Notes under the pieces: model-generated | The model's database searches: none | Told to the model about the DNA's origin: nothing | Seen by the model: only the letters and a program-made list of their open reading frames with translations | Program-made: the position numbers and the translations under genes | DNA from: Macrostomum lignano | Taxonomy: Eukaryota | Length of the DNA: 64,000 nucleotides | Assembly: GCA_002269645.1 (NCBI GenBank) | Contig: NIVC01000839.1 | Location: forward strand, 310,001-374,000 | Direction of reading: 5' to 3' | In this document: piece after piece, positions 1 to 64,000 of the stretch | Numbering within the stretch: the first letter of the stretch is position 1 | Layout: every line of letters starts with the position of its first letter

Positions 1-1
1 C

Positions 2-1924
2 ATTAGAATGGAGCTGTCACTCTGCCAGAGCGAGTCGGTCCAGTTGAAGCCCATCGAGCTGGGAGGCGGCTGGAGCGAAAATAGAAAGTTTGTTGTGTGG
101 AATAACGGGCATTCAAGTGAGTTCGTTGGTTTCCTGTAAAATTGCTCGGAATGTACTTAAGATCTGACAGTCGAAAGCACCTGTCAGTGCTCAAAAATCA
201 CCTGTCAGTACTCACAAAGCACCTGTCAGTGCTCACAAATCACCTGTCAGTGCTCACAAATCACCTGTCAGTGCTCACAAATCACCTGTCAGTGCTCACA
301 AATCACCTGTCAGTGCTCACAAATCACCTGTCAGTGCTCACAAATCACCTGTCAGTACTCACAAATCACCTGTCAGTGCTCACAAAACACCTGTCAGTGC
401 TCACAAATCACCTGTCAGTGCTCACAAAGCTACCTGTCAGTGCTCACAAATCACCTGTCAGTGCTCACAAAACACCTGTCAGTGCTCACAAGGCAACTCC
501 CACACCATCTACCCTCTCCACAGTCCAAGCAGACGCGGTGGACGGTGCCGACCTGACGGTGACGGGAGGCCACCTGAAAGGCACCTACAGCTGCATCCAG
601 TTCCACTTCCACTGGGGCAGCCGGGCCAACATGGAGAAGGGCATCGGCAGCGAGCATCGGCTGGTTGACGCGGCCGGCAAGGAGGTGCCGACGCCTCTGG
701 AGGTGCACATCGTGTGCAAGCGGCGGGAGCTGAGCGTCAAACAGGCTGTCAGCACCCCAGACGCCATCGCTGTGCTGGGGGGCTTCATCCAGCCCATGAA
801 GGTGAGGCCCTTGTTGTTGAATTGAGTCAACTGACGGAGCGCCATTTCATTTGAGGGGGCGCCATTTCATTTGAGGGGGCGCCATTTCATTTGTTGGGGG
901 CGCCATTTCATTTGAGGAGGCGCCAATTTTATTCGGGGGCGCCATTTCATTTGAGGGGTTCCATTTCATTTGAGGGGGTGCCATTTCATTTGAGGGGGCG
1001 CCGTTTCACTTGAGGGGGCGCCGGTATCCGGGGCTAACTATACATGCACTGCAAGGGGTGTCGCCAGTCGTCATTAAAATTCCTTCATTTCCAGCCCGCA
1101 GACAACGAGACGTTGGCTGACTATGCTATTTCCGAATTGTTGGCCAACATCACGGGACTGCTGATACCTATGAAGCGCGGACCGCACTCGGGGCGCCAGC
1201 TTCGGGATGAAGGTAATGCCTGTTGGATGAAGCTGATTGGTTAAGTGGCAGCTGAGCAGCTCAGCGCTTTTTGATGAACGACCCATGAGCAGTCCATCTC
1301 AAGCCCTCCCACTTGCCTCTGCAGATGCACCGACAGTGCAGCTGCAGCTCCGCGACCTTCTGCCCGACAACCTCCAGCGGTTCGTGAACTACGATGGAGC
1401 CTTCACCACCCCTGGCTGCAACCCGGTGGCGCAGTGGCATCTCTTCACCGACATGATGAAGATCCGCAAGGAGCTGGTGAGGGTCTCGCTTTTGAAGCTG
1501 TAGATCAGGCTAGATCAGGCTGTAGATCAGACTATAGATCAGGCTATAGATCAGGCTATAAATCAGACTTTAGATCAGGCTATAAATCAGACTGTAGATC
1601 AGGATATAGATCAGGCTATAGATCAGGCTATAGATCAGGCTATAGATCAGGCTTTAGATCAGGCTATAGATCAGGCTATAGATCAGGCTGTAGATCAGGC
1701 TATAGATCAGACTATAGATCAGGCTATAGATCAGGCTATAGATCATGTTATACATGTAGATCAGACTATAGATGAGGCTCACATCAACCCCCGCACCTCT
1801 CCAGCTGCTGCAATTCACAACGGTCTTCTTCGACAGAGCCAAAACTCACCCGATGGTGAACAATTTCCGCCCCGTGATGAGCCGGCACGGCCGAGAGATT
1901 CGCTGCAGCTTCGGCAGCAGTTAG
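2..1924 (+). CDS. Alpha-carbonic anhydrase, 5'-truncated by the window; exons ~2-116, 524-801, 1095-1212, 1325-1476, 1805-1924
   Basis: GT-AG introns join in frame: NNGHS|IQ, QFHFHWG..GSEH..PLEVH (three Zn-ligand His), YDGAFTTPGC, MVNNFRP; stop TAG 1922-1924. Confidence 0.92.
176..492. repeat. 21-bp minisatellite (CACCTGTCAGTGCTCACAAAT)n in CA intron
   Basis: Tandem units visible; explains the HLSVLTN repeat ORF. Confidence 0.95.
838..1022. repeat. ~20-bp minisatellite (GCGCCATTTCATTTGAGGGG)n in CA intron
   Basis: About 9 tandem units. Confidence 0.9.
1500..1772. repeat. 12-bp minisatellite (GATCAGGCTATA)n in last CA intron
   Basis: Tandem units; gives the RSGY repeat ORF. Confidence 0.95.
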
Positions 1925-4549
1925 AAGCGGCTGCAGATTGGGGCCTCAAAATTCAATTCCTGTGCTTCGAGGTTTTCTATTTACACTAAAATATTTCCTA
2001 ATTCAACTGTTTGCTTTCGTTAATTTTGACTGAACTACAAGTCATATTAAAATATTTAACTACTAGCACAAATCGTTTATAATATAAAATTGCGCGAAAA
2101 ATAAAAAATTTCGGTATTTATACAAAGAATAAAAAATTTTGGTTGCGCGGGTAGCTAATGTTAATTTTGTGGATTCAACAAACATATAGCTTTGATTTTT
2201 CATGTACGCATGCAATGCGCATATCATGGATGTAAAATATGAAAGCTTCGGAAGAGAAATCATACAAGAAAATAGCTGCATGCATGTACGATCATTCAAA
2301 AAGAATAGGGAACTCGATTCTATAATTTGTTGATCAATGCTAAGGCACTGCATAAACGTATCGACTTTTTTGGATCTGAAAACAGAAAAAATATTGATTT
2401 TGTTAATCTGTGGTCCCTACTTTACTGACCCATTTTTAAGAAGCACGGCCGCCTCACGGAAGGTTGTTGACAAATAGTAAGAAAGATGTGTAGCCTGCAC
2501 TTCAATCAATGCTTACGTTAGTGTACCGGCTCTTCAAGACACTATACTTAGTGCGTATTATTTTTTAGAGGACTGAAGCAAACGGCGTCCTGTTGTTAAC
2601 GATCAGGGTGCCTACTAGCAGGGCAGGTACATAAGAGCGCGGATCAGTCCTCCTGTTTTGTACTAAAGGAAGTGAGTAGAATGTATACATGTAGCAATAA
2701 AAACAACCAGCAGAATCAAACGTACATGGACTATATATACTGTATTAAGTACGAGCAACGCGAAGGAAGCATCCTATTAAAGGCATTACGAGTTTTCACG
2801 AGTTTCACACGTAACAAACTCGTAAACACATCGGACACTTTTTCACGTGTTTTTCACGAGTTTTTTTCACGAGTAAATCACGTAATTTTCACGTAAAATC
2901 ACGTACGTAATTTTGTCAAGCGGGCTGGTGGGTCCTCGAGGAGCATAAACTCCGCGGCCACCTGAACCTTGGAACCGCCATTTTCATAGCACAAAGCTTG
3001 GGTTGCATCACAAAGATAGCAGTAACTAGCAATCTAGTGCCCCCCTTCGGGGCGCGCAATAAGCAAGGATCCATTAATCAGGGTCCACAAGTTGGGCTGC
3101 AGCTGTGAGAGATCAATTGCGTCACGCACAGCTCCACAAACAGGTAGGTGAGAGCAAAATATGCGCCCGTGCCACCGAAAACGTACTACATCTCCAAAGC
3201 CTATTGGATCCCGAATTCCCGGTGGGCTACACTTGGCAGGGTTCCTGGAGCAAGAGGCGTGATCAGGTGGTCCGTTAACACGTACGGTAAGTCTGAACTA
3301 AAATATCAGAATCAGGGTTTTTAGCTTTTTAAGTTGAAAACAGTGTCGAATAGCATAACTATACTACCTCTTTTAATCATTTCTAGCTAGTACACGCAAA
3401 GTTCTAGAAGATTCTTTATATTATTTTGTTTCACCCTTTTGATTTCTAATAAAATTCAGCAGCCAGTTTGAACTCACTAAATTCTTTTCAAAATTTATGT
3501 TCGCTTTTAAAAATTAAATATTGCTCAAAGCAAAGCTCATCTATAGACTATATATATAATATATCCCATAGGCATAGACATATAGGCTTTTCATATGACC
3601 GATTCCAGAACCAGAATCTGTTACGTTCCGTTCCGTTGTCTGTTCCGTTTTCAGAATCGGTTCCAGAACCGTGATCCGATTCTGGAATTTGGATCGAGAA
3701 ATTTTCTCGATCCGTTGTCATGTTTACACTTTAACAGTAAAATATATTTGAAATCGTCAATTTTTTATTATTGGTATATAATTATTTTGTTTTTTTTGTC
3801 ATATCCTAGAGGAAACAAAGTCAAGCAAGGATAGGCATCATAGGCCTAGACAAAATTAAATTGTAAGTAAAGACTGACAAACATAAAATGGCTTCGAAGC
3901 TTTTCATTTTCCTAGGGGCCTTCCAATTCTCGTTCTAGAACCGATATTCGTGAAAAGCCGAATAGGCCATATATTATACGTATATACCTGTATCTTAATC
4001 TTACCTTATCTCAATATTTACCATGACCATGTGATCGACATTGTTGTAGACCTATGAGTAAAATGATGACACCTTTCTTTCAAGGTGTCTACTTGACCTA
4101 TCTAGTCAAGTCAAGTTACTCAACTTACTCATAGGCCTATAATAAAAAGTTATAGTAATTTTAGTGTCATTTTTGATCATTGCATACATAATAGAATGCC
4201 ATTTTCCCATCCATGACCATGGGCATAAAGCATTGCGATCATTTTTGCAAAAGTTCCTATTTTCCAAGGTCTGGATCATTAGTAGTAGGCCTAAATGCAA
4301 AACAAAAACCCTAACTTGGCAAAAGCCTAAATGTATGCCAGTATACACTAGGCCTATATACCAAAAATATAAATTTTTCCTAATTATATTAGTAAAATAG
4401 GCTATGTAGCGAAATTTATCCAAACTTTGTTTATTTTTGTTAAATGCCAAGAAAAAAGTAGCATGATTTGGCCTTAGGCCCCAATAAAGAATTTGTAGGT
4501 ATATGTCAATATGCATATGCCAACTTTTAATAATCAACATTGTTTTAAT

Positions 4550-4944
4550 TAGGGGTTGGACGTGATCACGATTTCGTAAATTCATGACCATTTTTTCATG
4601 ATTGTTATTTTTTTGACACCTGTTTACGATAGTCGTGAATTTCCACTTTATTACATTTTTATTAGAAGTATAACTTTTCTACTTGGTTTACCAAAATATG
4701 TGAACACAAATGTGTAAAAGAGTAATAAATTTTAAATTTGTTGACTTGACAGCATTACCAAGTAGCTATTATCAATTTATAAATATTTCTTATCTTGTTT
4801 TGTTATTTTCAACACTTGTAACTTACGAGCTCAAAATACGTGTATGCAAATATAAATTCACGATCACAATCACGATCACGCCTGACTTTAAAAATTTCAC
4901 AAAATTTCATGCCCAACCAAAATTTTATACTTGTCCGACCTCTA
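4550..4944. mobile_element. hAT-like MITE (~395 bp)
   Basis: Imperfect TIR TAGGGGTTGGAC / GTCCGACCTCTA; exact 8-bp TSD GTTTTAAT at 4542-4549 and 4945-4952; subterminal CACGAT repeats. Confidence 0.8.
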
Positions 4945-5167
4945 GTTTTAATGCATAGAATAGATACAATGAGTACCAATCATTTCAATGACAAGTTATT
5001 TTGGTGACAAACATTTCAGTGACAAATAGTCATTTGGTAACAAGTTGCTATTGTAATAGATAGACCTCATTTTTATGAAAAATTAATGATTTCATTCACG
5101 ATTATTATCATTTTAATGATAAAAGGTACTTAGACCTAGCTTGTAGTTATTTTGTTAAGATTTATGT

Positions 5168-5200
<33 letters not shown>

Positions 5201-6151
5201 ATTTCATTGAAAGATTGCTATACATGTGTTTAAGAAAAGAAATCAAATGTTTCTTCTTGTCCAGTCTAGATTGTTTTGAATTGTCCTAGAGTATTCAGAC
5301 ACAAACTGTAAACTTATATAAAAAATCCTCATGAAATTCCAACTATGAGAAAAGCAAAGAAAAAGCCAAAGATATTCACTAGATGCTGCATGTTTAGATT
5401 GGAAAACAATTTAAAAGACCACAACTCTAATTGTAAATAAACAAAATTAATTAAAGCAATACTTAACTGTTTCAAAAAATTATAAAACTTTAAGTTCAAT
5501 ATCCTTTAAGATTTGCAAGGTAATTTTCTATTTAAAAACAGTGGCTATCACTAAAAGGATATTTTTCTTATCACTGAAAAGACTTACCAAAATGTCTAAT
5601 TACCTAAATGACTTTAATCTGATACAATTATATATTAGCAAGTAGTTTTTTGCATTGGAAATAATATGGCTATCAGTAGGCCTATTATATTAGAAAGCAT
5701 CATTTTAAAGTTTAAATAATGCTTTTGCAAAAGAAAAGCAAATAGATTGCAAATTTTGCTAGCCCTTATTTAAAGAGATATATATTTTTTCATTTTTTTT
5801 TATTTATATTAAAAAGAAACTACCTACTATTATATTTGATAGGCCTACCTTTTGTTATATTCCTTTAAATTTATTATGGTTTCAGTTTTCTAGAAGCATC
5901 TATTCTCCTCATTTTTTGTTTAATTCTACAAAGTTAGGACAAAATATAAAAACTTTGAATAAGTAATTTTTTATATTTGCATGATTTAAAGAAATAGGCC
6001 TAGGCCCTCATTAGAAAGTAGCATTTGTCTGCTTTTTAGTTTATATTGTGGCTTTTTAATATTATTTCTTGTTTGTATTTTATTGAGTTTTTTAAGCTAA
6101 TACTATTTCTAATACTGTTTTCACATTCTTAATTCTTTTACCTTGCATATA

Positions 6152-7139
6152 CAAGGGGTGTCCAAAAAGTAGTGATACTTTTAACCGTAGCTCTTGTTAT
6201 ATAGCTTCCTGTGATTTAAAATTTTATGAACTAATAGCGGAAAATCTCTTCTACAGACTGCTTTTTGAATTTTTAAAATTGATCCCAGAGAACAAAAGTT
6301 ATACCCATGAAAGTAACAGTACCTGTACCATAGAGTTACACAGATTATAGGCTGAGCTTCACGAGATCCATGCCGAGTAAGCTTCGATGAATTGTTGATT
6401 TCGGCTTGTCCAACCTGTCAGCGATCTCTCTAATGGTCATTCGGGAGTCCTCGTCAAGAAGATTCAGAATGGAGTCCGCCAGTACATCAGGTCGATGAAC
6501 GTATGGCCGCCCCGTCCAATGCTGATCTGCCAAGTCAGTCCTTCCCTTGCTGAACTGCTCCATCCATCGATAAACTCATGTCATTTTGCTGACTGCAGAG
6601 AATCCGTGCGCAGAGCAAAGTTTTGCGTGAATTTCTGAGGCACTATGGCCAGCACCCCAAAGAGTGAAGATAGTACTTTGCTGAGCAACAACTGAGTGCA
6701 CATCCATGTGTGTTATCGAGTATGGGCAATGAAATCAATTGCAAAATGCAAGCTCCTCTGTTTGCAAGTAAAGTAATGAATTTAATGCTTTATTTTTCTG
6801 CGCATGATTCTGTCCATAGACAAATTTCAGTCAGTCGCAGTGAGCATCATTTTGCAATTGGGCTTTGGTATTGCTTAAACAAGACATTTATCGATGCCTT
6901 CTTAATGAATGAGTGCAGAAGTCGACTATCATAAATTTTGATATAATCTGTGTAACTCTATGGTACAGGTACTGTTACTTTCGTGGGTATAACTTTTGTT
7001 CTCTGGTATCAATTTTAAAAATTCAAAAAGCAGTCTGTAGAAGAGATTTGCCGCTATCAGTTCATAAAATTTTAAATCACAGGAAGCTATATAACAAGAG
7101 CTACGGTTAAAAGTATCACTACTTTTTGGACACCCCTCG
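6152..7139 (-). mobile_element. Internally deleted mariner-like element with ~198-bp terminal inverted repeats
   Basis: TA flanks; near-perfect IRs 6152-6349 and 6942-7139; minus-strand N-terminal HTH transposase remnant (~6707-6345, GRP..DSRMTIREIADRL) with an in-frame stop and no catalytic domain. Confidence 0.88.
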
Positions 7140-7975
7140 TAACTTATAAGACTTGTTATAATAAGCCTATGCCAATATAATACAAAATTAGCCAGTTTTA
7201 ACCTAATATGATAGTGAAGAGAAAGTAAAAGAAAATAAAAAGATATTTTTAAGCACCTAAGAGATATAAAGAGGGGCAGAGGTCAGAGGCTAAAGTTTGC
7301 CAATATATATATTAAATAGGCCTACTTTAGATAGATATTGCCCATCATTTCATGTGGCACCCCAACCAACAATATCAATGCTTGCTTCAAATATGTGAAT
7401 CTAGGGCTATCAGCTAAAAAGCTTATGAAATTTCTACAGTCTCTTGCAAATTGGTAATGGTTAACTAGAGATCAATCCTAAGAATAGGCTTTTGTCAGTT
7501 GCTACTATTAGAGCTAAAGGCTAATGCTTACCTAAAACTATCACATGGATTTTCTAATATCAACTGGCTATTAGAGAGACAGCCATTTTGTCTCCCAATA
7601 AATGTTTTCATTAGAAAGACTATAGAATATTATTATAAAGGTATAGAAATTTGAATTTAATACTAAAAGAACTAGAATTATCATGTCTATATTTAAATGT
7701 TTAACAACTTTCTCTGAAAAAATATTATATTTAATATCTTGGTCTTAATTTTGGTGCCATTTTTATCCTATTTTGAAACCCTGAAGTTAAATGGTCTTCA
7801 AATTCAGGATGCCAAAATTAAAATATTAATTCATCATAATATTCTAACACAAAAATCTAAACTTCTTGCATGCTTTTTTATATCATAAATTTGGCGCAAT
7901 TGTACTACTAAGCAAGTAGTAGTTAGTAGTTTTTAATAAGGGTGATTCTCTAGACCACACTAAGGCCAACTTAAG

Positions 7976-10900
7976 ATGGACTCGAACAGAAGCAGCAACA
8001 TCAGTAACAGTGGTTGTCCAACTGCATTAGCTAATCATCTACAGTCGCATTCATTTGCACCTACTAATAGTAGTGTCGTTAGTAGTAGCAATAGCAGTAG
8101 CAATAGCGGCAGTAGTCACGCAGCTGAAATGCTTAGCAAAATGAACGAACTGCGCAAGCGTGACTGTCTGTGCGACGTTGACCTGCTAGTTGAAGACGAA
8201 GTCTTTCCCGCTCATAGGATTGTGCTGGCCTCGTGCTCGGATTACTTCTGCGCCATGTTTACTGGAGGGGTGAGTCTGTGTCAGATATGCTGGCTGACAG
8301 TAGCGTCTGTGTCAGATATGCTCACTGACAATAGGAGTCTGTCAGATATGCTCACTGACAGTAGCGTCTGTGTCAGATATGATGGCTGACAGTAGCGTCT
8401 GTGTCAGATATGCTCACTGACAGTAAGAGTCTGTCAGATATGCTCACTGACAGTAGGAGTCTGTGTCAGATATGCTCACTGACAGTAAAAGTCTGTCAGA
8501 TATGCTCACTGACAGTAAGAGTCTGTCAGATATGCTCACTGACAATAAGAGTCTGTGTCAGATATGCTCACTGACAGTAGGAGTCTGTGTCAGATATGCT
8601 CACTGACAGTAAGAGTCTGTGTCAGATATGCTCACTGACAGTAGGAGTCTGTGTCAGATATGCTTACTGACAGTAAGAGTCTGTGTCAGATATGCTTGCT
8701 GACAGTAAGAGTCTGTGTCAGATATGCTTGCTGACAGTAAGAGTCTGTGTCAGATATGCTCACTGACAGTAGGAGTCTGTGTCAGATATGCTTACTGACA
8801 GTAAGAGTCTGTGTCAGATATGCTTGCTGACAGTAAGAGTCTGTGTCAGATATGCTCACTGACAGTAGGAGTCTGTGTCAGATATGCTTACTGACAGTAA
8901 GAGTCTGTGTCAGATATGCTTGCTGACAGTAAGAGTCTGTGTCAGATATGCTCACTGACAGTAGGAGTCTGTGTCAGATATGCTTACTGACAGTAAGAGT
9001 CTGTGTCAGATATGCTCACGGACAGTAGGAGGGAAATATAGGGGCCTGTGCCAGATGCTTACAGTATGAATCAGTCAGCGATCTCAATCAGAAATGTCCC
9101 AGTATTATAATAGGCTTTCTAATCCAGACTTTCACTTTCAATCCATGTCCCGCAGATGGAGGAAAGCGACAAGTCTTCAGTTGAAATTAAAGGTGTCAAA
9201 GCTGACGTAATGAGCGAATTATTGAATTTTGTTTATACGGAGTCTGTTGCGGTGTGCATGGACAACGTACAAGACTTGCTACCGGCCGCCTCGCTGCTGC
9301 AATTAGAAGGTATGTATAGAAATTTCCTTAAAAGCTTTTATATATAATTAGCTGACGAAGCATAAATATTCATGGTTACTCAAACCGTTTACCTTTTCTT
9401 AAACTCAAAAAGGCGTTACCGCAGCCTGTTGCGAGTTTCTTAAAAGCGAACTGCACCCATCGAACGTGTTGGGCGTCACTAGATTTGCCGAATTGCACAG
9501 CTGTCATCAGCTGCAACAAGCTGCTCAGTTGTTCAGCTCCAGACATTTCGAAGATGTCATTAAGGAGGAAGAATTCTGGTCCATTAGCTGCCAGGAGCTG
9601 CTGGAGCTGGTTAAGCGCGAGGACCTGCAGGTGAGGAGAATCGGTCACCTTGTAGTGTAGATTTCTGAGAAATAAATAACTAAGTACTTATAGTACTTCT
9701 TTAGTACTTATATTAGTCTGATAGTGTCTATATGCTAATATGTTATATGAGCTAGTGTCTGTTATCTATGAGCTAGTGTCTGTTGTCTATGAGCTAGTGT
9801 CTGTTGTCTATGTGCTAGTGTCTGTTGTCCATGAGCTAGTGTCTGTTATCTATGTGCTAGTGTCTGTTGTTCATGAGCTAGTGTCTGTTATCTATGTGCT
9901 AGTGTCTGTTGTCTATAAGCTACTGTCTGTGAGCTAGTGTCTGTTATCTATGTGCTAGTGTCTGTTGTCTATAAGCTACTGTCTGTGAGCTAGTGTCTGT
10001 TATCTATGTGCTAGTGTCTGTTGTCTATAAGCTACTGTCTGTGAGCTAGTGTCTGTTATCTATGTGCTAGTGTCTGTTGTCTATAAGCTACTGTCTGTGA
10101 GCTAGTGTCTGTTATCTATGTGCTAGTGTCTGTTGTCTATAAGCTACTGTCTGTGAGCTAGTGTCTGCTATCTATGTGCTAGTGTCTGTTGTCTATAAGC
10201 TACTGTCTGTGAGCTAGTGTCTGCTATCTATGTGCTAGTGTCTGTTGTCTATAAGCTACTGTCTGTGAGCTAGTGTCTGTTATCTATGTGCTAGTGTCTG
10301 TTGTCTATAAGCTACTGTCTGTGAGCTAGTGTCTGTTATCTACTCGTATGTGCTAGTGTCTGTTGTCTATGAGCTAGTGTCTGTGAGCTAGTGTCTGCTA
10401 TCTATGTGCTAGTGTCTGTTGTCTATGAGCTAGTGTCTGTTATCTATGTGCTAGTGTCTGTTGTCTATGAGCTAGTGTCTGTTATCTATGTGCTAGTGTC
10501 TGTTGTCTATAAGCAAGTGTTTATTGTCTATAAGCAAGTGTCTGTTGTCTATGAGCTAGTGTCTGTTGTCTATGAGCTAGTGTCTGTTGTCTATAAGCAA
10601 GTGTCTGTTGTCTATGAGCTAGTGTCTGTTGTCTATAAGCAAGTGTCTGTTGTCTATGAGCTAGTGTCTGTTGTCTATGAGCTAGTGTCTGTTGTCTATG
10701 AGCTAGTGTCTGTTGTCTATGAGCTAGTGTCTGTTGTCTATGAGCTAGTGTCTGTTGTCTATGAGCTAGTGTCCGTTATCTATCTGCATTCTGCAAGTGT
10801 CTGTTGTCTATAAACAAGTGTCTTTCATCTATGAACTAGCTATATACCTGAGCTAGATCCTTACCTTGAAGTTATCAACTCAAACTAACCATTTAGGTTG

Positions 10901-13900
10901 ACAGCGAAGAGTCAGTCTATCAGGCCGTGATGCGCTGGGTCCGTTACGATGAATTGGGTCGAGCTGGTGATCTGCCTGATTTACTTAGCCATATTCGCTT
11001 AGCAACTCTGTCGGCTCGCTTTATCACTGAGGTGCTGGACCAGGAACCGCTTGTACAGGAGAGACATCAGTGTCGTGACCTACTCGATGCTGCAAAACGG
11101 TATCACCTGAGACCAGATTTGAGGCACGAGATGACCGAAGCCAAGTATAGGCCCAGGTCTGGTGCTGACGAGTACATGGTTAGTTTTATTTTACATTCGA
11201 ATGTATAACTTGGGTTTTAGATATTTTTACATTCTATATTCCTAGTAATCTCTAATTCCTTTTTTGGAAGGATGAAGGTCGCGGGTTCGATTCTCGACCC
11301 ATTCGGAACAATTTGTGTCGTTGCGCAATACAATTAACTTTGCGTTGCTTCGGTTCACCCAGCTGTAAAATGGGTGCCAGCATTAGCTGGGGTAATTGAA
11401 GGTGTGTGTGGTGACCCCCCCCCAGTCCTTTGACTGAACAGCCGTACGAAGGGGGGGGGTTTCACTAGGCCGAAACTTCACTTTGCCGAAATGACTGACT
11501 AGTAGCACGCTCTTTCATAAGGACGAAACTTCACTAGGCCGAAAAATCATTTTAGCAGCCTCTTTCACTAGGCCGAAACTTCACTAGGCCGAAAAATCAT
11601 TTTAGCAGCCTCTTTCACTAGGCCGAAACTAACATGGTAACATTAAACTGAATCTTTAATCATTAATCATTAAACAGACCTTAGAGATCTAGAACTAGAA
11701 CCTGCTAGATCTACGGGTCCTTGCACAGACCAATAACAGAGAACAGACCAGGCCTGCATAGGGCTCGTTCCCGCTAGCGGCTAGACTGAAGGGTATGAGC
11801 GAGCAATTCAAGAAAAAAATGGGGAGGGAAAAGAGAGAGAATATGGGGCATATAAAAAATCATATACTATTTACATTGTCTTTTTGATACTAAAACATAC
11901 GGGTTGAATTTCACAGAAGCCAAAGAATTAGAGACTAAAAGCCATGCATATTCTATGAATCGGAATCTAGGCAAATCTGCATACTTTCAAAGGAGCCTTA
12001 AAACAACATACGAGCACTCTACAACTTAAAAGTCCATCCGACTGAGACAGAAAATGCAATGAAAATAATAAGCAATCAAAATTAACCCCAAATGAAGTCA
12101 GGAATGTCAAAAATATTCCATACAAAAAACTGAGTGACCATATCGTGCTCCCACTTTAGTAGCAGTAACACTTAGTTCAAAATAAAGAAGCTGGTGCAGA
12201 GAAATCGTCACTGCTTGCTTGAGGTTCCATTTTGGACGCTTAAGTTCACATCCCCTTTCGACCATAGTAAGGATGCTGCTAAAATGATTTTTCGGCAATG
12301 TGAAGTTTCGGCCTAGTAAAGTTTCGGCCTAGTGAAGTTTCGGCCTAGTAAAAGAGGCTGTTTTTCGGCGAAGTGAAATTTCGGCCTATTGAAAGCGCCC
12401 CCCGTACGGAGCCTTCAGATGCGCCGCGCAATAGCAGCGGCTGAGCTGTCGGTTGCATATCTGGGCCCAATTGAGGCAGCTGTAATCAAAGAAAGAAATT
12501 TGGGAGAAATTCGAAGTTCCAGGGGAATGTGGAGTTTGGGGGGAATTGTGAAGGAGGAATGTGAAGTTTAGGGGAATGTGAATTTAGGAGGAAGGAAGTT
12601 TAGGGGAATGTAAAGTCGATTTTATGCAGTTGATAGACGTTCATTTCAACACGCCTATCTAATCGCTGTACAATGTAATGTAGTTTATGTCTGTTAGAAC
12701 TCACCAACACGCACTCACGCACTCCCCAGGTACTAATTGGCGGATTCGGCAAAGACCAAGCTCCCATCGACAGTGTGGAACTGTTCAATCCTCGCACCGG
12801 CAACTGGTCTGGCCTCACCCCTCTGCCGAAGCGTTACCGCTATGTAGCCGCCGCAGCCATCAAGTCCACCATCTACGCTATCGGCGGTTTCGACGGTCGA
12901 GAACGACTCAACGCTGTGTCATGTTTGGATCTGCAGGACCCCTCGCCAGGTTGGCGCAGCATCACACCGATGCGGCATAAGCGAGGCCTATCAGCGGCGG
13001 CTAGTTATCAGGGTCGGATCTTTGTTTGTGGCGGTTTCGACGGCAGCGTCCGTCTGCGCAGTCTGGAGGTTTACGATCCCAAGATTGACGAATGGCGACT
13101 GTTGCAGGATATGGCCACGCCTAGGGAGGGGGCCGGCCTGCTGGTGGCTGACAATGCCCTGTTCTGTATGGGAGGTGAGAGCGGAGATAGACATTTCTGC
13201 AGACAGACACAGGCTGCTGCAGACAGACACAGGCTGCTGCAGACAGACACAGGCTGCTGCAGACAGACACAGGCTGCTGCAGACAGGCACAGGCTGCTAC
13301 AGACAGACAGACAGACACAGACTGCCACAGACAGACAGACAGATACAGACTGCTACAGACAGACACAGACTGCTACAGACAGACGCAGGCTACTACAGAG
13401 ACAGACTGCCACAGACAGACAGACAGACAGACAGGCAGACATACAGACAGACACAGGCTGCTACAGACAGACGCAGGCTACTACAGACTCAGACTGCCAC
13501 AGACAGACAGACAGACACAGAATGCTAGAGACAGACAGACAGACACAGAATGCTAGAGACAGACAGACAGACACACAGACACATGCTGCTACAGACAGAC
13601 ACAGACTACTACAGACAGACACAGACTGCTAGAGAGACAGACAGACACAGACACAGGCTGCTACAGACAGACACAGGCTGCTGCAGACAGACACAGGCTG
13701 CTACAGACAGACACAGGCTGCTTCAGAGAGCTACGGACAGATGGGTATAGACAAGCACAGAGAGACAAAAAGAGCTAAACACAGGCACAGCTACTGGCAG
13801 ACAGCTACAAATACAGCCAAAAAACGGTCACACTTTTTACCTCACCATTTCCTCCCCGCCGCAGGCTACGACGGTGCCCATTTGCTGTCATCGATGGAGC

Positions 13901-14301
13901 GCTACGACCCGAAGCGAGGCAACTGGTCGCACTGCGAGCCAATGCGAATGCGCCGTTCCGGCTCCGGATGCGCCGTGGTTGCCGACACGATCTATGTCTG
14001 CGGCGGCTACGGCGGCGCGGATGGTCAACAGCCGGTACACCTGGACTCTGTTGAGGCCTATCACATCCGGCAGGGCCAGTGGAGCTCAATAGTGTGCATG
14101 AATATTCCCCGTTGCTACGTGGGCGCCTGTCATCTCAATGGTAAAATCTTTGTCGCCGCCGGCTACGACGGCACCCAGTTGTTGAGCAGCGTTGAAGCAT
14201 TCGATCCGATTCGAAATGAATGGTTGCTACACGATGAGGCCGCTTCGTGTATGATTTATGGCCGCTGCGACACGGGCATGTGCGTTGTGCGGCTCAAGTA
14301 A
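7976..14301 (+). CDS. KLHL12: Kelch-like protein 12 (BTB-BACK-Kelch Cullin-3 adaptor); exons 7976-8269, 9156-9309, 9413-9630, 10897-11178, 12730-13174, 13865-14301
   Basis: [56 protein letters not shown] and RCDTG follow vertebrate KLHL12 as I recall it, collinearly; splice phases are consistent. Confidence 0.9.
8272..9025. repeat. 32-bp minisatellite (GAGTCTGTGTCAGATATGCTCACTGACAGTAA)n, KLHL12 intron 1
   Basis: Starts 2 nt after the donor GT; each unit holds a TGTCAG..CTGACA inverted repeat. Confidence 0.95.
9740..10815. repeat. ~21-bp minisatellite (GAGCTAGTGTCTGTTGTCTAT)n, KLHL12 intron 3
   Basis: Tandem units with a higher-order sub-block at ~9920-10330. Confidence 0.95.
11271..12472 (+). 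mobile_element. tRNA-derived CORE-type SINE copy 1, split by a nested TIR element (SINE parts ~11271-11448 and 12404-12472)
   Basis: B box GGTTCGATTC; core TTCACCCAGCTGTAAAATGGGTGCC; tail CAGCCGTAC..GCCTTCAGATGCGCCGCGCAATAGC is contiguous in copy 2. Confidence 0.8.
11451..12403. mobile_element. Non-autonomous TIR element (~950 bp) with subterminal TTCACTAGGCCGAAA arrays
   Basis: GGGG..TTTCACTAGGCCGAAA left and TTTCGGCCTATTGAAAGCGCCCCCC right; GTAC on both flanks; no ORF. Confidence 0.8.
13190..13800. repeat. CAGA-rich 21-bp minisatellite (CAGACAGACACAGGCTGCTG-like), KLHL12 intron 5
   Basis: Tandem or degenerate units. Confidence 0.92.
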
Positions 14302-14379
14302 TTGCTGAGTTTTGAAGGCCTACCTAGCCTTTAGATTTTTACTATTCTAACAGTCTTTGGAGCTTGTGTCTCCTGTAAG

Positions 14380-15735
14380 ATCTATAAGCCTGTGTCTGTT
14401 ATCTATAAGCCTGTGTCTGTTATCTATAAGTCTGTGTCTGTTATCTATAAGCCTGTGTCTGTTATCTATAAGCCTGTGTCTGTTAGCCTTAAGCCTGTGT
14501 CTGTTTTCTATAAGCCTGTGTCTGTTATCTATAAGCCTGTGTCTGTTATCTATAAGCTTGTGTCTGCTACTGATAAGCCAGTGTCTGCTATCTATAAGCC
14601 AGTGTCTTCTATCTATAAGCCTGTGTCTGTTATCTATAAGCCTGTGTCTGTTATCTATAAGCCTGTGTCTGTTATCTATAAGCCTGTGTCTGTTATCTAT
14701 AAGCCTGTGTCTGTTAGCCTTAAGCCTGTGTCTGTTTTCTATAAGCCTGTGTCTGTTATCTATAAGCCTGTGTCTGTTAGCCTTAAGCCTGTGTCTGTTT
14801 TCTATAAGCCTGTGTCTGTTATCTATAAGCCTGTGTCTGTTATCTATAAGCTTGTGTCTGCTACTGATAAGCCAGTGTCTGCTATCTATAAGCCTGTGTC
14901 TGTTATCTATAAGCCTGTGTCTGTTATCTATAAGCCTGTGTCTGTTATCTATAAGCCTGTGTCTGTTAGCCTTAAGCCTGTGTCTGTTTTCTATAAGCTT
15001 GTGTCTGTTATCTATAAGCCTGTGTCTGTTATCTATAAGCTTGTGTCTGCTACTGATAAGCCAGTGTCTGCTATCTATAAGCCTGTGTCTGTTATCTATA
15101 AGCCTGTGTCTGTTATCTATAAGCCTGTGTCTGTTATCTATAAGCCTGTGTCTGTTAGCCTTAAGCCTGTGTCTGTTTTCTATAAGCCTGTGTCTGTTAT
15201 CTATAAGTCTGTGTCTGTTATCTATAAGCTTGTGTCTGCTACTGATAAGCCAGTGTCTGCTATCTATAAGCCTGTGTCTGTTTTCTATAAGCCTGTGTCT
15301 GTTATCTATAAGCTTGTGTCTGCTACTGATAAGCCAGTGTCTGCTATCTATAAGCCTGTGTCTGTTTTCTATAAGCCTGTGTCTGTTATCTATAAGCTTG
15401 TGTCTGCTACTGATAAGCCAGTGTCTGCTATCTATAAGCCTGTGTCTGTTTTCTATAAGCCTGTGTCTGTTATCTATAAGCTTGTGTCTGCTACTTATAA
15501 GCCAGTGTCTGCTATCTATAAGCCAGTGTCTGCTATCTATAAGCCTGTGTCTGTTTTCTATAAGCCTGTGTCTGTTATGTATAAGCATGTGTCTGTTTTC
15601 TATAAGCCTGTGTCTGTTATCTATACGCTTGTGTCTGCTACTTATAAGCCTGTGTCTGTTATCTATAAGCTTGTGTCTGCTACTTATAAGCCAGTGTCTG
15701 CTATCTATAAGCCTGTGTCTGTTATCTATAAGCTC
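14380..15735. repeat. 21-bp minisatellite (TCTATAAGCCTGTGTCTGTTA)n just 3' of KLHL12
   Basis: About 60 units; source of three spurious ORFs of >400 aa. Confidence 0.96.
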
Positions 15736-16379
15736 TATAAGTGTTTATTTATACAACCCAGTTTTTATGTATATACATGTAATATCTTCAGACTTACAGT
15801 TTAAATAGTACTATATGACAGGTAGGGAGTGTACTTTTTAAAATAGTCAATTTGAACGTTGTGTTGCATTGGAGAATAAGATTCTGCACAGTTGTAATTA
15901 TCAGCTACATGCATGTGTAAATAACCAATAACAAATAGCAGTTGCTTCTTTTACTAACTCATTCCCGAGAATATTTATTGTTATATTAGTTAACCATTTT
16001 AACTTTTTTGTGACACATTGTAGTGTTGCTATGATCTTCATATACTACTGTATACTAGATTCTGATACAGATTATTTCTGAAATTCACTGCGTCAAATTT
16101 TTTGTTATTCTTTATTCCAACAGCTCTCTATAACTGTGTTTTATTAGTTTATTGCACAATAGCAATAAATCATTAACTGTCTCGATCGTTCACGGGTAGA
16201 TGGCTTACCTCTAAAATATCGGCGCATTTTTATTTAGCTACTATTGAGTAGCTATGTTTGCTAATTGAAATCATTATTGTTGCAGTAATTTATATTTAAA
16301 TGCAGTTCCCTATTGTAGAGCATTTTAAATTGAATGAATATCTATAAATATGTTAATGTTGATTCTGTGACATTACAGA

Positions 16380-17340
16380 ATTTTCTATTATATTTCTCTT
16401 GAAATTCTCCACTTGCAATTCGCCTTCGGACTTTCTTTTGGTATTTCCCCCTAGGATTCCACTTTGGGACCCCTCCCCCCTAGGGATTTCCCTTTGTGAT
16501 TCGCCGCTGGGATTCCCCTTTGGTTGCCCTCTTTGTAATTCCTCTTTAAAATTCCCGAGTTGCAATTCGCCTTGGGAATTTCTTGTAGCACAATTGCAAT
16601 TTCCCTTAGAATTCCCCTTGGGATTCCTTTTTTGGATTCTCCCATGCGATTCCCCTTTGGATTTCCCTGTTTGTGATTTCTTTTTAGAATTCCCCACTTG
16701 CAGTTTGCCTTCGTAATTTTCTTCGGAATTCCTCTGGGATTCTTCTTTGGAACCCCCCTTTAAAATTCCCCTTTGGGATTCGCCACTGGGATTCCCCTTT
16801 GGTTTCCCTCTTTGTGAGTCATTTTTAAAATTCCCTAGTTGCAATTCGCCTTGGGAATTTCTTGTAGCATTTTACTTGCAATTTCCCTTAGAATTCCCCT
16901 TGGGATTCCCTTTTGGGATTCGCCCCTGGGATTCCCTTTTGGGATTCGCCCCTGGGATTCCCCTTTGGTTTCCCTCTTTGTGATTTCTCTTTAAAATTTC
17001 CCAGTTGTACTTCGCCATCGGAATTTCCTTTTAAGATTCCCCTTTTGGAGTTCTCCTTTGGGATTCTCCCATGCGATTCCCCTTTGGATATTCGTCTTTG
17101 TGATTTCTTTTTAGAATTCCCCACTTGCAATTTGCCTTCGTAATTTTCTTCGGAATTCCTCTTTAGGATTCTCCTTTGGGATTCTTCTTTGGAACCCCCT
17201 TTGGGATTCCTCTTCAGGATTCCATTTTAGAGTTTATCCTGTTGCAATTTGTTTTTAGGGAATTTCATTTTAGATTAGCCATTTAGGATTTTCCTCAAAA
17301 ATTCCCCTCGGGATTTCCCCTCCAAATTTACCTCTCCGTA
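16380..17340. repeat. Degenerate GGATTCCCCTTTG-type repeat with internal block duplications
   Basis: Recurrent GGGATTCCC/GGAATTTC motifs; TTGCAATTCGCCTTGGGAATTTCTTGTAGCA occurs twice. Confidence 0.8.
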
Positions 17341-17556
17341 TTCCTTTAGTGATATTCTTCGTTGAATATTTTGTACATATTAAAGCCTTAGCTTAGTATT
17401 TCTGACTCAAGATTGCCCGAAAGAAAAATAATTCCCATGGAATTAATTTCCCATAATGTTTGTTTACTTTTCATGCTTCTTTATTGGTACGCTACTGGCG
17501 TAAGCAACAGGACAACCATCGATTCCAAGACGAATTAGATTTCTCGCACCGTTGCC

Positions 17557-20500
17557 ATGGCAACTGGCGCTCGCGCCACCACGCTGAGCGTGTTTCTAGA
17601 GCGCCAGGCCGCCCAGCAGGAGGCCGCTATGAAGGCCGATCTGGCTCAGCGTCAGCGCGACATACAGGAGGCCATCGACAACGAGTTGGAGAGCTTCTAC
17701 GACAGCGACAGCGACAGTGGCGATGGAGACGACGATGACGATCTCGGCGTGCACCGCGACGGAGGCGGCGTCGGCGAGGAGCTGTCCGAGTCGTCACTTG
17801 ACGCCGCCGACGCACCCGTATATCGACACAACTTGCAGCATCAGCATCGGCATCGAGATGAGGCCGCCGAAATCCGACCGCCGATTGAAGGCTCCTCGGT
17901 TGATGACGACGACCACCACGACGGCAATGTCGATGTCGATGAAGAAACAAGCGACGACGAAGACGACGAGATGAAGGCAAATCGACGTCTAGACAATGTC
18001 GACTCTAACGACGGTGGCGACACCGCGTCGGCGGAACGGGATGTTCCAGTCACGGCGGCTGGTGGAATATTCCAGCTCGCCCTGCTGCCGGCCAGCCATC
18101 CCGCTCACCATCTGATGCTGCCGTCCGAGGCGACGTCCAGGTCCACAGCTCAGCTGGCCACCCTGTCGCCCGAGACCACCGGCTGCGGTCTGTCATCGGC
18201 TGAGTACTCTGGGCCTCAGCATCTGCCAGGGATGGATCGGGTCCGTTTTCTCTTGAAATCTGTGGTTCGTGTATCCCAGCACCCTTCATCAGTGCTGTCT
18301 GCTCTAGCCTCCTTCATCAATCAGTGATGTCTGTTCCAGCACCCTTCATCAGTGCTGTCTGTTCCAGCATCCTTCATCAATCAGTGATTTCTGTTCCAGC
18401 ATCCTTCATCATTGCTGTCTGCTCCAGCATCCTTCATTAGTGATGTCTGTTCCAGCATCCTTCATCAGTGATGTCTGCTCCAGCATCCTTCATTAGTGAT
18501 GTCTGTTCCAGCATCCTTGATCAGTGATGTCTGCTCCAGCATCCTTCATCAATCATCAGTGCTGTCTGTTCCTGCATCATACATCAGTGCTGTCTGCTCC
18601 AGCATCCTTCATCAATCAGTGATTTCTGTTCCAGCATCCTTCATCATTGCTGTCTGCTCCAGCATCCTTCATCATTGCTGTCTGCTCCAGCATCCTTCAT
18701 CTGTGATGTCTGCTCCAGCATCCTTCATTAGTGATGTCTGTTCCAGCATCCTTCATCAGTGATGTCTGCTCCAGCATCCTTCATCAATCATCAGTGCTGT
18801 CTGTTCCTGCATCATACATCAGTGCTGTCTGCTCCAGCATCCTTCATCAATCAGTGATTTCTGTTCCAGCATCCTTCATCATTGCTGTCTGCTCCAGCAT
18901 CCTTCATCATTGCTGTCTGCTCCAGCATCCTTCATCTGTGATGTCTGCTCCAGCATCCTTCATTAGTGATGTCTGTTCCAGCATCCTTCATCAGTGATGT
19001 CTGCTCCAGCATCCTTCATTAGTGATGTCTGTTCCAGCATCCTTCATCAATAATCAGTTCTGTCTGTTCCTGCATCATACATCAGCAATGTCTGTTCCAG
19101 CATCCTTCATCAATCATCAGTGCTGTCTGTTCCTGCATCCTTCATCAGCAATGTCTGTTCCAGCATCCTTCATCAATCAGTGATTTCTGTTCCAGCATCC
19201 TTCGTTAGTGATGTCTGCTCCAGCATCCTTTCTCAGTGATGTCTGTTCCATGCAGCATCCTTCAGTGATGACTAATCCAGAATCTTTCATAAGTGATGTC
19301 TGTTCCAGCCTCCTTCATCAGTGATGTCTGTTCCAGCATCCTTCATCATTGCTGTCTGCTCCAGCATCCTTCATCATTGCTGTCTGCTCCAGCATCCTTC
19401 ATCTGTGATGTCTGCTCCAGCATCCTTCATTAGTGATGTCTGTTCCAGCATCCTTCATCAGTGATGTCTGCTCCAGCATCCTTCATTAGTGATGTCTGTT
19501 CCAGCATCCTTCATCAATAATCAGTTCTGTCTGTTCCTGCATCATACATCAGCAATGTCTGTTCCAGCATCCTTCATCAATCATCAGTGCTGTCTGTTCC
19601 TGCATCCTTCATCAGCAATGTCTGTTCCAGCATCCTTCATCAATCAGTGATTTCTGTTCCAGCATCCTTCATTAGTGATGTCTGCTCCAGCATCCTTCCT
19701 CAGTGATGTCTGTTCCATGCAGCATCCTTCAGTGATGACTAATCCAGAATCTTTCATAAGTGATGTCTGTTCCAGCCTCCTTCATCAGTGATGTCTGTTC
19801 CATGCAGCATCCTTCAGTGATGACTAATCCAGAATCTTTCATAAGTGATGTCTGTTCCAGCCTCCTTCATCAGTGATGTCTGTTCCAGCATCCTTGATCA
19901 GTGATGTCTGTTCCAGCATTCTTCATCAGTGATGTCTGTTCCAGCATCCTTGATCAGTGATGTCTGCTCCAGCATCCTTCATCAGTGATGTCTGTCAGTT
20001 CCAGCATCCTTCATCATTCATTGTTCCAGAATCCCATCCAGCATCCCGCTGCCCAGCTCAACATCCTGCCTCCCAGCATGCGGCACAGTCAGCTCACCCG
20101 ACCTCGCGGCGTCGATGTCGGAGTCAGCGTTGTGCCCGAGAACCAACGAGATCTTGACCAGCTTGATATTCTGTACCGAGCTCGAGGTCGTCATATCGAG
20201 GAGTTGAAGGCTCAACTGACTGAACTTCAGGTAAGAAATTGTACTAAATTTGATGAATAATTTTATTTTCATTACATGTAATAAATGTTTATTTATCCTA
20301 TCTCAGGAATCTTCAGCCAAGGAGGCGCGCCTGTTGAAGCACAAACTGGCCCTGACGGAAGCAAATCGCGAATCAGCCGAGAAGGTCGCTTCTGGTACTG
20401 AGGACAGGCTTAAGGAGGCTCTTGAACAGGTGCGAATTGAGATTTATTGCTATTTAAAATACTTACAGTAGCATTGAGTAAGTCAGTGACAACTAAGATC

Positions 20501-23500
20501 AAATATTGTATTTGGAAATGACTCTACTGGCAGTAGCACTGAATGCTATTTGTTACCAAAATGAATAACCACGCGCAGATCCGCAGTCTCAAAGAGGAGT
20601 CTGCCAAGCGTCAAGAGCTGACAGCCAAGCTGCTAGCCGAGAATGAGCAGCTGCAGCGTCAGCTGACTGAAGCCGGCTGTCAGAATGAGGCGCTGACCGC
20701 TCAGCTGACTGAGATGACCACGGCTGGCACGATTGGACGAGTTAGGGATCAACAGGTAAGGGCTTCTCCACCAGTTTTCCAAGTTTGATTCCATTCCAGG
20801 ACAAAATGTGTGATTTCGCTAGCTGTGTTTTTGTGGTTTTCCATAGCTACGGTATTCCTTATTGTCCTGGGATTCCCCATACGAGCTAGCTACGGTATTC
20901 CTTATTGTCCTGGGATTCCCCATAGCTACGGTATTCTTTATTGTCCTGGGATTCCCCATAGCTACGGTATTCTTTATTGTCCTGGGATTCCCCATAGCTA
21001 CGGTATTCCTTATTGTCCTGTGATTCCCATAGCTACGGTATTCCTTATTGTCCTGGGATTCCCCATAGCTACGGTATTCTTTATTGTCCTGGGATTCCCC
21101 ATAGCTACGGTATTCTTTATTGTCCTGGGATTCCCCATAGCTACGGTATTCCTTATTGTCCTGTGATTCCCATAGCTACGGTATTCCTTATTGTCCTGGG
21201 ATTCCCCATAGCTACGGTATTCCTTATTGTCCTGGGATTCCCCATAGCTACGGGATACCCTATTGTCCTGGGATTCTCCATAGCTACGGTATTCCTTATT
21301 GTCCTGGGATTCCCCATAGCTACGGTATTCCTTATTGTCCTGTGATTCCCATAGCTACGGTATTCCTTATTGTCCTGGGATTCCCCATAGCTACGGTATT
21401 CCTTATTGTCCTGTGATTCCCATAGCTACGGTATTCTTTATTGTCCTGGGATTCCCCATAGCTACGGTATTCTTTATTGTCCTGGGATTCCCCATAGCTA
21501 CGGTATTCCTTATTGTCCTGTGATTCCCATAGCTACGGTATTCCTTATTGTCCTGGGATTCCCCATAGCTACGGGATACCCTATTGTCCTGGGATTCCCC
21601 ATAGCTACGGAATTTCTCTATTATCCTGGGATTCCCTATAGCTACGGGATTCCCTATTGTCCTGGGATTCCATACAGCTACGGGATTCCCTATTGTTCTG
21701 GGATTCCCTACAGCTACATGATTGCCTATTGTCCTGGTATTCCCCATAGCTACGGGATTCCCTATTGTCCTGAGATTCCCCATAGCTATGGGATTCCCTA
21801 TTGTCCTGAGATTCCCCATAGCTACGGGATTCTCTATTATCCTGGGATTCCTTATTGTCCTGGGATTCCCCATAGCTACTGGATTCTCTATTATCTTGGA
21901 ATTCCCTATAGCTACGGGATTCCCTATTGTCCTGAGATTCCCCATAGCTACGGGATTCTCTATTATCCTGGGATTCCCTATTGTCCTGGGATTCCCCATT
22001 GCTACTGGATTATCTATTATCTTGGAATTCCCTATAGCTCCGGGATTCCCTATGGTCCTGGAATTCCCCAAAGCTAAAGTTAATAGGAAATTTTACCGGA
22101 TTCTCCATACAAATTGCCCGCAGGAGAATTTCATCCAGTCGTTGCGCAACAAAAAAGACGAGGAGATTTTCTACCTGAAAGATCGAATTGACCGGCTCCA
22201 GTCGGAGGCTGAGCAGCGGCAGGCGGACCTGGATGCTGCCAGGGCCCTAGCAACCAAGCTGGGCTCCCAGCAGAGCCAGCAGGTTGTTGACGCCAACAAA
22301 CAGGTGGCCGCCATGGCCCAGCAGCTTCATGAGGCTCAGCAACGCTGCCAGGACCTGCTGGCTGACGGTGCCGATTCAGAGATTGTCGGCAACCTTCGAC
22401 ACCAGCTGGCCCAGCGAGACCTGGCCAAATCCATCACCGAGGAAATGAACTCGGCTCTCCAGGAGGAGATTGCGGATCTACGCGAGCAGCTGGCGATGTA
22501 CGAGACGGCCGAGCGACTCCTGCCAACCTCGCTGAGGTCCCCGGCTGCTGGAACTGCTGGCGCCACCGAGGGAGGTCGAGAAGCCACCAGCACCAGCATG
22601 CCCGGTGTTGGAGCCTCCACTGACAGGGACAAGAGCGTAGCTTGCCTGCGGGTGAGGCACTGGGATAATTCTCCCCACTCCTAAATCTCCTTGCTCATTC
22701 ACTGTGATAATTGTCCCCACTCCCCGGTGTAAAATGGTTAGCATGGTTGTGACACTCGAGGACACTCGCACTGTCACAGCCTTCCAAAAATGACACTAAA
22801 CGACACTTATCTCTACTGTCGCCGGCACGACACTGACATGCGACACTGCCCTACGACACTGGCCTGGACTCGTCGGGCAGTGTCAGACGAGTGTCGGATG
22901 AGTGTCAGACGAGTGTCGGGCAGTGTTGGATGAGTGTCGGGCAGTGTCAGACGAGTGTCGGGCAGTGTCGGATGAGTGTCAGACGAGTGTCGGGCAGTGT
23001 CGGATGAGTGTTGGATGAGTGTCGGGCAGTGTCGGATGAGTGTCGGGCAGTGTCGGATGAGTGTCGGGCAGTGTCAGACGAGTGTCGGGCAGTGTCGGGT
23101 GAGTGTCAGACGAGTGTCGGGCAGTGTCGGATGAGTGTTGGATGAGTGTCGGGCAGTGTCGGATGAGTGTCGGGCAGTGTCGGATGAGTGTCGGGCAGTG
23201 TCAGACGAGTGTTGGATGAGTGTCAGACGAGTGTCGGAGGAGTGTCAGACGAGTGTCGGATGAGTGTCAGACGAGTGTCGGATGACTAGTGTCATCAGGT
23301 AGTGTCGTTAGACAGTGTCGTTTTAGCCAAACTTGACAGTGCTAACCACTGTCATATTTTAAGTGTCAGTCACTGTCGATTCAGTGACATTTTTTTTCTT
23401 TTGTCAACACAAGTGACCTATAGTGTCGAAACCACCATACCATTTTACGCCGGGTCCCGAATCCCATTGCTCATTCACTAGTATAATTCTCCCCACTCCC

Positions 23501-26500
23501 GAATCCCCTTGCTCCTTCACTAGGATAATTCTCCCCACTCCCGAATCCCCTTGCTCATTCACTGTGATAATTCTCCCCACTCCCGAACCCCCTTGCTCAT
23601 TCACTAGGATAATTCTCCCCACTTCCAAATTCCATTGCTCATTCACTAGGATAATTCTCCCCACTCCCGAATCCCCAGGCCGAGCTGCTCCGCTGCCAGG
23701 ACCTGTACAAGCAGAAGCGGGAGAAAGTATCCGAGCTGCAGAAGGAGCTCATCCAGCTGAAGAAGTCCAGCCACGAGTCCCGTCTGCGCTGCGAACGGGC
23801 CGAACTCGCTTTGAATGATCAGCGCGAGCAGTCCGTTGCCATGGAGACAAGAATTCGCTCTGAGGCGCAGAAGCAGCAGGAGGAAGTGGTGGCTGCGGCA
23901 GTGGCAAAGCTCAAAGCAGAGGAGGAACAACTGCGGAAACAGCTGGCTGCGGCTGAGGAACGTGCGGCCGAGGTGAGTTTAGCAGTTGTGTGTCTGCCGA
24001 TATGTATCGAAACTTGAATTAAATGTAGAAGTGAGATGTGGGTACAGAAATCAATGCCCCAAGTAGTCACTAGCAAGTAAATCCATGCGCCTTCTTGTCT
24101 CACCCCTGGACTCTCATCTCATCCCAATTACACTTCGAAACTCCTAACTCTCGTATCTCAAAACCGTCTCACTCCGATCTCACCCCATATTTTCTCATCG
24201 CTATCTTCAATTTCACCTCCATCTTCACCCATCTCACCCCAATCTGACAACCATTTCACCTCATCTCACCCCATCTTCCCCCAACCTCCACCAATCTCAC
24301 CCAATCTCACCCAAAACTCACCCCCCTCTCACCCTATCTCACCCCATCTCACCCAATCTCACCCATCTCACCCAATGTCACCCTCATCTCACCCTCATCT
24401 CACCCAATCTCACCCTCATCTCACCCAATCTCACCCTCATCTCACCCAATCTCACCCTCATCTCACCCAACCTCACCCTCATCTCACCCAATCTCACCCT
24501 CATCTCACCCAATCTCACCCTCAGCTAGAGTCGCGGCTGTCCTCAGTCCAGTCAGAGCTGTCCCAGTCATCAGAGGCGCAGCGCAGTCTGTCAGCTCAGT
24601 GCGAGCAGCTCCAGTCGGAGTTCGCAGCCGCCTGGGACCGAGCAGAGCAGGACAAGGCGGCCGAATTCGAGCGGATCCAGCGCACCTGTCAGGCGCACTT
24701 CGATCTCTGCCGGGAGAAAATGCGCGAAGAGCTGCTGGCAGGCTTCGCCGAGGAGCGTCGGGCCGCCAGCGAGCGATACGAAGCTCGACTGGCCGAGGCT
24801 CAGGCTGTGGCTGCCCAGCTGGGCCAGGAGAGGCGGCAGCTGGAAGCTCAACTTGATGAAGCGTCTCGGAAGCCGCAGACTGCGAATTGCGCAATCCGGG
24901 ACCGACGACCGGCTGCCTGCCAGACTGATGGCAGGGCGGAGGAGAGGGCGGAGACAGCGGATGCTGCTGTTCAGGTGGGATTCTGGGGATCTGGTATTTT
25001 GATAGTGTGGGATTTCTGAGATTCTGGGGTTTTGATGGTGTGGGATTTCTGAGATTCTGGGGTTTTGATGGTGTGGGATTTCTGAGATTCTGGGGTTTTG
25101 ATGGTGTGGGATTTCTGAGATTCTGGGGTTTTGATGGTGTGGGATTTCTGAGATTCTGGGGTTTTGATGGTGTGGGATTTCTGAGATTCTGGGGTTTTGA
25201 TGGTGTGGGATTTCTGAGATTCTGGGGTTTTAATGGTGTGGGATTTCTGAGATTCTGGGGTTTTGATGGTGTGGAATGTCTGTGATTGTGATGGTGTGGT
25301 GTAGTCTACACTGTGTTCCAACTTATTATGCAAATCAGTTTTTTTTAAATAATTTTTTCATGAAGCAGCAAAAGTCATATTTTTTTAGCAGGAAATGTAT
25401 TTCGTAACAATAAGACTAACCACCAAAACTGAATGAAATTGAACGCGTATTTTCAAAATGATAATCAAAAATAGACTTTTCTGCTGTTCCAGATAATTAT
25501 GCAACTAGGAATAAAACATCGTCAGCATGAAATATTGATTGAAAATCGGAGAGTTTAGTCTCCCAAGCAGCAACACACAATTAATAGTTAATGCGGGCAC
25601 CCTTCACTTGCAATATTTTTACCAAGCGACTGTCCATCGATGATGTCAGCTTCTTTACATGTGATTTAGGTATCTTGGACACTTCAGCTTGCACAGCAGC
25701 CCACAGATCATGCTTGGAATGATACTGCTTACCATTGCTGTGCAAGCTACGCTTCAAAATGCTCCAAAGATTTTCAATTGGATTCAAATCCGGAGAATTC
25801 GAAGGCCAATCCATCAGCTTGTCGTCCTTGAACCCGAGGTCATTCAAGAAATTGGTCGTCAGCTTCGCAGCATGGGAGGGAGCATTGTCCTGCATGAAAG
25901 TCAGCTTCTTTCGGCGAGCTGCTGGCTGGCGTCGCAGCCAGGGAACAAAATTCAGCTGCAGCAACTGACGGTAAGCTTCACCCGTGACCTTGACGCCATC
26001 AGGAACACGGAATGGGCCAATGATGGTGTCGTTGACAATGCCAGCCCAGATCATGATGCCTCCACCGCCTTGCTGACGCCTCACGCGCTGCCCTGACACC
26101 TCGTCTCCAACCATCCAGCCTCTGGCCCAGCCATCAGGCCCATCCAAAGTGGCCCTGGTCTCATCTGTAAAAATGACTGAACTGAAGTCAGCCTTCAAAT
26201 ACTTCTGCGCCCAGCTGAGGCGCAGCTGGCGATGGCGAGAGGTCAGCATCGGCTTGGCGACAGCCTTGCGGCATTGAGCGATGGATGCAAGAGTGCGGCA
26301 CCGCGTAGTTCTTGGCACATGGCCAAGATCCACTTGCTCAAAGATGAACTTGCTGGTGGCCAATGGATGTTTAAGGATTTCTCTTTTGATTTCTCGAAGT
26401 TTTCGATTCGAAATGCCTCGAACACTAGTTTTGCGAGTCCGCTGCCTTGATTTGGTGACATCAGCCAAGAATTTCTTTACTGTACGATGATCTCTGCCAA

Positions 26501-28187
26501 GCTGCTTGGAGATAGACAAAGTAGTTTGGCCAGTTGCCAAAAGTTGCCCGATTTGAGATTTTTCCTTATCGGAGAGATCCTGGCGCTTGCCCATGGTTGA
26601 TACACACAGAAAATTGTGAGAGAAATTCAGCTGCAGAACCACACAGTGAAATTCTGTGGCTTGCATAATAAGTTGGAACAGTGTAGCAGCTGTGTTGCGC
26701 AATGAAAGTTTGTTGGCACGTGCTAGCAAGAAGTTTAGTGATTGGCAGAGCTGCACAGAGTGTGTACTAGCTTGATGTACACCTGACACAAGCAGCAAGT
26801 CGCTGCGATCAATAATTTTGAAAATATTCAATTTATCTCTCTTTGTTTAATATCTTGGAACGCAGTGTATGATTCTGTTGGGGTGGCATTTCTAGGAATT
26901 CCGATTTGTCATCTGGGTTCTTCAGCGCCAACCCCGCTTGATCCCGCAGGCCTCTCAGCAGCAGCCTCCCGAACTCAGTCTGACAGTCGCGGACCCTCTA
27001 GCCGAGCAGGAGACTGAGCTGGGCCGCCGCCTCCAGCAGTGCTACCTGGCTGCCATCAGCCGCATCCGGGACGAAGTGGTTGGTCACGTGACCGACAATC
27101 AGGAGCGCGCTGAGCGGCGCCTTCGCCGGTCGCAGCGAAGCCTGTGCGCCAGATTTGTTCTGCACCTTCGCCGGGACATTGAGGAGAAGTTCAGCTGCCC
27201 GGATGCTGAGCTCAGCGTTGACTCCGTGCTGCAGGTAGCCGCTCGCTACTGTCAGTAGTGCAGTTAATAAATAATCAGCCACTCGCTACTGTCAGTAGTG
27301 CAGTTAATAAATAATCAGCCACTCGCTACTGTCAGTAGTGCAGTTAATAATCAATCAGCCACTCACTACTGTCAGTAGTGCAGTTAATAAATAATCAGCC
27401 ACTCGCTACTGTCAGTAGTGCAGTTAATAAATAATCAGCCACTCGCTACTGTCAGTAGTGCAGTTAATAAATAATCAGCCACTCGCTACTGTCAGTAGTG
27501 CAGTTAATAAATAATCAGCCACTCGCTACTGTCAGTAGTGCAGTTAATAACTAATCAGCCACTCGCTACTGTCAGTAGTGCAGTTAATAAATAATCAGCC
27601 ACTCGCTACTGTCAGTAGTGCAGTTAATAAATAATCAGCCACTCGCTACTGTCAGTAGTGCAGTTAATAAATAATCAGCCACTCGCTACTGTCAGTAGTG
27701 CAGTTAATAAATAATCAGCCACTCGCTACTGTCAGTAGTGCAGTTAATAATCAATCAGCCACTCACTACTGTCAGTAGTGCAGTTAATAACTAATCAGCC
27801 ACTCACTACTGTCAGTAGTGCAGTTAATAAATAATCAGCCACTCGCTACTGTCAGTAGTGCAGTTAGTATTTGTGTTCCGCATCAGCCATTCAGAACCCC
27901 TGCTCGCCCTCCAGCTGCTCAACCAGTCGCTCAACCGCACGATGCGTCTCTCGCTGCCATCAGCTTCGCATTTGCGTCGCTCTGCCGCCACAGGCGACCT
28001 TCCCGACAATGACGGCGACTCGACGCCGACCGCCTCCGCTAGCGGCCTGTCGACGCCGCCTGTTCAGCAGCGGCCGCTGCCCCCGCCGCCGCCCGTGGCT
28101 CCGCGGTCCTCGCAAGCGTCGAGGCGGCCAGCGGCCACCACGTCGACGCCAGCCGAGAAGGACGCCGGCGGAGGTGCCGCTCTCTGA
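17557..28187 (+). CDS. CEP152: Centrosomal protein CEP152/asterless-like; exons 17557-18240, 20020-20230, 20307-20429, 20579-20755, 22124-22651, 23679-23972, 24525-24974, 26926-27234, ~27915-28187
   Basis: Acidic N-terminus then long coiled coils. IGRVRDQQENFIQSLRNKKDEE, LHEAQQRCQDLL..MNSALQEEIADLREQLAMYE and DKAAEFERIQRTCQAH match CEP152 blocks as recalled. All introns phase 0; first donor (GTCCGT) and last acceptor are less certain. Confidence 0.78.
18275..20030. repeat. ~28-bp minisatellite (TTCCAGCATCCTTCATCAGTGATGTCTG)n with a 235-bp higher-order duplication, CEP152 intron 1
   Basis: Near-identical ORFs at 18496 and 18731 give the 235-bp offset. Confidence 0.95.
20840..22075. repeat. 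36-bp minisatellite (CATAGCTACGGTATTCCTTATTGTCCTGGGATTCCC)n, CEP152 intron 4
   Basis: 12-aa repeat ORFs; a sequence-variant gradient runs along the array. Confidence 0.95.
22660..23678. repeat. ~41-bp minisatellite spanning CEP152 intron 5 from donor to acceptor, interrupted by a TIR element
   Basis: GGATAATTCTCCCCACTCCCGAATCCCCTTGCTCATTCACT units at both intron ends. Confidence 0.85.
22723..23454. mobile_element. EnSpm/CACTA-like non-autonomous element (~730 bp) with internal GTGTCGG(GCA/ATGA) array
   Basis: TIR CCCGG(T/C)GTAAAATGG; 2-bp TSD TC, and removing the element restores CCCCACTCCCGAATCC; GACACT/AGTGTC subterminal repeats are inverted. Family assignment is inference. Confidence 0.7.
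24230..24524. repeat. 21-bp minisatellite (CTCACCCAATCTCACCCTCAT)n ending at the acceptor of CEP152 intron 6
   Basis: Last unit ends CTCAG instead of CTCAT. Confidence 0.9.
24975..25290. repeat. 33-bp minisatellite (GTGGGATTTCTGAGATTCTGGGGTTTTGATGGT)n starting at the donor of CEP152 intron 7
   Basis: About 9 units. Confidence 0.93.
25309..26867 (-). mobile_element. Full-length Tc1-like DNA transposon, DD37E (TRT-type), 1559 bp
   Basis: TA TSDs at 25307-25308 and 26868-26869; termini CACTGTGTTCCAA / TTGGAACGCAGTG; inner repeat copies near 25485 and 26662; intact ORF. Confidence 0.93.
25581..26594 (-). CDS. Tc1-family transposase, 337 aa
   Basis: MGKRQDLS.. HTH; FTDETRAT, MQDNAPSH and DLNPIENLW give a DDE triad with 37 residues between the second D and E. 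Confidence 0.93.
   Translation of the reverse strand: MGKRQDLSDKEKSQIGQLLATGQTTLSISKQLGRDHRTVKKFLADVTKSRQRTRKTSVRGISNRKLREIKREILKHPLATSKFIFEQVDLGHVPRTTRCRTLASIAQCRKAVAKPMLTSRHRQLRLSWAQKYLKADFSSVIFTDETRATLDGPDGWARGWMVGDEVSGQRVRRQQGGGGIMIWAGIVNDTIIGPFRVPDGVKVTGEAYRQLLQLNFVPWLRRQPAARRKKLTFMQDNAPSHAAKLTTNFLNDLGFKDDKLMDWPSNSPDLNPIENLWSILKRSLHSNGKQYHSKHDLWAAVQAEVSKIPKSHVKKLTSSMDSRLVKILQVKGARINY
27235..27865. repeat. 40-bp minisatellite (CAGCCACTCGCTACTGTCAGTAGTGCAGTTAATAAATAAT)n, CEP152 intron 8
   Basis: About 15 near-identical units starting at the donor; each holds a CTACTG-T-CAGTAG palindrome. Confidence 0.96.
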
Positions 28188-29539
28188 AGAAAGTACTTTA
28201 ATGCTATGTACTTTTTCACAGCAGTCTTAGACCAGCCTATTTAAAGTACACGCGATGTACTTTACTAGTTCCTAGTAATTGATTTACTGCCTACCAGTTC
28301 TGTAAAAATAATGCACGTCTTAAAAGTCCAGACCAAATGTACTTTTATTGTACTTAAAGGTACATCGAATGTACTTTATAATTTTGTAGGATGTACTTTA
28401 TAGCCACACAAAGCCATGAACTCATTTTGTTAAACTATTTTCAATCTGCGCGGGTTCGCAGCATTCCAGAATTCTCCCTTATTGGCTCGCATTTAAGTCC
28501 CCAATGCAGGCAGCCCGTAGCAACTAAACTATGCAACTATAGACAGTCCGTTCCGTCCCAATATCGTCTTTAATCTGTGCAGCTCACAGGGGGGGACACT
28601 CAAGGACTCAAAACTGACTGATTATTTTTGTATTTTGTATTTTGCAGCACCGCCTTTGCCTGCTGGCAGCTTCATAGTATGCAACAAGTGCTTATTTAAG
28701 GTGCAAACTCAATACATTTACCTGTGTATAGGGCTGAGCTGAGTCAACAGACTCGGTGCCTGAAAACTCAGAATTGCTGTTTTAGTTGTGTCTTCAGTCT
28801 GTGTGTTATTTTATCGGATGAGACTTGTTAGACATTTTCAGACAACGCAGGCACACACTCACACAGGAGTGTACAGCGGCCATAACATTATTTATCGTTA
28901 GGCATGTACACTTCACTGTGCCTTGGGGGTTGGCCCTAAAAGGCGTTAACTGCACGAGCAGAGCCAAGCCGAGATTCCAATTCAGCCCCAAATCAATGTG
29001 ACTGCACTAAGCTACGGTCCTCTTCATCAGATTTCATCAGCCACCTATCTCAGGTGTAATTTCTGCCCAGCAACCAGTATAGTCCAGTCGATATTCGAGT
29101 CATGGCAGCTGTCCTGCCGTTCACTTGCACACCAGACTGTGTGGCCCAGACCTCTGCGCAGCTGCCCGTCATCTTCCTGCCATCCAGTGTGAAGACCTAA
29201 GCAGCGACTTACTTAAGACATAAGAACAGCCCGTCAGCTCCTCGGAATTTCAAATCGATTTTACTCAGTCTGCAGAAATTTAGTAGATTGAGCACTACTC
29301 GCAGATGGTGGCAACCTATCAGAAAGTGTTCAATGCGAGCGTGGCATTGCATTGGGATTCAGCAAATCTCGCTGCCCCGAGTAGCTCTGCCAGCTGCGTG
29401 CACGTCCCAGACCCCGACCGTCTCGATAGCTTGCCGGAGTCCGACCTTGAGGTTGAGTGATTTGGGCTCCGGCTGTCTTCGATGGCCATTGCTGCGGGTG
29501 AAGCTGAGGATGGGGCTGTATTGGAAGAGGGGATGTCAA

Positions 29540-29875
29540 GTGTGGGGAATGAGAAGTGTGGGGGTTCAGAAGTGTGGGGTTTCGGAAGTGTGGGGGTTCG
29601 GAAGTGTGGGGGTTCGGGAGTGTGGAGGTGGGAAGTGTGGGGGTTGGGAAGTGTGGGGTGGGAAGTTTGGGGGTTCGGAAGTGTGGGGGTTCGGGAGTGT
29701 GGGAGTGGGAAGTGTGGGGGTTCGGAAGTGTGGGGGTGGGAAGTGTGGGGGTTCGGATCAAGTGTGGGGTTCGGCAGTGTGGGGGGTGGGAAGTGTAGGA
29801 GTGGGAAGTGTGGGGATGTGTAGTGTGGGGAATGGAAGTGTGGGGTGGGAAGTGTTTGGGATGGGAAGTGTGGGA
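29540..29875. repeat. G-rich repeat (GGAAGTGTGGGGGTTC-like)
   Basis: Degenerate tandem units with many G runs. Confidence 0.85.
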
Positions 29876-30319
29876 AGAAACTAATAGAGAAAGCCTTACG
29901 TCTTTAACTCTTTTTCAGCGTTTTTTGTAGAATAGACGATTAGGAATTAAATAAATAGTTTTGAAGTTTATATTTGAAGTTGTCACCGTTTGCAATACAA
30001 AAGATTGTGTGCCGATCTTATTCGCGAATAATTCTATCATACAACCAAATAATGACAGTAGTACTGTGTGGTAGAGTTAAAGAATTCAGATCAGAATTTG
30101 TGAATAAAATTTGTTACACTGATATAATATTTTCTAAAAAGTAAGAGTTTGTTTTCAAGTTTTTTTAAAGACAATTTTGCGCGGGGGATTCGAATGATTT
30201 ATAGTGGCTTAGCAACACGTAGCTACTGAAAGTAACTAAAGATCAAATAAGAATATACGATTGTCCACATCCAGTTGTTTAACAGTCAATATTCAGTTAC
30301 ATGCATCATGTTACTACCC

Positions 30320-30690
30320 CGTTGCTATGCCTTATTATGCCGTTGCTATGCCTTTAGTATGGTGTTGCTATGTCTTTAGTATGCTGTTGCTATGCTGTTT
30401 CTATGCTGTTGCTATGCTGTTTCTATGCTGTTGCTATGCTGTTTCTGTGCCGTTGCTATGCTGTTTCTATGCTGTTTCTATGCTGTTGCTATGCTGTTGC
30501 TATGCTGTTTCTGTGCCGTTGCTATGCTGTTTCTATGCTGTTGCTATGCTGTTTCTATGCTGTTGCTATGCTGCTTCTATGCTGTTGCTATGTCTTTAGT
30601 ATGCTGTTGCTATGCTGTTGCTATGCTGTTGCTACGCCGTTGCTATGCTGTTTCTATGCTGTTGCTACGCCGTTGCTATGCTGTTGCTAT
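30320..30690. repeat. (TGCTATGCTGTT)-like simple repeat just 3' of ZNFX1
   Basis: Tandem low-complexity units. Confidence 0.85.
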
Positions 30691-30772
30691 GATTATACCA
30701 TAATGAACCTATGTCTATCCAGTCACCTGTCACCAAGTTATCGAACTCCCGGTCTCCAGCCGCAGCTCCTCA

Positions 30773-33700
30773 TCAGTCGTACAGCTGCAGATTCCCCATC
30801 ATCTGATTGGCAGCCTCAGACCAGGCCGGATGCTCCGAGCCGTCCATCTCAGGCGCGTGCGCATTGCCAGCGGCCAGCTGGTGATTCTCTCCGCCAATCG
30901 TGGCTCCGCACTCCGGACACGCAGCCACCTCATTGGCTCCGCCACAGTCGCCGATGGCGTACACGTGACCCCGGGGACACTTGAACCAGTGCCCGCTGGG
31001 CAGCTGCATCGCCTTGACTATCATCTGCCGTTCTAGTCGGGTGACTCGAACCACGGACTTCACCAGCTCGTTGATCTGGTCGGCAATTTCGGTGGCGAGC
31101 TTCTGTCGAGTTTCGTTGAACCTTGAGCCGTCAGTCAGAGCTTTGAGCAGTTTGTCCAGCTTCTCCATCGCTTTGTCAGCCGCCTGCTGAGTCTCTTCAT
31201 CTAGGCCCGTGCAGCCTCTTAGCTGGTGATGCAGATGAGCGAAGTGGGCCAGAGCCTGCGAATTGAAAGTACATGTTGAACTTTTAAAAATAGTGGCCGT
31301 TTTAACTTAGTTCGCTCGGTTTTTCCATCGCGGTGGCGTTGGTTGAGCATATGGTGAAGGCTCAAGCTTGTGAAGAAGTTTCGAGCTTGTAAAGAAGTTT
31401 CGAGCTTGTGAAGAAGTTTCGAGCTTGTAAAGAAGTTTCGAGCTTGTGAAGAAGTTTCGAGCTTGTAAAGAAATTTTCGAGCTTGTGAATGTTCCAATCA
31501 GGCATACTCCAATAATGTTCCCTAAGTTACCCTCAGCCGGAACAGCTCGTCTTCAGCCTGTTGCACCGAGTACTCGCTCAGCGGCTGGGTAGCCTCGAGC
31601 CAGCTCAGGAGCCGGATCGAGTCGATGCTCATGCGGATGCTGGCGAACTCAAGCGGGCGAGTTCGTTGCAGCTGCGGCAAGTCGTTGAAATCCGCTGTCT
31701 CGGGATGACGAACGGGTTGCGCGTTGACCTCCTTGAACCAGTCGGTTGAGCTGATTTTGCTGAGCTGCTGAAGGAGCTGCGTGAGCAGCTGCAGGCGTCT
31801 AAGCTCTTGGAGTTGGGCCGCTTCGCCGTATCGCTCCTTCTTGTAGCTCATGCCGCATCTGAGGAAGCTGGGGATATAGAGGTTTGGAGGCACTGGCTTG
31901 TACTCGTAGACAAACAGACACAGACTGAAGGACACTAGACACTGGATGATAAAAAACTAAGACACTGGACACTAAGACACCCGACGCTAAAACACCGAAC
32001 ACTAAGACACCAGCCACTGAGACACCGGACACTAAGACACCAGAAACTGAGACACCGGACACTAGGACACCAGCCACTGAGACACCGGACAACAAGACAC
32101 CAGTTACTGAGACACTGGACACTAAGACACCCGACGCTAAAACACCGAACACTAAGACACCAGAAACTGAGACACCGGACAACAAGACACCAGTTACTGA
32201 GACACCGGACACTAAGACACCGGACAACAAGACACCAGACACTGAGACACCGGACACTAAGACACTGGACAACAAGACACCGGACACTAAGACACCAGCC
32301 ACTGAGACACCGGACAACAAGACACCAGTTACTGAGACACCGGACACTAAGACACCGGACAACAAGACACCAGACACTGAGACACCGGACACTAAGACAC
32401 TGGACAACAAGACACCGGACACTAAGACACCAGCCACTGAGACACCGGACACTAAGACACCGGACAACAAGACACCAGCCACTGAGACACCGGACACTAA
32501 GACACCGGACAACAAGACACCAGCCACTGAGACACCAGAAACTAAGACACCGGACAACAAGACACCAGCCACTGTCCACTGAGACACCAGAAACTAAGAC
32601 ACCGGACAACAAGACACCAGCCACTGAGACACCGGAAACAAAGACACCAGACAACAAGACACCAGACACTGAGACACCAGAATCTAAGACACCGGACACG
32701 AAGACACCAGAAACTAAGAGGCCGGACACTAAGACACCAGAAACTAACCGGACACGAATGTAAGACACCAGAAACTAACCGAACACTAAGACACCGGACA
32801 CTGAGACGCCGGACGCGAAGGCGCCAGACACTAAGACACCGGACACTAAGACACTGGACACTAAGACACCAGAAAATAAGACACCGGACACAAAGACACC
32901 AGAAACTAAGAGGCCGGACGCTAAGATGCCCGATACTAAGATGCCGGACACTAAGACACCAGAAACTCAGACACCGAAGCCGAACATTAAGACACTAAAA
33001 GCTAAGACGCCGGACACTACGGCCACGAGACACTGGCGCACAAACAAACAGACAAGCTGATATTCTCACCGATTCAGCTCATTTTTTCTCAGCGAGTGCG
33101 CCATCCAGTTAGCGAACTCGGTGCTCGCCGCTAACACCTCGGCATCGCTGAGCATCTTCTCTCGCTCAGCCTCCACGGTGCTGGGCAGGCCGCGCAGGGC
33201 AGTTCTCAAGTCCAGCTGTTGCTGGGCAATTCGATCCCTAACCTGCTCGATGTCGGCCTCAACGTCGGCAACCTCTCGCCTGTAGCGCTGACAGGAGGCT
33301 CGCATGATTGGCGTCTTGCATAGCGGGCAGAGCTTGCGCACGATTTCGTTCTGCGGCGATGGAGTCTTCATCCAGTGGTCGAGTCCGGTCACCTGCGAGA
33401 ATCGACATTTATAACGTCTTTATAACCATCATACAGGGTCGATCATGGACGGAACTGGAAGAGAGCGAACACTTAGTTCCACTCCTTGTGCGGCAAAGTC
33501 ATACTGGCAGGTTTATCAACTCCTAAGGCACGAGGCCTGTGTGGAATCCAGCTTCTATGGCAGGGGTCGGTAACATTTGAAACTTCACAATAGCAATCCG
33601 ATCTCTCAGAGTTTGTGCCTCTTCTCAGCTCTCTTCTCTGACCTCCTCTGTCTCTTTTTCTCTCCTTTTTCTCTTCTCTTCTCCCGATCTCCTCTCTTCT

Positions 33701-36700
33701 CCACTCCTAGTTTCTCTCTTTTCTCTCCTCTCCTCTCCCCTCAATTCCTCTCCTTTCCACTCCTCTTCTTTTCTTGCTGTCTACTCTCCTCTCCTCCCCA
33801 TCCTATCCCTTCTCTCCTCTCTCCCTCCAAGCTCCTCTCTATTCGCCTCTCCTCGCCTCTCCTTTCTCCAATCTCTCTTCTCCCTTTTCTTTCTCTATTC
33901 TCTCTCCTATCTTCCCTCCTCTGGCCCGCAGCCATGCTCTAGGTTCTCTATCTGGCCCTTGAAGTAAAAAAGTTTGCCGACCCCTGTTCTAGGGACTAGG
34001 CTGGGGACGCTGATATGGTTCTAGGGACACAACGCCGCTTCAAGGCAACCCACGAGCCCCAGTAAACTCGTTATCTAACCTAGCTTCTAATATTTCCCCA
34101 AGTCAAAACTACTAACAGTAGCGTAAAAGCAAATGCTTTTATCACGAACAGTACACAATATAGACAACTTTTAGCTAGATCGTATTACCTCAAAGACATG
34201 TCCGCACGTGTCCAATCTGATGAATTTCGCATCTGGCTCATCTTCGGTGCCGAAAAAGATGTCTCGAAATTTCTGGTCCGTACCGCAGCATCTGCAGACG
34301 ATCAGATGCGACCTCTCGCCGCACAGACCGATGCACTCCAGAATACCGGTTTTGCATACTTTGCATGCGTTGTTTTTCGGCTTAAAGCTGCACGGCTCGT
34401 TGCAAGGATCGCGGTCGCATCGTTCGTGGCATCTGCGAAGACAATTTTGCATTAAATCTGGACTGCTAGCATAAAAGTTTATGCTTTTTTACTGCCGAAA
34501 TTTGAGAAATGGTAAATCAGCTTACTGTGTATTGGTGACTATAATCACACCCAGCTCTCTCTTTCTCTCTCCCTCCTCTCAGCGTACATCGGTCGATGAC
34601 TTATCACATTCTGCTCGCTCTTCTCTCAGTGTACATTGGTCGATGACTAATCACTTTACTTGACTTAGCTGCAGGGGGCTCCGAGCGTCCGGAAACAGCG
34701 AGGAGGCGTTGCCGCCCATTTCGCTAACCCCTGGCGAGATGACTAATCACACCCTCCTCTCTCTTCTCTCAGTGTACATTGGTCGATGACTAATCACACC
34801 CTCCTCTCTCTTCTCCCAGTGTTCAGTTTACATCCTGTTTTACTGTACACTGTGATGATTACATAGGATAATGTATAACACTCACTTTCTAGTGCATCGC
34901 CCGTGAGGGCACCGGTTGTCACAGGGCTGGTTGCAGGGCACACAGGCGTCGCCGCATAGCATTCGGCACTTGTTATGCCGGCAAGCGTTGAGGCATTCCT
35001 GCTGACAGGGCGGGCAAGCTTGATGACAGGTGGAGCTGCGGCACACGTGGCCGCACACGAGCACCCGCTCGCACGGTTCTCTGCAGGGCACGTGCAGTCG
35101 GCCCTGCAATGATTGTTGTTTGGCTGGTTTTATTCGATTTCGACTAAAATCTATTATCGATTTTTTATTGGCCTGCCAACCCAACTCCAATTATCGATTT
35201 TTTATTGGTCCACCGCCCCAACCCCCATTATCGATCTTTTATTAGACCACCACCACAACCCCGATTGTCGATCTGTTTTTGGACCACCACCCCAACCCCA
35301 ATTATCGATCTGTTATTGGCCTACCAGCCCAACCCCAATTATCGATCTGTTATTGGCCCACCACCCCAACCCTCATTATCGATCTTTTATTAGACCACCA
35401 CCCCAACCCCGATTGTCGATCTGTTTTTGGACCACCACCCCAACCCCAATTATCGATCTGTTATTGGCCTACCAGCCCAACCCCAATTATCGATCTGTTA
35501 TTGGCCCACCACCCCAACCCTCATTATCGATCTGTTATTAGCCTGCCAACCCCACTCCAATTTATTGATTCAAAACCCACTTCATAGAGTCACTCAGCAG
35601 ACCACAAGCCTTTCCAACCCCCAACCTTGGCGCACCTGGTTGCACAAACCGCAGCGACCCTTGCACCTGTGCCCGCAAGCCAATTCAGCTCCGCACGGCT
35701 GCTGACACCTGGAAAAGAGTTCGCTATTCTCGCTGCAAGCGATGCTGGCCATGTGCTGACAGGGCAGTCTGCGCTCCACCCGGGCGAGGCACTGGTAGCT
35801 GTGAGGCTCGCCGCACTTCCTACTGCACAAGTGGCCGCAGTCCAGCACCAGAGTGCACGGCTCCTGACAGGTGAACTTTTCTGCAGGCATCCAACATTCC
35901 ACCTGGCAGTTTGAAAGATTAAAAAATGGTCAATACTATAATTTGATTTGGAATACTCAAATGAACTGCCGCTTACTCAAAGAAACTACCGCTTACTAAA
36001 GTATTTGAGAAATCGGCCTCTTGACCCACTCGGAACAATTTGTGTCCTTGAGCAAGACACCTCACTCTGCATTGCTTCAGTTCACCCAGCTGTAAAATGG
36101 GTGCCAGCATTAGCTGGAATAATTGAGGCTGTGGCGACCACTCCTCAGTCCTTGGACTGAACAGCCGTACGCAGCCTTCAGATGCGCCGCGCAATAGCTG
36201 CGGCTGAGCTGTCGGTTGCACATCTGCCCATTTTGGCAGGCATAAAGATAAAGCAACGCAAACGCCTCTGACAAAAATTTTACCCTGATAGAAGTGTCAA
36301 AGTCTAAGACACCTGACGAGTCCCCCCCAAACAGCTCTCACCATCTGCGTGTGGCCGCACTTCGGGATTCTCTTCGGCTCCCGAACGGTGCACTTGCACT
36401 GCTCGTGGCAGCGTTTAGGACACGGATGTCCTTTGGAGCAGGACTTCGGGCAGGGCATTTTGCAGATGACCTCCGCGTGCTCCTTGTCGGTGGGGTGGCA
36501 GGCCTTCTTGCACACGTGACCGCAGGGCATCCGCTGTCCGCAGGGCTTGTTGCAGCCACCTTCTGGCGACTTTCGAAAGTCGGCCGGCTCGCGAATCTCG
36601 ATGCTGGGCTCGTCCGGGTGGTTCTGGCAGGCCAGACGGAGCGCGTCGCCATAGCAACCGGGCTCGTGCGCCACCGTGTCGACCATGCGACGCCAGAGAC

Positions 36701-39700
36701 GGCTGGACTCCGCTAGCAGGTCGAAATTGCCGACAGCGTACAGGCCTCTCTTGGCGCGGCTCAGTGCCACGCAGACGCGATTCTCCGTCTTCAGGAAACC
36801 GATGTCGAAGTCGTCGTTGCTGCGAACCAGCGACAGGATAATAATGTCGTTTTCTTCGCCCTGAGATTTCCGGGAAAAGGCGCGGTGACGTTACGCTTCG
36901 ATTTTGGATGCTTAGAAAGAAATCTATTAAGTAAAGTTTGGCTAGACACTGAAATCTACCGATTGCGTTGACTAGACACTGAAATCTACCGATTGCGTTG
37001 ACTAGACACTGAAATCTACCGATTGCGTTGACTAGACACTGAAATCTACCGATTGTGTTGACTAGACGCTGAAATCTACCGATTGCGTTGACTAGACGCT
37101 GAAACCTACCGATTGTGTTGACTAGACACTGAAATCTACCGATTGTGTTGACTATGACACTGAAATCTACCGATTGCGTTGACTAGACACTGAAATCTAC
37201 CGATTGCGTTGACTAGACACTGAAATCTACCGATTGCGTTGACTAGACACTGAAATCTACCGATTGCGTTGACTAGACACTGAAATCTACCGATTTTGTG
37301 TTGGCTAGACACTGAAATCTACCGATTGCGTTGACTAGACACTGAAATCTACCGATTGCGTTGACTAGACACTGAAATCTACCGATTGCGTTGACTAGAC
37401 ACTGAAATCTACCGATTGCGTTGACTAGACACTGAAATCTACCGATTTTGTGTTGGCTAGACACTGAAATCTACCGATTGCGTTGACTAGACACTGAAAT
37501 CTACCGATTGCGTTGACTAGACACTGAAATCTACAGATTGTGTTGACTAGACACTCAAACCTACCGATAGATACTCAAATCTACCGATAGACGCTCAAAT
37601 CTAACGATAGACACTCAAATCTACCGATAGACGCACTCAAATCTACCGATAGACACTCAAATCCCTAGACACTCAAATCTACCGATAGAATCTACCAATA
37701 GACACTTAAATCCCTAGACACTCAAATCTACCGATAGAATCTACCGATAGGCACTCAAATCTACGGATAGACACTCAAATCCCTAGACACTCAAATCTAC
37801 CGATTGACACTCAAATCTACCGATAGACACTTAAATCTACCGATAGACACTCAAATCTACCGATAGACACTCAAATCCACCGATAGACACTCAAATCTAC
37901 CTGGTAATTGTCGCAAACGCAGACTCGCACGCCGCGCATCAAAGGAAACTTGGGAATTAGCCGCTTGATGCTGAGCAGCTGCCCGCTGTACAGGGTGAGC
38001 ACGGTGATCTGGCTCTGACTGTAGCCCTGCTTCACCAGATGGCAAGCCAGCTGCACCACCATCTCGCTCTCAAACTGATTGCTCCTGCTGCGCATTTCTT
38101 CAACGTAGTCCTCGTGCTGTTTGTGATTCATGAAGAACAAGTTGCTGGACATGCCCATCACGTCCGGGTAGGTGAGCACACTGACGTGATCCTGCAGGCC
38201 TGGATAAATGTGCTGCATTAACTTGGCAATCTCTGGCCGCATCCGATGCTGGTAGACCAGAGTGTCATAGTGCACCCGATTGTTCACCAGCCGTTCGAAC
38301 AGGGACACATCGAGGTTGTACTTTTTGGCCAGCTCATACACGGCCGGGTTCGGTTTGAGCTGCTTGTGATCGCCAATCAGCACCAGGTGCTGACAGCCCG
38401 GACTCAGCGAAGCCAGCACGTGCGATTCCAGCACCTCGGCTGCCTCTTCAACGATGACAATTTTTGGTTGAACCTGGCGTAGAACTCGACGATAGCGCGC
38501 CGCTCCGGTAGTTGTCATGGCAACCAAACGGCTGGCCTCGAACACCCGACGGTCGCACTCGTACACGGCCTCGGTGAGCTGGGCGCGCACCTGATTGTAT
38601 TCCCGCTTGAGCTGCTCAATCTTCTCGCCCTGCTGCAGCAGGTACAGCTTTCGCCAGCGTCTGTACAACTGCCATCGGCTGTTCTCGTCCAGGCTCCAGA
38701 TGTGGACGATCTCTCTGGCCTCCTGCTCGGGCATCGCCTCCTGGATTTGCAGCTGATGCTCAATCTGTCGGTTCTGCCTGCGCTGGTCGAACACCGTCTG
38801 GAAGCCGTCCTGGTCGACCAGGACGCAGTTGCCAATGTCCACAGCCTTCTCGCGCTCGACCTCTGCCCTGATGCTGTGCTCCATCTCCTCTCGGCGGCCG
38901 GGCCGATCCGACAGCAAACCGTGCGACGCGTCGCGCACGTCAAATTCAAAGTCGCCCTCGCCGCGCACATTGTCGTCATTTTCGTTGTCGTCGTCCCTGT
39001 CGTCGCCCGAAACGATCCTTGCAGCGGCTTCGTAGGCCTCCTGGAAGATGAACTCCTCTATCAGGTCGATGTTCTCGTCTTCAGCTGCCAGAGCCTCGTC
39101 TAACGACAGTTCGACCTCTTCGATAGCCACAACGCCCACGCTGAGTATCCACAAGTTGAAGAGCTCGCTGAGCCGGTCCAGATCGCTGGCTTCGGCCCGG
39201 TGTCGCCTTCTGGCCGCGGATTCCATCGCCGACAGGCGAATGTGCTCAGGCGCATGCTCCTCCAGGCTGGCGAGATGCTCCGGCAAGATGAAATCGTAAA
39301 GCAGGTGAAACTTGATCAGCCTGCGGAAGGGTAGGTCCAAATCGATGCACATTCTGCCCAGCTTGTCTTCGATGCCGTGCAGTTTGGTGCGCAGGTCGTA
39401 CACGATGCGGTCCGTGCGGCGTTTCCGGTACAGCAGGCAGCCTTCGAGTTTCGCTGACTGGCAGCGGCCGCCAACGCGTACAGCGTCCTCGGCCTGGACG
39501 AAACCGAGGATGCCTTCGAGGAACTGGTCGAGAGCGTGATTGGTGTAGCACACCAGCAGGATGGGACCGAAGTTGGGCCGACGGCTCTGGATGTTGTGCA
39601 CCAGCATTTGGGCGATTCGAAGGCCCAGATGGGTTTTGCCTGTTTAAAAATAATTTGTGATAGAGATTGACAGGTACTGTGGAAAATTAAGAACAGCTAT

Positions 39701-41742
39701 TGAACGCCTCACCTGTTCCAGGTGGCCCCTGAATAATAGCCAGCTCGTTTCTCAGGGCGGTCTTCAGCGCCGCGTACTGGCTGTCGTCTAGTTGAATAGA
39801 CTCCATAGTTGGCCACTCCTGATCCTCCTGGATGTGGACCTTGCCGAGATTTTCGTGATGATGGGCTGTTTCCGGCATTATTGGCCGGAAGTCGTAGGTT
39901 ATTGTGGCGTTGAACTGGAGGTACTGTGGCGGGCGAACCTAGAGATTTGTGATTATTTTAAATTGCTTGTAAATATGAAAGTTTTCAAATTTGCCGCTTT
40001 GTGCCCCAAAGAAAGCTTCCTTATCAAGATTCGTTATCCAGAGCTTCCTTATCCAGAACTTCCTTCTCCAGAGCTTCTTTATCCAGAGCTTCCTTATCCA
40101 GAGCTTCCTTATCCAGAGCTTCCTTATCTAGAGCTTCCTTATCCAGAGCTTCATTATCAAGCTTCTTTATCAAGTTTCCTTATCCAGCTTCCTCACCAAG
40201 CCATCATTCATGTCGACAAAAGCATTTCAAAGTACATAATACCTTCGTCTGGCATTCGACCAGATATCGCGAAAACGGCACCCGCGCAGGATCCATGTCC
40301 TTGAGCGTCTCCAGCACATGCCTGTAACTCTCAAAGAACGCTGTGGTCTCAATCATGACAAACTTATTAGAAAATGCCAGCCACTCGTCCGGCTGATTGA
40401 CCCACAGCACTTTCAGGATGCCCTCATGCTCAAACTGCGCCGATCTGCGATCTTGCACGGTGGCAAAGTACAGTGTCTGGAAGGAGTCGCAGGACAGGCA
40501 GACAAGCGAGCCGTAAATCAGCCGTTTGGAGACGCTCCAGTTTGTTCTACGGAAGTTCGGCGACTCGGTGTCCAGCTGAACCGCGTAGCTGATGCCATCG
40601 TTAGAGCAGTAGAAAACGTTGCGCACCTTGACATTGTTGTAGACGCGGATGTCTGCGATGCGCCTGCGGCCAACGGGGTCCTTGCGCAGTTCGGCAAGAC
40701 CGCGACGCAACGGCTCAACCAAGTCTTCGCGCATGAGGCGAAACTGAGTGTCCAGATAGACCTCAGCAGACGGGTAGCTGCCCTTGACTCGATTCGCTTG
40801 CAAGAACACGTTTTTAAAGTCCGCGGCCAGATCCTCGCGAGTGGGAATAATTGTTAGTTCGCGAAAATCCTGCGGCGGCTGTTGGAATCGTTCGGCTCTT
40901 GCGGCTGCTTCCAACGCGTCCGGTGGCAGCTGCATCGACAGCTGCTTGGCCGTCATCTCTTCAAGCTTATCGGATAAATCGTCCAGCTTCTCGTCGATGA
41001 AGCTCGGACAGGTAACTAAGCTTCGCATCGCTTTCAGGTTAGCCCTGACAACCAGAATCGGCGCTTGCAGTCGATTGTAAGCCTCTTGGGGAGTCGTCTC
41101 AAAGCAGGCGTCCTGAATTTGGAGCACAAATCCAACAGTTTGCCATTCCTGCTCGTTTCGGCTTAACAGCAGGGGTAGCTGAGTCAGGTAGATTCTCAGA
41201 CTGTCGTCAAATAGTTTGCTGTGCATGAGCTGAGTGAGCAGTTTGATTTTTAGCTGAGGAGAGAAGTCCTCTTCAACAGCCTTGGCTGACAGTTGCGCAA
41301 CTGTGGCAAACAGCTGAGGTGATTTTATTTCACTGCCGATCAGATTTTCGAAACCGCTGCGCTCGTCCACCAGCCGCATGAGCAGCTCGTTTGACTTCAA
41401 CTTGCCCCTGTCAACGTCCAGTTCGAGTTGTTGCAGTTCGCTTTCTCGCATCACTCGGCCCCTGTTGGAGAAGTGCTGGCCGCCGCGGCCGCTGCTGCTG
41501 ATGCTGACGCCACCGGATGCGCCTCTTCCTCCGCCGCCTCGAGTTCGGCTGCCTGAAGCTCCCATCGGTGCACGGAAGTTTCCGCCAACATAGTCGCCTT
41601 CTGGACGGTCGTGGCGACTCATTGCTCCTCCGCCACGACCGCCTCTGCCGCCGCCACCTCCACGGCTCCCCCCTGCTCCGCCTCTGCCTCTGCCACCTCG
41701 TCCGCCGTCACCGCCGCCTCGGTTTTGGCGTCGGTCCGACAT
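30773..41742 (-). CDS. ZNFX1: NFX1-type zinc finger-containing protein 1 (UPF1-like SF1 RNA helicase, NF-X1 fingers, C-terminal RZ finger); exons 41742-40243, 39938-39713, 39639-37901, 36860-36342, 35902-35636, 35103-34886, 34432-34189, 33392-33070, 31924-31531, 31255-30773
   Basis: KRLIYGSLVCLS, LDDSQ..AIIQGPPGTG|KT, CYTNHALDQFLEG, IVEEAAEV, LIGDHKQLKP, QHRMRPEI, VDNYQ-like CDNYQ|GEEND, CVALSRAKRG, Cys-rich fingers, HWFKCPRGHVYAIGDCGG..CPECGATIGG; splice phases are consistent. Confidence 0.95.
31375..31490. repeat. 19-bp repeat (AAGAAGTTTCGAGCTTGTG)n, ZNFX1 last intron
   Basis: About 6 units. Confidence 0.85.
31935..33020. repeat. 15-bp-based minisatellite (GACACCGGACACTAA)n, ZNFX1 intron 8
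   Basis: Tandem variant units fill the intron. Confidence 0.93.
33561..33986. mobile_element. hAT-like MITE (~426 bp) with CT-rich interior, ZNFX1 intron 7
   Basis: TIR CAGGGGTCGG(T/C)AA; flanks TTCTATGG and TTCTAGGG (7/8 match, 8-bp TSD). Confidence 0.78.
35140..35560. repeat. ~34-bp repeat (TTATCGATCTGTTATTGGCCCACCACCCCAACCC-like), ZNFX1 intron 5
   Basis: Tandem units with a higher-order duplication. Confidence 0.88.
36021..36230 (+). mobile_element. CORE-type SINE copy 2 (5'-truncated), ZNFX1 intron 4
   Basis: TTTGTGTCCTTGAGCAAGACAC..CTTCAGTTCACCCAGCTGTAAAATGGGTGCC plus the shared tail. Confidence 0.82.
36945..37900. repeat. Composite 30-bp (GACTAGACACTGAAATCTACCGATTGCGTT) and 20-bp (TAGACACTCAAATCTACCGA) minisatellite, ZNFX1 intron 3
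   Basis: On the coding strand the 20-bp unit begins exactly at the donor GTAGAT; the 30-bp unit is an expanded derivative. Confidence 0.95.
40020..40200. repeat. 15-bp repeat (CCAGAGCTTCCTTAT)n, ZNFX1 intron 1
   Basis: Tandem units. Confidence 0.88.
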
Positions 41743-41814
41743 GATTGCAGCAGTTACCTGAAGTGTGTCAGCGACCAGTGTTTCTGCTTAGTGTACACAT
41801 GTAGCTTAAATTTA

Positions 41815-42380
41815 GTGATTCTTAGTGATGCTTAGTGATGCGTAGTGATGCTTAGTGATGCTTAATGATGCTTAGTGATGCTTAGTGATGCTTAATGATG
41901 CTTAGTGATGCTTAGTGATGCTTACTGGTGCTTACTGGTGCTTACTGGTGCTTAGTGATGCTTAGTGATGCTTAGTGATGCTTAGTGATGCTTAGTGATG
42001 CTTACTGGTGCTTACTGGTGCTTACTGGTGCTTAGTGATGCTTACTGATGCTTACTGATGCTTACTGATGCTTACTGGTGCTTACTGATGCTTACTGATG
42101 CTTACTGATGCTTACTGATGCTTACTGATGCTTACTGATGCTTACTGATGCTTACTGGTGCTTACTGGTGCTTACTGGTGCTTACTGATGCTTACTGATG
42201 CTTACTGGTGCTTACTGATGCTTACTGATGCTTACTGGTGCTTACTGATGCTTACTGATGCTTACTGATGCTTACTGGTGCTTACTGATGCTTACTTATG
42301 CTTACTCATGCTTACTCATGCTTACTCATGCTTACTTATGCTTACTTATGCTTACTGAATTTCAGTGGTGCTTACTGGTG
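41815..42380. repeat. 10-bp minisatellite (CTTA(C/G)TG(A/G)TG)n upstream of the ZNFX1 start
   Basis: About 55 units with variant blocks. Confidence 0.95.
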
Positions 42381-43089
42381 CTTACTTAGCGATGCTAAAG
42401 GAAGCTTCTCCTAGTGTTGCAACAGTATGAAATTATAATTGTTGTCAGGATCAAAGACTACTAACTTTATCTTCTAGTGCTCCCTGGTTAGGATTTTTTC
42501 CAAGTCAAGGATCTCAGTAATTATATGGTACAAAAAATCAGCTATACATACTTGTACTTCTGCTAAACAAAAGTTAACTACCTACCTACCGTACCGTCCA
42601 TATATACTTTCAATTAAATATTTTTTTAGGTTAGTGAATTAGAAACCTTTATTATAGTAAGTAAATCGACATTTTCCGTGCATGGGTGGGTATGGAAACA
42701 AGCTGTTACTTACTTTGCGTCAGCGATTATATATTCGATACGGTTGACTTAATCTAGTTTGTGTTTGAGAAAGATTTCAGACTTGCTACAAAGCGTTTAT
42801 CAACTATCTATATTATATGCAGAGTATTATGGCCGAAGATTTCTTGGAAACGGCTCGTGAATTTACAGCGTTGTAAATGCGGTACTAAGTGTACATAGGT
42901 AGGCTTAGTACGCAGAGATTGTACACTTATGCGATCGACCCTCTGTCTGGTCGCAGCTGGGGTTTCTATTTTTAGCATCACTGTTTTTAAGCGCCTGAGT
43001 CAAAGTGTACTTTACTACAGTAGAATTTTCGTTTTTCGTTTTCAACTGTCGGATACTACAAGGCAAAATTTGGAAGGTTAATAAGGGCG

Positions 43090-45110
43090 GGTCAGATCTG
43101 GCAGCTGAATAAAGGGGGTCAAATCTGAGATCTGAATAAGGGGGTCAGCTCTGGGAGCTGAAAAAAGGGGTCAGATCTGGGAGCTCAATAGGGGGCAAAT
43201 CTGGGAGCTGAATAAGGGGAGGGGTCATATCTGGGAGCTGAAATAGGGATGGGGTCATATCTGGGAGCTGAAATAGGGGGGGTCAGATCTGGCCATCTGG
43301 GAGCTGAATCGGGGGAGGGTTAGATCCGGGAGATGAAGGGGGTCAGATCTAGGAGATTAAGATGGGGTCAGATCTGGGAGCTGAATAAGGGGGGTCAAAT
43401 CTGGGAGCTGAATAAGGGGGGCTCAGATCTGGGAGCTGAATAAGGGGGGCTCAGATCTGGGAGCTGAAATAGGGGGGGGGGTCAGATCTGGGAGCTGAAA
43501 TAGGGGGGTCAGATCTGGGAGCTGAAATAAGGGGGGGTCAGATCTGGCCATCTGGGAGCTGAGTCGGGGGGGGGGCGGGGTTAAATCTGGGAGCTTAATC
43601 GGGGGGGGGGTCAGATCTGGGAGCTGTGTCGGGGGGGGGGGGGGCGGGGGTTAGATCTGCTTAATCGGGGGGGGGGGGGGGGGGTTAGATCTGGGAGCTT
43701 AATCGGGGGGTCAGATCTGGGAGCTGAAAAAGGGGGCTCAAACCTGGGAGCTAAATAAGGGGGGTCAGATCTAGGAACTGAAATAGGGAGGTCAGATTTG
43801 GGAGCTGAAATAGGGGGGGGTCAGAGCTGGCCATCTGGGAGATGAATCGGGGGGGGGGGTCAAATCTGGGAGCTGAATAAGGGGCAAATCTGGGAGCTGA
43901 ATAAGGGGGGGTCAGATCTGGCCATCTGGGGGGTGTTTCTCGAAACTCACGTAAGTTCTATGGTAAGTTAGATCGTAAGAAAGAAATTTACGTGTAGCGT
44001 AAGTTTGCTCGTAAGACGCTTTCTCAAAACTCACTTAGACTTTGCGTGGCTTACGCTGTTCGTAAGTCGTATCTGAAACGAAAAGTTGCATGTCTATGGT
44101 CATAAATCTGCAAATATCTTTACTTAGTCTATCGTAAGTTGCTTTCGAGAAAGACCCACCTTCGATAAAGTTTAACTTGACTTGGCTTGACTAAAGCTTC
44201 ACGTACTATGCGATTCGTGCTTAAGTGCGTCTTACGACTGATACCGAGCAGTCGTATGGTTAAGATCAACCTTACGAAAGACAATAGACATACGAACGTT
44301 TCGAGAAACAGTCTTTTGCGCAAAGTTACGAACTCGTAAAGTTGCGATCAATGGATAAATAATCAGCGGTCCGAGTGCGTGACAACGATTGTCTGGCGAG
44401 CGCCGGTAGGCGCGAGCCATAGACAAATCGTTGTCACGTGCTGCGACCGCTGATTCTTTGCATTGTTTTTCTGTTTGACGATCCTACAGACAATGCATTG
44501 TTTGTAGTAATGGATTGTTCTGCATTAAAAATGTGAATAATGATCGTCAAATTGCTAAACAATCTTACGCGTAGCTAACTTGCGAGCCCTTCGAGCAACC
44601 CGTAAGTGTAGCTTACCCAACTTACGTCTATGGTCGATCGTAAGTTGCTTTCGAGAAAGACCCCCCTGGGAGCTGAATCGGGGGGGGGGGTTAGATCTGG
44701 GAGATGAATCAGTGAGGGTCAGATCTGGGAGCTGAAAAGGGGGGTCAAATCTGGGAGCTGAAATGGGGGGGTCAAATCTGGGAGCTGAAAAAGGGGGGTC
44801 AAATCTGGGAGATGAAAAGGGGGGAGGGGTCAAATATGGGAGCTGAAATAAGGGGGGGGGTCAGATCTGGCCATCTGGGAGCTGAATCGGGGGGGGGTTA
44901 GATCTGGGAGATGAATCGGTGGGGGGTCAGCCGGTCAGTTGTGGGACCGGAATCGGGGGGGGTCAGATCTGGGAGCTGAATAAGGGGGGGGGGGGTCAAA
45001 TCTGGGAGCTGAATAAGGGGGGGGGTCAGATCTGGGAGCTGAAATAGGGGGGTCAGATCTGGGAGCTGAAATAGGGGGGGGGGTCATATCTAGGAGCTTA
45101 ATAAAAATTT
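43090..45110. repeat. G-rich ~25-bp repeat (GATCTGGGAGCTGAAATAGGGGGGTCA-like), interrupted by a MITE
   Basis: Tandem units with variable poly-G. Confidence 0.9.
43929..44665. mobile_element. PIF/Harbinger-like MITE (~737 bp)
   Basis: GGGGGTGTTTCTCGAAA / TTTCGAGAAAGACCCCC termini; 3-bp CTG duplication restores ATCTGGGAGCTG; internal copy of the right end at ~44131-44157. Confidence 0.75.
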
Positions 45111-45616
45111 AAGGGTAAGCTTTTGAGACTGAGCTTTAGCTACAAAACTACAGTGCAGTTGTGGAGGCTTTGGTGCGGAGTCGAGTCAGGACTCACAGTT
45201 GCCTCACGGCGAATCTGACATACGGTAAGATTATTTAGCTGAGCTCAATCGAACAATAGAAATATAGATTTTTTGCAGGCAGTTCTGCTCTCCTTGTGCA
45301 ACAGCTTGGCGTAAACGAAGCGAACCGTAAAAATGCTAGACTTTGAATGCTTCATTGAGTCATATGACGTGCTACTCCGCTACAAAACGTAGCCAACCCT
45401 TCTGGTTTTCAATTTGAGTCGGGGGAAGGGTAAGCTATTCGAGGTTCCTCCACACTGGACTAAACGCTTTTAAGCTTGCAAATTGCTTTCTACAAAGTCT
45501 TCAGACGTCAGGCTGCAAGTATTCTCGCCAATTGTTCTTGGTGAGTTCTCGCAACAGTTCTCATAGCGAGTCGTATAAAGAACGCGGCCACCAGAAAACT
45601 AAACTCCCTCCCTACT

Positions 45617-46517
45617 ATGGAGAAGGGCGACGAGCTACAGCAAGGCGGAGACATGAGCTACCAAGTGAGCCCATTTAGTTTAATATATCGCAGTTTACTG
45701 TATTTGTCTCATTGATCAAATAGATAGGTGTAACTTTCGTTGGAGCTTTATAATTTTTTGTAGGAAATAGTCGAATTTTAGCTACGAAAAAAACGTCGTG
45801 CAGACTTTTAAAGAGGACGCGGTTAGAGCGTCCTCTGCATGACTCTCCATTCCCAATTCGTCAAGGCCAAGGCACAGAGAGTGTACCAAGGACTACTAGA
45901 CTAGAAAGACGCAACACCTGAAAGTCGTGGAAGTGTTCCTAGTGGTCCTTGGAGTGTACAATTAGAGTGTAGGATTAGCATTCACTATAGTAAGGCCTTA
46001 GTCAGGGCGTAAAATGTGGTATTAGCTGTCTGACGTGACTCTTCCTAACCCTCCAACCTGCCAGCAGCCATCTTACGCTTATTCCAATCCGGTACTGACT
46101 CAGCCTCAGCCGCAGCAGATGCAGATGAACAGTCAAGTGAACATCACAATGAGCACAACGGACCAATCGAAAAAGTTTGATCATCCTCGCGATTGGACGT
46201 CCGGTCTCTGCGGCTGCTGCGAGGACTTCTCTTCCTGCTGCTGCATCTGGCTGTGCGGGCCCTGCTACCTGTGCTGTTGTCTGTCCGAACGAATGGGCGA
46301 GAGCTGCTGCACCCCAGTCTGCCTGTCCTGCGCCCATCCGGGCATGTTCCTGCCTGTGCTGCTCTATCGGACAAAACTCCGCTCCAAGTACAACATCAGA
46401 GGTAGCGCCATTGACGACTGCTGCTGCGCGATGTGCTGCTCGGCCTGCACCGCCTGCCAGATTAAACGGGAGCTCGACTACATTGAGCGATCCACCGGTC
46501 TGGCCGCGTTTGCTTAG
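45617..46517 (+). CDS. PLAC8/cornifelin-family cysteine-rich protein; probable exons 45617-45664 and 46065-46517
   Basis: DWTSGLCGCCED..CPC-like..GESCC..RTKLRSKYNIRGSAIDDCCCAMCCSACTACQIKRELD is a PLAC8 domain. The upstream 16-codon exon (donor GTGAGC, phase 0) is inferred. Confidence 0.88.
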
Positions 46518-47472
46518 AATAATGAGCAAGATTAAAACAAAAATGGTGCCGATTTACCGTCGCCAAAAGAAACATAATGTTACCTTATCATCAAAGCGTT
46601 TGCAGGGCATCTAACTTGTGCGAAAGTCAACGCAACACGTTAAAACAACTCAACCTTTTTCTCCAAAACAAATGCCCAGCCTTCAAATATGAGTGTAAAT
46701 CCATAGATTTAGATTTATTGTGATCATATCATAATCGTGGTGTCAGTATGTCCTACATGATCTAGTGGTCCGTGGTGCGTCGCGTAGCTACAAGTACACT
46801 TGATTTTAACAAACTGATAAACAAATAATAGTTACGTGTGCATATTAAAGCAGTAGATTTCCTCTCGAAAATTAATTGTTTCATTTTTTAGTAAAATTCG
46901 AGTGAATAATCAGCTTGTTCAAGATAATCAACCAACTTGTATGACTCCCCTAAATGCCTCGTCAAGCTCAATCAATTGTTACTGGTAGCAACTCGCATCA
47001 CTGGGTGATAGATTGCTGTATTTTCCCTGATATTTTTATGAAACTAAAACAATTAACTTGAATTAAAAAATAAACTTTCAATACGAGCTATTTTAGTACA
47101 CTGTCGGTAGTAGACTGAAACGCGTTTATTAAAAATGTCGTCGTGTACTTTTTATGAGGACAATAACGGAAATTACGATCTGAATAAATAAGTTAGAAAA
47201 CGCCTCTTGTAGCTTAATATAAATAGCTTATACAAAAAAGCAACGACCAAAAGTGGAGTAAAAGTGAATCGCAGATGATAAAAAATCAATTAATTTGCAA
47301 TTGGATTTTTCAAATAGTTTACAAATTTCGCCTGTCACAGTCTGATAGCAGAGTCCGTCAGTAAATCGATTAAGCCTCTTTAATCCATCGCCTCTTTAAT
47401 TTTTATCTATCAGTAATTATCTCATCTCTGCTTCATAAGACCAAAACTTTAACAACACTGAAATCTCGCTTA

Positions 47473-47960
47473 CGGACTTTTCCCCTCCGGACATTTCTTC
47501 TCCGGACATTTCCCCTTCATCTATAACGAAATAACAGTGCCTTCGGACATGTCCAAAGAGAACATAAGTTGCATGTATATATATAAATGTAATAATATGG
47601 TAATATTATAATATTATAGTATTAGAATAATAATATACAAAATAATATAATAATATAATAATAATAAGATATAAAAAAAATTTTATATATCAATAATAGA
47701 GATAATAATAATATATTATATTATAATTCTATTATAATAAAACCTATAATAAAACATAATAAAACTATCTACTCTCACTTTTTACTTACATAATTTTTAA
47801 AATATAAGCGATCTAACAGCATAACTACATGGATGTGACGTACATGCGTGCAAAACTTCTTTTTGGCATGTTCTAAAGCTCTGTTATTTCGTTATAGCTG
47901 GATGGGAAATGTCCAGAGGGGAAATGTCCGGAGGGGAAACGCCGGAGGGGAAATGTCCGG
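47473..47960. mobile_element. TA-flanked MITE with repeated CCGGACATTTC subterminal motifs and AT-rich core
   Basis: TA-CGGACTTTTCCCCTCCGG left and CCGGAGGGGAAATGTCCGG-TA right; inner IR CTATAACGAAATAACAG / CTGTTATTTCGTTATAG. Confidence 0.78.
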
Positions 47961-48168
47961 TAGCCCTGAAATCTCCAACGTAGCCCTAAGCTATACACAC
48001 CGATTCTGGCCTTGTTGAGTTCTTCATGATCTATCTAAAAACCGACATTCCTTAGTCTGTATTTGCGACATCAACCTTTACTCTTTCCATTGTCTCCCTG
48101 TCATTATGAGTTTAATCAAACGTGAGTCTTTATTGAATTTTGATTTTTCTGAGTGTCTTTATTAATCC

Positions 48169-48300
48169 TCACGGTCTGTAGGTTGGTGGCGGTGGTAGCT
48201 GCTCTCCACGGTTGTCGCTTGCTCCAGCTTCCTGATACGGCGGCGGCTGGGCCGCATCATCAGCAGCTGCCGCATCGGTAGCTTTGCCGCTCCTTTGCAT
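48169..48300 (-). CDS. Possible 43-aa small ORF or terminal exon with two PY motifs
   Basis: MQRSGKATDAAAADDAAQPPPYQEAGASDNRGEQLPPPPTYRP*; GC-rich island with AATAAA directly downstream; upstream exons not found. Confidence 0.4.
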   Translation of the reverse strand: MQRSGKATDAAAADDAAQPPPYQEAGASDNRGEQLPPPPTYRP

Positions 48301-48439
48301 ACACCCTTAGCCCTCCATACAAAAAAGGACCCTGAAAAGTTACCGTTGTATCAGCGGTAAGTTCTAGTGGTCCTTGTCTACATCCTTGACTTCGTTACAA
48401 ACCCTAGCCTCTGTAGAAACTAGCTTTTGTACACAATTT

Positions 48440-48660
48440 AGCCCTCTGTACACATAGCCCTCTGTACACCTAGCCCGATCAGTACACCTAGCCCGATCAG
48501 TACACCTAGCCCGATCAGTACACCTAGCACTCAGTACACATAGCCCTCTGTACACCTAGCCCTCTGTACACCTAGCCCTCTGTACACCTAGCCCCTGTAC
48601 ACCTAGCCCTCTGTACACCTAGCCCTCTGTACACCTAGCCCCTGTACACCTAGCCCTCTG
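48440..48660. repeat. ~17-bp repeat (CTGTACACCTAGCCCT-like)
   Basis: Tandem units. Confidence 0.88.
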
Positions 48661-49017
48661 TAACCAACGCGGTCGCAACCAGTTTTAATTCGCTTTGTCC
48701 GCTGGTATGTCTCGTTCATAAATTTAGAGCCAAACGATCATGCTTCTAACTAACGCGCTAGCTAAATTAGGTATATTAACTGGCTCTCTTATTTCTTCAA
48801 GAGTGGAAGCGTAGAACAAGCCTTCACTTCTTTCTCGTGCTACGTGGAACCGCAACATATGGAGCATGCAGCATAAACGCTACAACTTTACTTAGCACCC
48901 GTGTATGTTTTTAGAAGCGCAATATCTTCTTCTATATTAAGCCTAATAAAATAAGAGTTTATCAACAGTCACACTGAAAAGCAAACAGACTACTAAAAGT
49001 GTCTGGCTGCATTAAAA

Positions 49018-51192
49018 ATGCGAATCAGCAATGTCAATATCTACCGGGCTGATCTGCCCCTGCTAGACGAAAGCTACAACTGGTCCGATGGGAAATCCGT
49101 TCGAGTACTCGACGCCACTGTGGTCGAATTGGTCACCGATTCCGGTATTCGAGGCTACGGCGAGTGCTGCCCGTTGGGACCGAACTACCTGCCGAGCTAT
49201 GCTAACGGGCTGAGGACCGGATTAGCGGAACTGCGACCGACTTTGATTGGCTTGGACCCCTTGGACATTGAAGTGGTCAACAGGCAGATGGACTACAACT
49301 TGAAGGTGATGACCTGCACTTTAACTTTTTCCCTATCCTAGGGAACATTCCAATCCACTGTCTTATGTACATTCCAATCCACTGTCCTATGTACATTCCA
49401 ATCCACTGTCCTATGTACATTCCTATCCACTATCCTATGTACATTCCAATCCACTGTCTTATGTACATTCCAAATTCCAATCCCCTGTCTATGGACATTC
49501 CAATCCCTTGCCTATGGACATCCTAATCCACTGTCTATGAACATTTCTGTCGCCTAGCTGTCTATTGGCCAAATCAACTTTGATTCAGAGCACCCGCCTA
49601 GTTATGTAAAGTACATTTCAAATCACAGGGCCATCCGTACGTAAAATCGCCGGTCGACATGGCGCTGTGGGACATCTTGGGAAAGTTCACCGGACTGCCA
49701 GTGTGCACCCTGCTCGGCGGTCGATTCGGAGACTACGTGCCGCTGTATCGGCCAATCAGTCAGGGCAGCCCGGAGGAGATGGTGGAGAGAGTGCGGCACT
49801 ATCGCGCCACCAGAGGCTACCGGCGCTTCCAACTGAAGGTTGGCGGCAGTGACGAGATGCTGGACGCTGCTCGGATTCGCGCGGTTCGATCGGCACTTAC
49901 GGATGGCGAACTACTGGTGGCGGATGCTAACACGGGTACAAGAGTTCGATTGCAATTCAGAGTGTTGGTGCAGGCGATAAACACCTGTGGAAGGGCCGCT
50001 AGTTGGGGTGTTGGTGCAGGCAATAAAACCCTGGGGAAGGGCCGCTAGTTGGGGTGTTGGTGCAGGCCATAAAACCCTGCGTAAGGGTCACTAATTGCGA
50101 GAGTCAATTCAGGCAATAAAACCCTGAGGAAGGGCCGCTAGTTGGGGTGTTGGTGCAGGCCATAAAACCCTGGGGAAGGGCCGCTAGTTGGGGTGTTGGT
50201 GCAGGCAATAAAACCCTGGGGAAGGGCCGCTAGTTGGGGTGTTGGTGCAGGCCATAAAACCCTGCGTAAGGGTCACTAATTGCGAGAGTCAATTCAGGCA
50301 ATAAAACCCTGAGGAAGGGCCGCTAGTTGGGGTGTTGGTGCAGGCAATAAAACCCTGGGGAAGGGCCGCTAGTTGGGGTGTTGGTGCAGGCAATAAAACC
50401 CTGGGGAAGGGCCGCTAGTTGGGGTGTTGGTGCAGGCAATAAAACCCTGGGGAAGGGCCGCTAGTTGGGGTGTTGGTGCAGGCCATAAAACCCTGCGTAA
50501 GGGTCACTAATTGCGAGAGTCAATTCAGGCAATAAAACCCTGAGGAAGGGCCGCTAGTTGGGGTGTTGGTGCAGGCCATAAAACCCCGGGGGAAGGGTCA
50601 CTACCGTATTTATTTAGGACTGTTCTGCAGGCATTAAAGTCTTCAAGTGAAAGTAATTAAACTTTTCTAATAAAAATCTTACCTAGGATGGCTCCCGCAC
50701 CAAGCGGTTCGAGTGTGCCAGTCTGTCTCCGACCTGGATGTGTACATCGAACAGCCCTGCGCCACTATGGATCAGTGCCGACAGGTGCGCGAGGCGAGCG
50801 CCTGCGGCCTGCCGTTTATCTTAGACGAGAGCATCGACTCGCTGGATAGCTTGCTGTCAATGCGCGGAGCGGCAGACTGCATCAATATCAAAATTAGCAA
50901 AGTTGGCGGCCTCACAAAAGCCAGGCAGATGAGAGACCTGGCTGTTCACCTGGGCCTAGCCATGGTGCTGGAGGACTGCTGGGGCAGCGACTTCGCCACG
51001 GCCGCCATTGCTCATCTGGCGCACAGCACGCCAGAGAAGCACAGGCTGATGAGCGCTGACTTTAATACTTACCATCCGGTGAGAACAGGACACCTGGCCA
51101 AGCCGCTAACCAATGATAGGGGCGGCATGGTGGCGCCGGGGGGACCGGGCCTCGGTGTGGAGCCGAACTTTGCCGCTCTGATTAAAGTCTGA
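49018..51192 (+). CDS. Enolase-superfamily (muconate lactonizing enzyme subgroup) enzyme, cis-3-hydroxy-L-proline dehydratase-like, 366 aa; exons 49018-49305, 49629-49935, 50687-51192
   Basis: The three exons total 1101 nt in frame. Motifs GYGECCPLG, GHPYVKSPVDMALWDILGK, FQLKVGG, DANTG|W, EQPC, LDE, INIKISKVGGLTKA, EDCWG, PGLG. Superfamily call is secure; substrate is inferred. Confidence 0.88.
49340..49540. repeat. ~24-bp repeat (TACATTCCAATCCACTGTCCTATG)n, intron 1 of the dehydratase-like gene
   Basis: Tandem units. Confidence 0.88.
49985..50600. repeat. ~44-bp minisatellite (GGAAGGGCCGCTAGTTGGGGTGTTGGTGCAGGCAATAAAACCCTGG-like) with higher-order insert, intron 2 of the dehydratase-like gene
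   Basis: Units interspersed three times with a CGTAAGGGTCACTAATTGCGAGAGTCAATTC variant. Confidence 0.92.
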
Positions 51193-51459
51193 ACTGTTGC
51201 TGATGAAAGCTGACGTGAAGTAGGCTTCAGTCAAATTGTAAAATCTGTTGTTAAAAATTAAAAAAATACAGAGCTATAGAGAGCGACATCATTTTTGTTT
51301 AACCTATAGGGTGCAGAATGAATCAACCAGTCGATCAGACTCAACGATCAATCATTATGCTAATAAAACAAATTAAAGCAACAATTATTTTATTAAATAG
51401 TCACTCGACCAATAAAATTTTTCAAGCAATCATTCATCAATCAATTACTAAATTAACCA

Positions 51460-51496
51460 ATCAATCAATAAATCAATAAATCAATAAATCAATCAG

Positions 51497-51575
<79 letters not shown>

Positions 51576-51712
51576 GTCAGTCAATCAATCAATCAGTCAG
51601 TCAATCAATCAATCAGTCAGTCAATCAATCAATCAATCAGTCAATCAATCAATCAATAAATAAATCAATCAATCAATCAATCAGTCAATCAATCAGTCAA
51701 TCAATCAATCAG

Positions 51713-51759
<47 letters not shown>

Positions 51760-51820
51760 GTCAATCAATCAATAAATCAATCAATCAATCAATCAATCAA
51801 TCAGTCAATCAATCAATCAG

Positions 51821-51861
<41 letters not shown>

Positions 51862-51906
51862 TAGTCAATCAATCAATCAAACAATCAGTCAATCAATCAA
51901 TCAGTT

Positions 51907-51945
<39 letters not shown>

Positions 51946-52200
51946 TAGTCAATCAGTCAATCAATCAATCAATCAATCAGTCAATTAATCAGTCAATCAA
52001 TCAATCAGTCAATCAATCAATAAATCAGTCAATCAATCAATCAATCAATCAATCAGTCAATCAATTAATCAATCAATCAATCAGTCAGTCAATCAATCAA
52101 TCAATCAATCATTCAATCAATCAGTCAATCAATCAGTCAATCAATCAATCAATCAATCAGTCAATCAATCAATCAATCAATCAATCAGTCAATCAAACAG
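51460..52200. repeat. (ATCA)n tetranucleotide microsatellite, ~740 bp
   Basis: Directly visible, with GTCA variants. Confidence 0.98.
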
Positions 52201-53809
52201 CTGATCAGTGGATAAATCAAGTTGATATTCCGATACATCAATCAATGAATCAATCAATGGTCAATGCAGCGAGCCTCAGACCTTCTTTGTCTCTATAGAT
52301 TTGGTAAAATCGCGCTAAGTGCTGATTGAAGCCTGAGATTCGTCAACTCGAAAAGTCATTAATTGTATTAAAAAGATTTTTGAAATTTGGAACTGGTAAA
52401 ATTTACACCTGTTGATCCGCTAGTCTCGCGTCTTCGACAATCAAACAAACTGCTGATCGTCGGAAACCTCACTTGCAGCACCCAGCTTCACGGCGGCCCC
52501 TCATCACTAGATTACTACTTCTAAAAGTCTCCCATAGTGGTAGATTTCAAGATTGAGCATAGTTAGTTACTACAGTGCAGTTGTGGAGGCTTTGATGCGG
52601 AGTAGAGTCGGGACTCATAATTGCATTACGGTGAACGTTCCATAGTAAGATTATTTACATTCTCAATTGAACAATACAAAATATCGATTTTGCAGCCCCC
52701 AGCGTGACGCACGACCCCTCATCATCAGTTTACAATCCTCGCAAATTTCCAGAGAAAGACACATTATGCGCTGGTGTCCTACTAACAGTAGCATCGGTAT
52801 ACTTAAAGTACGCGAAATACCGTATAGATTCTCATCTAAAATCTAAAACTTTTGATAACTATAACACTTACAGTAAAATCGTCTGTTATACTTTAATATC
52901 ATCCGTTATACTGTAATATAGTCTGTTGCACTGTAATAACGTCCGTTATACTGTAATAATATCTGTTATGCTGTAATATTGTCTGTTATACTGGAATAAT
53001 GTCTGTTATACTGCAATAATGTCCGTTTTACTGTATCAATATCCGCCCCATCTCTGTTGGTGCAATAGCTAGTATTGATATTATACAATATATTAGACTG
53101 AAGTCTATCAGTATCTACTAAACCTTGTCATTCTTGTCTGTTATACAGTGCACTTTCCTCCCATATTTCATAAAGAATGGCACAGAAACCAATGTGACCA
53201 ATGCTCCGGTGACAGTCTCGTCCGCTCGGCAAAAACGCATTCTTAGCTCGCGCAACACTACACGGCTGCAGGACCTCTGCTTTCCTGTTCCACACTCGTA
53301 CATCATTTTCCAGCGTGGACAAAGCAAAAGCAGCCCCTCCGCACACACCCAACACAGGAAAATATTAATAAACTCAACTAAACCCTCTCTTGTGAAAGAA
53401 AGAATTAAGGGTATTAGCGCTTGGGGAAAAAAGAAATTCGCTGTTTTGCTGGCAGTTGCAGTTGCAGCGCGGCAACTCGGCTTCTCTCCCGAGAGAAAAA
53501 CAAAAATACAGCTTGACTTGGGAAAAAAATCTTAAGATAGGAGTTAACTATAGAAAGGCGCATTTTTTTAAACTCTGAGGCTAATTTCTGTATAGGGAAT
53601 TCTCAAATTCTACTAAAGGACCTGGCACGTTTCTTTGAGAAGCGACTTAAGGTTTATAAAGTGCTTCTTAAAATATTGGACAAAAAGCAAAAAACTAATT
53701 TAGAAATTGATTTCTAAGCTCAAGTGTTGAGATGGAATAGATTGGAGTGGGAATAAGGGAGTTAGGGAGGCAAAGAGCTGTGCAAAGGATATAAAAAGAT
53801 TGTGGGTGA

Positions 53810-54310
53810 GCTGTGGAGATGGAGAGTGAGATGAGGAGTTGGAGAGTGCAATGGGGAGATGGAGGGTGAGATGGCGAGATGGAGAGTGAGATGGCGAGAT
53901 GGAGAGTGAGATGGGGAGATGGAGAGTGAGATGAAGAGATAAACGGTGAGATGGCGAGATGGAGAGTGAGATGGCGAGATGGAGAGTGAGACGGCGACAT
54001 CGAGAGTGAGATGGGGAGATGGAGAGTGAGATAGGGAGATGGAGAAAGAGATGGGGAGTTGGAGAGTGAGATGGGGAGATGGAGAGTGAGATGGCGAGAT
54101 GGAGAGTGAGATGGCGAGATGGAGAGTGAGATGGTGAGATGGAGAGTGAGATGGCGAGATGGAGAATGAGACGGCGACATGGAGAGTGAGATGGCGAGAT
54201 GGAGAGTGAGATGGGGAGATGGAGAGTGAGATGGGGAGATGGAGAAAGAGATTGGGAGCTGGAGAGTGAGATGGGGAGATGGTCGGTGAGATGGGAAGAT
54301 GGAGAGTGAG
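53810..54310. repeat. (GAGATGGAGAGTGAGATGG)-like purine-rich repeat
   Basis: Tandem units. Confidence 0.9.
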
Positions 54311-55059
54311 ATGCGGAGCAGATGATGGGGTTTAATAAACTTGTTTTCCGGTTAGGGAGATCTGATGATGAGGAACTCCCCACTCTAACCCCCGGATACG
54401 AAGCTGAGGCTGGAAGTGAAAAAAGCGCACACAAATCAAAATGCATCTGCGTGACTCTCTGGCAATATCTGGATTGGCTGCAGTTCCTCTTGCACAGCTT
54501 TTTGCTTTTTTGCTCGTAGATCAATCGTTTTTCCCCAGGAAAGTCTCTCGTCATCGGAACTGTTCGGGGCAACTCAAAACGAGAGCTTGTATAGCTACTC
54601 TTTCTCCATAACTCAGCCATGACTCAGGTCTTCTTTGAAAAAATTCCGACTGTGAGCACTGTTGAATGATACGGTGCATAAGCTGGGAATTATCTGTCCG
54701 AAGTCTACACCGAATTCCCAACTAGCATAGAAAATGATCGATGCAATGGGATTATTGCCCAAGGATCGGTCATCCTTCTTATCAGCTGGGCACTGGGTTG
54801 AGGGAGGAGGCGGCTAGGTAACTCGTATGGGAGCGTCAGGATTGTAAAACCATGTTTTATAGAGTTGCTACTCAGCACGTGTGCTCAATATAAGCTGATC
54901 TGATTAGAACTGAGGGTGGAACTAAGGTTGGCTGCGGCCTGAGCATGGGCGTGAGCGGCCGCTATCCTGCCTAACCATCTGGGTTGCATTCTCTGACCCT
55001 GACTTGTTCACTTCCTGTCTTACTCTTCTCCTTTACCCTCTCTACTCGAGTCTTCACCC

Positions 55060-55900
55060 TCTTTCTCTCCTCCTAGTCATCACCCTCTCAGTGATCACCC
55101 TCTCTCAGTCATCACCCTCCCAGTCATCACCCTCTCCCAGTCATCTCCCTCCCAGTCATCAACATCTCCCAGTCATCACCCTCTCTCAGTCATCACCCTC
55201 TCAGTGATCACCCTCTCCCAGTCATCACCATCTCCCAGTCATCACCATCTCCCAGTCATCACCATCTCCCAGTCATCACCATCTCCCAGTCATCACCCTC
55301 TCTCAGTCATCACCCTCCCAGTCATCACCCTCTCCCAGTCATCTCCCTCTCCCAGTCATCACCACCTCCCAGTCATCAACATCTCCCAGTCATCACCCTC
55401 TCTCAGTCATCACCCTCTCAGTGATCACCCTCTCCCAGTCATCACCATCTCCCAGTCATCACCATCTCCCAGTCATCACCATCTCCCAGTCATCACCATC
55501 TCCCAGTCATCACCCTCTCTCAGTCATCACCCTCCCAGTCATCACCCTCTCCCAGTCATCTCCCTCTCTCAGTCATCACCCTCTCTCAGTCATCACCCTC
55601 TCCCAGTCATCACCCTCTCTCAGTCATCACCATCTCCCAGTCATCACCCTCTGCCAGTCATACCCTATCTCAGTCCTCACCCTCTCTTAGTTATCACCCT
55701 TTCTCAATCATCACCCTCTCTCAATCATCACCCTCTCTCAATCATCACCTTCTCAGTCATCACCCTCTGCCAGTCATACCCTATCTCACTCATCACCATC
55801 TCCCAGTCATCACCCTCTCTCTGTCATCACCCTCTCTCAGTCATCACCATTTCTCGGTCATCATCCTCTGCCAGTCATACCCTCTCAGTCATCACCCTTT
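55060..55900. repeat. ~17-bp repeat (CAGTCATCACCCTCTCT)n
   Basis: Tandem degenerate units. Confidence 0.9.
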
Positions 55901-56284
55901 CTTTAAATTTTTTAGTTTATTGACGCAGACAATCAAAATTTTATTCTGGATGTCAATTCTAAGAAAGACAAAAAGCATTGCGGTTTAAACGCTCCTATTG
56001 ACAAGAAGCAGTGCTTTGTTTCTGGGAAAGACAGTCAGTCCACTATCCATCAAGCTAGCTGTTTATGCTGGTAATTAATCATCGAAGCCAAACCTGTTAG
56101 TCACAAGATTGTTGAAAGATTTAAAGGCAGTTTTTTTAGTGCAAACTCAGTCGTAAACATTAATGCTGACTCTGTTAAATATCGCCATTGGCCATTAGAG
56201 CCACAATAAGTGACAGATGTTTTGACAGGTAAAAAACATTTTTAAGGTTACCTGGGTTTCTGTCTCAACACGTTAAGATGAAGA

Positions 56285-57610
56285 TGTAGTCAGGGATCTG
56301 TTCTAACATGTTGTCAGGGATCTGTTCAAGCATGTTGTCAGGGATCTGTTCAAGCATGTTGTTAGGGATCTGTTCAAGCATGTTGTCAGGGATCTGTTCA
56401 AGCATGTTGTCAGGGATCTGTACCAACATGTTGTCAGGGATCTGTTCAAACATGTTGTTAGGGATCTGTTCAAGCATGTTGTCAGGGATCTGTACCAACA
56501 TGTTGTCAGGGATCTGTTCAAGCATGTTGTTAGGGATCTGTTCAAGCATGTTGTTAGGGATCTGTTCAAGCATGTTGTTAGGGATCTGTTCAAGCATGTT
56601 GTCAGGGATCTGTTCCAACATGTTGTCAGGGATCTGTTCCAACATGTTGTTAGGGATCTGTTCAAGCATGTTGTCAGGGATCTGTTCAAGCATGTTGTCA
56701 GGGATCTGTTCAAGCATGTTGTTAGGGATCTGTTCAAGCATGTTGTTAGGGATCTGTTCAAGCATGTTGTTAGGGATCTGTTCAAGCATGTTGTTAGGGA
56801 TCTGTTCAAGCATGTTGTCAGGGATCTGTACCAACATGTTGTCAGGGATCTGTTCAAGCATGTTGTTAGGGATCTGTTCAAGCATGTTGTCAGGGATCTG
56901 TACCAACATGTTGTCAGGGATCTGTTCAAGCATGTTGTTAGGGATCTGTTCAAGCATGTTTTAGGGATCTGTTCAAGCATGTTGTTAGGGATCTGTTCAA
57001 GCATGTTGTCAGGGATCTGTTCCAACATGTTGTCAGGGATCTGTTCCAACATGTTGTTAGGGATCTGTTCAAGCATGTTGTCAGGGATCTGTTCAAGCAT
57101 GTTGTCAGGGATCTGTTCAAGCATGTTGTTAGGGATCTGTTCAAGCATGTTGTTAGGGATCTGTTCAAGCATGTTGTTAGGGATCTGTTCAAGCATGTTG
57201 TCAGGGATCTGTTCAAGCATGTTGTTAGGGATCTGTTCCAACATGTTTACAGGGATCTGATCCAGCATGTTGTCAGGGATCTGTTCCAACATGTTGTCAA
57301 GAATCTGTTCCGACATGTTGTCAGGGATCTGTTCCAACATGTCGTCAGGGATCTGTTCCAACATGTCGTCATTAATCTGTTCCAACATGTCGTCGGGGAT
57401 CTGCTCCAACATGTGTCAGGAATCTGTTCCAACATGTCGTCAGGGATCTGTTCCAACATGTTGTCAGGAATCTGTTCCAACATGTCGTCAGGGATCTGTT
57501 CCAACATGTTGTCAGGAATTTGTTCTAACATGTCGTCAGGGATCTGTTCCAACATGTTGTCAGGAATTTGTTCTAACATGTTGTCAGGGATCTGTTCCAA
57601 GATGTTGTCA
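56285..57610. repeat. 24-bp minisatellite (CATGTTGTCAGGGATCTGTTCAAG)n
   Basis: About 55 units; 8-aa repeat ORFs. Confidence 0.96.
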
Positions 57611-57750
57611 GGGAAGAGAAATGAAGACCAACAGTGGAAATATAAAATAGTCGATGATTTACAAAATGCTAAAGCAGGCAGGAGTTCTGAGCACGCATGG
57701 TGCAACGCCTTCGTCGACAGCGAGGCAATTCTGCCCATCCGCTGACTCCT

Positions 57751-58005
57751 GGGAGCGGTTGTAGCCTAGTGGTTAGAGGGTCGGACTCACGACTTGAAGG
57801 TCGGGGGTTCGATTCCCGATCTCACTCGGAAAAATTTGTGTCCTTGAGCAAGACACTTGACTTTGCATTGCTTCAGTTCACCCAGCTGTAAAATAGGTGC
57901 CAGCCCAATTAGCTGAGGTAATTGGGGGAGCGTGGCGACCCCTCCCCAGTCCTTGAACTGAGCAGCAATAGCTGCAGCTGAGCTGTCGGTTGCACATCTG
58001 GCCCA
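57751..58005 (+). mobile_element. CORE-type SINE copy 3, with intact tRNA-like head
   Basis: A box TAGCCTAGTGG, B box GGTTCGATTCC, apparent CAC anticodon loop, then core TGTGTCCTTGAGCAAGACACTT..CTGTAAAAT and tail. Confidence 0.85.
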
Positions 58006-58789
58006 ACTGGGGTAGGTGTAACTATTTATGTAACTACCCACTGACCAGTTTTTGTGCTCAAAAGTACCCAAAATAATGTGGTCGCGACCGGAATTGAAGC
58101 AGGATTTGCGGAGCGAGAGCTCACACGTGTTTACCATTGAGCTTTTCTGCCCCTGATGTATTCTGTTTATTAGAATTTTGAGTCTAGCATGTCCCGACGC
58201 GAGGTACCTAAGCTTGGGTTGAATAAGTTACGTCGGTAATCAGACTCAGCCAGCAGCATCTCTCATAAGTGATTTTTTATTCCCCTTAGGGATGCTGCAT
58301 AGAACGAAGGCAAACAGCAAATACTAGGTAGCTATGGAATAGTTTGCAGAGGCCGAGGGCCAGATGCCAGGTAGATAATATTATAGGAGACCCCGGAAGC
58401 TGGGAACGAAATTTCCAGTTGACGTATTCTCAAATGACAGGCGCATACAAAACAAGCTTAACAACCGGGACACAAGCTGAAATATGATGCTACGACACGG
58501 AACAGATGGGAGCCGATACAGTTATAATCCATTCCCATGTATTTTTATTTGATACTCAAGTTGTCTAATCAAAGCGATTTCTTGTTTTTGTTTGTACTAA
58601 AATTGCACATTTAACAGCATTGCGATTTAGAAGCTAAAAGCTCAGATTACTGGTAAAATTTGAAACTTTTTCCAGCTAAAGCTTAGTTAATTTGTAAAAT
58701 TTGAATCGAAAATAAAAATAACATTTAAATGAGACTCCGACACAAGCTATAATGACAGTGTCTGTACTGAGGTAAATAGGTGTCAATGA

Positions 58790-59000
58790 ACTCAAACTGA
58801 TGTGAATCTAGGTGCCAATGGACTTTAAATGAGTTGAATCTCAAGTTCCAGTAAGCTCCAACTGAGGTGAATCTAGATGTAAATGAACTTCAATTGAAGT
58901 GAATCTATAGGTATTAATGAACTCCAACTGAGGTGAATCTAGGTATGAATGAACTCCAACTGAGGTGAATCTAGGTGAATGAACTCTTAATGAGATGAAT
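58790..59000. repeat. Degenerate copies of the GAACTCCAACTGAGGTGAATCT repeat
   Basis: Same core as the 61.6-64 kb array, same orientation. Confidence 0.75.
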
Positions 59001-59158
59001 CTCAAGGTGAGATGAGATGCTTGTACAACAAATTTAACCGACAGCTCAAACTTGCTAAAGCGGAAACATTGCATGGAGATAGGTAATGCCTATGATTTTA
59101 GATGTCGTCACAATTTTCAATCAATTCAGCTTGATAAAGACGTTTTATCAAGCAAACA

Positions 59159-61085
59159 TCAGTTATTATCATTGGACTGATGAAGCATGGCGGTCAGCTC
59201 CAGACTCTCAGCAGGTGGTACTTCTTCGTGGCTGGCCTCAGCTTCCATAGTATTGTCTTGTCCTAGGTAGTCTTCCGTAGCCTCTGGCTGTTTGGCTACA
59301 GACCGGTGCTTCGCCTCTGGAGCAGCCGGTTCCGCGTTTCTGGGCAGCCAGGTGAGAAAAATAGCCGAGAACGTGTCACGAAACTGCTTCGACATTGAGG
59401 TGTACAGCACAAAATTGACGCTGTTGTTAATCAGCGATAGAAGGTCCAGCAGGTCGCCTAGCGGAGTGTAGACGTTGTCTTCAAACGAATCGGACACGAA
59501 GCACAGCAACGACATGACACCCTGCGGCAGCTCGGTGATGAGGAACACGATCACAATGGCCAGCAACATTCGGGTGGTTCGAAGCTCTCGCTTGTCCGCT
59601 CGCTGCTCTCTTCGACCGGCCGGGACGCCGTTGTTGGACGGACTGGCGGCTGCTGCGGCTGGGTTCCTGTTCAGCAGCTTACGCCGGCGTCTTGCCGACT
59701 TCGAAAGCTGACCGATAAGCAGCACGGTCATGGCGCTGAGCATGAGGCAGGGCAGGATCTTGTACAATATGGCTATTGTCCAATAGTTGCTCAGCACCAG
59801 AGTGTCGCTAACCCACTGAGCCGCGTCGATGAAGTACAGAGTGGCGTTGGTGACAGGAGATCGGCAGGCCCTAGGCGCGTTGACTAGGTAATTCGGTATG
59901 CTAGTCAGGCAGCAGGCGATGCAGATCGCAGCGATACAGATTGATACGTTTCTGTGGCTGGCAAGCCTCGCTCCGGTAGTTGGAAATGCGATGTACAGGT
60001 AGCGGAACACGGCCAGGGCCACGGTGAGCCAGCAGGCGGCTGTGTGCAGCACCAGCACCAGGCTGATGGTGAACAGAGAGTACAGAATCCAGCCGTACTG
60101 CTGCGTGTGCGGCTCCGCGAGTTCGGCGGGGACACCTCGACGACCGGTCGGATTTTTCAAGGTGAAGTGAGCCACCTGGCGTTGGGGCGTTGAAGGGTAA
60201 CTACAGGTGAGCTAGTTCTTTAATTATTGGTTATGCATTGGTGTAATTACTGAGCTAAGGTACTAGAGTCAGTGGTGTAGCCAGTGGAGGGGCAGCCTCT
60301 CACCTCTGACGGTATTGCGACTGGGTGACTGACGTCTCTGATGCTGACATCTACTCAAAAAAAATTAACGTCTCTGATGCTGACATCTACTCAAATAAAC
60401 TGACGTCTCTGATGCTGACATCTACTCAAATAAACTGACGTCTCTGATGCTGACATCTACTCAAATAAACTGACGTCTCTGATGCTGACATCTACTCAAA
60501 TAAACTGACGTCTCTTGTGCTGACATCTACTCAAATAAACTGACGTCTCTTGTGCTGACATCTACTCAAATAAACTGACGTCTCTGGTGCTGACATCTAC
60601 TCAAATAAACTGACGTCTCTGGTGCTGACATCTACTCAAATAAACTGACGTCTCTGGTGCTGACATCTACTCAAATAAACTGACGTCTCTGGTGCTGACA
60701 TCTACTCAAATAAACTGATACTATATATCTTGTGCTGCAATGATTGAGGTACTTTATTCCTGTCAAGCAGTACTAGGCGCTTGTGAACTCCAATTCAGAC
60801 GCAGCTCACCTGAAAGAAATAGGTCAGCATGGTGAACAGGTCAGCAGCTGCGACGGCAATCAAAATCCGATTGACCGAGCTAACGGACAAGCTCTTCCTG
60901 GTGAGCACGGCGATGTTCGCCACGTTGGCAACAACCCCCAGCAGGCAGAGGGTGACGCTTACGTAGCCGTGAACGGTGCCATAAATTTCCTGGAATTGTA
61001 CCAATCCCAGGTGCACGGAGGGCACCGAAACTGACAAATTGCTGCAACTTCTCGTCAGGTCATCCAAGCTGATGGTGGCTCCCAT
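59159..61085 (-). CDS. Rhodopsin-class neuropeptide GPCR, myosuppressin/Dms-receptor-like; exons 61085-60810 and 60175-59159
   Basis: HGYVSVTLCLLGVVANVANIAVLTRK, AAADLFTM, WLTVALAVFRYLYI, RTTRMLLAIVIVFLITELPQG, LINNSVNFVLY..MSKQFR; phase-0 intron. Ligand unknown. Confidence 0.88.
60325..60720. repeat. 35-bp minisatellite (TCTACTCAAATAAACTGACGTCTCTGATGCTGACA)n, GPCR intron
   Basis: About 11 units with ordered variant blocks. Confidence 0.95.
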
Positions 61086-61599
61086 GGCCGCAAATTTAGC
61101 GTAATTATGTCTCGTAACCTGTGCGTGCGTGTATCGGATAACAGTAGTTGCAGGATGATGTTCGTATAGCATTAGAACGTGACTCGTATCCAATCTTAAG
61201 ATAATTACAGGCACCGCTGCAAGTCCTAATGCGGGTGGAGCGCTAAGAGGAAGTAATGGGCTGCTGGAACAGGAAGATGACTTGATGGGACTTTTTCAGC
61301 TTGAGGAATGATGAACTGGATTGAATCGACAAGCGAAAATCCTACTTCAGTTCGATGGAAATAGAAAATTCGCTGAAAAACGAGTCATTTAGGTGAGTAG
61401 TTCTGCCTAAACCATGGTTAATTATCTATATTGTACCTATTGAGTGCTCAAAGCTGCTTTCTACTACTATATATTCCAGTGCGTTTACTGCAGTTCTTTA
61501 TCAGCAGTTTGGCCTAAATATTGTGCCCATACTGAACTGGATATGAAACGATGATATTCCATAATAAATCCGCGTGATTTGCGTATGTGACTCAAAAAT

Positions 61600-64000
61600 T
61601 CAAGCTGAGGTGAATCTCAAAGTGCTAGTGAACTCCAACTGAGGTGAATCTCAAGGTGTCAGTATGAACTCCAACTGAGGTGAATCTCAAGGTGTCAATA
61701 TGAACTCCAACTGAGGTGAATCTCAGGTATCAATAAGAACTCCAACTGAGGTGAATTGAGTCTCAAGGTGTCAATATGAACTCCAACTGAGGTGAATCTC
61801 AAGGTGTCAGTATGAACTCCAACTGAGGTGAATCTCAAGGTGTCAATAAGAACTCCAACTGAGGTGAATCTCAAGGTGTCAGTATGAACTCCAACTGAGG
61901 TGAATCTCAAGGTGTCAATAAGAACTCCAACTGAGGTGAATCTCAAGGTGTCAATAAGAACTCCAACTGAGGTGAATCTCAAGGTGTCAATAAGAACTCC
62001 AACTGAGGTGAATCTCAAGGTATCAATATGAACTCCAACTGAGGTGAATCTCAAGGTGTCAATAAGAACTCCAACTGAGGTGAATCTCAAGGTGTCAATA
62101 AGAACTCCAACTGAGGTGAATCTCAGGTATCAATATGAACTCCAACTGAGGTGAATCTCAGGTATCAATATGAACTCCAACTGAGGTGAATCTCAGGTAT
62201 CAATAAGAACTCCAACTGAGGTGAATCTCAGGTATCAATAAGAACTCCAACTGAGGTGAATCTCAAGGTGTCAATATGAACTCCAACTGAGGTGAATCTC
62301 AAGGTGTCAATATGAACTCCAACTGAGGTGAATCTCAGGTATCAATAAGAACTCCAACTGAGGTGAATTGAGTCTCAAGGTGTCAATATGAACTCCAACT
62401 GAGGTGAATCTCAAGGTGTCAGTATGAACTCCAACTGAGGTGAATCTCAAGTGTCAATAAGAACTCCAACTGAGGTGAATCTCAAGGTGTCAATATGAAC
62501 TCCAACTGAGGTGAATCTCAGGTATCAATAAGAACTCCAACTGAGGTGAATCTCAAGGTATCAATAAGAACTCCAACTGAGGTGAATCTCAAGGTGTCAA
62601 TAAGAACTCCAACTGAGGTGAATCTCAAGGTGTTATTAAGAACTCCAACTGAGGTGAATCTCAAGGTATCAATAAGAACTCCAACTGAGGTGAATCTCAA
62701 GGTGTCAGTATGAACTCCAACTGAGGTGGATCTCAAGGTGTCAATATGAACTCCAACTGAGGTGAATCTCAAGGTGTCAATATGAACTCCAACTGAGGTG
62801 AATCTCAAGGTGTCAGTATGAACTCCAACTGAGGTGAATCTCAAGGTGTCAGTATGAACTCCAACTGAGGTGAATCTCAAGGTGTCAATACGAACTCCAA
62901 CTGAGGTGAATCTCAAGGTGTCAATAAGAACTCCAACTGAGGTGAATCTCAGGTATCAATATGAACTCCAACTGAGGTGAATCTCAAGGTGTCAATATGA
63001 ACTCCAACTGAGGTGAATCTCAAGGTGTCAATAAGAACTCCAACTGAGGTGAATCTCAAGGTATCAATAAGAACTCCAACTGAGGTGAATCTCAAGGTGT
63101 CAGTATGAACTCCAACTGAGGTGAATCTCAAGGTGTCAATATGAACTCCAACTGAGGTGAATCTCAAGGTGTCAATATGAACTCCAACTGAGGTGAATCT
63201 CAAGGTGTCAGTATGAACTCCAACTGAGGTGAATCTCAAGGTGTCAGTATGAACTCCAACTGAGGTGAATCTCAAGGTGTCAATACGAACTCCAACTGAG
63301 GTGAATCTCAAGGTGTCAATAAGAACTCCAACTGAGGTGAATCTCAGGTATCAATATGAACTCCAACTGAGGTGAATCTCAAGGTGTCAATAAGAACTCC
63401 AACTGAGGTGAATCTCAAGGTGTCAATAAGAACTCCAACTGAGGTGAATCTCAAGGTATCAATAAGAACTCCAACTGAGGTGAATCTCAGGTATCAATAT
63501 GAACTCCAACTGAGGTGAATCTCAGGTATCAATAAGAACTCCAACTGAGGTGAATCTCAGGTATCAATAAGAACTCCAACTGAGGTGAATCTCAAGGTGT
63601 CAATATGAACTCCAACTGAGGTGAATCTCAAGGTGTCAATATGAACTCCAACTGAGGTGAATCTCAAGGTGTCAGTATGAACTCCAACTGAGGTGAATCT
63701 CAAGGTGTCAGTATGAACTCCAACTGAGGTGAATCTCAAGGTGTCAATACGAACTCCAACTGAGGTGAATCTCAAGGTGTCAATAAGAACTCCAACTGAG
63801 GTGAATCTCAGGTATCAATATGAACTCCAACTGAGGTGAATCTCAAGTGTCAATAAGAACTCCAACTGAGGTGAATCTCAAGGTGTCAATAAGAACTCCA
63901 ACTGAGGTGAATCTCAAGGTATCAATAAGAACTCCAACTGAGGTGAATCTCAGGTATCAATAAGAACTCCAACTGAGGTGAATCTCAGGTATCAATAAGA
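61600..64000. repeat. 35-36-bp satellite (GAACTCCAACTGAGGTGAATCTCAAGGTGTCAATAT)n running off the window
   Basis: More than 60 head-to-tail units with a few recurrent variants. Confidence 0.97.

Follow-up and report, generated by a model that had tools for sequence, protein, structure and literature searches.

A three-exon gene in the genome of a flatworm

The DNA analysed here, referred to below as the window, is a stretch of 64,000 nucleotides from Macrostomum lignano contig NIVC01000839.1. Between positions 49,018 and 51,192 it carries a gene of three exons separated by two GT-AG introns (Table 1). Splicing yields a coding sequence of 1101 nt (366 codons and a TGA) that no stop codon interrupts; 8 codons 5' of the ATG there is a stop in the same frame, and the donor of exon 1 reads AAG/gtgatg (the slash marks the exon boundary). 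This structure, which an earlier note had proposed as a 366-aa frame split by two introns, was borne out in three ways: (i) a tblastn search of the window with the spliced protein returned the three exon blocks only, (ii) both exon junctions are crossed without gaps when the protein is aligned to the solved structure 4MGG, and (iii) an independently made public model, UniProt A0A1I8GLQ4 (P0001), is identical at aa 1–350, a segment spanning both junctions. UniProt thus already lists the protein, as an unnamed MR_MLE protein. The motifs quoted in the same note were all located: QLK at residues 164–166, DANTG at 195–199, EQP at 220–222, LDE at 244–246 and NIKISK at 265–270, with YNWSDG, GECCPLG, YLPSYA and GHPY in the N-terminal domain.

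Table 1. Features of the M. lignano enolase-superfamily gene, in window coordinates
Feature	Position	Strand	Details
Exon 1	49018..49305	+	ATG and codons 1–96; N-terminal half of the capping domain; YNWSDG, GECCPLG and YLPSYA blocks
Intron 1	49306..49628	+	323 nt, GT-AG, phase 0, between K96 and G97
Minisatellite in intron 1	49345..49545		24-nt unit, 8.2 copies, 81% matches
Exon 2	49629..49935	+	Codons 97–198 and base 1 of codon 199; GHPY; QLK lysine K166 (strand 2); first metal ligand D195 (DANTG)
Intron 2	49936..50686	+	751 nt, GT-AG, phase 1, within the G199 codon (N-T-G-W)
Minisatellite in intron 2	49962..50597		46-nt unit x 13.7; higher-order period of 185/231 nt
Exon 3	50687..51192	+	Remainder of codon 199 through codon 366 and TGA; metal ligands E220 (EQP) and D245 (LDE); K267 (NIKISK, strand 6); E294/D295/W297; D323/N325; C-terminal PGLG
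Candidate polyadenylation signals (inferred)	51257..51367	+	ATTAAA at 51257, AATAAA at 51362 (pattern positions); AT-rich 3' flank

The gene is part of an animal genome and is not a contaminant. Both introns carry minisatellites of the host type; arrays of this type make up 36% of the window, in which the unit of the intron 2 array has no second occurrence. The flanking genes in the window encode BTB-kelch, Tc1-like transposase, ZNFX1, PLAC8 and rhodopsin-type GPCR proteins, with animal genes on both sides within the 64 kb, and no hydroxyproline gene cluster was found among these neighbours. The GC3 of the gene (0.706) matches that of most neighbouring exons (0.63–0.77). These features uphold the view of the earlier note that the gene is integrated. 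They also bear on the proposal that the locus is a non-functional relic whose frame has survived by chance, or bacterial DNA mis-assembled into the contig. Two public models lend this proposal some substance, as the C-terminus of P0001 is frameshifted and the model of a paralog, P0002, lacks 27 residues and carries W22L. However, the copy in the window reads through to the family-consensus C-terminus, its 1101-nt frame is open over three exons with canonical splice sites, and it keeps the invariant residues described below. With introns, neighbours and composition all host-like, we consider a relic or an artefact very improbable, and contamination and pseudogene were both rejected.

An enzyme of the MLE subgroup closest to 4MGG

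The protein contains two Pfam domains, MR_MLE_N (PF02746, 3.8e-14, aa 34–126) and MR_MLE_C (PF13378, 3.4e-42, aa 146–359), both matched far beyond chance. NF043002 was its top NCBIfam family with 469.5 bits, the runner-up family reaching 123. Compared with solved structures, it matched 4MGG at 399.7 bits (E 1e-118) and every other at 283 bits or less. The AlphaFold (AF2) model has a pLDDT of 93.1 and superposes on 4MGG with a TM of 0.95 and an rmsd of 1.4 Å, the TM over MLE-subgroup structures being 0.82–0.95. 4MGG, a protein of L. aggregata IAM 12614, itself reaches 713 bits on NF043002; PMC5144071 describes the LhpJ enzyme of this organism as a bifunctional c3LHyp dehydratase/2-epimerase. 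The flatworm protein and the Labrenzia enzyme 4MGG are of equal length, the former without a targeting extension, and they share the two-domain fold, the Q-x-K lysine of strand 2, the D/E/D ligands and the lysine of strand 6. They differ in that the flatworm protein derives from a three-exon animal gene, is 53% identical in the structural alignment and has an activity that is predicted from its sequence. Identities among the members of this family are all 55% or higher. One bacterial ortholog has prolidase-like, DPP-IV/S9 prolyl-peptidase, DHDPS-family and GntR genes as neighbours.

Conservation of the catalytic residues is complete. The metal ligands D195, E220 and D245, which the DSSP assignment of the model puts at the ends of strands 3, 4 and 5 of the barrel, occupy aligned positions that are invariant in 322 bacterial and 17 animal-clade sequences and in 4MGG, 2RDX and 2QDD; K166 (QLK) and K267 (NIKISK) are likewise invariant across all the sequences compared. 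Among the 148 columns conserved at 97% or more in bacteria, 134 are kept in M. lignano (133–142 in the other animal copies), including Q164, K166, D195, N197, E220, Q221, D245, E246, K267 and K270 as well as E294, D295, W297, D323 and N325. Assignment to the MLE subgroup of the enolase superfamily, which the earlier note had drawn from the motifs, is therefore sustained by the Pfam domains, the metal ligands, the two lysines and the model fold.

The same holds for the suggestion that the protein resembles the dehydratase of cis-3-hydroxy-L-proline more than HpbD, the 4-hydroxyproline betaine 2-epimerase/proline betaine racemase (4E8G, 4IZG, 2PMQ, 4H2H). HpbD is from the same branch of the MLE subgroup, that of enzymes for proline derivatives, and has the same lysines and ligands, but it matched the flatworm protein at 202 (4E8G) and 177 bits (2PMQ/4H2H) with 29–32% identity, below 4MGG, 2RDX, 2QDD, 2PS2, 3EEZ and 2PCE. 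Membership of HpbD was rejected on these grounds, and the idea of a proline-betaine substrate is without support.

Two other enzymes of animals invite comparison. ENOSF1, the L-fuconate dehydratase familiar from vertebrates, is a Mg2+-dependent, enolate-forming member of the enolase superfamily found in animal genomes; unlike the flatworm protein it is of the mandelate-racemase subgroup, and its substrate is an acid sugar. The fuconate dehydratase family was absent among the NCBIfam matches of the M. lignano protein, and ENOSF1 is no close relative. L3HYPDH returns 3-hydroxyproline to proline. Its cofactor-free proline-racemase fold, and the Fe-S aconitase fold of other enzymes, use chemistry unrelated to that of the flatworm protein, so that the resemblance is one of analogy, not homology. 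What these enzymes would have in common with it is the product class, delta1-pyrroline-2-carboxylate, and the role of taking 3-hydroxyproline to proline (PMC5144071 for the enzymes other than L3HYPDH).

Homologs in several animal phyla form one clade

The searches for homologs included single-sequence searches from Sanderia and Lingula. Because the genes of most assemblies in the protein database had been called in prokaryote style, animal copies with introns were probably under-detected. Three named animal homologs were found, all uncharacterised: XP_013389552 (LOC106158194) of the brachiopod Lingula anatina, CAH1778258 of the annelid Owenia fusiformis and EP00794_P014318 of the jellyfish Sanderia malayensis. 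About 13 further sequences belong to the same clade, most of them shown or inferred to be eukaryotic; for ERZ25066847, ERZ25067906, ERZ25878582, ERR6349729, 3300030709 and GCA_024449665.1, the terms "cnidarian-like" and "eukaryotic" rest on tree position, on adjoining split eukaryotic genes or on an mRNA-like layout. Intronless copies of the clade lie on multi-Mb contigs that also bear split eukaryotic AGK genes. Among 322 bacterial or metagenomic sequences, the 17-sequence animal clade was recovered with a neighbor-joining (NJ) bootstrap of 94 (85–97 with maximum-likelihood (ML) distances), the nodes around it having NJ bootstraps of about 10 or less.

Gene structure differs among the homologs: Lingula has 5 introns, Owenia 4, M. 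lignano 2 and the cnidarian-like genomic copies none. Two introns, at GE/VCPLG and KQ/ARDLC, are common to Lingula and Owenia. Intron 2 of M. lignano corresponds to intron 3 of Owenia, in the same codon and the same phase 1 (NT-G-W); the probability of such a match by chance is 1.3% under uniform insertion and ~4–6% if only G/G sites are eligible. No counterpart to the position of M. lignano intron 1 was found in Lingula or Owenia.

The earlier note had left a choice between horizontal acquisition and patchy retention, and had set against acquisition the finding of homologs from many animal phyla in a clade that follows the species tree. This is largely what we observed. Acquisition in the flatworm lineage is not supported: there are homologs in at least three other animal phyla (Brachiopoda, Annelida and Cnidaria), they group in one clade, and they have intron positions in common with one another and with the flatworm gene. 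Patchy retention agrees with the data.

A long branch for the flatworm protein

Trees were built by NJ with bootstraps, and the flatworm protein was placed by a self-written ML procedure using a BLOSUM62-derived rate matrix with F and G4, a coarser approach than the LG or C-series models. The copy is fast-evolving, with a pendant branch of ~0.6 substitutions per site, whereas the Lingula, Owenia and Sanderia homologs of the same enzyme family have short branches. The nine best ML positions all lay within the animal clade or on its stem. The likelihood-weight ratio of the animal clade was 0.9999 and the best non-animal position was 9.4 lnL worse, but this preference is non-significant (RELL 64%, z 0.73), so that the grouping of Macrostomum with the other animals in one clade is favoured without reaching significance. 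In the NJ tree, Macrostomum branched at the base of the ingroup, outside the animal clade. NJ support for joining it to the animals was 10–14%; animals and Macrostomum were monophyletic in only 14 of 100 bootstraps with gamma ML distances. Neither the NJ tree nor the ML placement gave the protein a bacterial sister group with support. Individual residues were also compared: all 17 sequences of the clade carry K316, as does Macrostomum, but none of the 322 bacterial sequences does, and Macrostomum has four of the six pan-animal diagnostic states, the bacterial maximum being three.

These observations bear on whether Macrostomum, or a macrostomorph ancestor, received the gene by a separate transfer from a bacterium and later gained its two introns, one by coincidence at the Owenia position. 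The position outside the 17-sequence clade in the NJ trees, the non-significance of the ML preference, an identity to bacteria (58–62%) as high as that to animals (57–62%) and the private intron 1 would all fit such a transfer. However, a basal NJ position is the expected product of long-branch attraction to the outgroup, and the top ML placements all fall in the animal clade. The coincidence of intron 2 in codon and phase would have a chance of ~1–6%, K316 and a count of pan-animal states unmatched in any bacterial sequence point the same way, the best match beyond Macrostomum is P0004, of the cnidarian-like group, and the composition is wholly host-like. We regard a separate transfer as quite unlikely. 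With homologs in other animal phyla, an intron shared with Owenia and no supported bacterial sister, flatworm-specific horizontal transfer was rejected as the leading reading.

Taken together, these data make it likely that the M. lignano locus encodes a Mg2+-dependent MLE-subgroup enzyme of the enolase superfamily, and that this is an ancient gene of the animal clade rather than one transferred recently to the flatworm. It would belong to a clade spanning Cnidaria, Brachiopoda, Annelida and Platyhelminthes, kept in few, mostly marine lineages, and would already have had introns in the spiralian ancestor. The animal clade may plausibly derive from bacteria, in which case this origin would be ancient, or else from an older eukaryotic gene.

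Divergence of the flatworm copy and its possible substrate

Catalysis may be pictured as follows. Mg2+, held by D195, E220 and D245, would bind the carboxylate of the substrate. Of the two lysines that face each other, K166 (end of barrel strand 2) and K267 (strand 6), one would abstract the alpha-proton, leaving an enediolate stabilised by the metal. The 3-hydroxyl could then be lost to yield delta1-pyrroline-2-carboxylate; alternatively, reprotonation on the opposite face would give the 2-epimer. A ketimine/Pyr2C reductase would next produce L-proline, and the enzyme might thus serve in the salvage of dietary or microbial 3-hydroxyproline-type imino acids. The compound cis-3-hydroxy-L-proline itself is not known to be a metabolite of animals.

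The hydroxyproline substrate put forward in the earlier note stands as far as the nearest relatives are concerned, which are 4MGG and NF043002. It falls short as an assignment: the curated equivalog cut-off of NF043002 is 500 bits over the whole protein, and the M. lignano protein, at 469.5 bits, misses it, whereas other members of the animal clade score 560–594 (Lingula 594, Owenia 579, Sanderia 573, P0121 578, P0050 560, P0043 564 and P0243 591). Nine replacements at otherwise invariant sites are private to Macrostomum (F31L, C109L, A138P, C284A, F319L, T322A, S326T, A333G and R340T); the T-D-F-N-S-Y segment past the last barrel strand holds three of these. Because the score lies below the cut-off and these sites have changed, assignment of an exact substrate is tentative; and because several of the private changes fall in stretches that usually give the active sites of the enolase superfamily their shape, specificity may have shifted.

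On this account the flatworm enzyme could keep the fold and chemistry but have as its substrate a proline-type acid other than cis-3-hydroxy-L-proline, for example the 3,4-dihydroxyproline of diatom walls, trans-3-hydroxy-D-proline or a proline carrying an N-methyl group; the reaction could be that of a racemase, an epimerase or a dehydratase. The proposal is about function alone and does not conflict with the gene being an ancient animal one. The shortfall on NF043002, when the seven animal-clade members scanned all pass, is what such a change would leave, as are the private replacements and the long branch; the replacements are kept in both M. lignano paralogs, which suggests fixation and not decay. 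Set against this, all catalytic and metal-binding residues are retained, the conserved columns kept fall within the range of the other animal copies, the model superposes closely on 4MGG and the betaine epimerase HpbD is much less similar. We hold a change of substrate to be possible, if somewhat doubtful.

Implications

A further scenario is a single transfer from a bacterium to an animal before the cnidarian-bilaterian split. It would have brought early marine animals an enolase-superfamily route for imino acids of the 3-hydroxyproline type, parallel to the proline-racemase-type L3HYPDH, the gene remaining intronless in cnidarians, with introns gained in spiralians and the gene lost in most other lineages, Macrostomum having shifted to a diet-linked substrate such as the dihydroxyproline of diatom walls. 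Taken in all its parts, this scenario is speculative and we think it unlikely.

To our knowledge, the widely known enolase-superfamily enzymes of animals are only enolase itself and ENOSF1. Our literature searches returned no description of an animal MLE-subgroup enzyme for a proline derivative, and nothing relevant on horizontal transfer in Macrostomum or on 4MGG. The weight of the finding is limited in that it involves neither a recent horizontal transfer nor a new enzyme chemistry. Together with its relatives in Lingula, Owenia and jellyfish, the locus points to a second, bacterial-type route from 3-hydroxyproline-like compounds to proline in some invertebrates, most of them marine. M. lignano is a model amenable to transgenics and RNAi, so the function is directly testable, and the gene offers a clean case for studying ancient retention versus transfer, the gain of introns by a gene that once had none and the drift of function along a fast-evolving flatworm branch.

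A minisatellite-rich host gene

An ORF of 366 aa, split by two GT-AG introns with minisatellites, had been proposed in the earlier note at 49018-51192, and inspection of the window between positions 48500 and 51700 confirmed this gene model. Joining the three exons yields 1101 nt, i.e., 366 codons and a TGA stop; the exon blocks are the sole tblastn matches of the spliced product in the window, and the alignment of the protein with the nearest solved structure, 4MGG, is gapless over both exon junctions. The M. lignano UniProt model A0A1I8GLQ4 is identical (100%) over residues 1-350, both junctions included. All the motifs cited in the earlier note were found in the protein. Past residue 350 the two diverge: A0A1I8GLQ4 ends in a shorter, frameshifted tail, and the window copy runs through to the PGLG...C-terminus that is the family consensus. 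The probable cause is an indel in the exon 3 G-run at ~51139-51146, in the public model or the assembly behind it.

The gene is integrated in the host genome, as had been claimed. Contamination is ruled out by the identity to the M. lignano UniProt entry, by the flanking genes (a BTB-kelch gene, a Tc1-like transposase, a ZNFX1-like helicase with an RZ finger, a PLAC8 gene and a rhodopsin-type GPCR in the same 64 kb) and by base composition: its GC (0.589) and GC3 (0.706) agree with those of most neighbouring exons (GC3 of 0.63-0.77 in 6 of 9). The minisatellites of its introns are of a kind common in the window: 39 arrays of tandem repeats with a TRF score of 100 or more, most with a period of 10-50 nt, occupy 22,952 nt (36%) of positions 1-64000. 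A second M. lignano paralog, located outside the window, shares 91% identity with the protein.

Several further features were observed in the window. Many of its long six-frame ORFs are merely translated minisatellites, and a (TCAA)n microsatellite starts 230 nt past the stop codon of the gene. The uninterrupted Tc1-like transposase ORF may be part of an active or recently active element. The end of another ORF (...FHFHWGS...EHRL...) resembles an alpha-carbonic-anhydrase exon following a translated minisatellite.

Features of the window and of the loci around homologs
Feature	Sequence	Coordinates	Strand	Description
Exon 1	window	49018-49305	+	
Exon 2	window	49629-49935	+	
Exon 3	window	50687-51192	+	
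Intron 1	window		+	323 nt; GT-AG, phase 0, after K96; AAG/gtgatg...cacag/GGC
Intron 2	window		+	751 nt; GT-AG, phase 1, inside Gly199 codon; ACGG/gtacaa...cctag/GATGG
Intron 1 minisatellite	window	49345-49545		24-nt unit x 8.2
Intron 2 minisatellite	window	49962-50597		46-nt unit x 13.7
(TCAA)n microsatellite	window	51422-52196		~194 copies
ORF, possible alpha-carbonic-anhydrase exon	window	142-825	+	
Tc1-like transposase ORF	window	25581-26831	-	416 aa; DDE_3 and HTH_Tnp_Tc3_2
ZNFX1-like gene	window	30773-41742	-	multi-exon
RZ-type zinc finger	window	30773-31168	-	part of ZNFX1-like gene
AAA_11/AAA_12 helicase	window	37871-39607	-	part of ZNFX1-like gene
ZNFX1 domain and Gly/Arg-rich N-terminus	window	40204-41742	-	part of ZNFX1-like gene
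Neighbours of bacterial ortholog P0219	L010	1-17104		DHDPS-family, GntR, PALP, M24 prolidase-like, M14, DPP-IV and two further S9 peptidase genes
Cnidarian-like homolog	L003	6001-7101		intronless
Cnidarian-like homolog	L004	6001-7101		intronless
Cnidarian-like homolog	L005	6001-7101		intronless

A cis-3-hydroxyproline dehydratase-like enzyme

The earlier note had assigned the protein to cis-3-hydroxyproline dehydratase-like enzymes, closer to these than to the 4-hydroxyproline betaine 2-epimerase HpbD, and both statements proved correct. The protein carries the Pfam domains MR_MLE_N and MR_MLE_C and scores 469.5 bits on the NCBIfam equivalog NF043002, the next-best NCBIfam family reaching 123 bits. 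Among solved structures, 4MGG is the clear best match (399.7 bits, E 1e-118), followed by 2RDX and 2QDD (283 bits) and Aspergillus 2PS2 (245 bits); the HpbD structures score 202 (4E8G) and 177 bits (2PMQ/4H2H), which rules out membership of HpbD. An AlphaFold2 model built from a 42-sequence alignment (pLDDT 93.1, pTM 0.92) superposes on 4MGG with a TM of 0.95 and an rmsd of 1.4 A. 4MGG, which itself scores 713 bits on NF043002, comes from Labrenzia aggregata IAM 12614; in this species the MLE-subgroup enzyme LhpJ catalyses the reversible 2-epimerisation of cis-3-hydroxy-L-proline and its irreversible dehydration to delta1-pyrroline-2-carboxylate (PMC5144071). In a 342-sequence alignment, 148 columns show a conservation of 97% or more in bacteria; the flatworm protein retains 134 of them, K166, D195, E220, D245 and K267 included, and the non-orthologous 2RDX and 2QDD retain 93. 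The bacterial gene context fits the same assignment, as the neighbourhood of the ortholog P0219 looks like one for the utilisation or catabolism of proline/hydroxyproline peptides.

From the conserved residues, Mg2+-stabilised enediolate chemistry with a two-lysine acid/base pair can safely be inferred. The substrate is less sure, because the flatworm copy alone falls below the curated NF043002 cut-off of 500 bits (the seven other animal-clade members scanned all pass, with 560-594 bits) and has private changes at conserved sites. All nine changes (F31L, C109L, A138P, C284A, F319L, T322A, S326T, A333G and R340T) fall at sites with a conservation of 98% or more in bacteria that the rest of the animal clade keeps without exception or almost so (76% or more), and they recur in the paralog model A0A1I8G9Z1 wherever it covers the site. 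That model also shows 7 substitutions, one of them W22L at a Trp invariant in animals, and is missing the first 27 residues of exon 2; either its acceptor was mis-predicted or the duplicate is decaying. By analogy with the bacterial and mammalian 3-hydroxyproline pathways, the product Pyr2C would be reduced to proline (PMC5144071). The N-terminus coincides with that of the bacterial enzymes and carries no targeting extension, which makes a cytosolic location likely.

An animal clade with shared introns

Database searches retrieved three named animal homologs: Lingula anatina XP_013389552 (134-kb contig), Owenia fusiformis CAH1778258 (35.7-Mb scaffold) and a Sanderia malayensis sequence from EukProt. 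A tight group of ~11 further, cnidarian-like sequences shares 73-81% identity with Sanderia. Two of its members, inspected at three loci, are intronless ORFs on multi-Mb contigs; all three loci adjoin the same split eukaryotic acylglycerol-kinase gene (DAGK_cat and AGK_C), and local synteny is thus conserved. A third member of this group, P0015, likewise has no introns; its contig, from a fragmented assembly, measures 1.9 kb. P0050 also lacks introns and lies on a 462-kb contig that carries a reverse-transcriptase ORF and a sparse set of short ORFs. In P0043 and P0243 the layout resembles that of an mRNA, the CDS being richer in GC and the 3' tail behind it AT-rich (1.7 and 0.23 kb, respectively). 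Among the cnidarian-like contigs, one of 457,705 nt holds two copies, P0124 and P0125. In P0003 (ENA, 449 aa, 3.9-kb contig), a stretch covering about residues 49-130 is duplicated internally, which is either a true tandem duplication or an artefact of assembly. Gene calling in the protein database was prokaryote-style for most assemblies and would overlook animal copies with introns, so that the gene may be more widespread among animals than these searches show.

These 17 homologs form one clade in the NJ tree of 342 sequences (bootstrap 94; 100 for the cnidarian-like core), with a support of 85-97 when gamma ML distances were used (52 taxa). The flatworm sequence sits on a long branch, with a mean distance to bacteria of 0.60; the corresponding values are 0.44 for Lingula and 0.33 among bacteria. 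NJ places it at the base of the ingroup and recovers a monophyletic group of animals and Macrostomum in just 10-14 of 100 bootstraps, as long-branch attraction would be expected to produce. In a likelihood placement against a backbone of 51 taxa (BLOSUM62-derived rate matrix + F + G4), the nine best positions all fell within the animal clade or on its stem, with a likelihood-weight ratio of 0.9999 for this clade, the best non-animal branch being 9.4 lnL worse; support for this placement from RELL resampling is limited to 64% of replicates (z 0.73). Independent diagnostic characters agree with it: K316 is present in 17/17 clade members and in Macrostomum and in 0/322 bacterial sequences, and Macrostomum has 4 of 6 pan-animal states, bacterial sequences 3 at most. 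Membership of the flatworm sequence in the animal clade is judged quite probable.

According to exact exon models, Lingula has five introns and Owenia four; two positions, GE/VCPLG and KQ/ARDLC, both phase 0, are common to the two species. Owenia intron 3 interrupts the Gly codon of N-T-G-W behind its first base, and Macrostomum intron 2 matches it in codon and phase, in a stretch of the alignment free of gaps. Under uniform insertion, a match between either flatworm intron and any of the 7 Lingula/Owenia positions has a probability of 1.3%; it rises to ~4-6% when only G/G or RG/G sites are eligible, as only one or two of the 7 homologous sites then qualify in the flatworm CDS. This common position indicates that the intron-bearing gene very probably predates the flatworm/annelid split.

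Origin and significance

The earlier note had suggested a horizontally acquired or patchily retained route. A flatworm-specific horizontal acquisition is not borne out: the Lingula, Owenia and Sanderia homologs group together and an intron position is shared between Owenia and the flatworm, so that a recent transfer into the flatworm fails. Deeper in the tree, the nodes linking the animal clade to bacteria lack support, with bootstraps of ~10 or less (NJ), and Lingula is no closer to Owenia (68% identity) than to its best bacterial matches (69-71%). The absence of introns from the cnidarian-like copies and their presence in the spiralian ones fit an ancient gene of bacterial origin with later intron gain, and also fit retroposition or intron loss; the data are compatible with either ancient transfer or ancient eukaryotic ancestry of the animal clade.

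In UniProt the flatworm protein stands unnamed as "MR_MLE domain-containing protein"; those of Lingula and Owenia are labelled "uncharacterized", and a literature search for animal members of this enzyme family retrieved no paper. Because the reading as a recent transfer fails and the chemistry is known, the significance is moderate only. The locus is an animal member of an already known kind of enzyme, and what the analysis adds is an animal clade with shared introns, together with a divergent flatworm copy.
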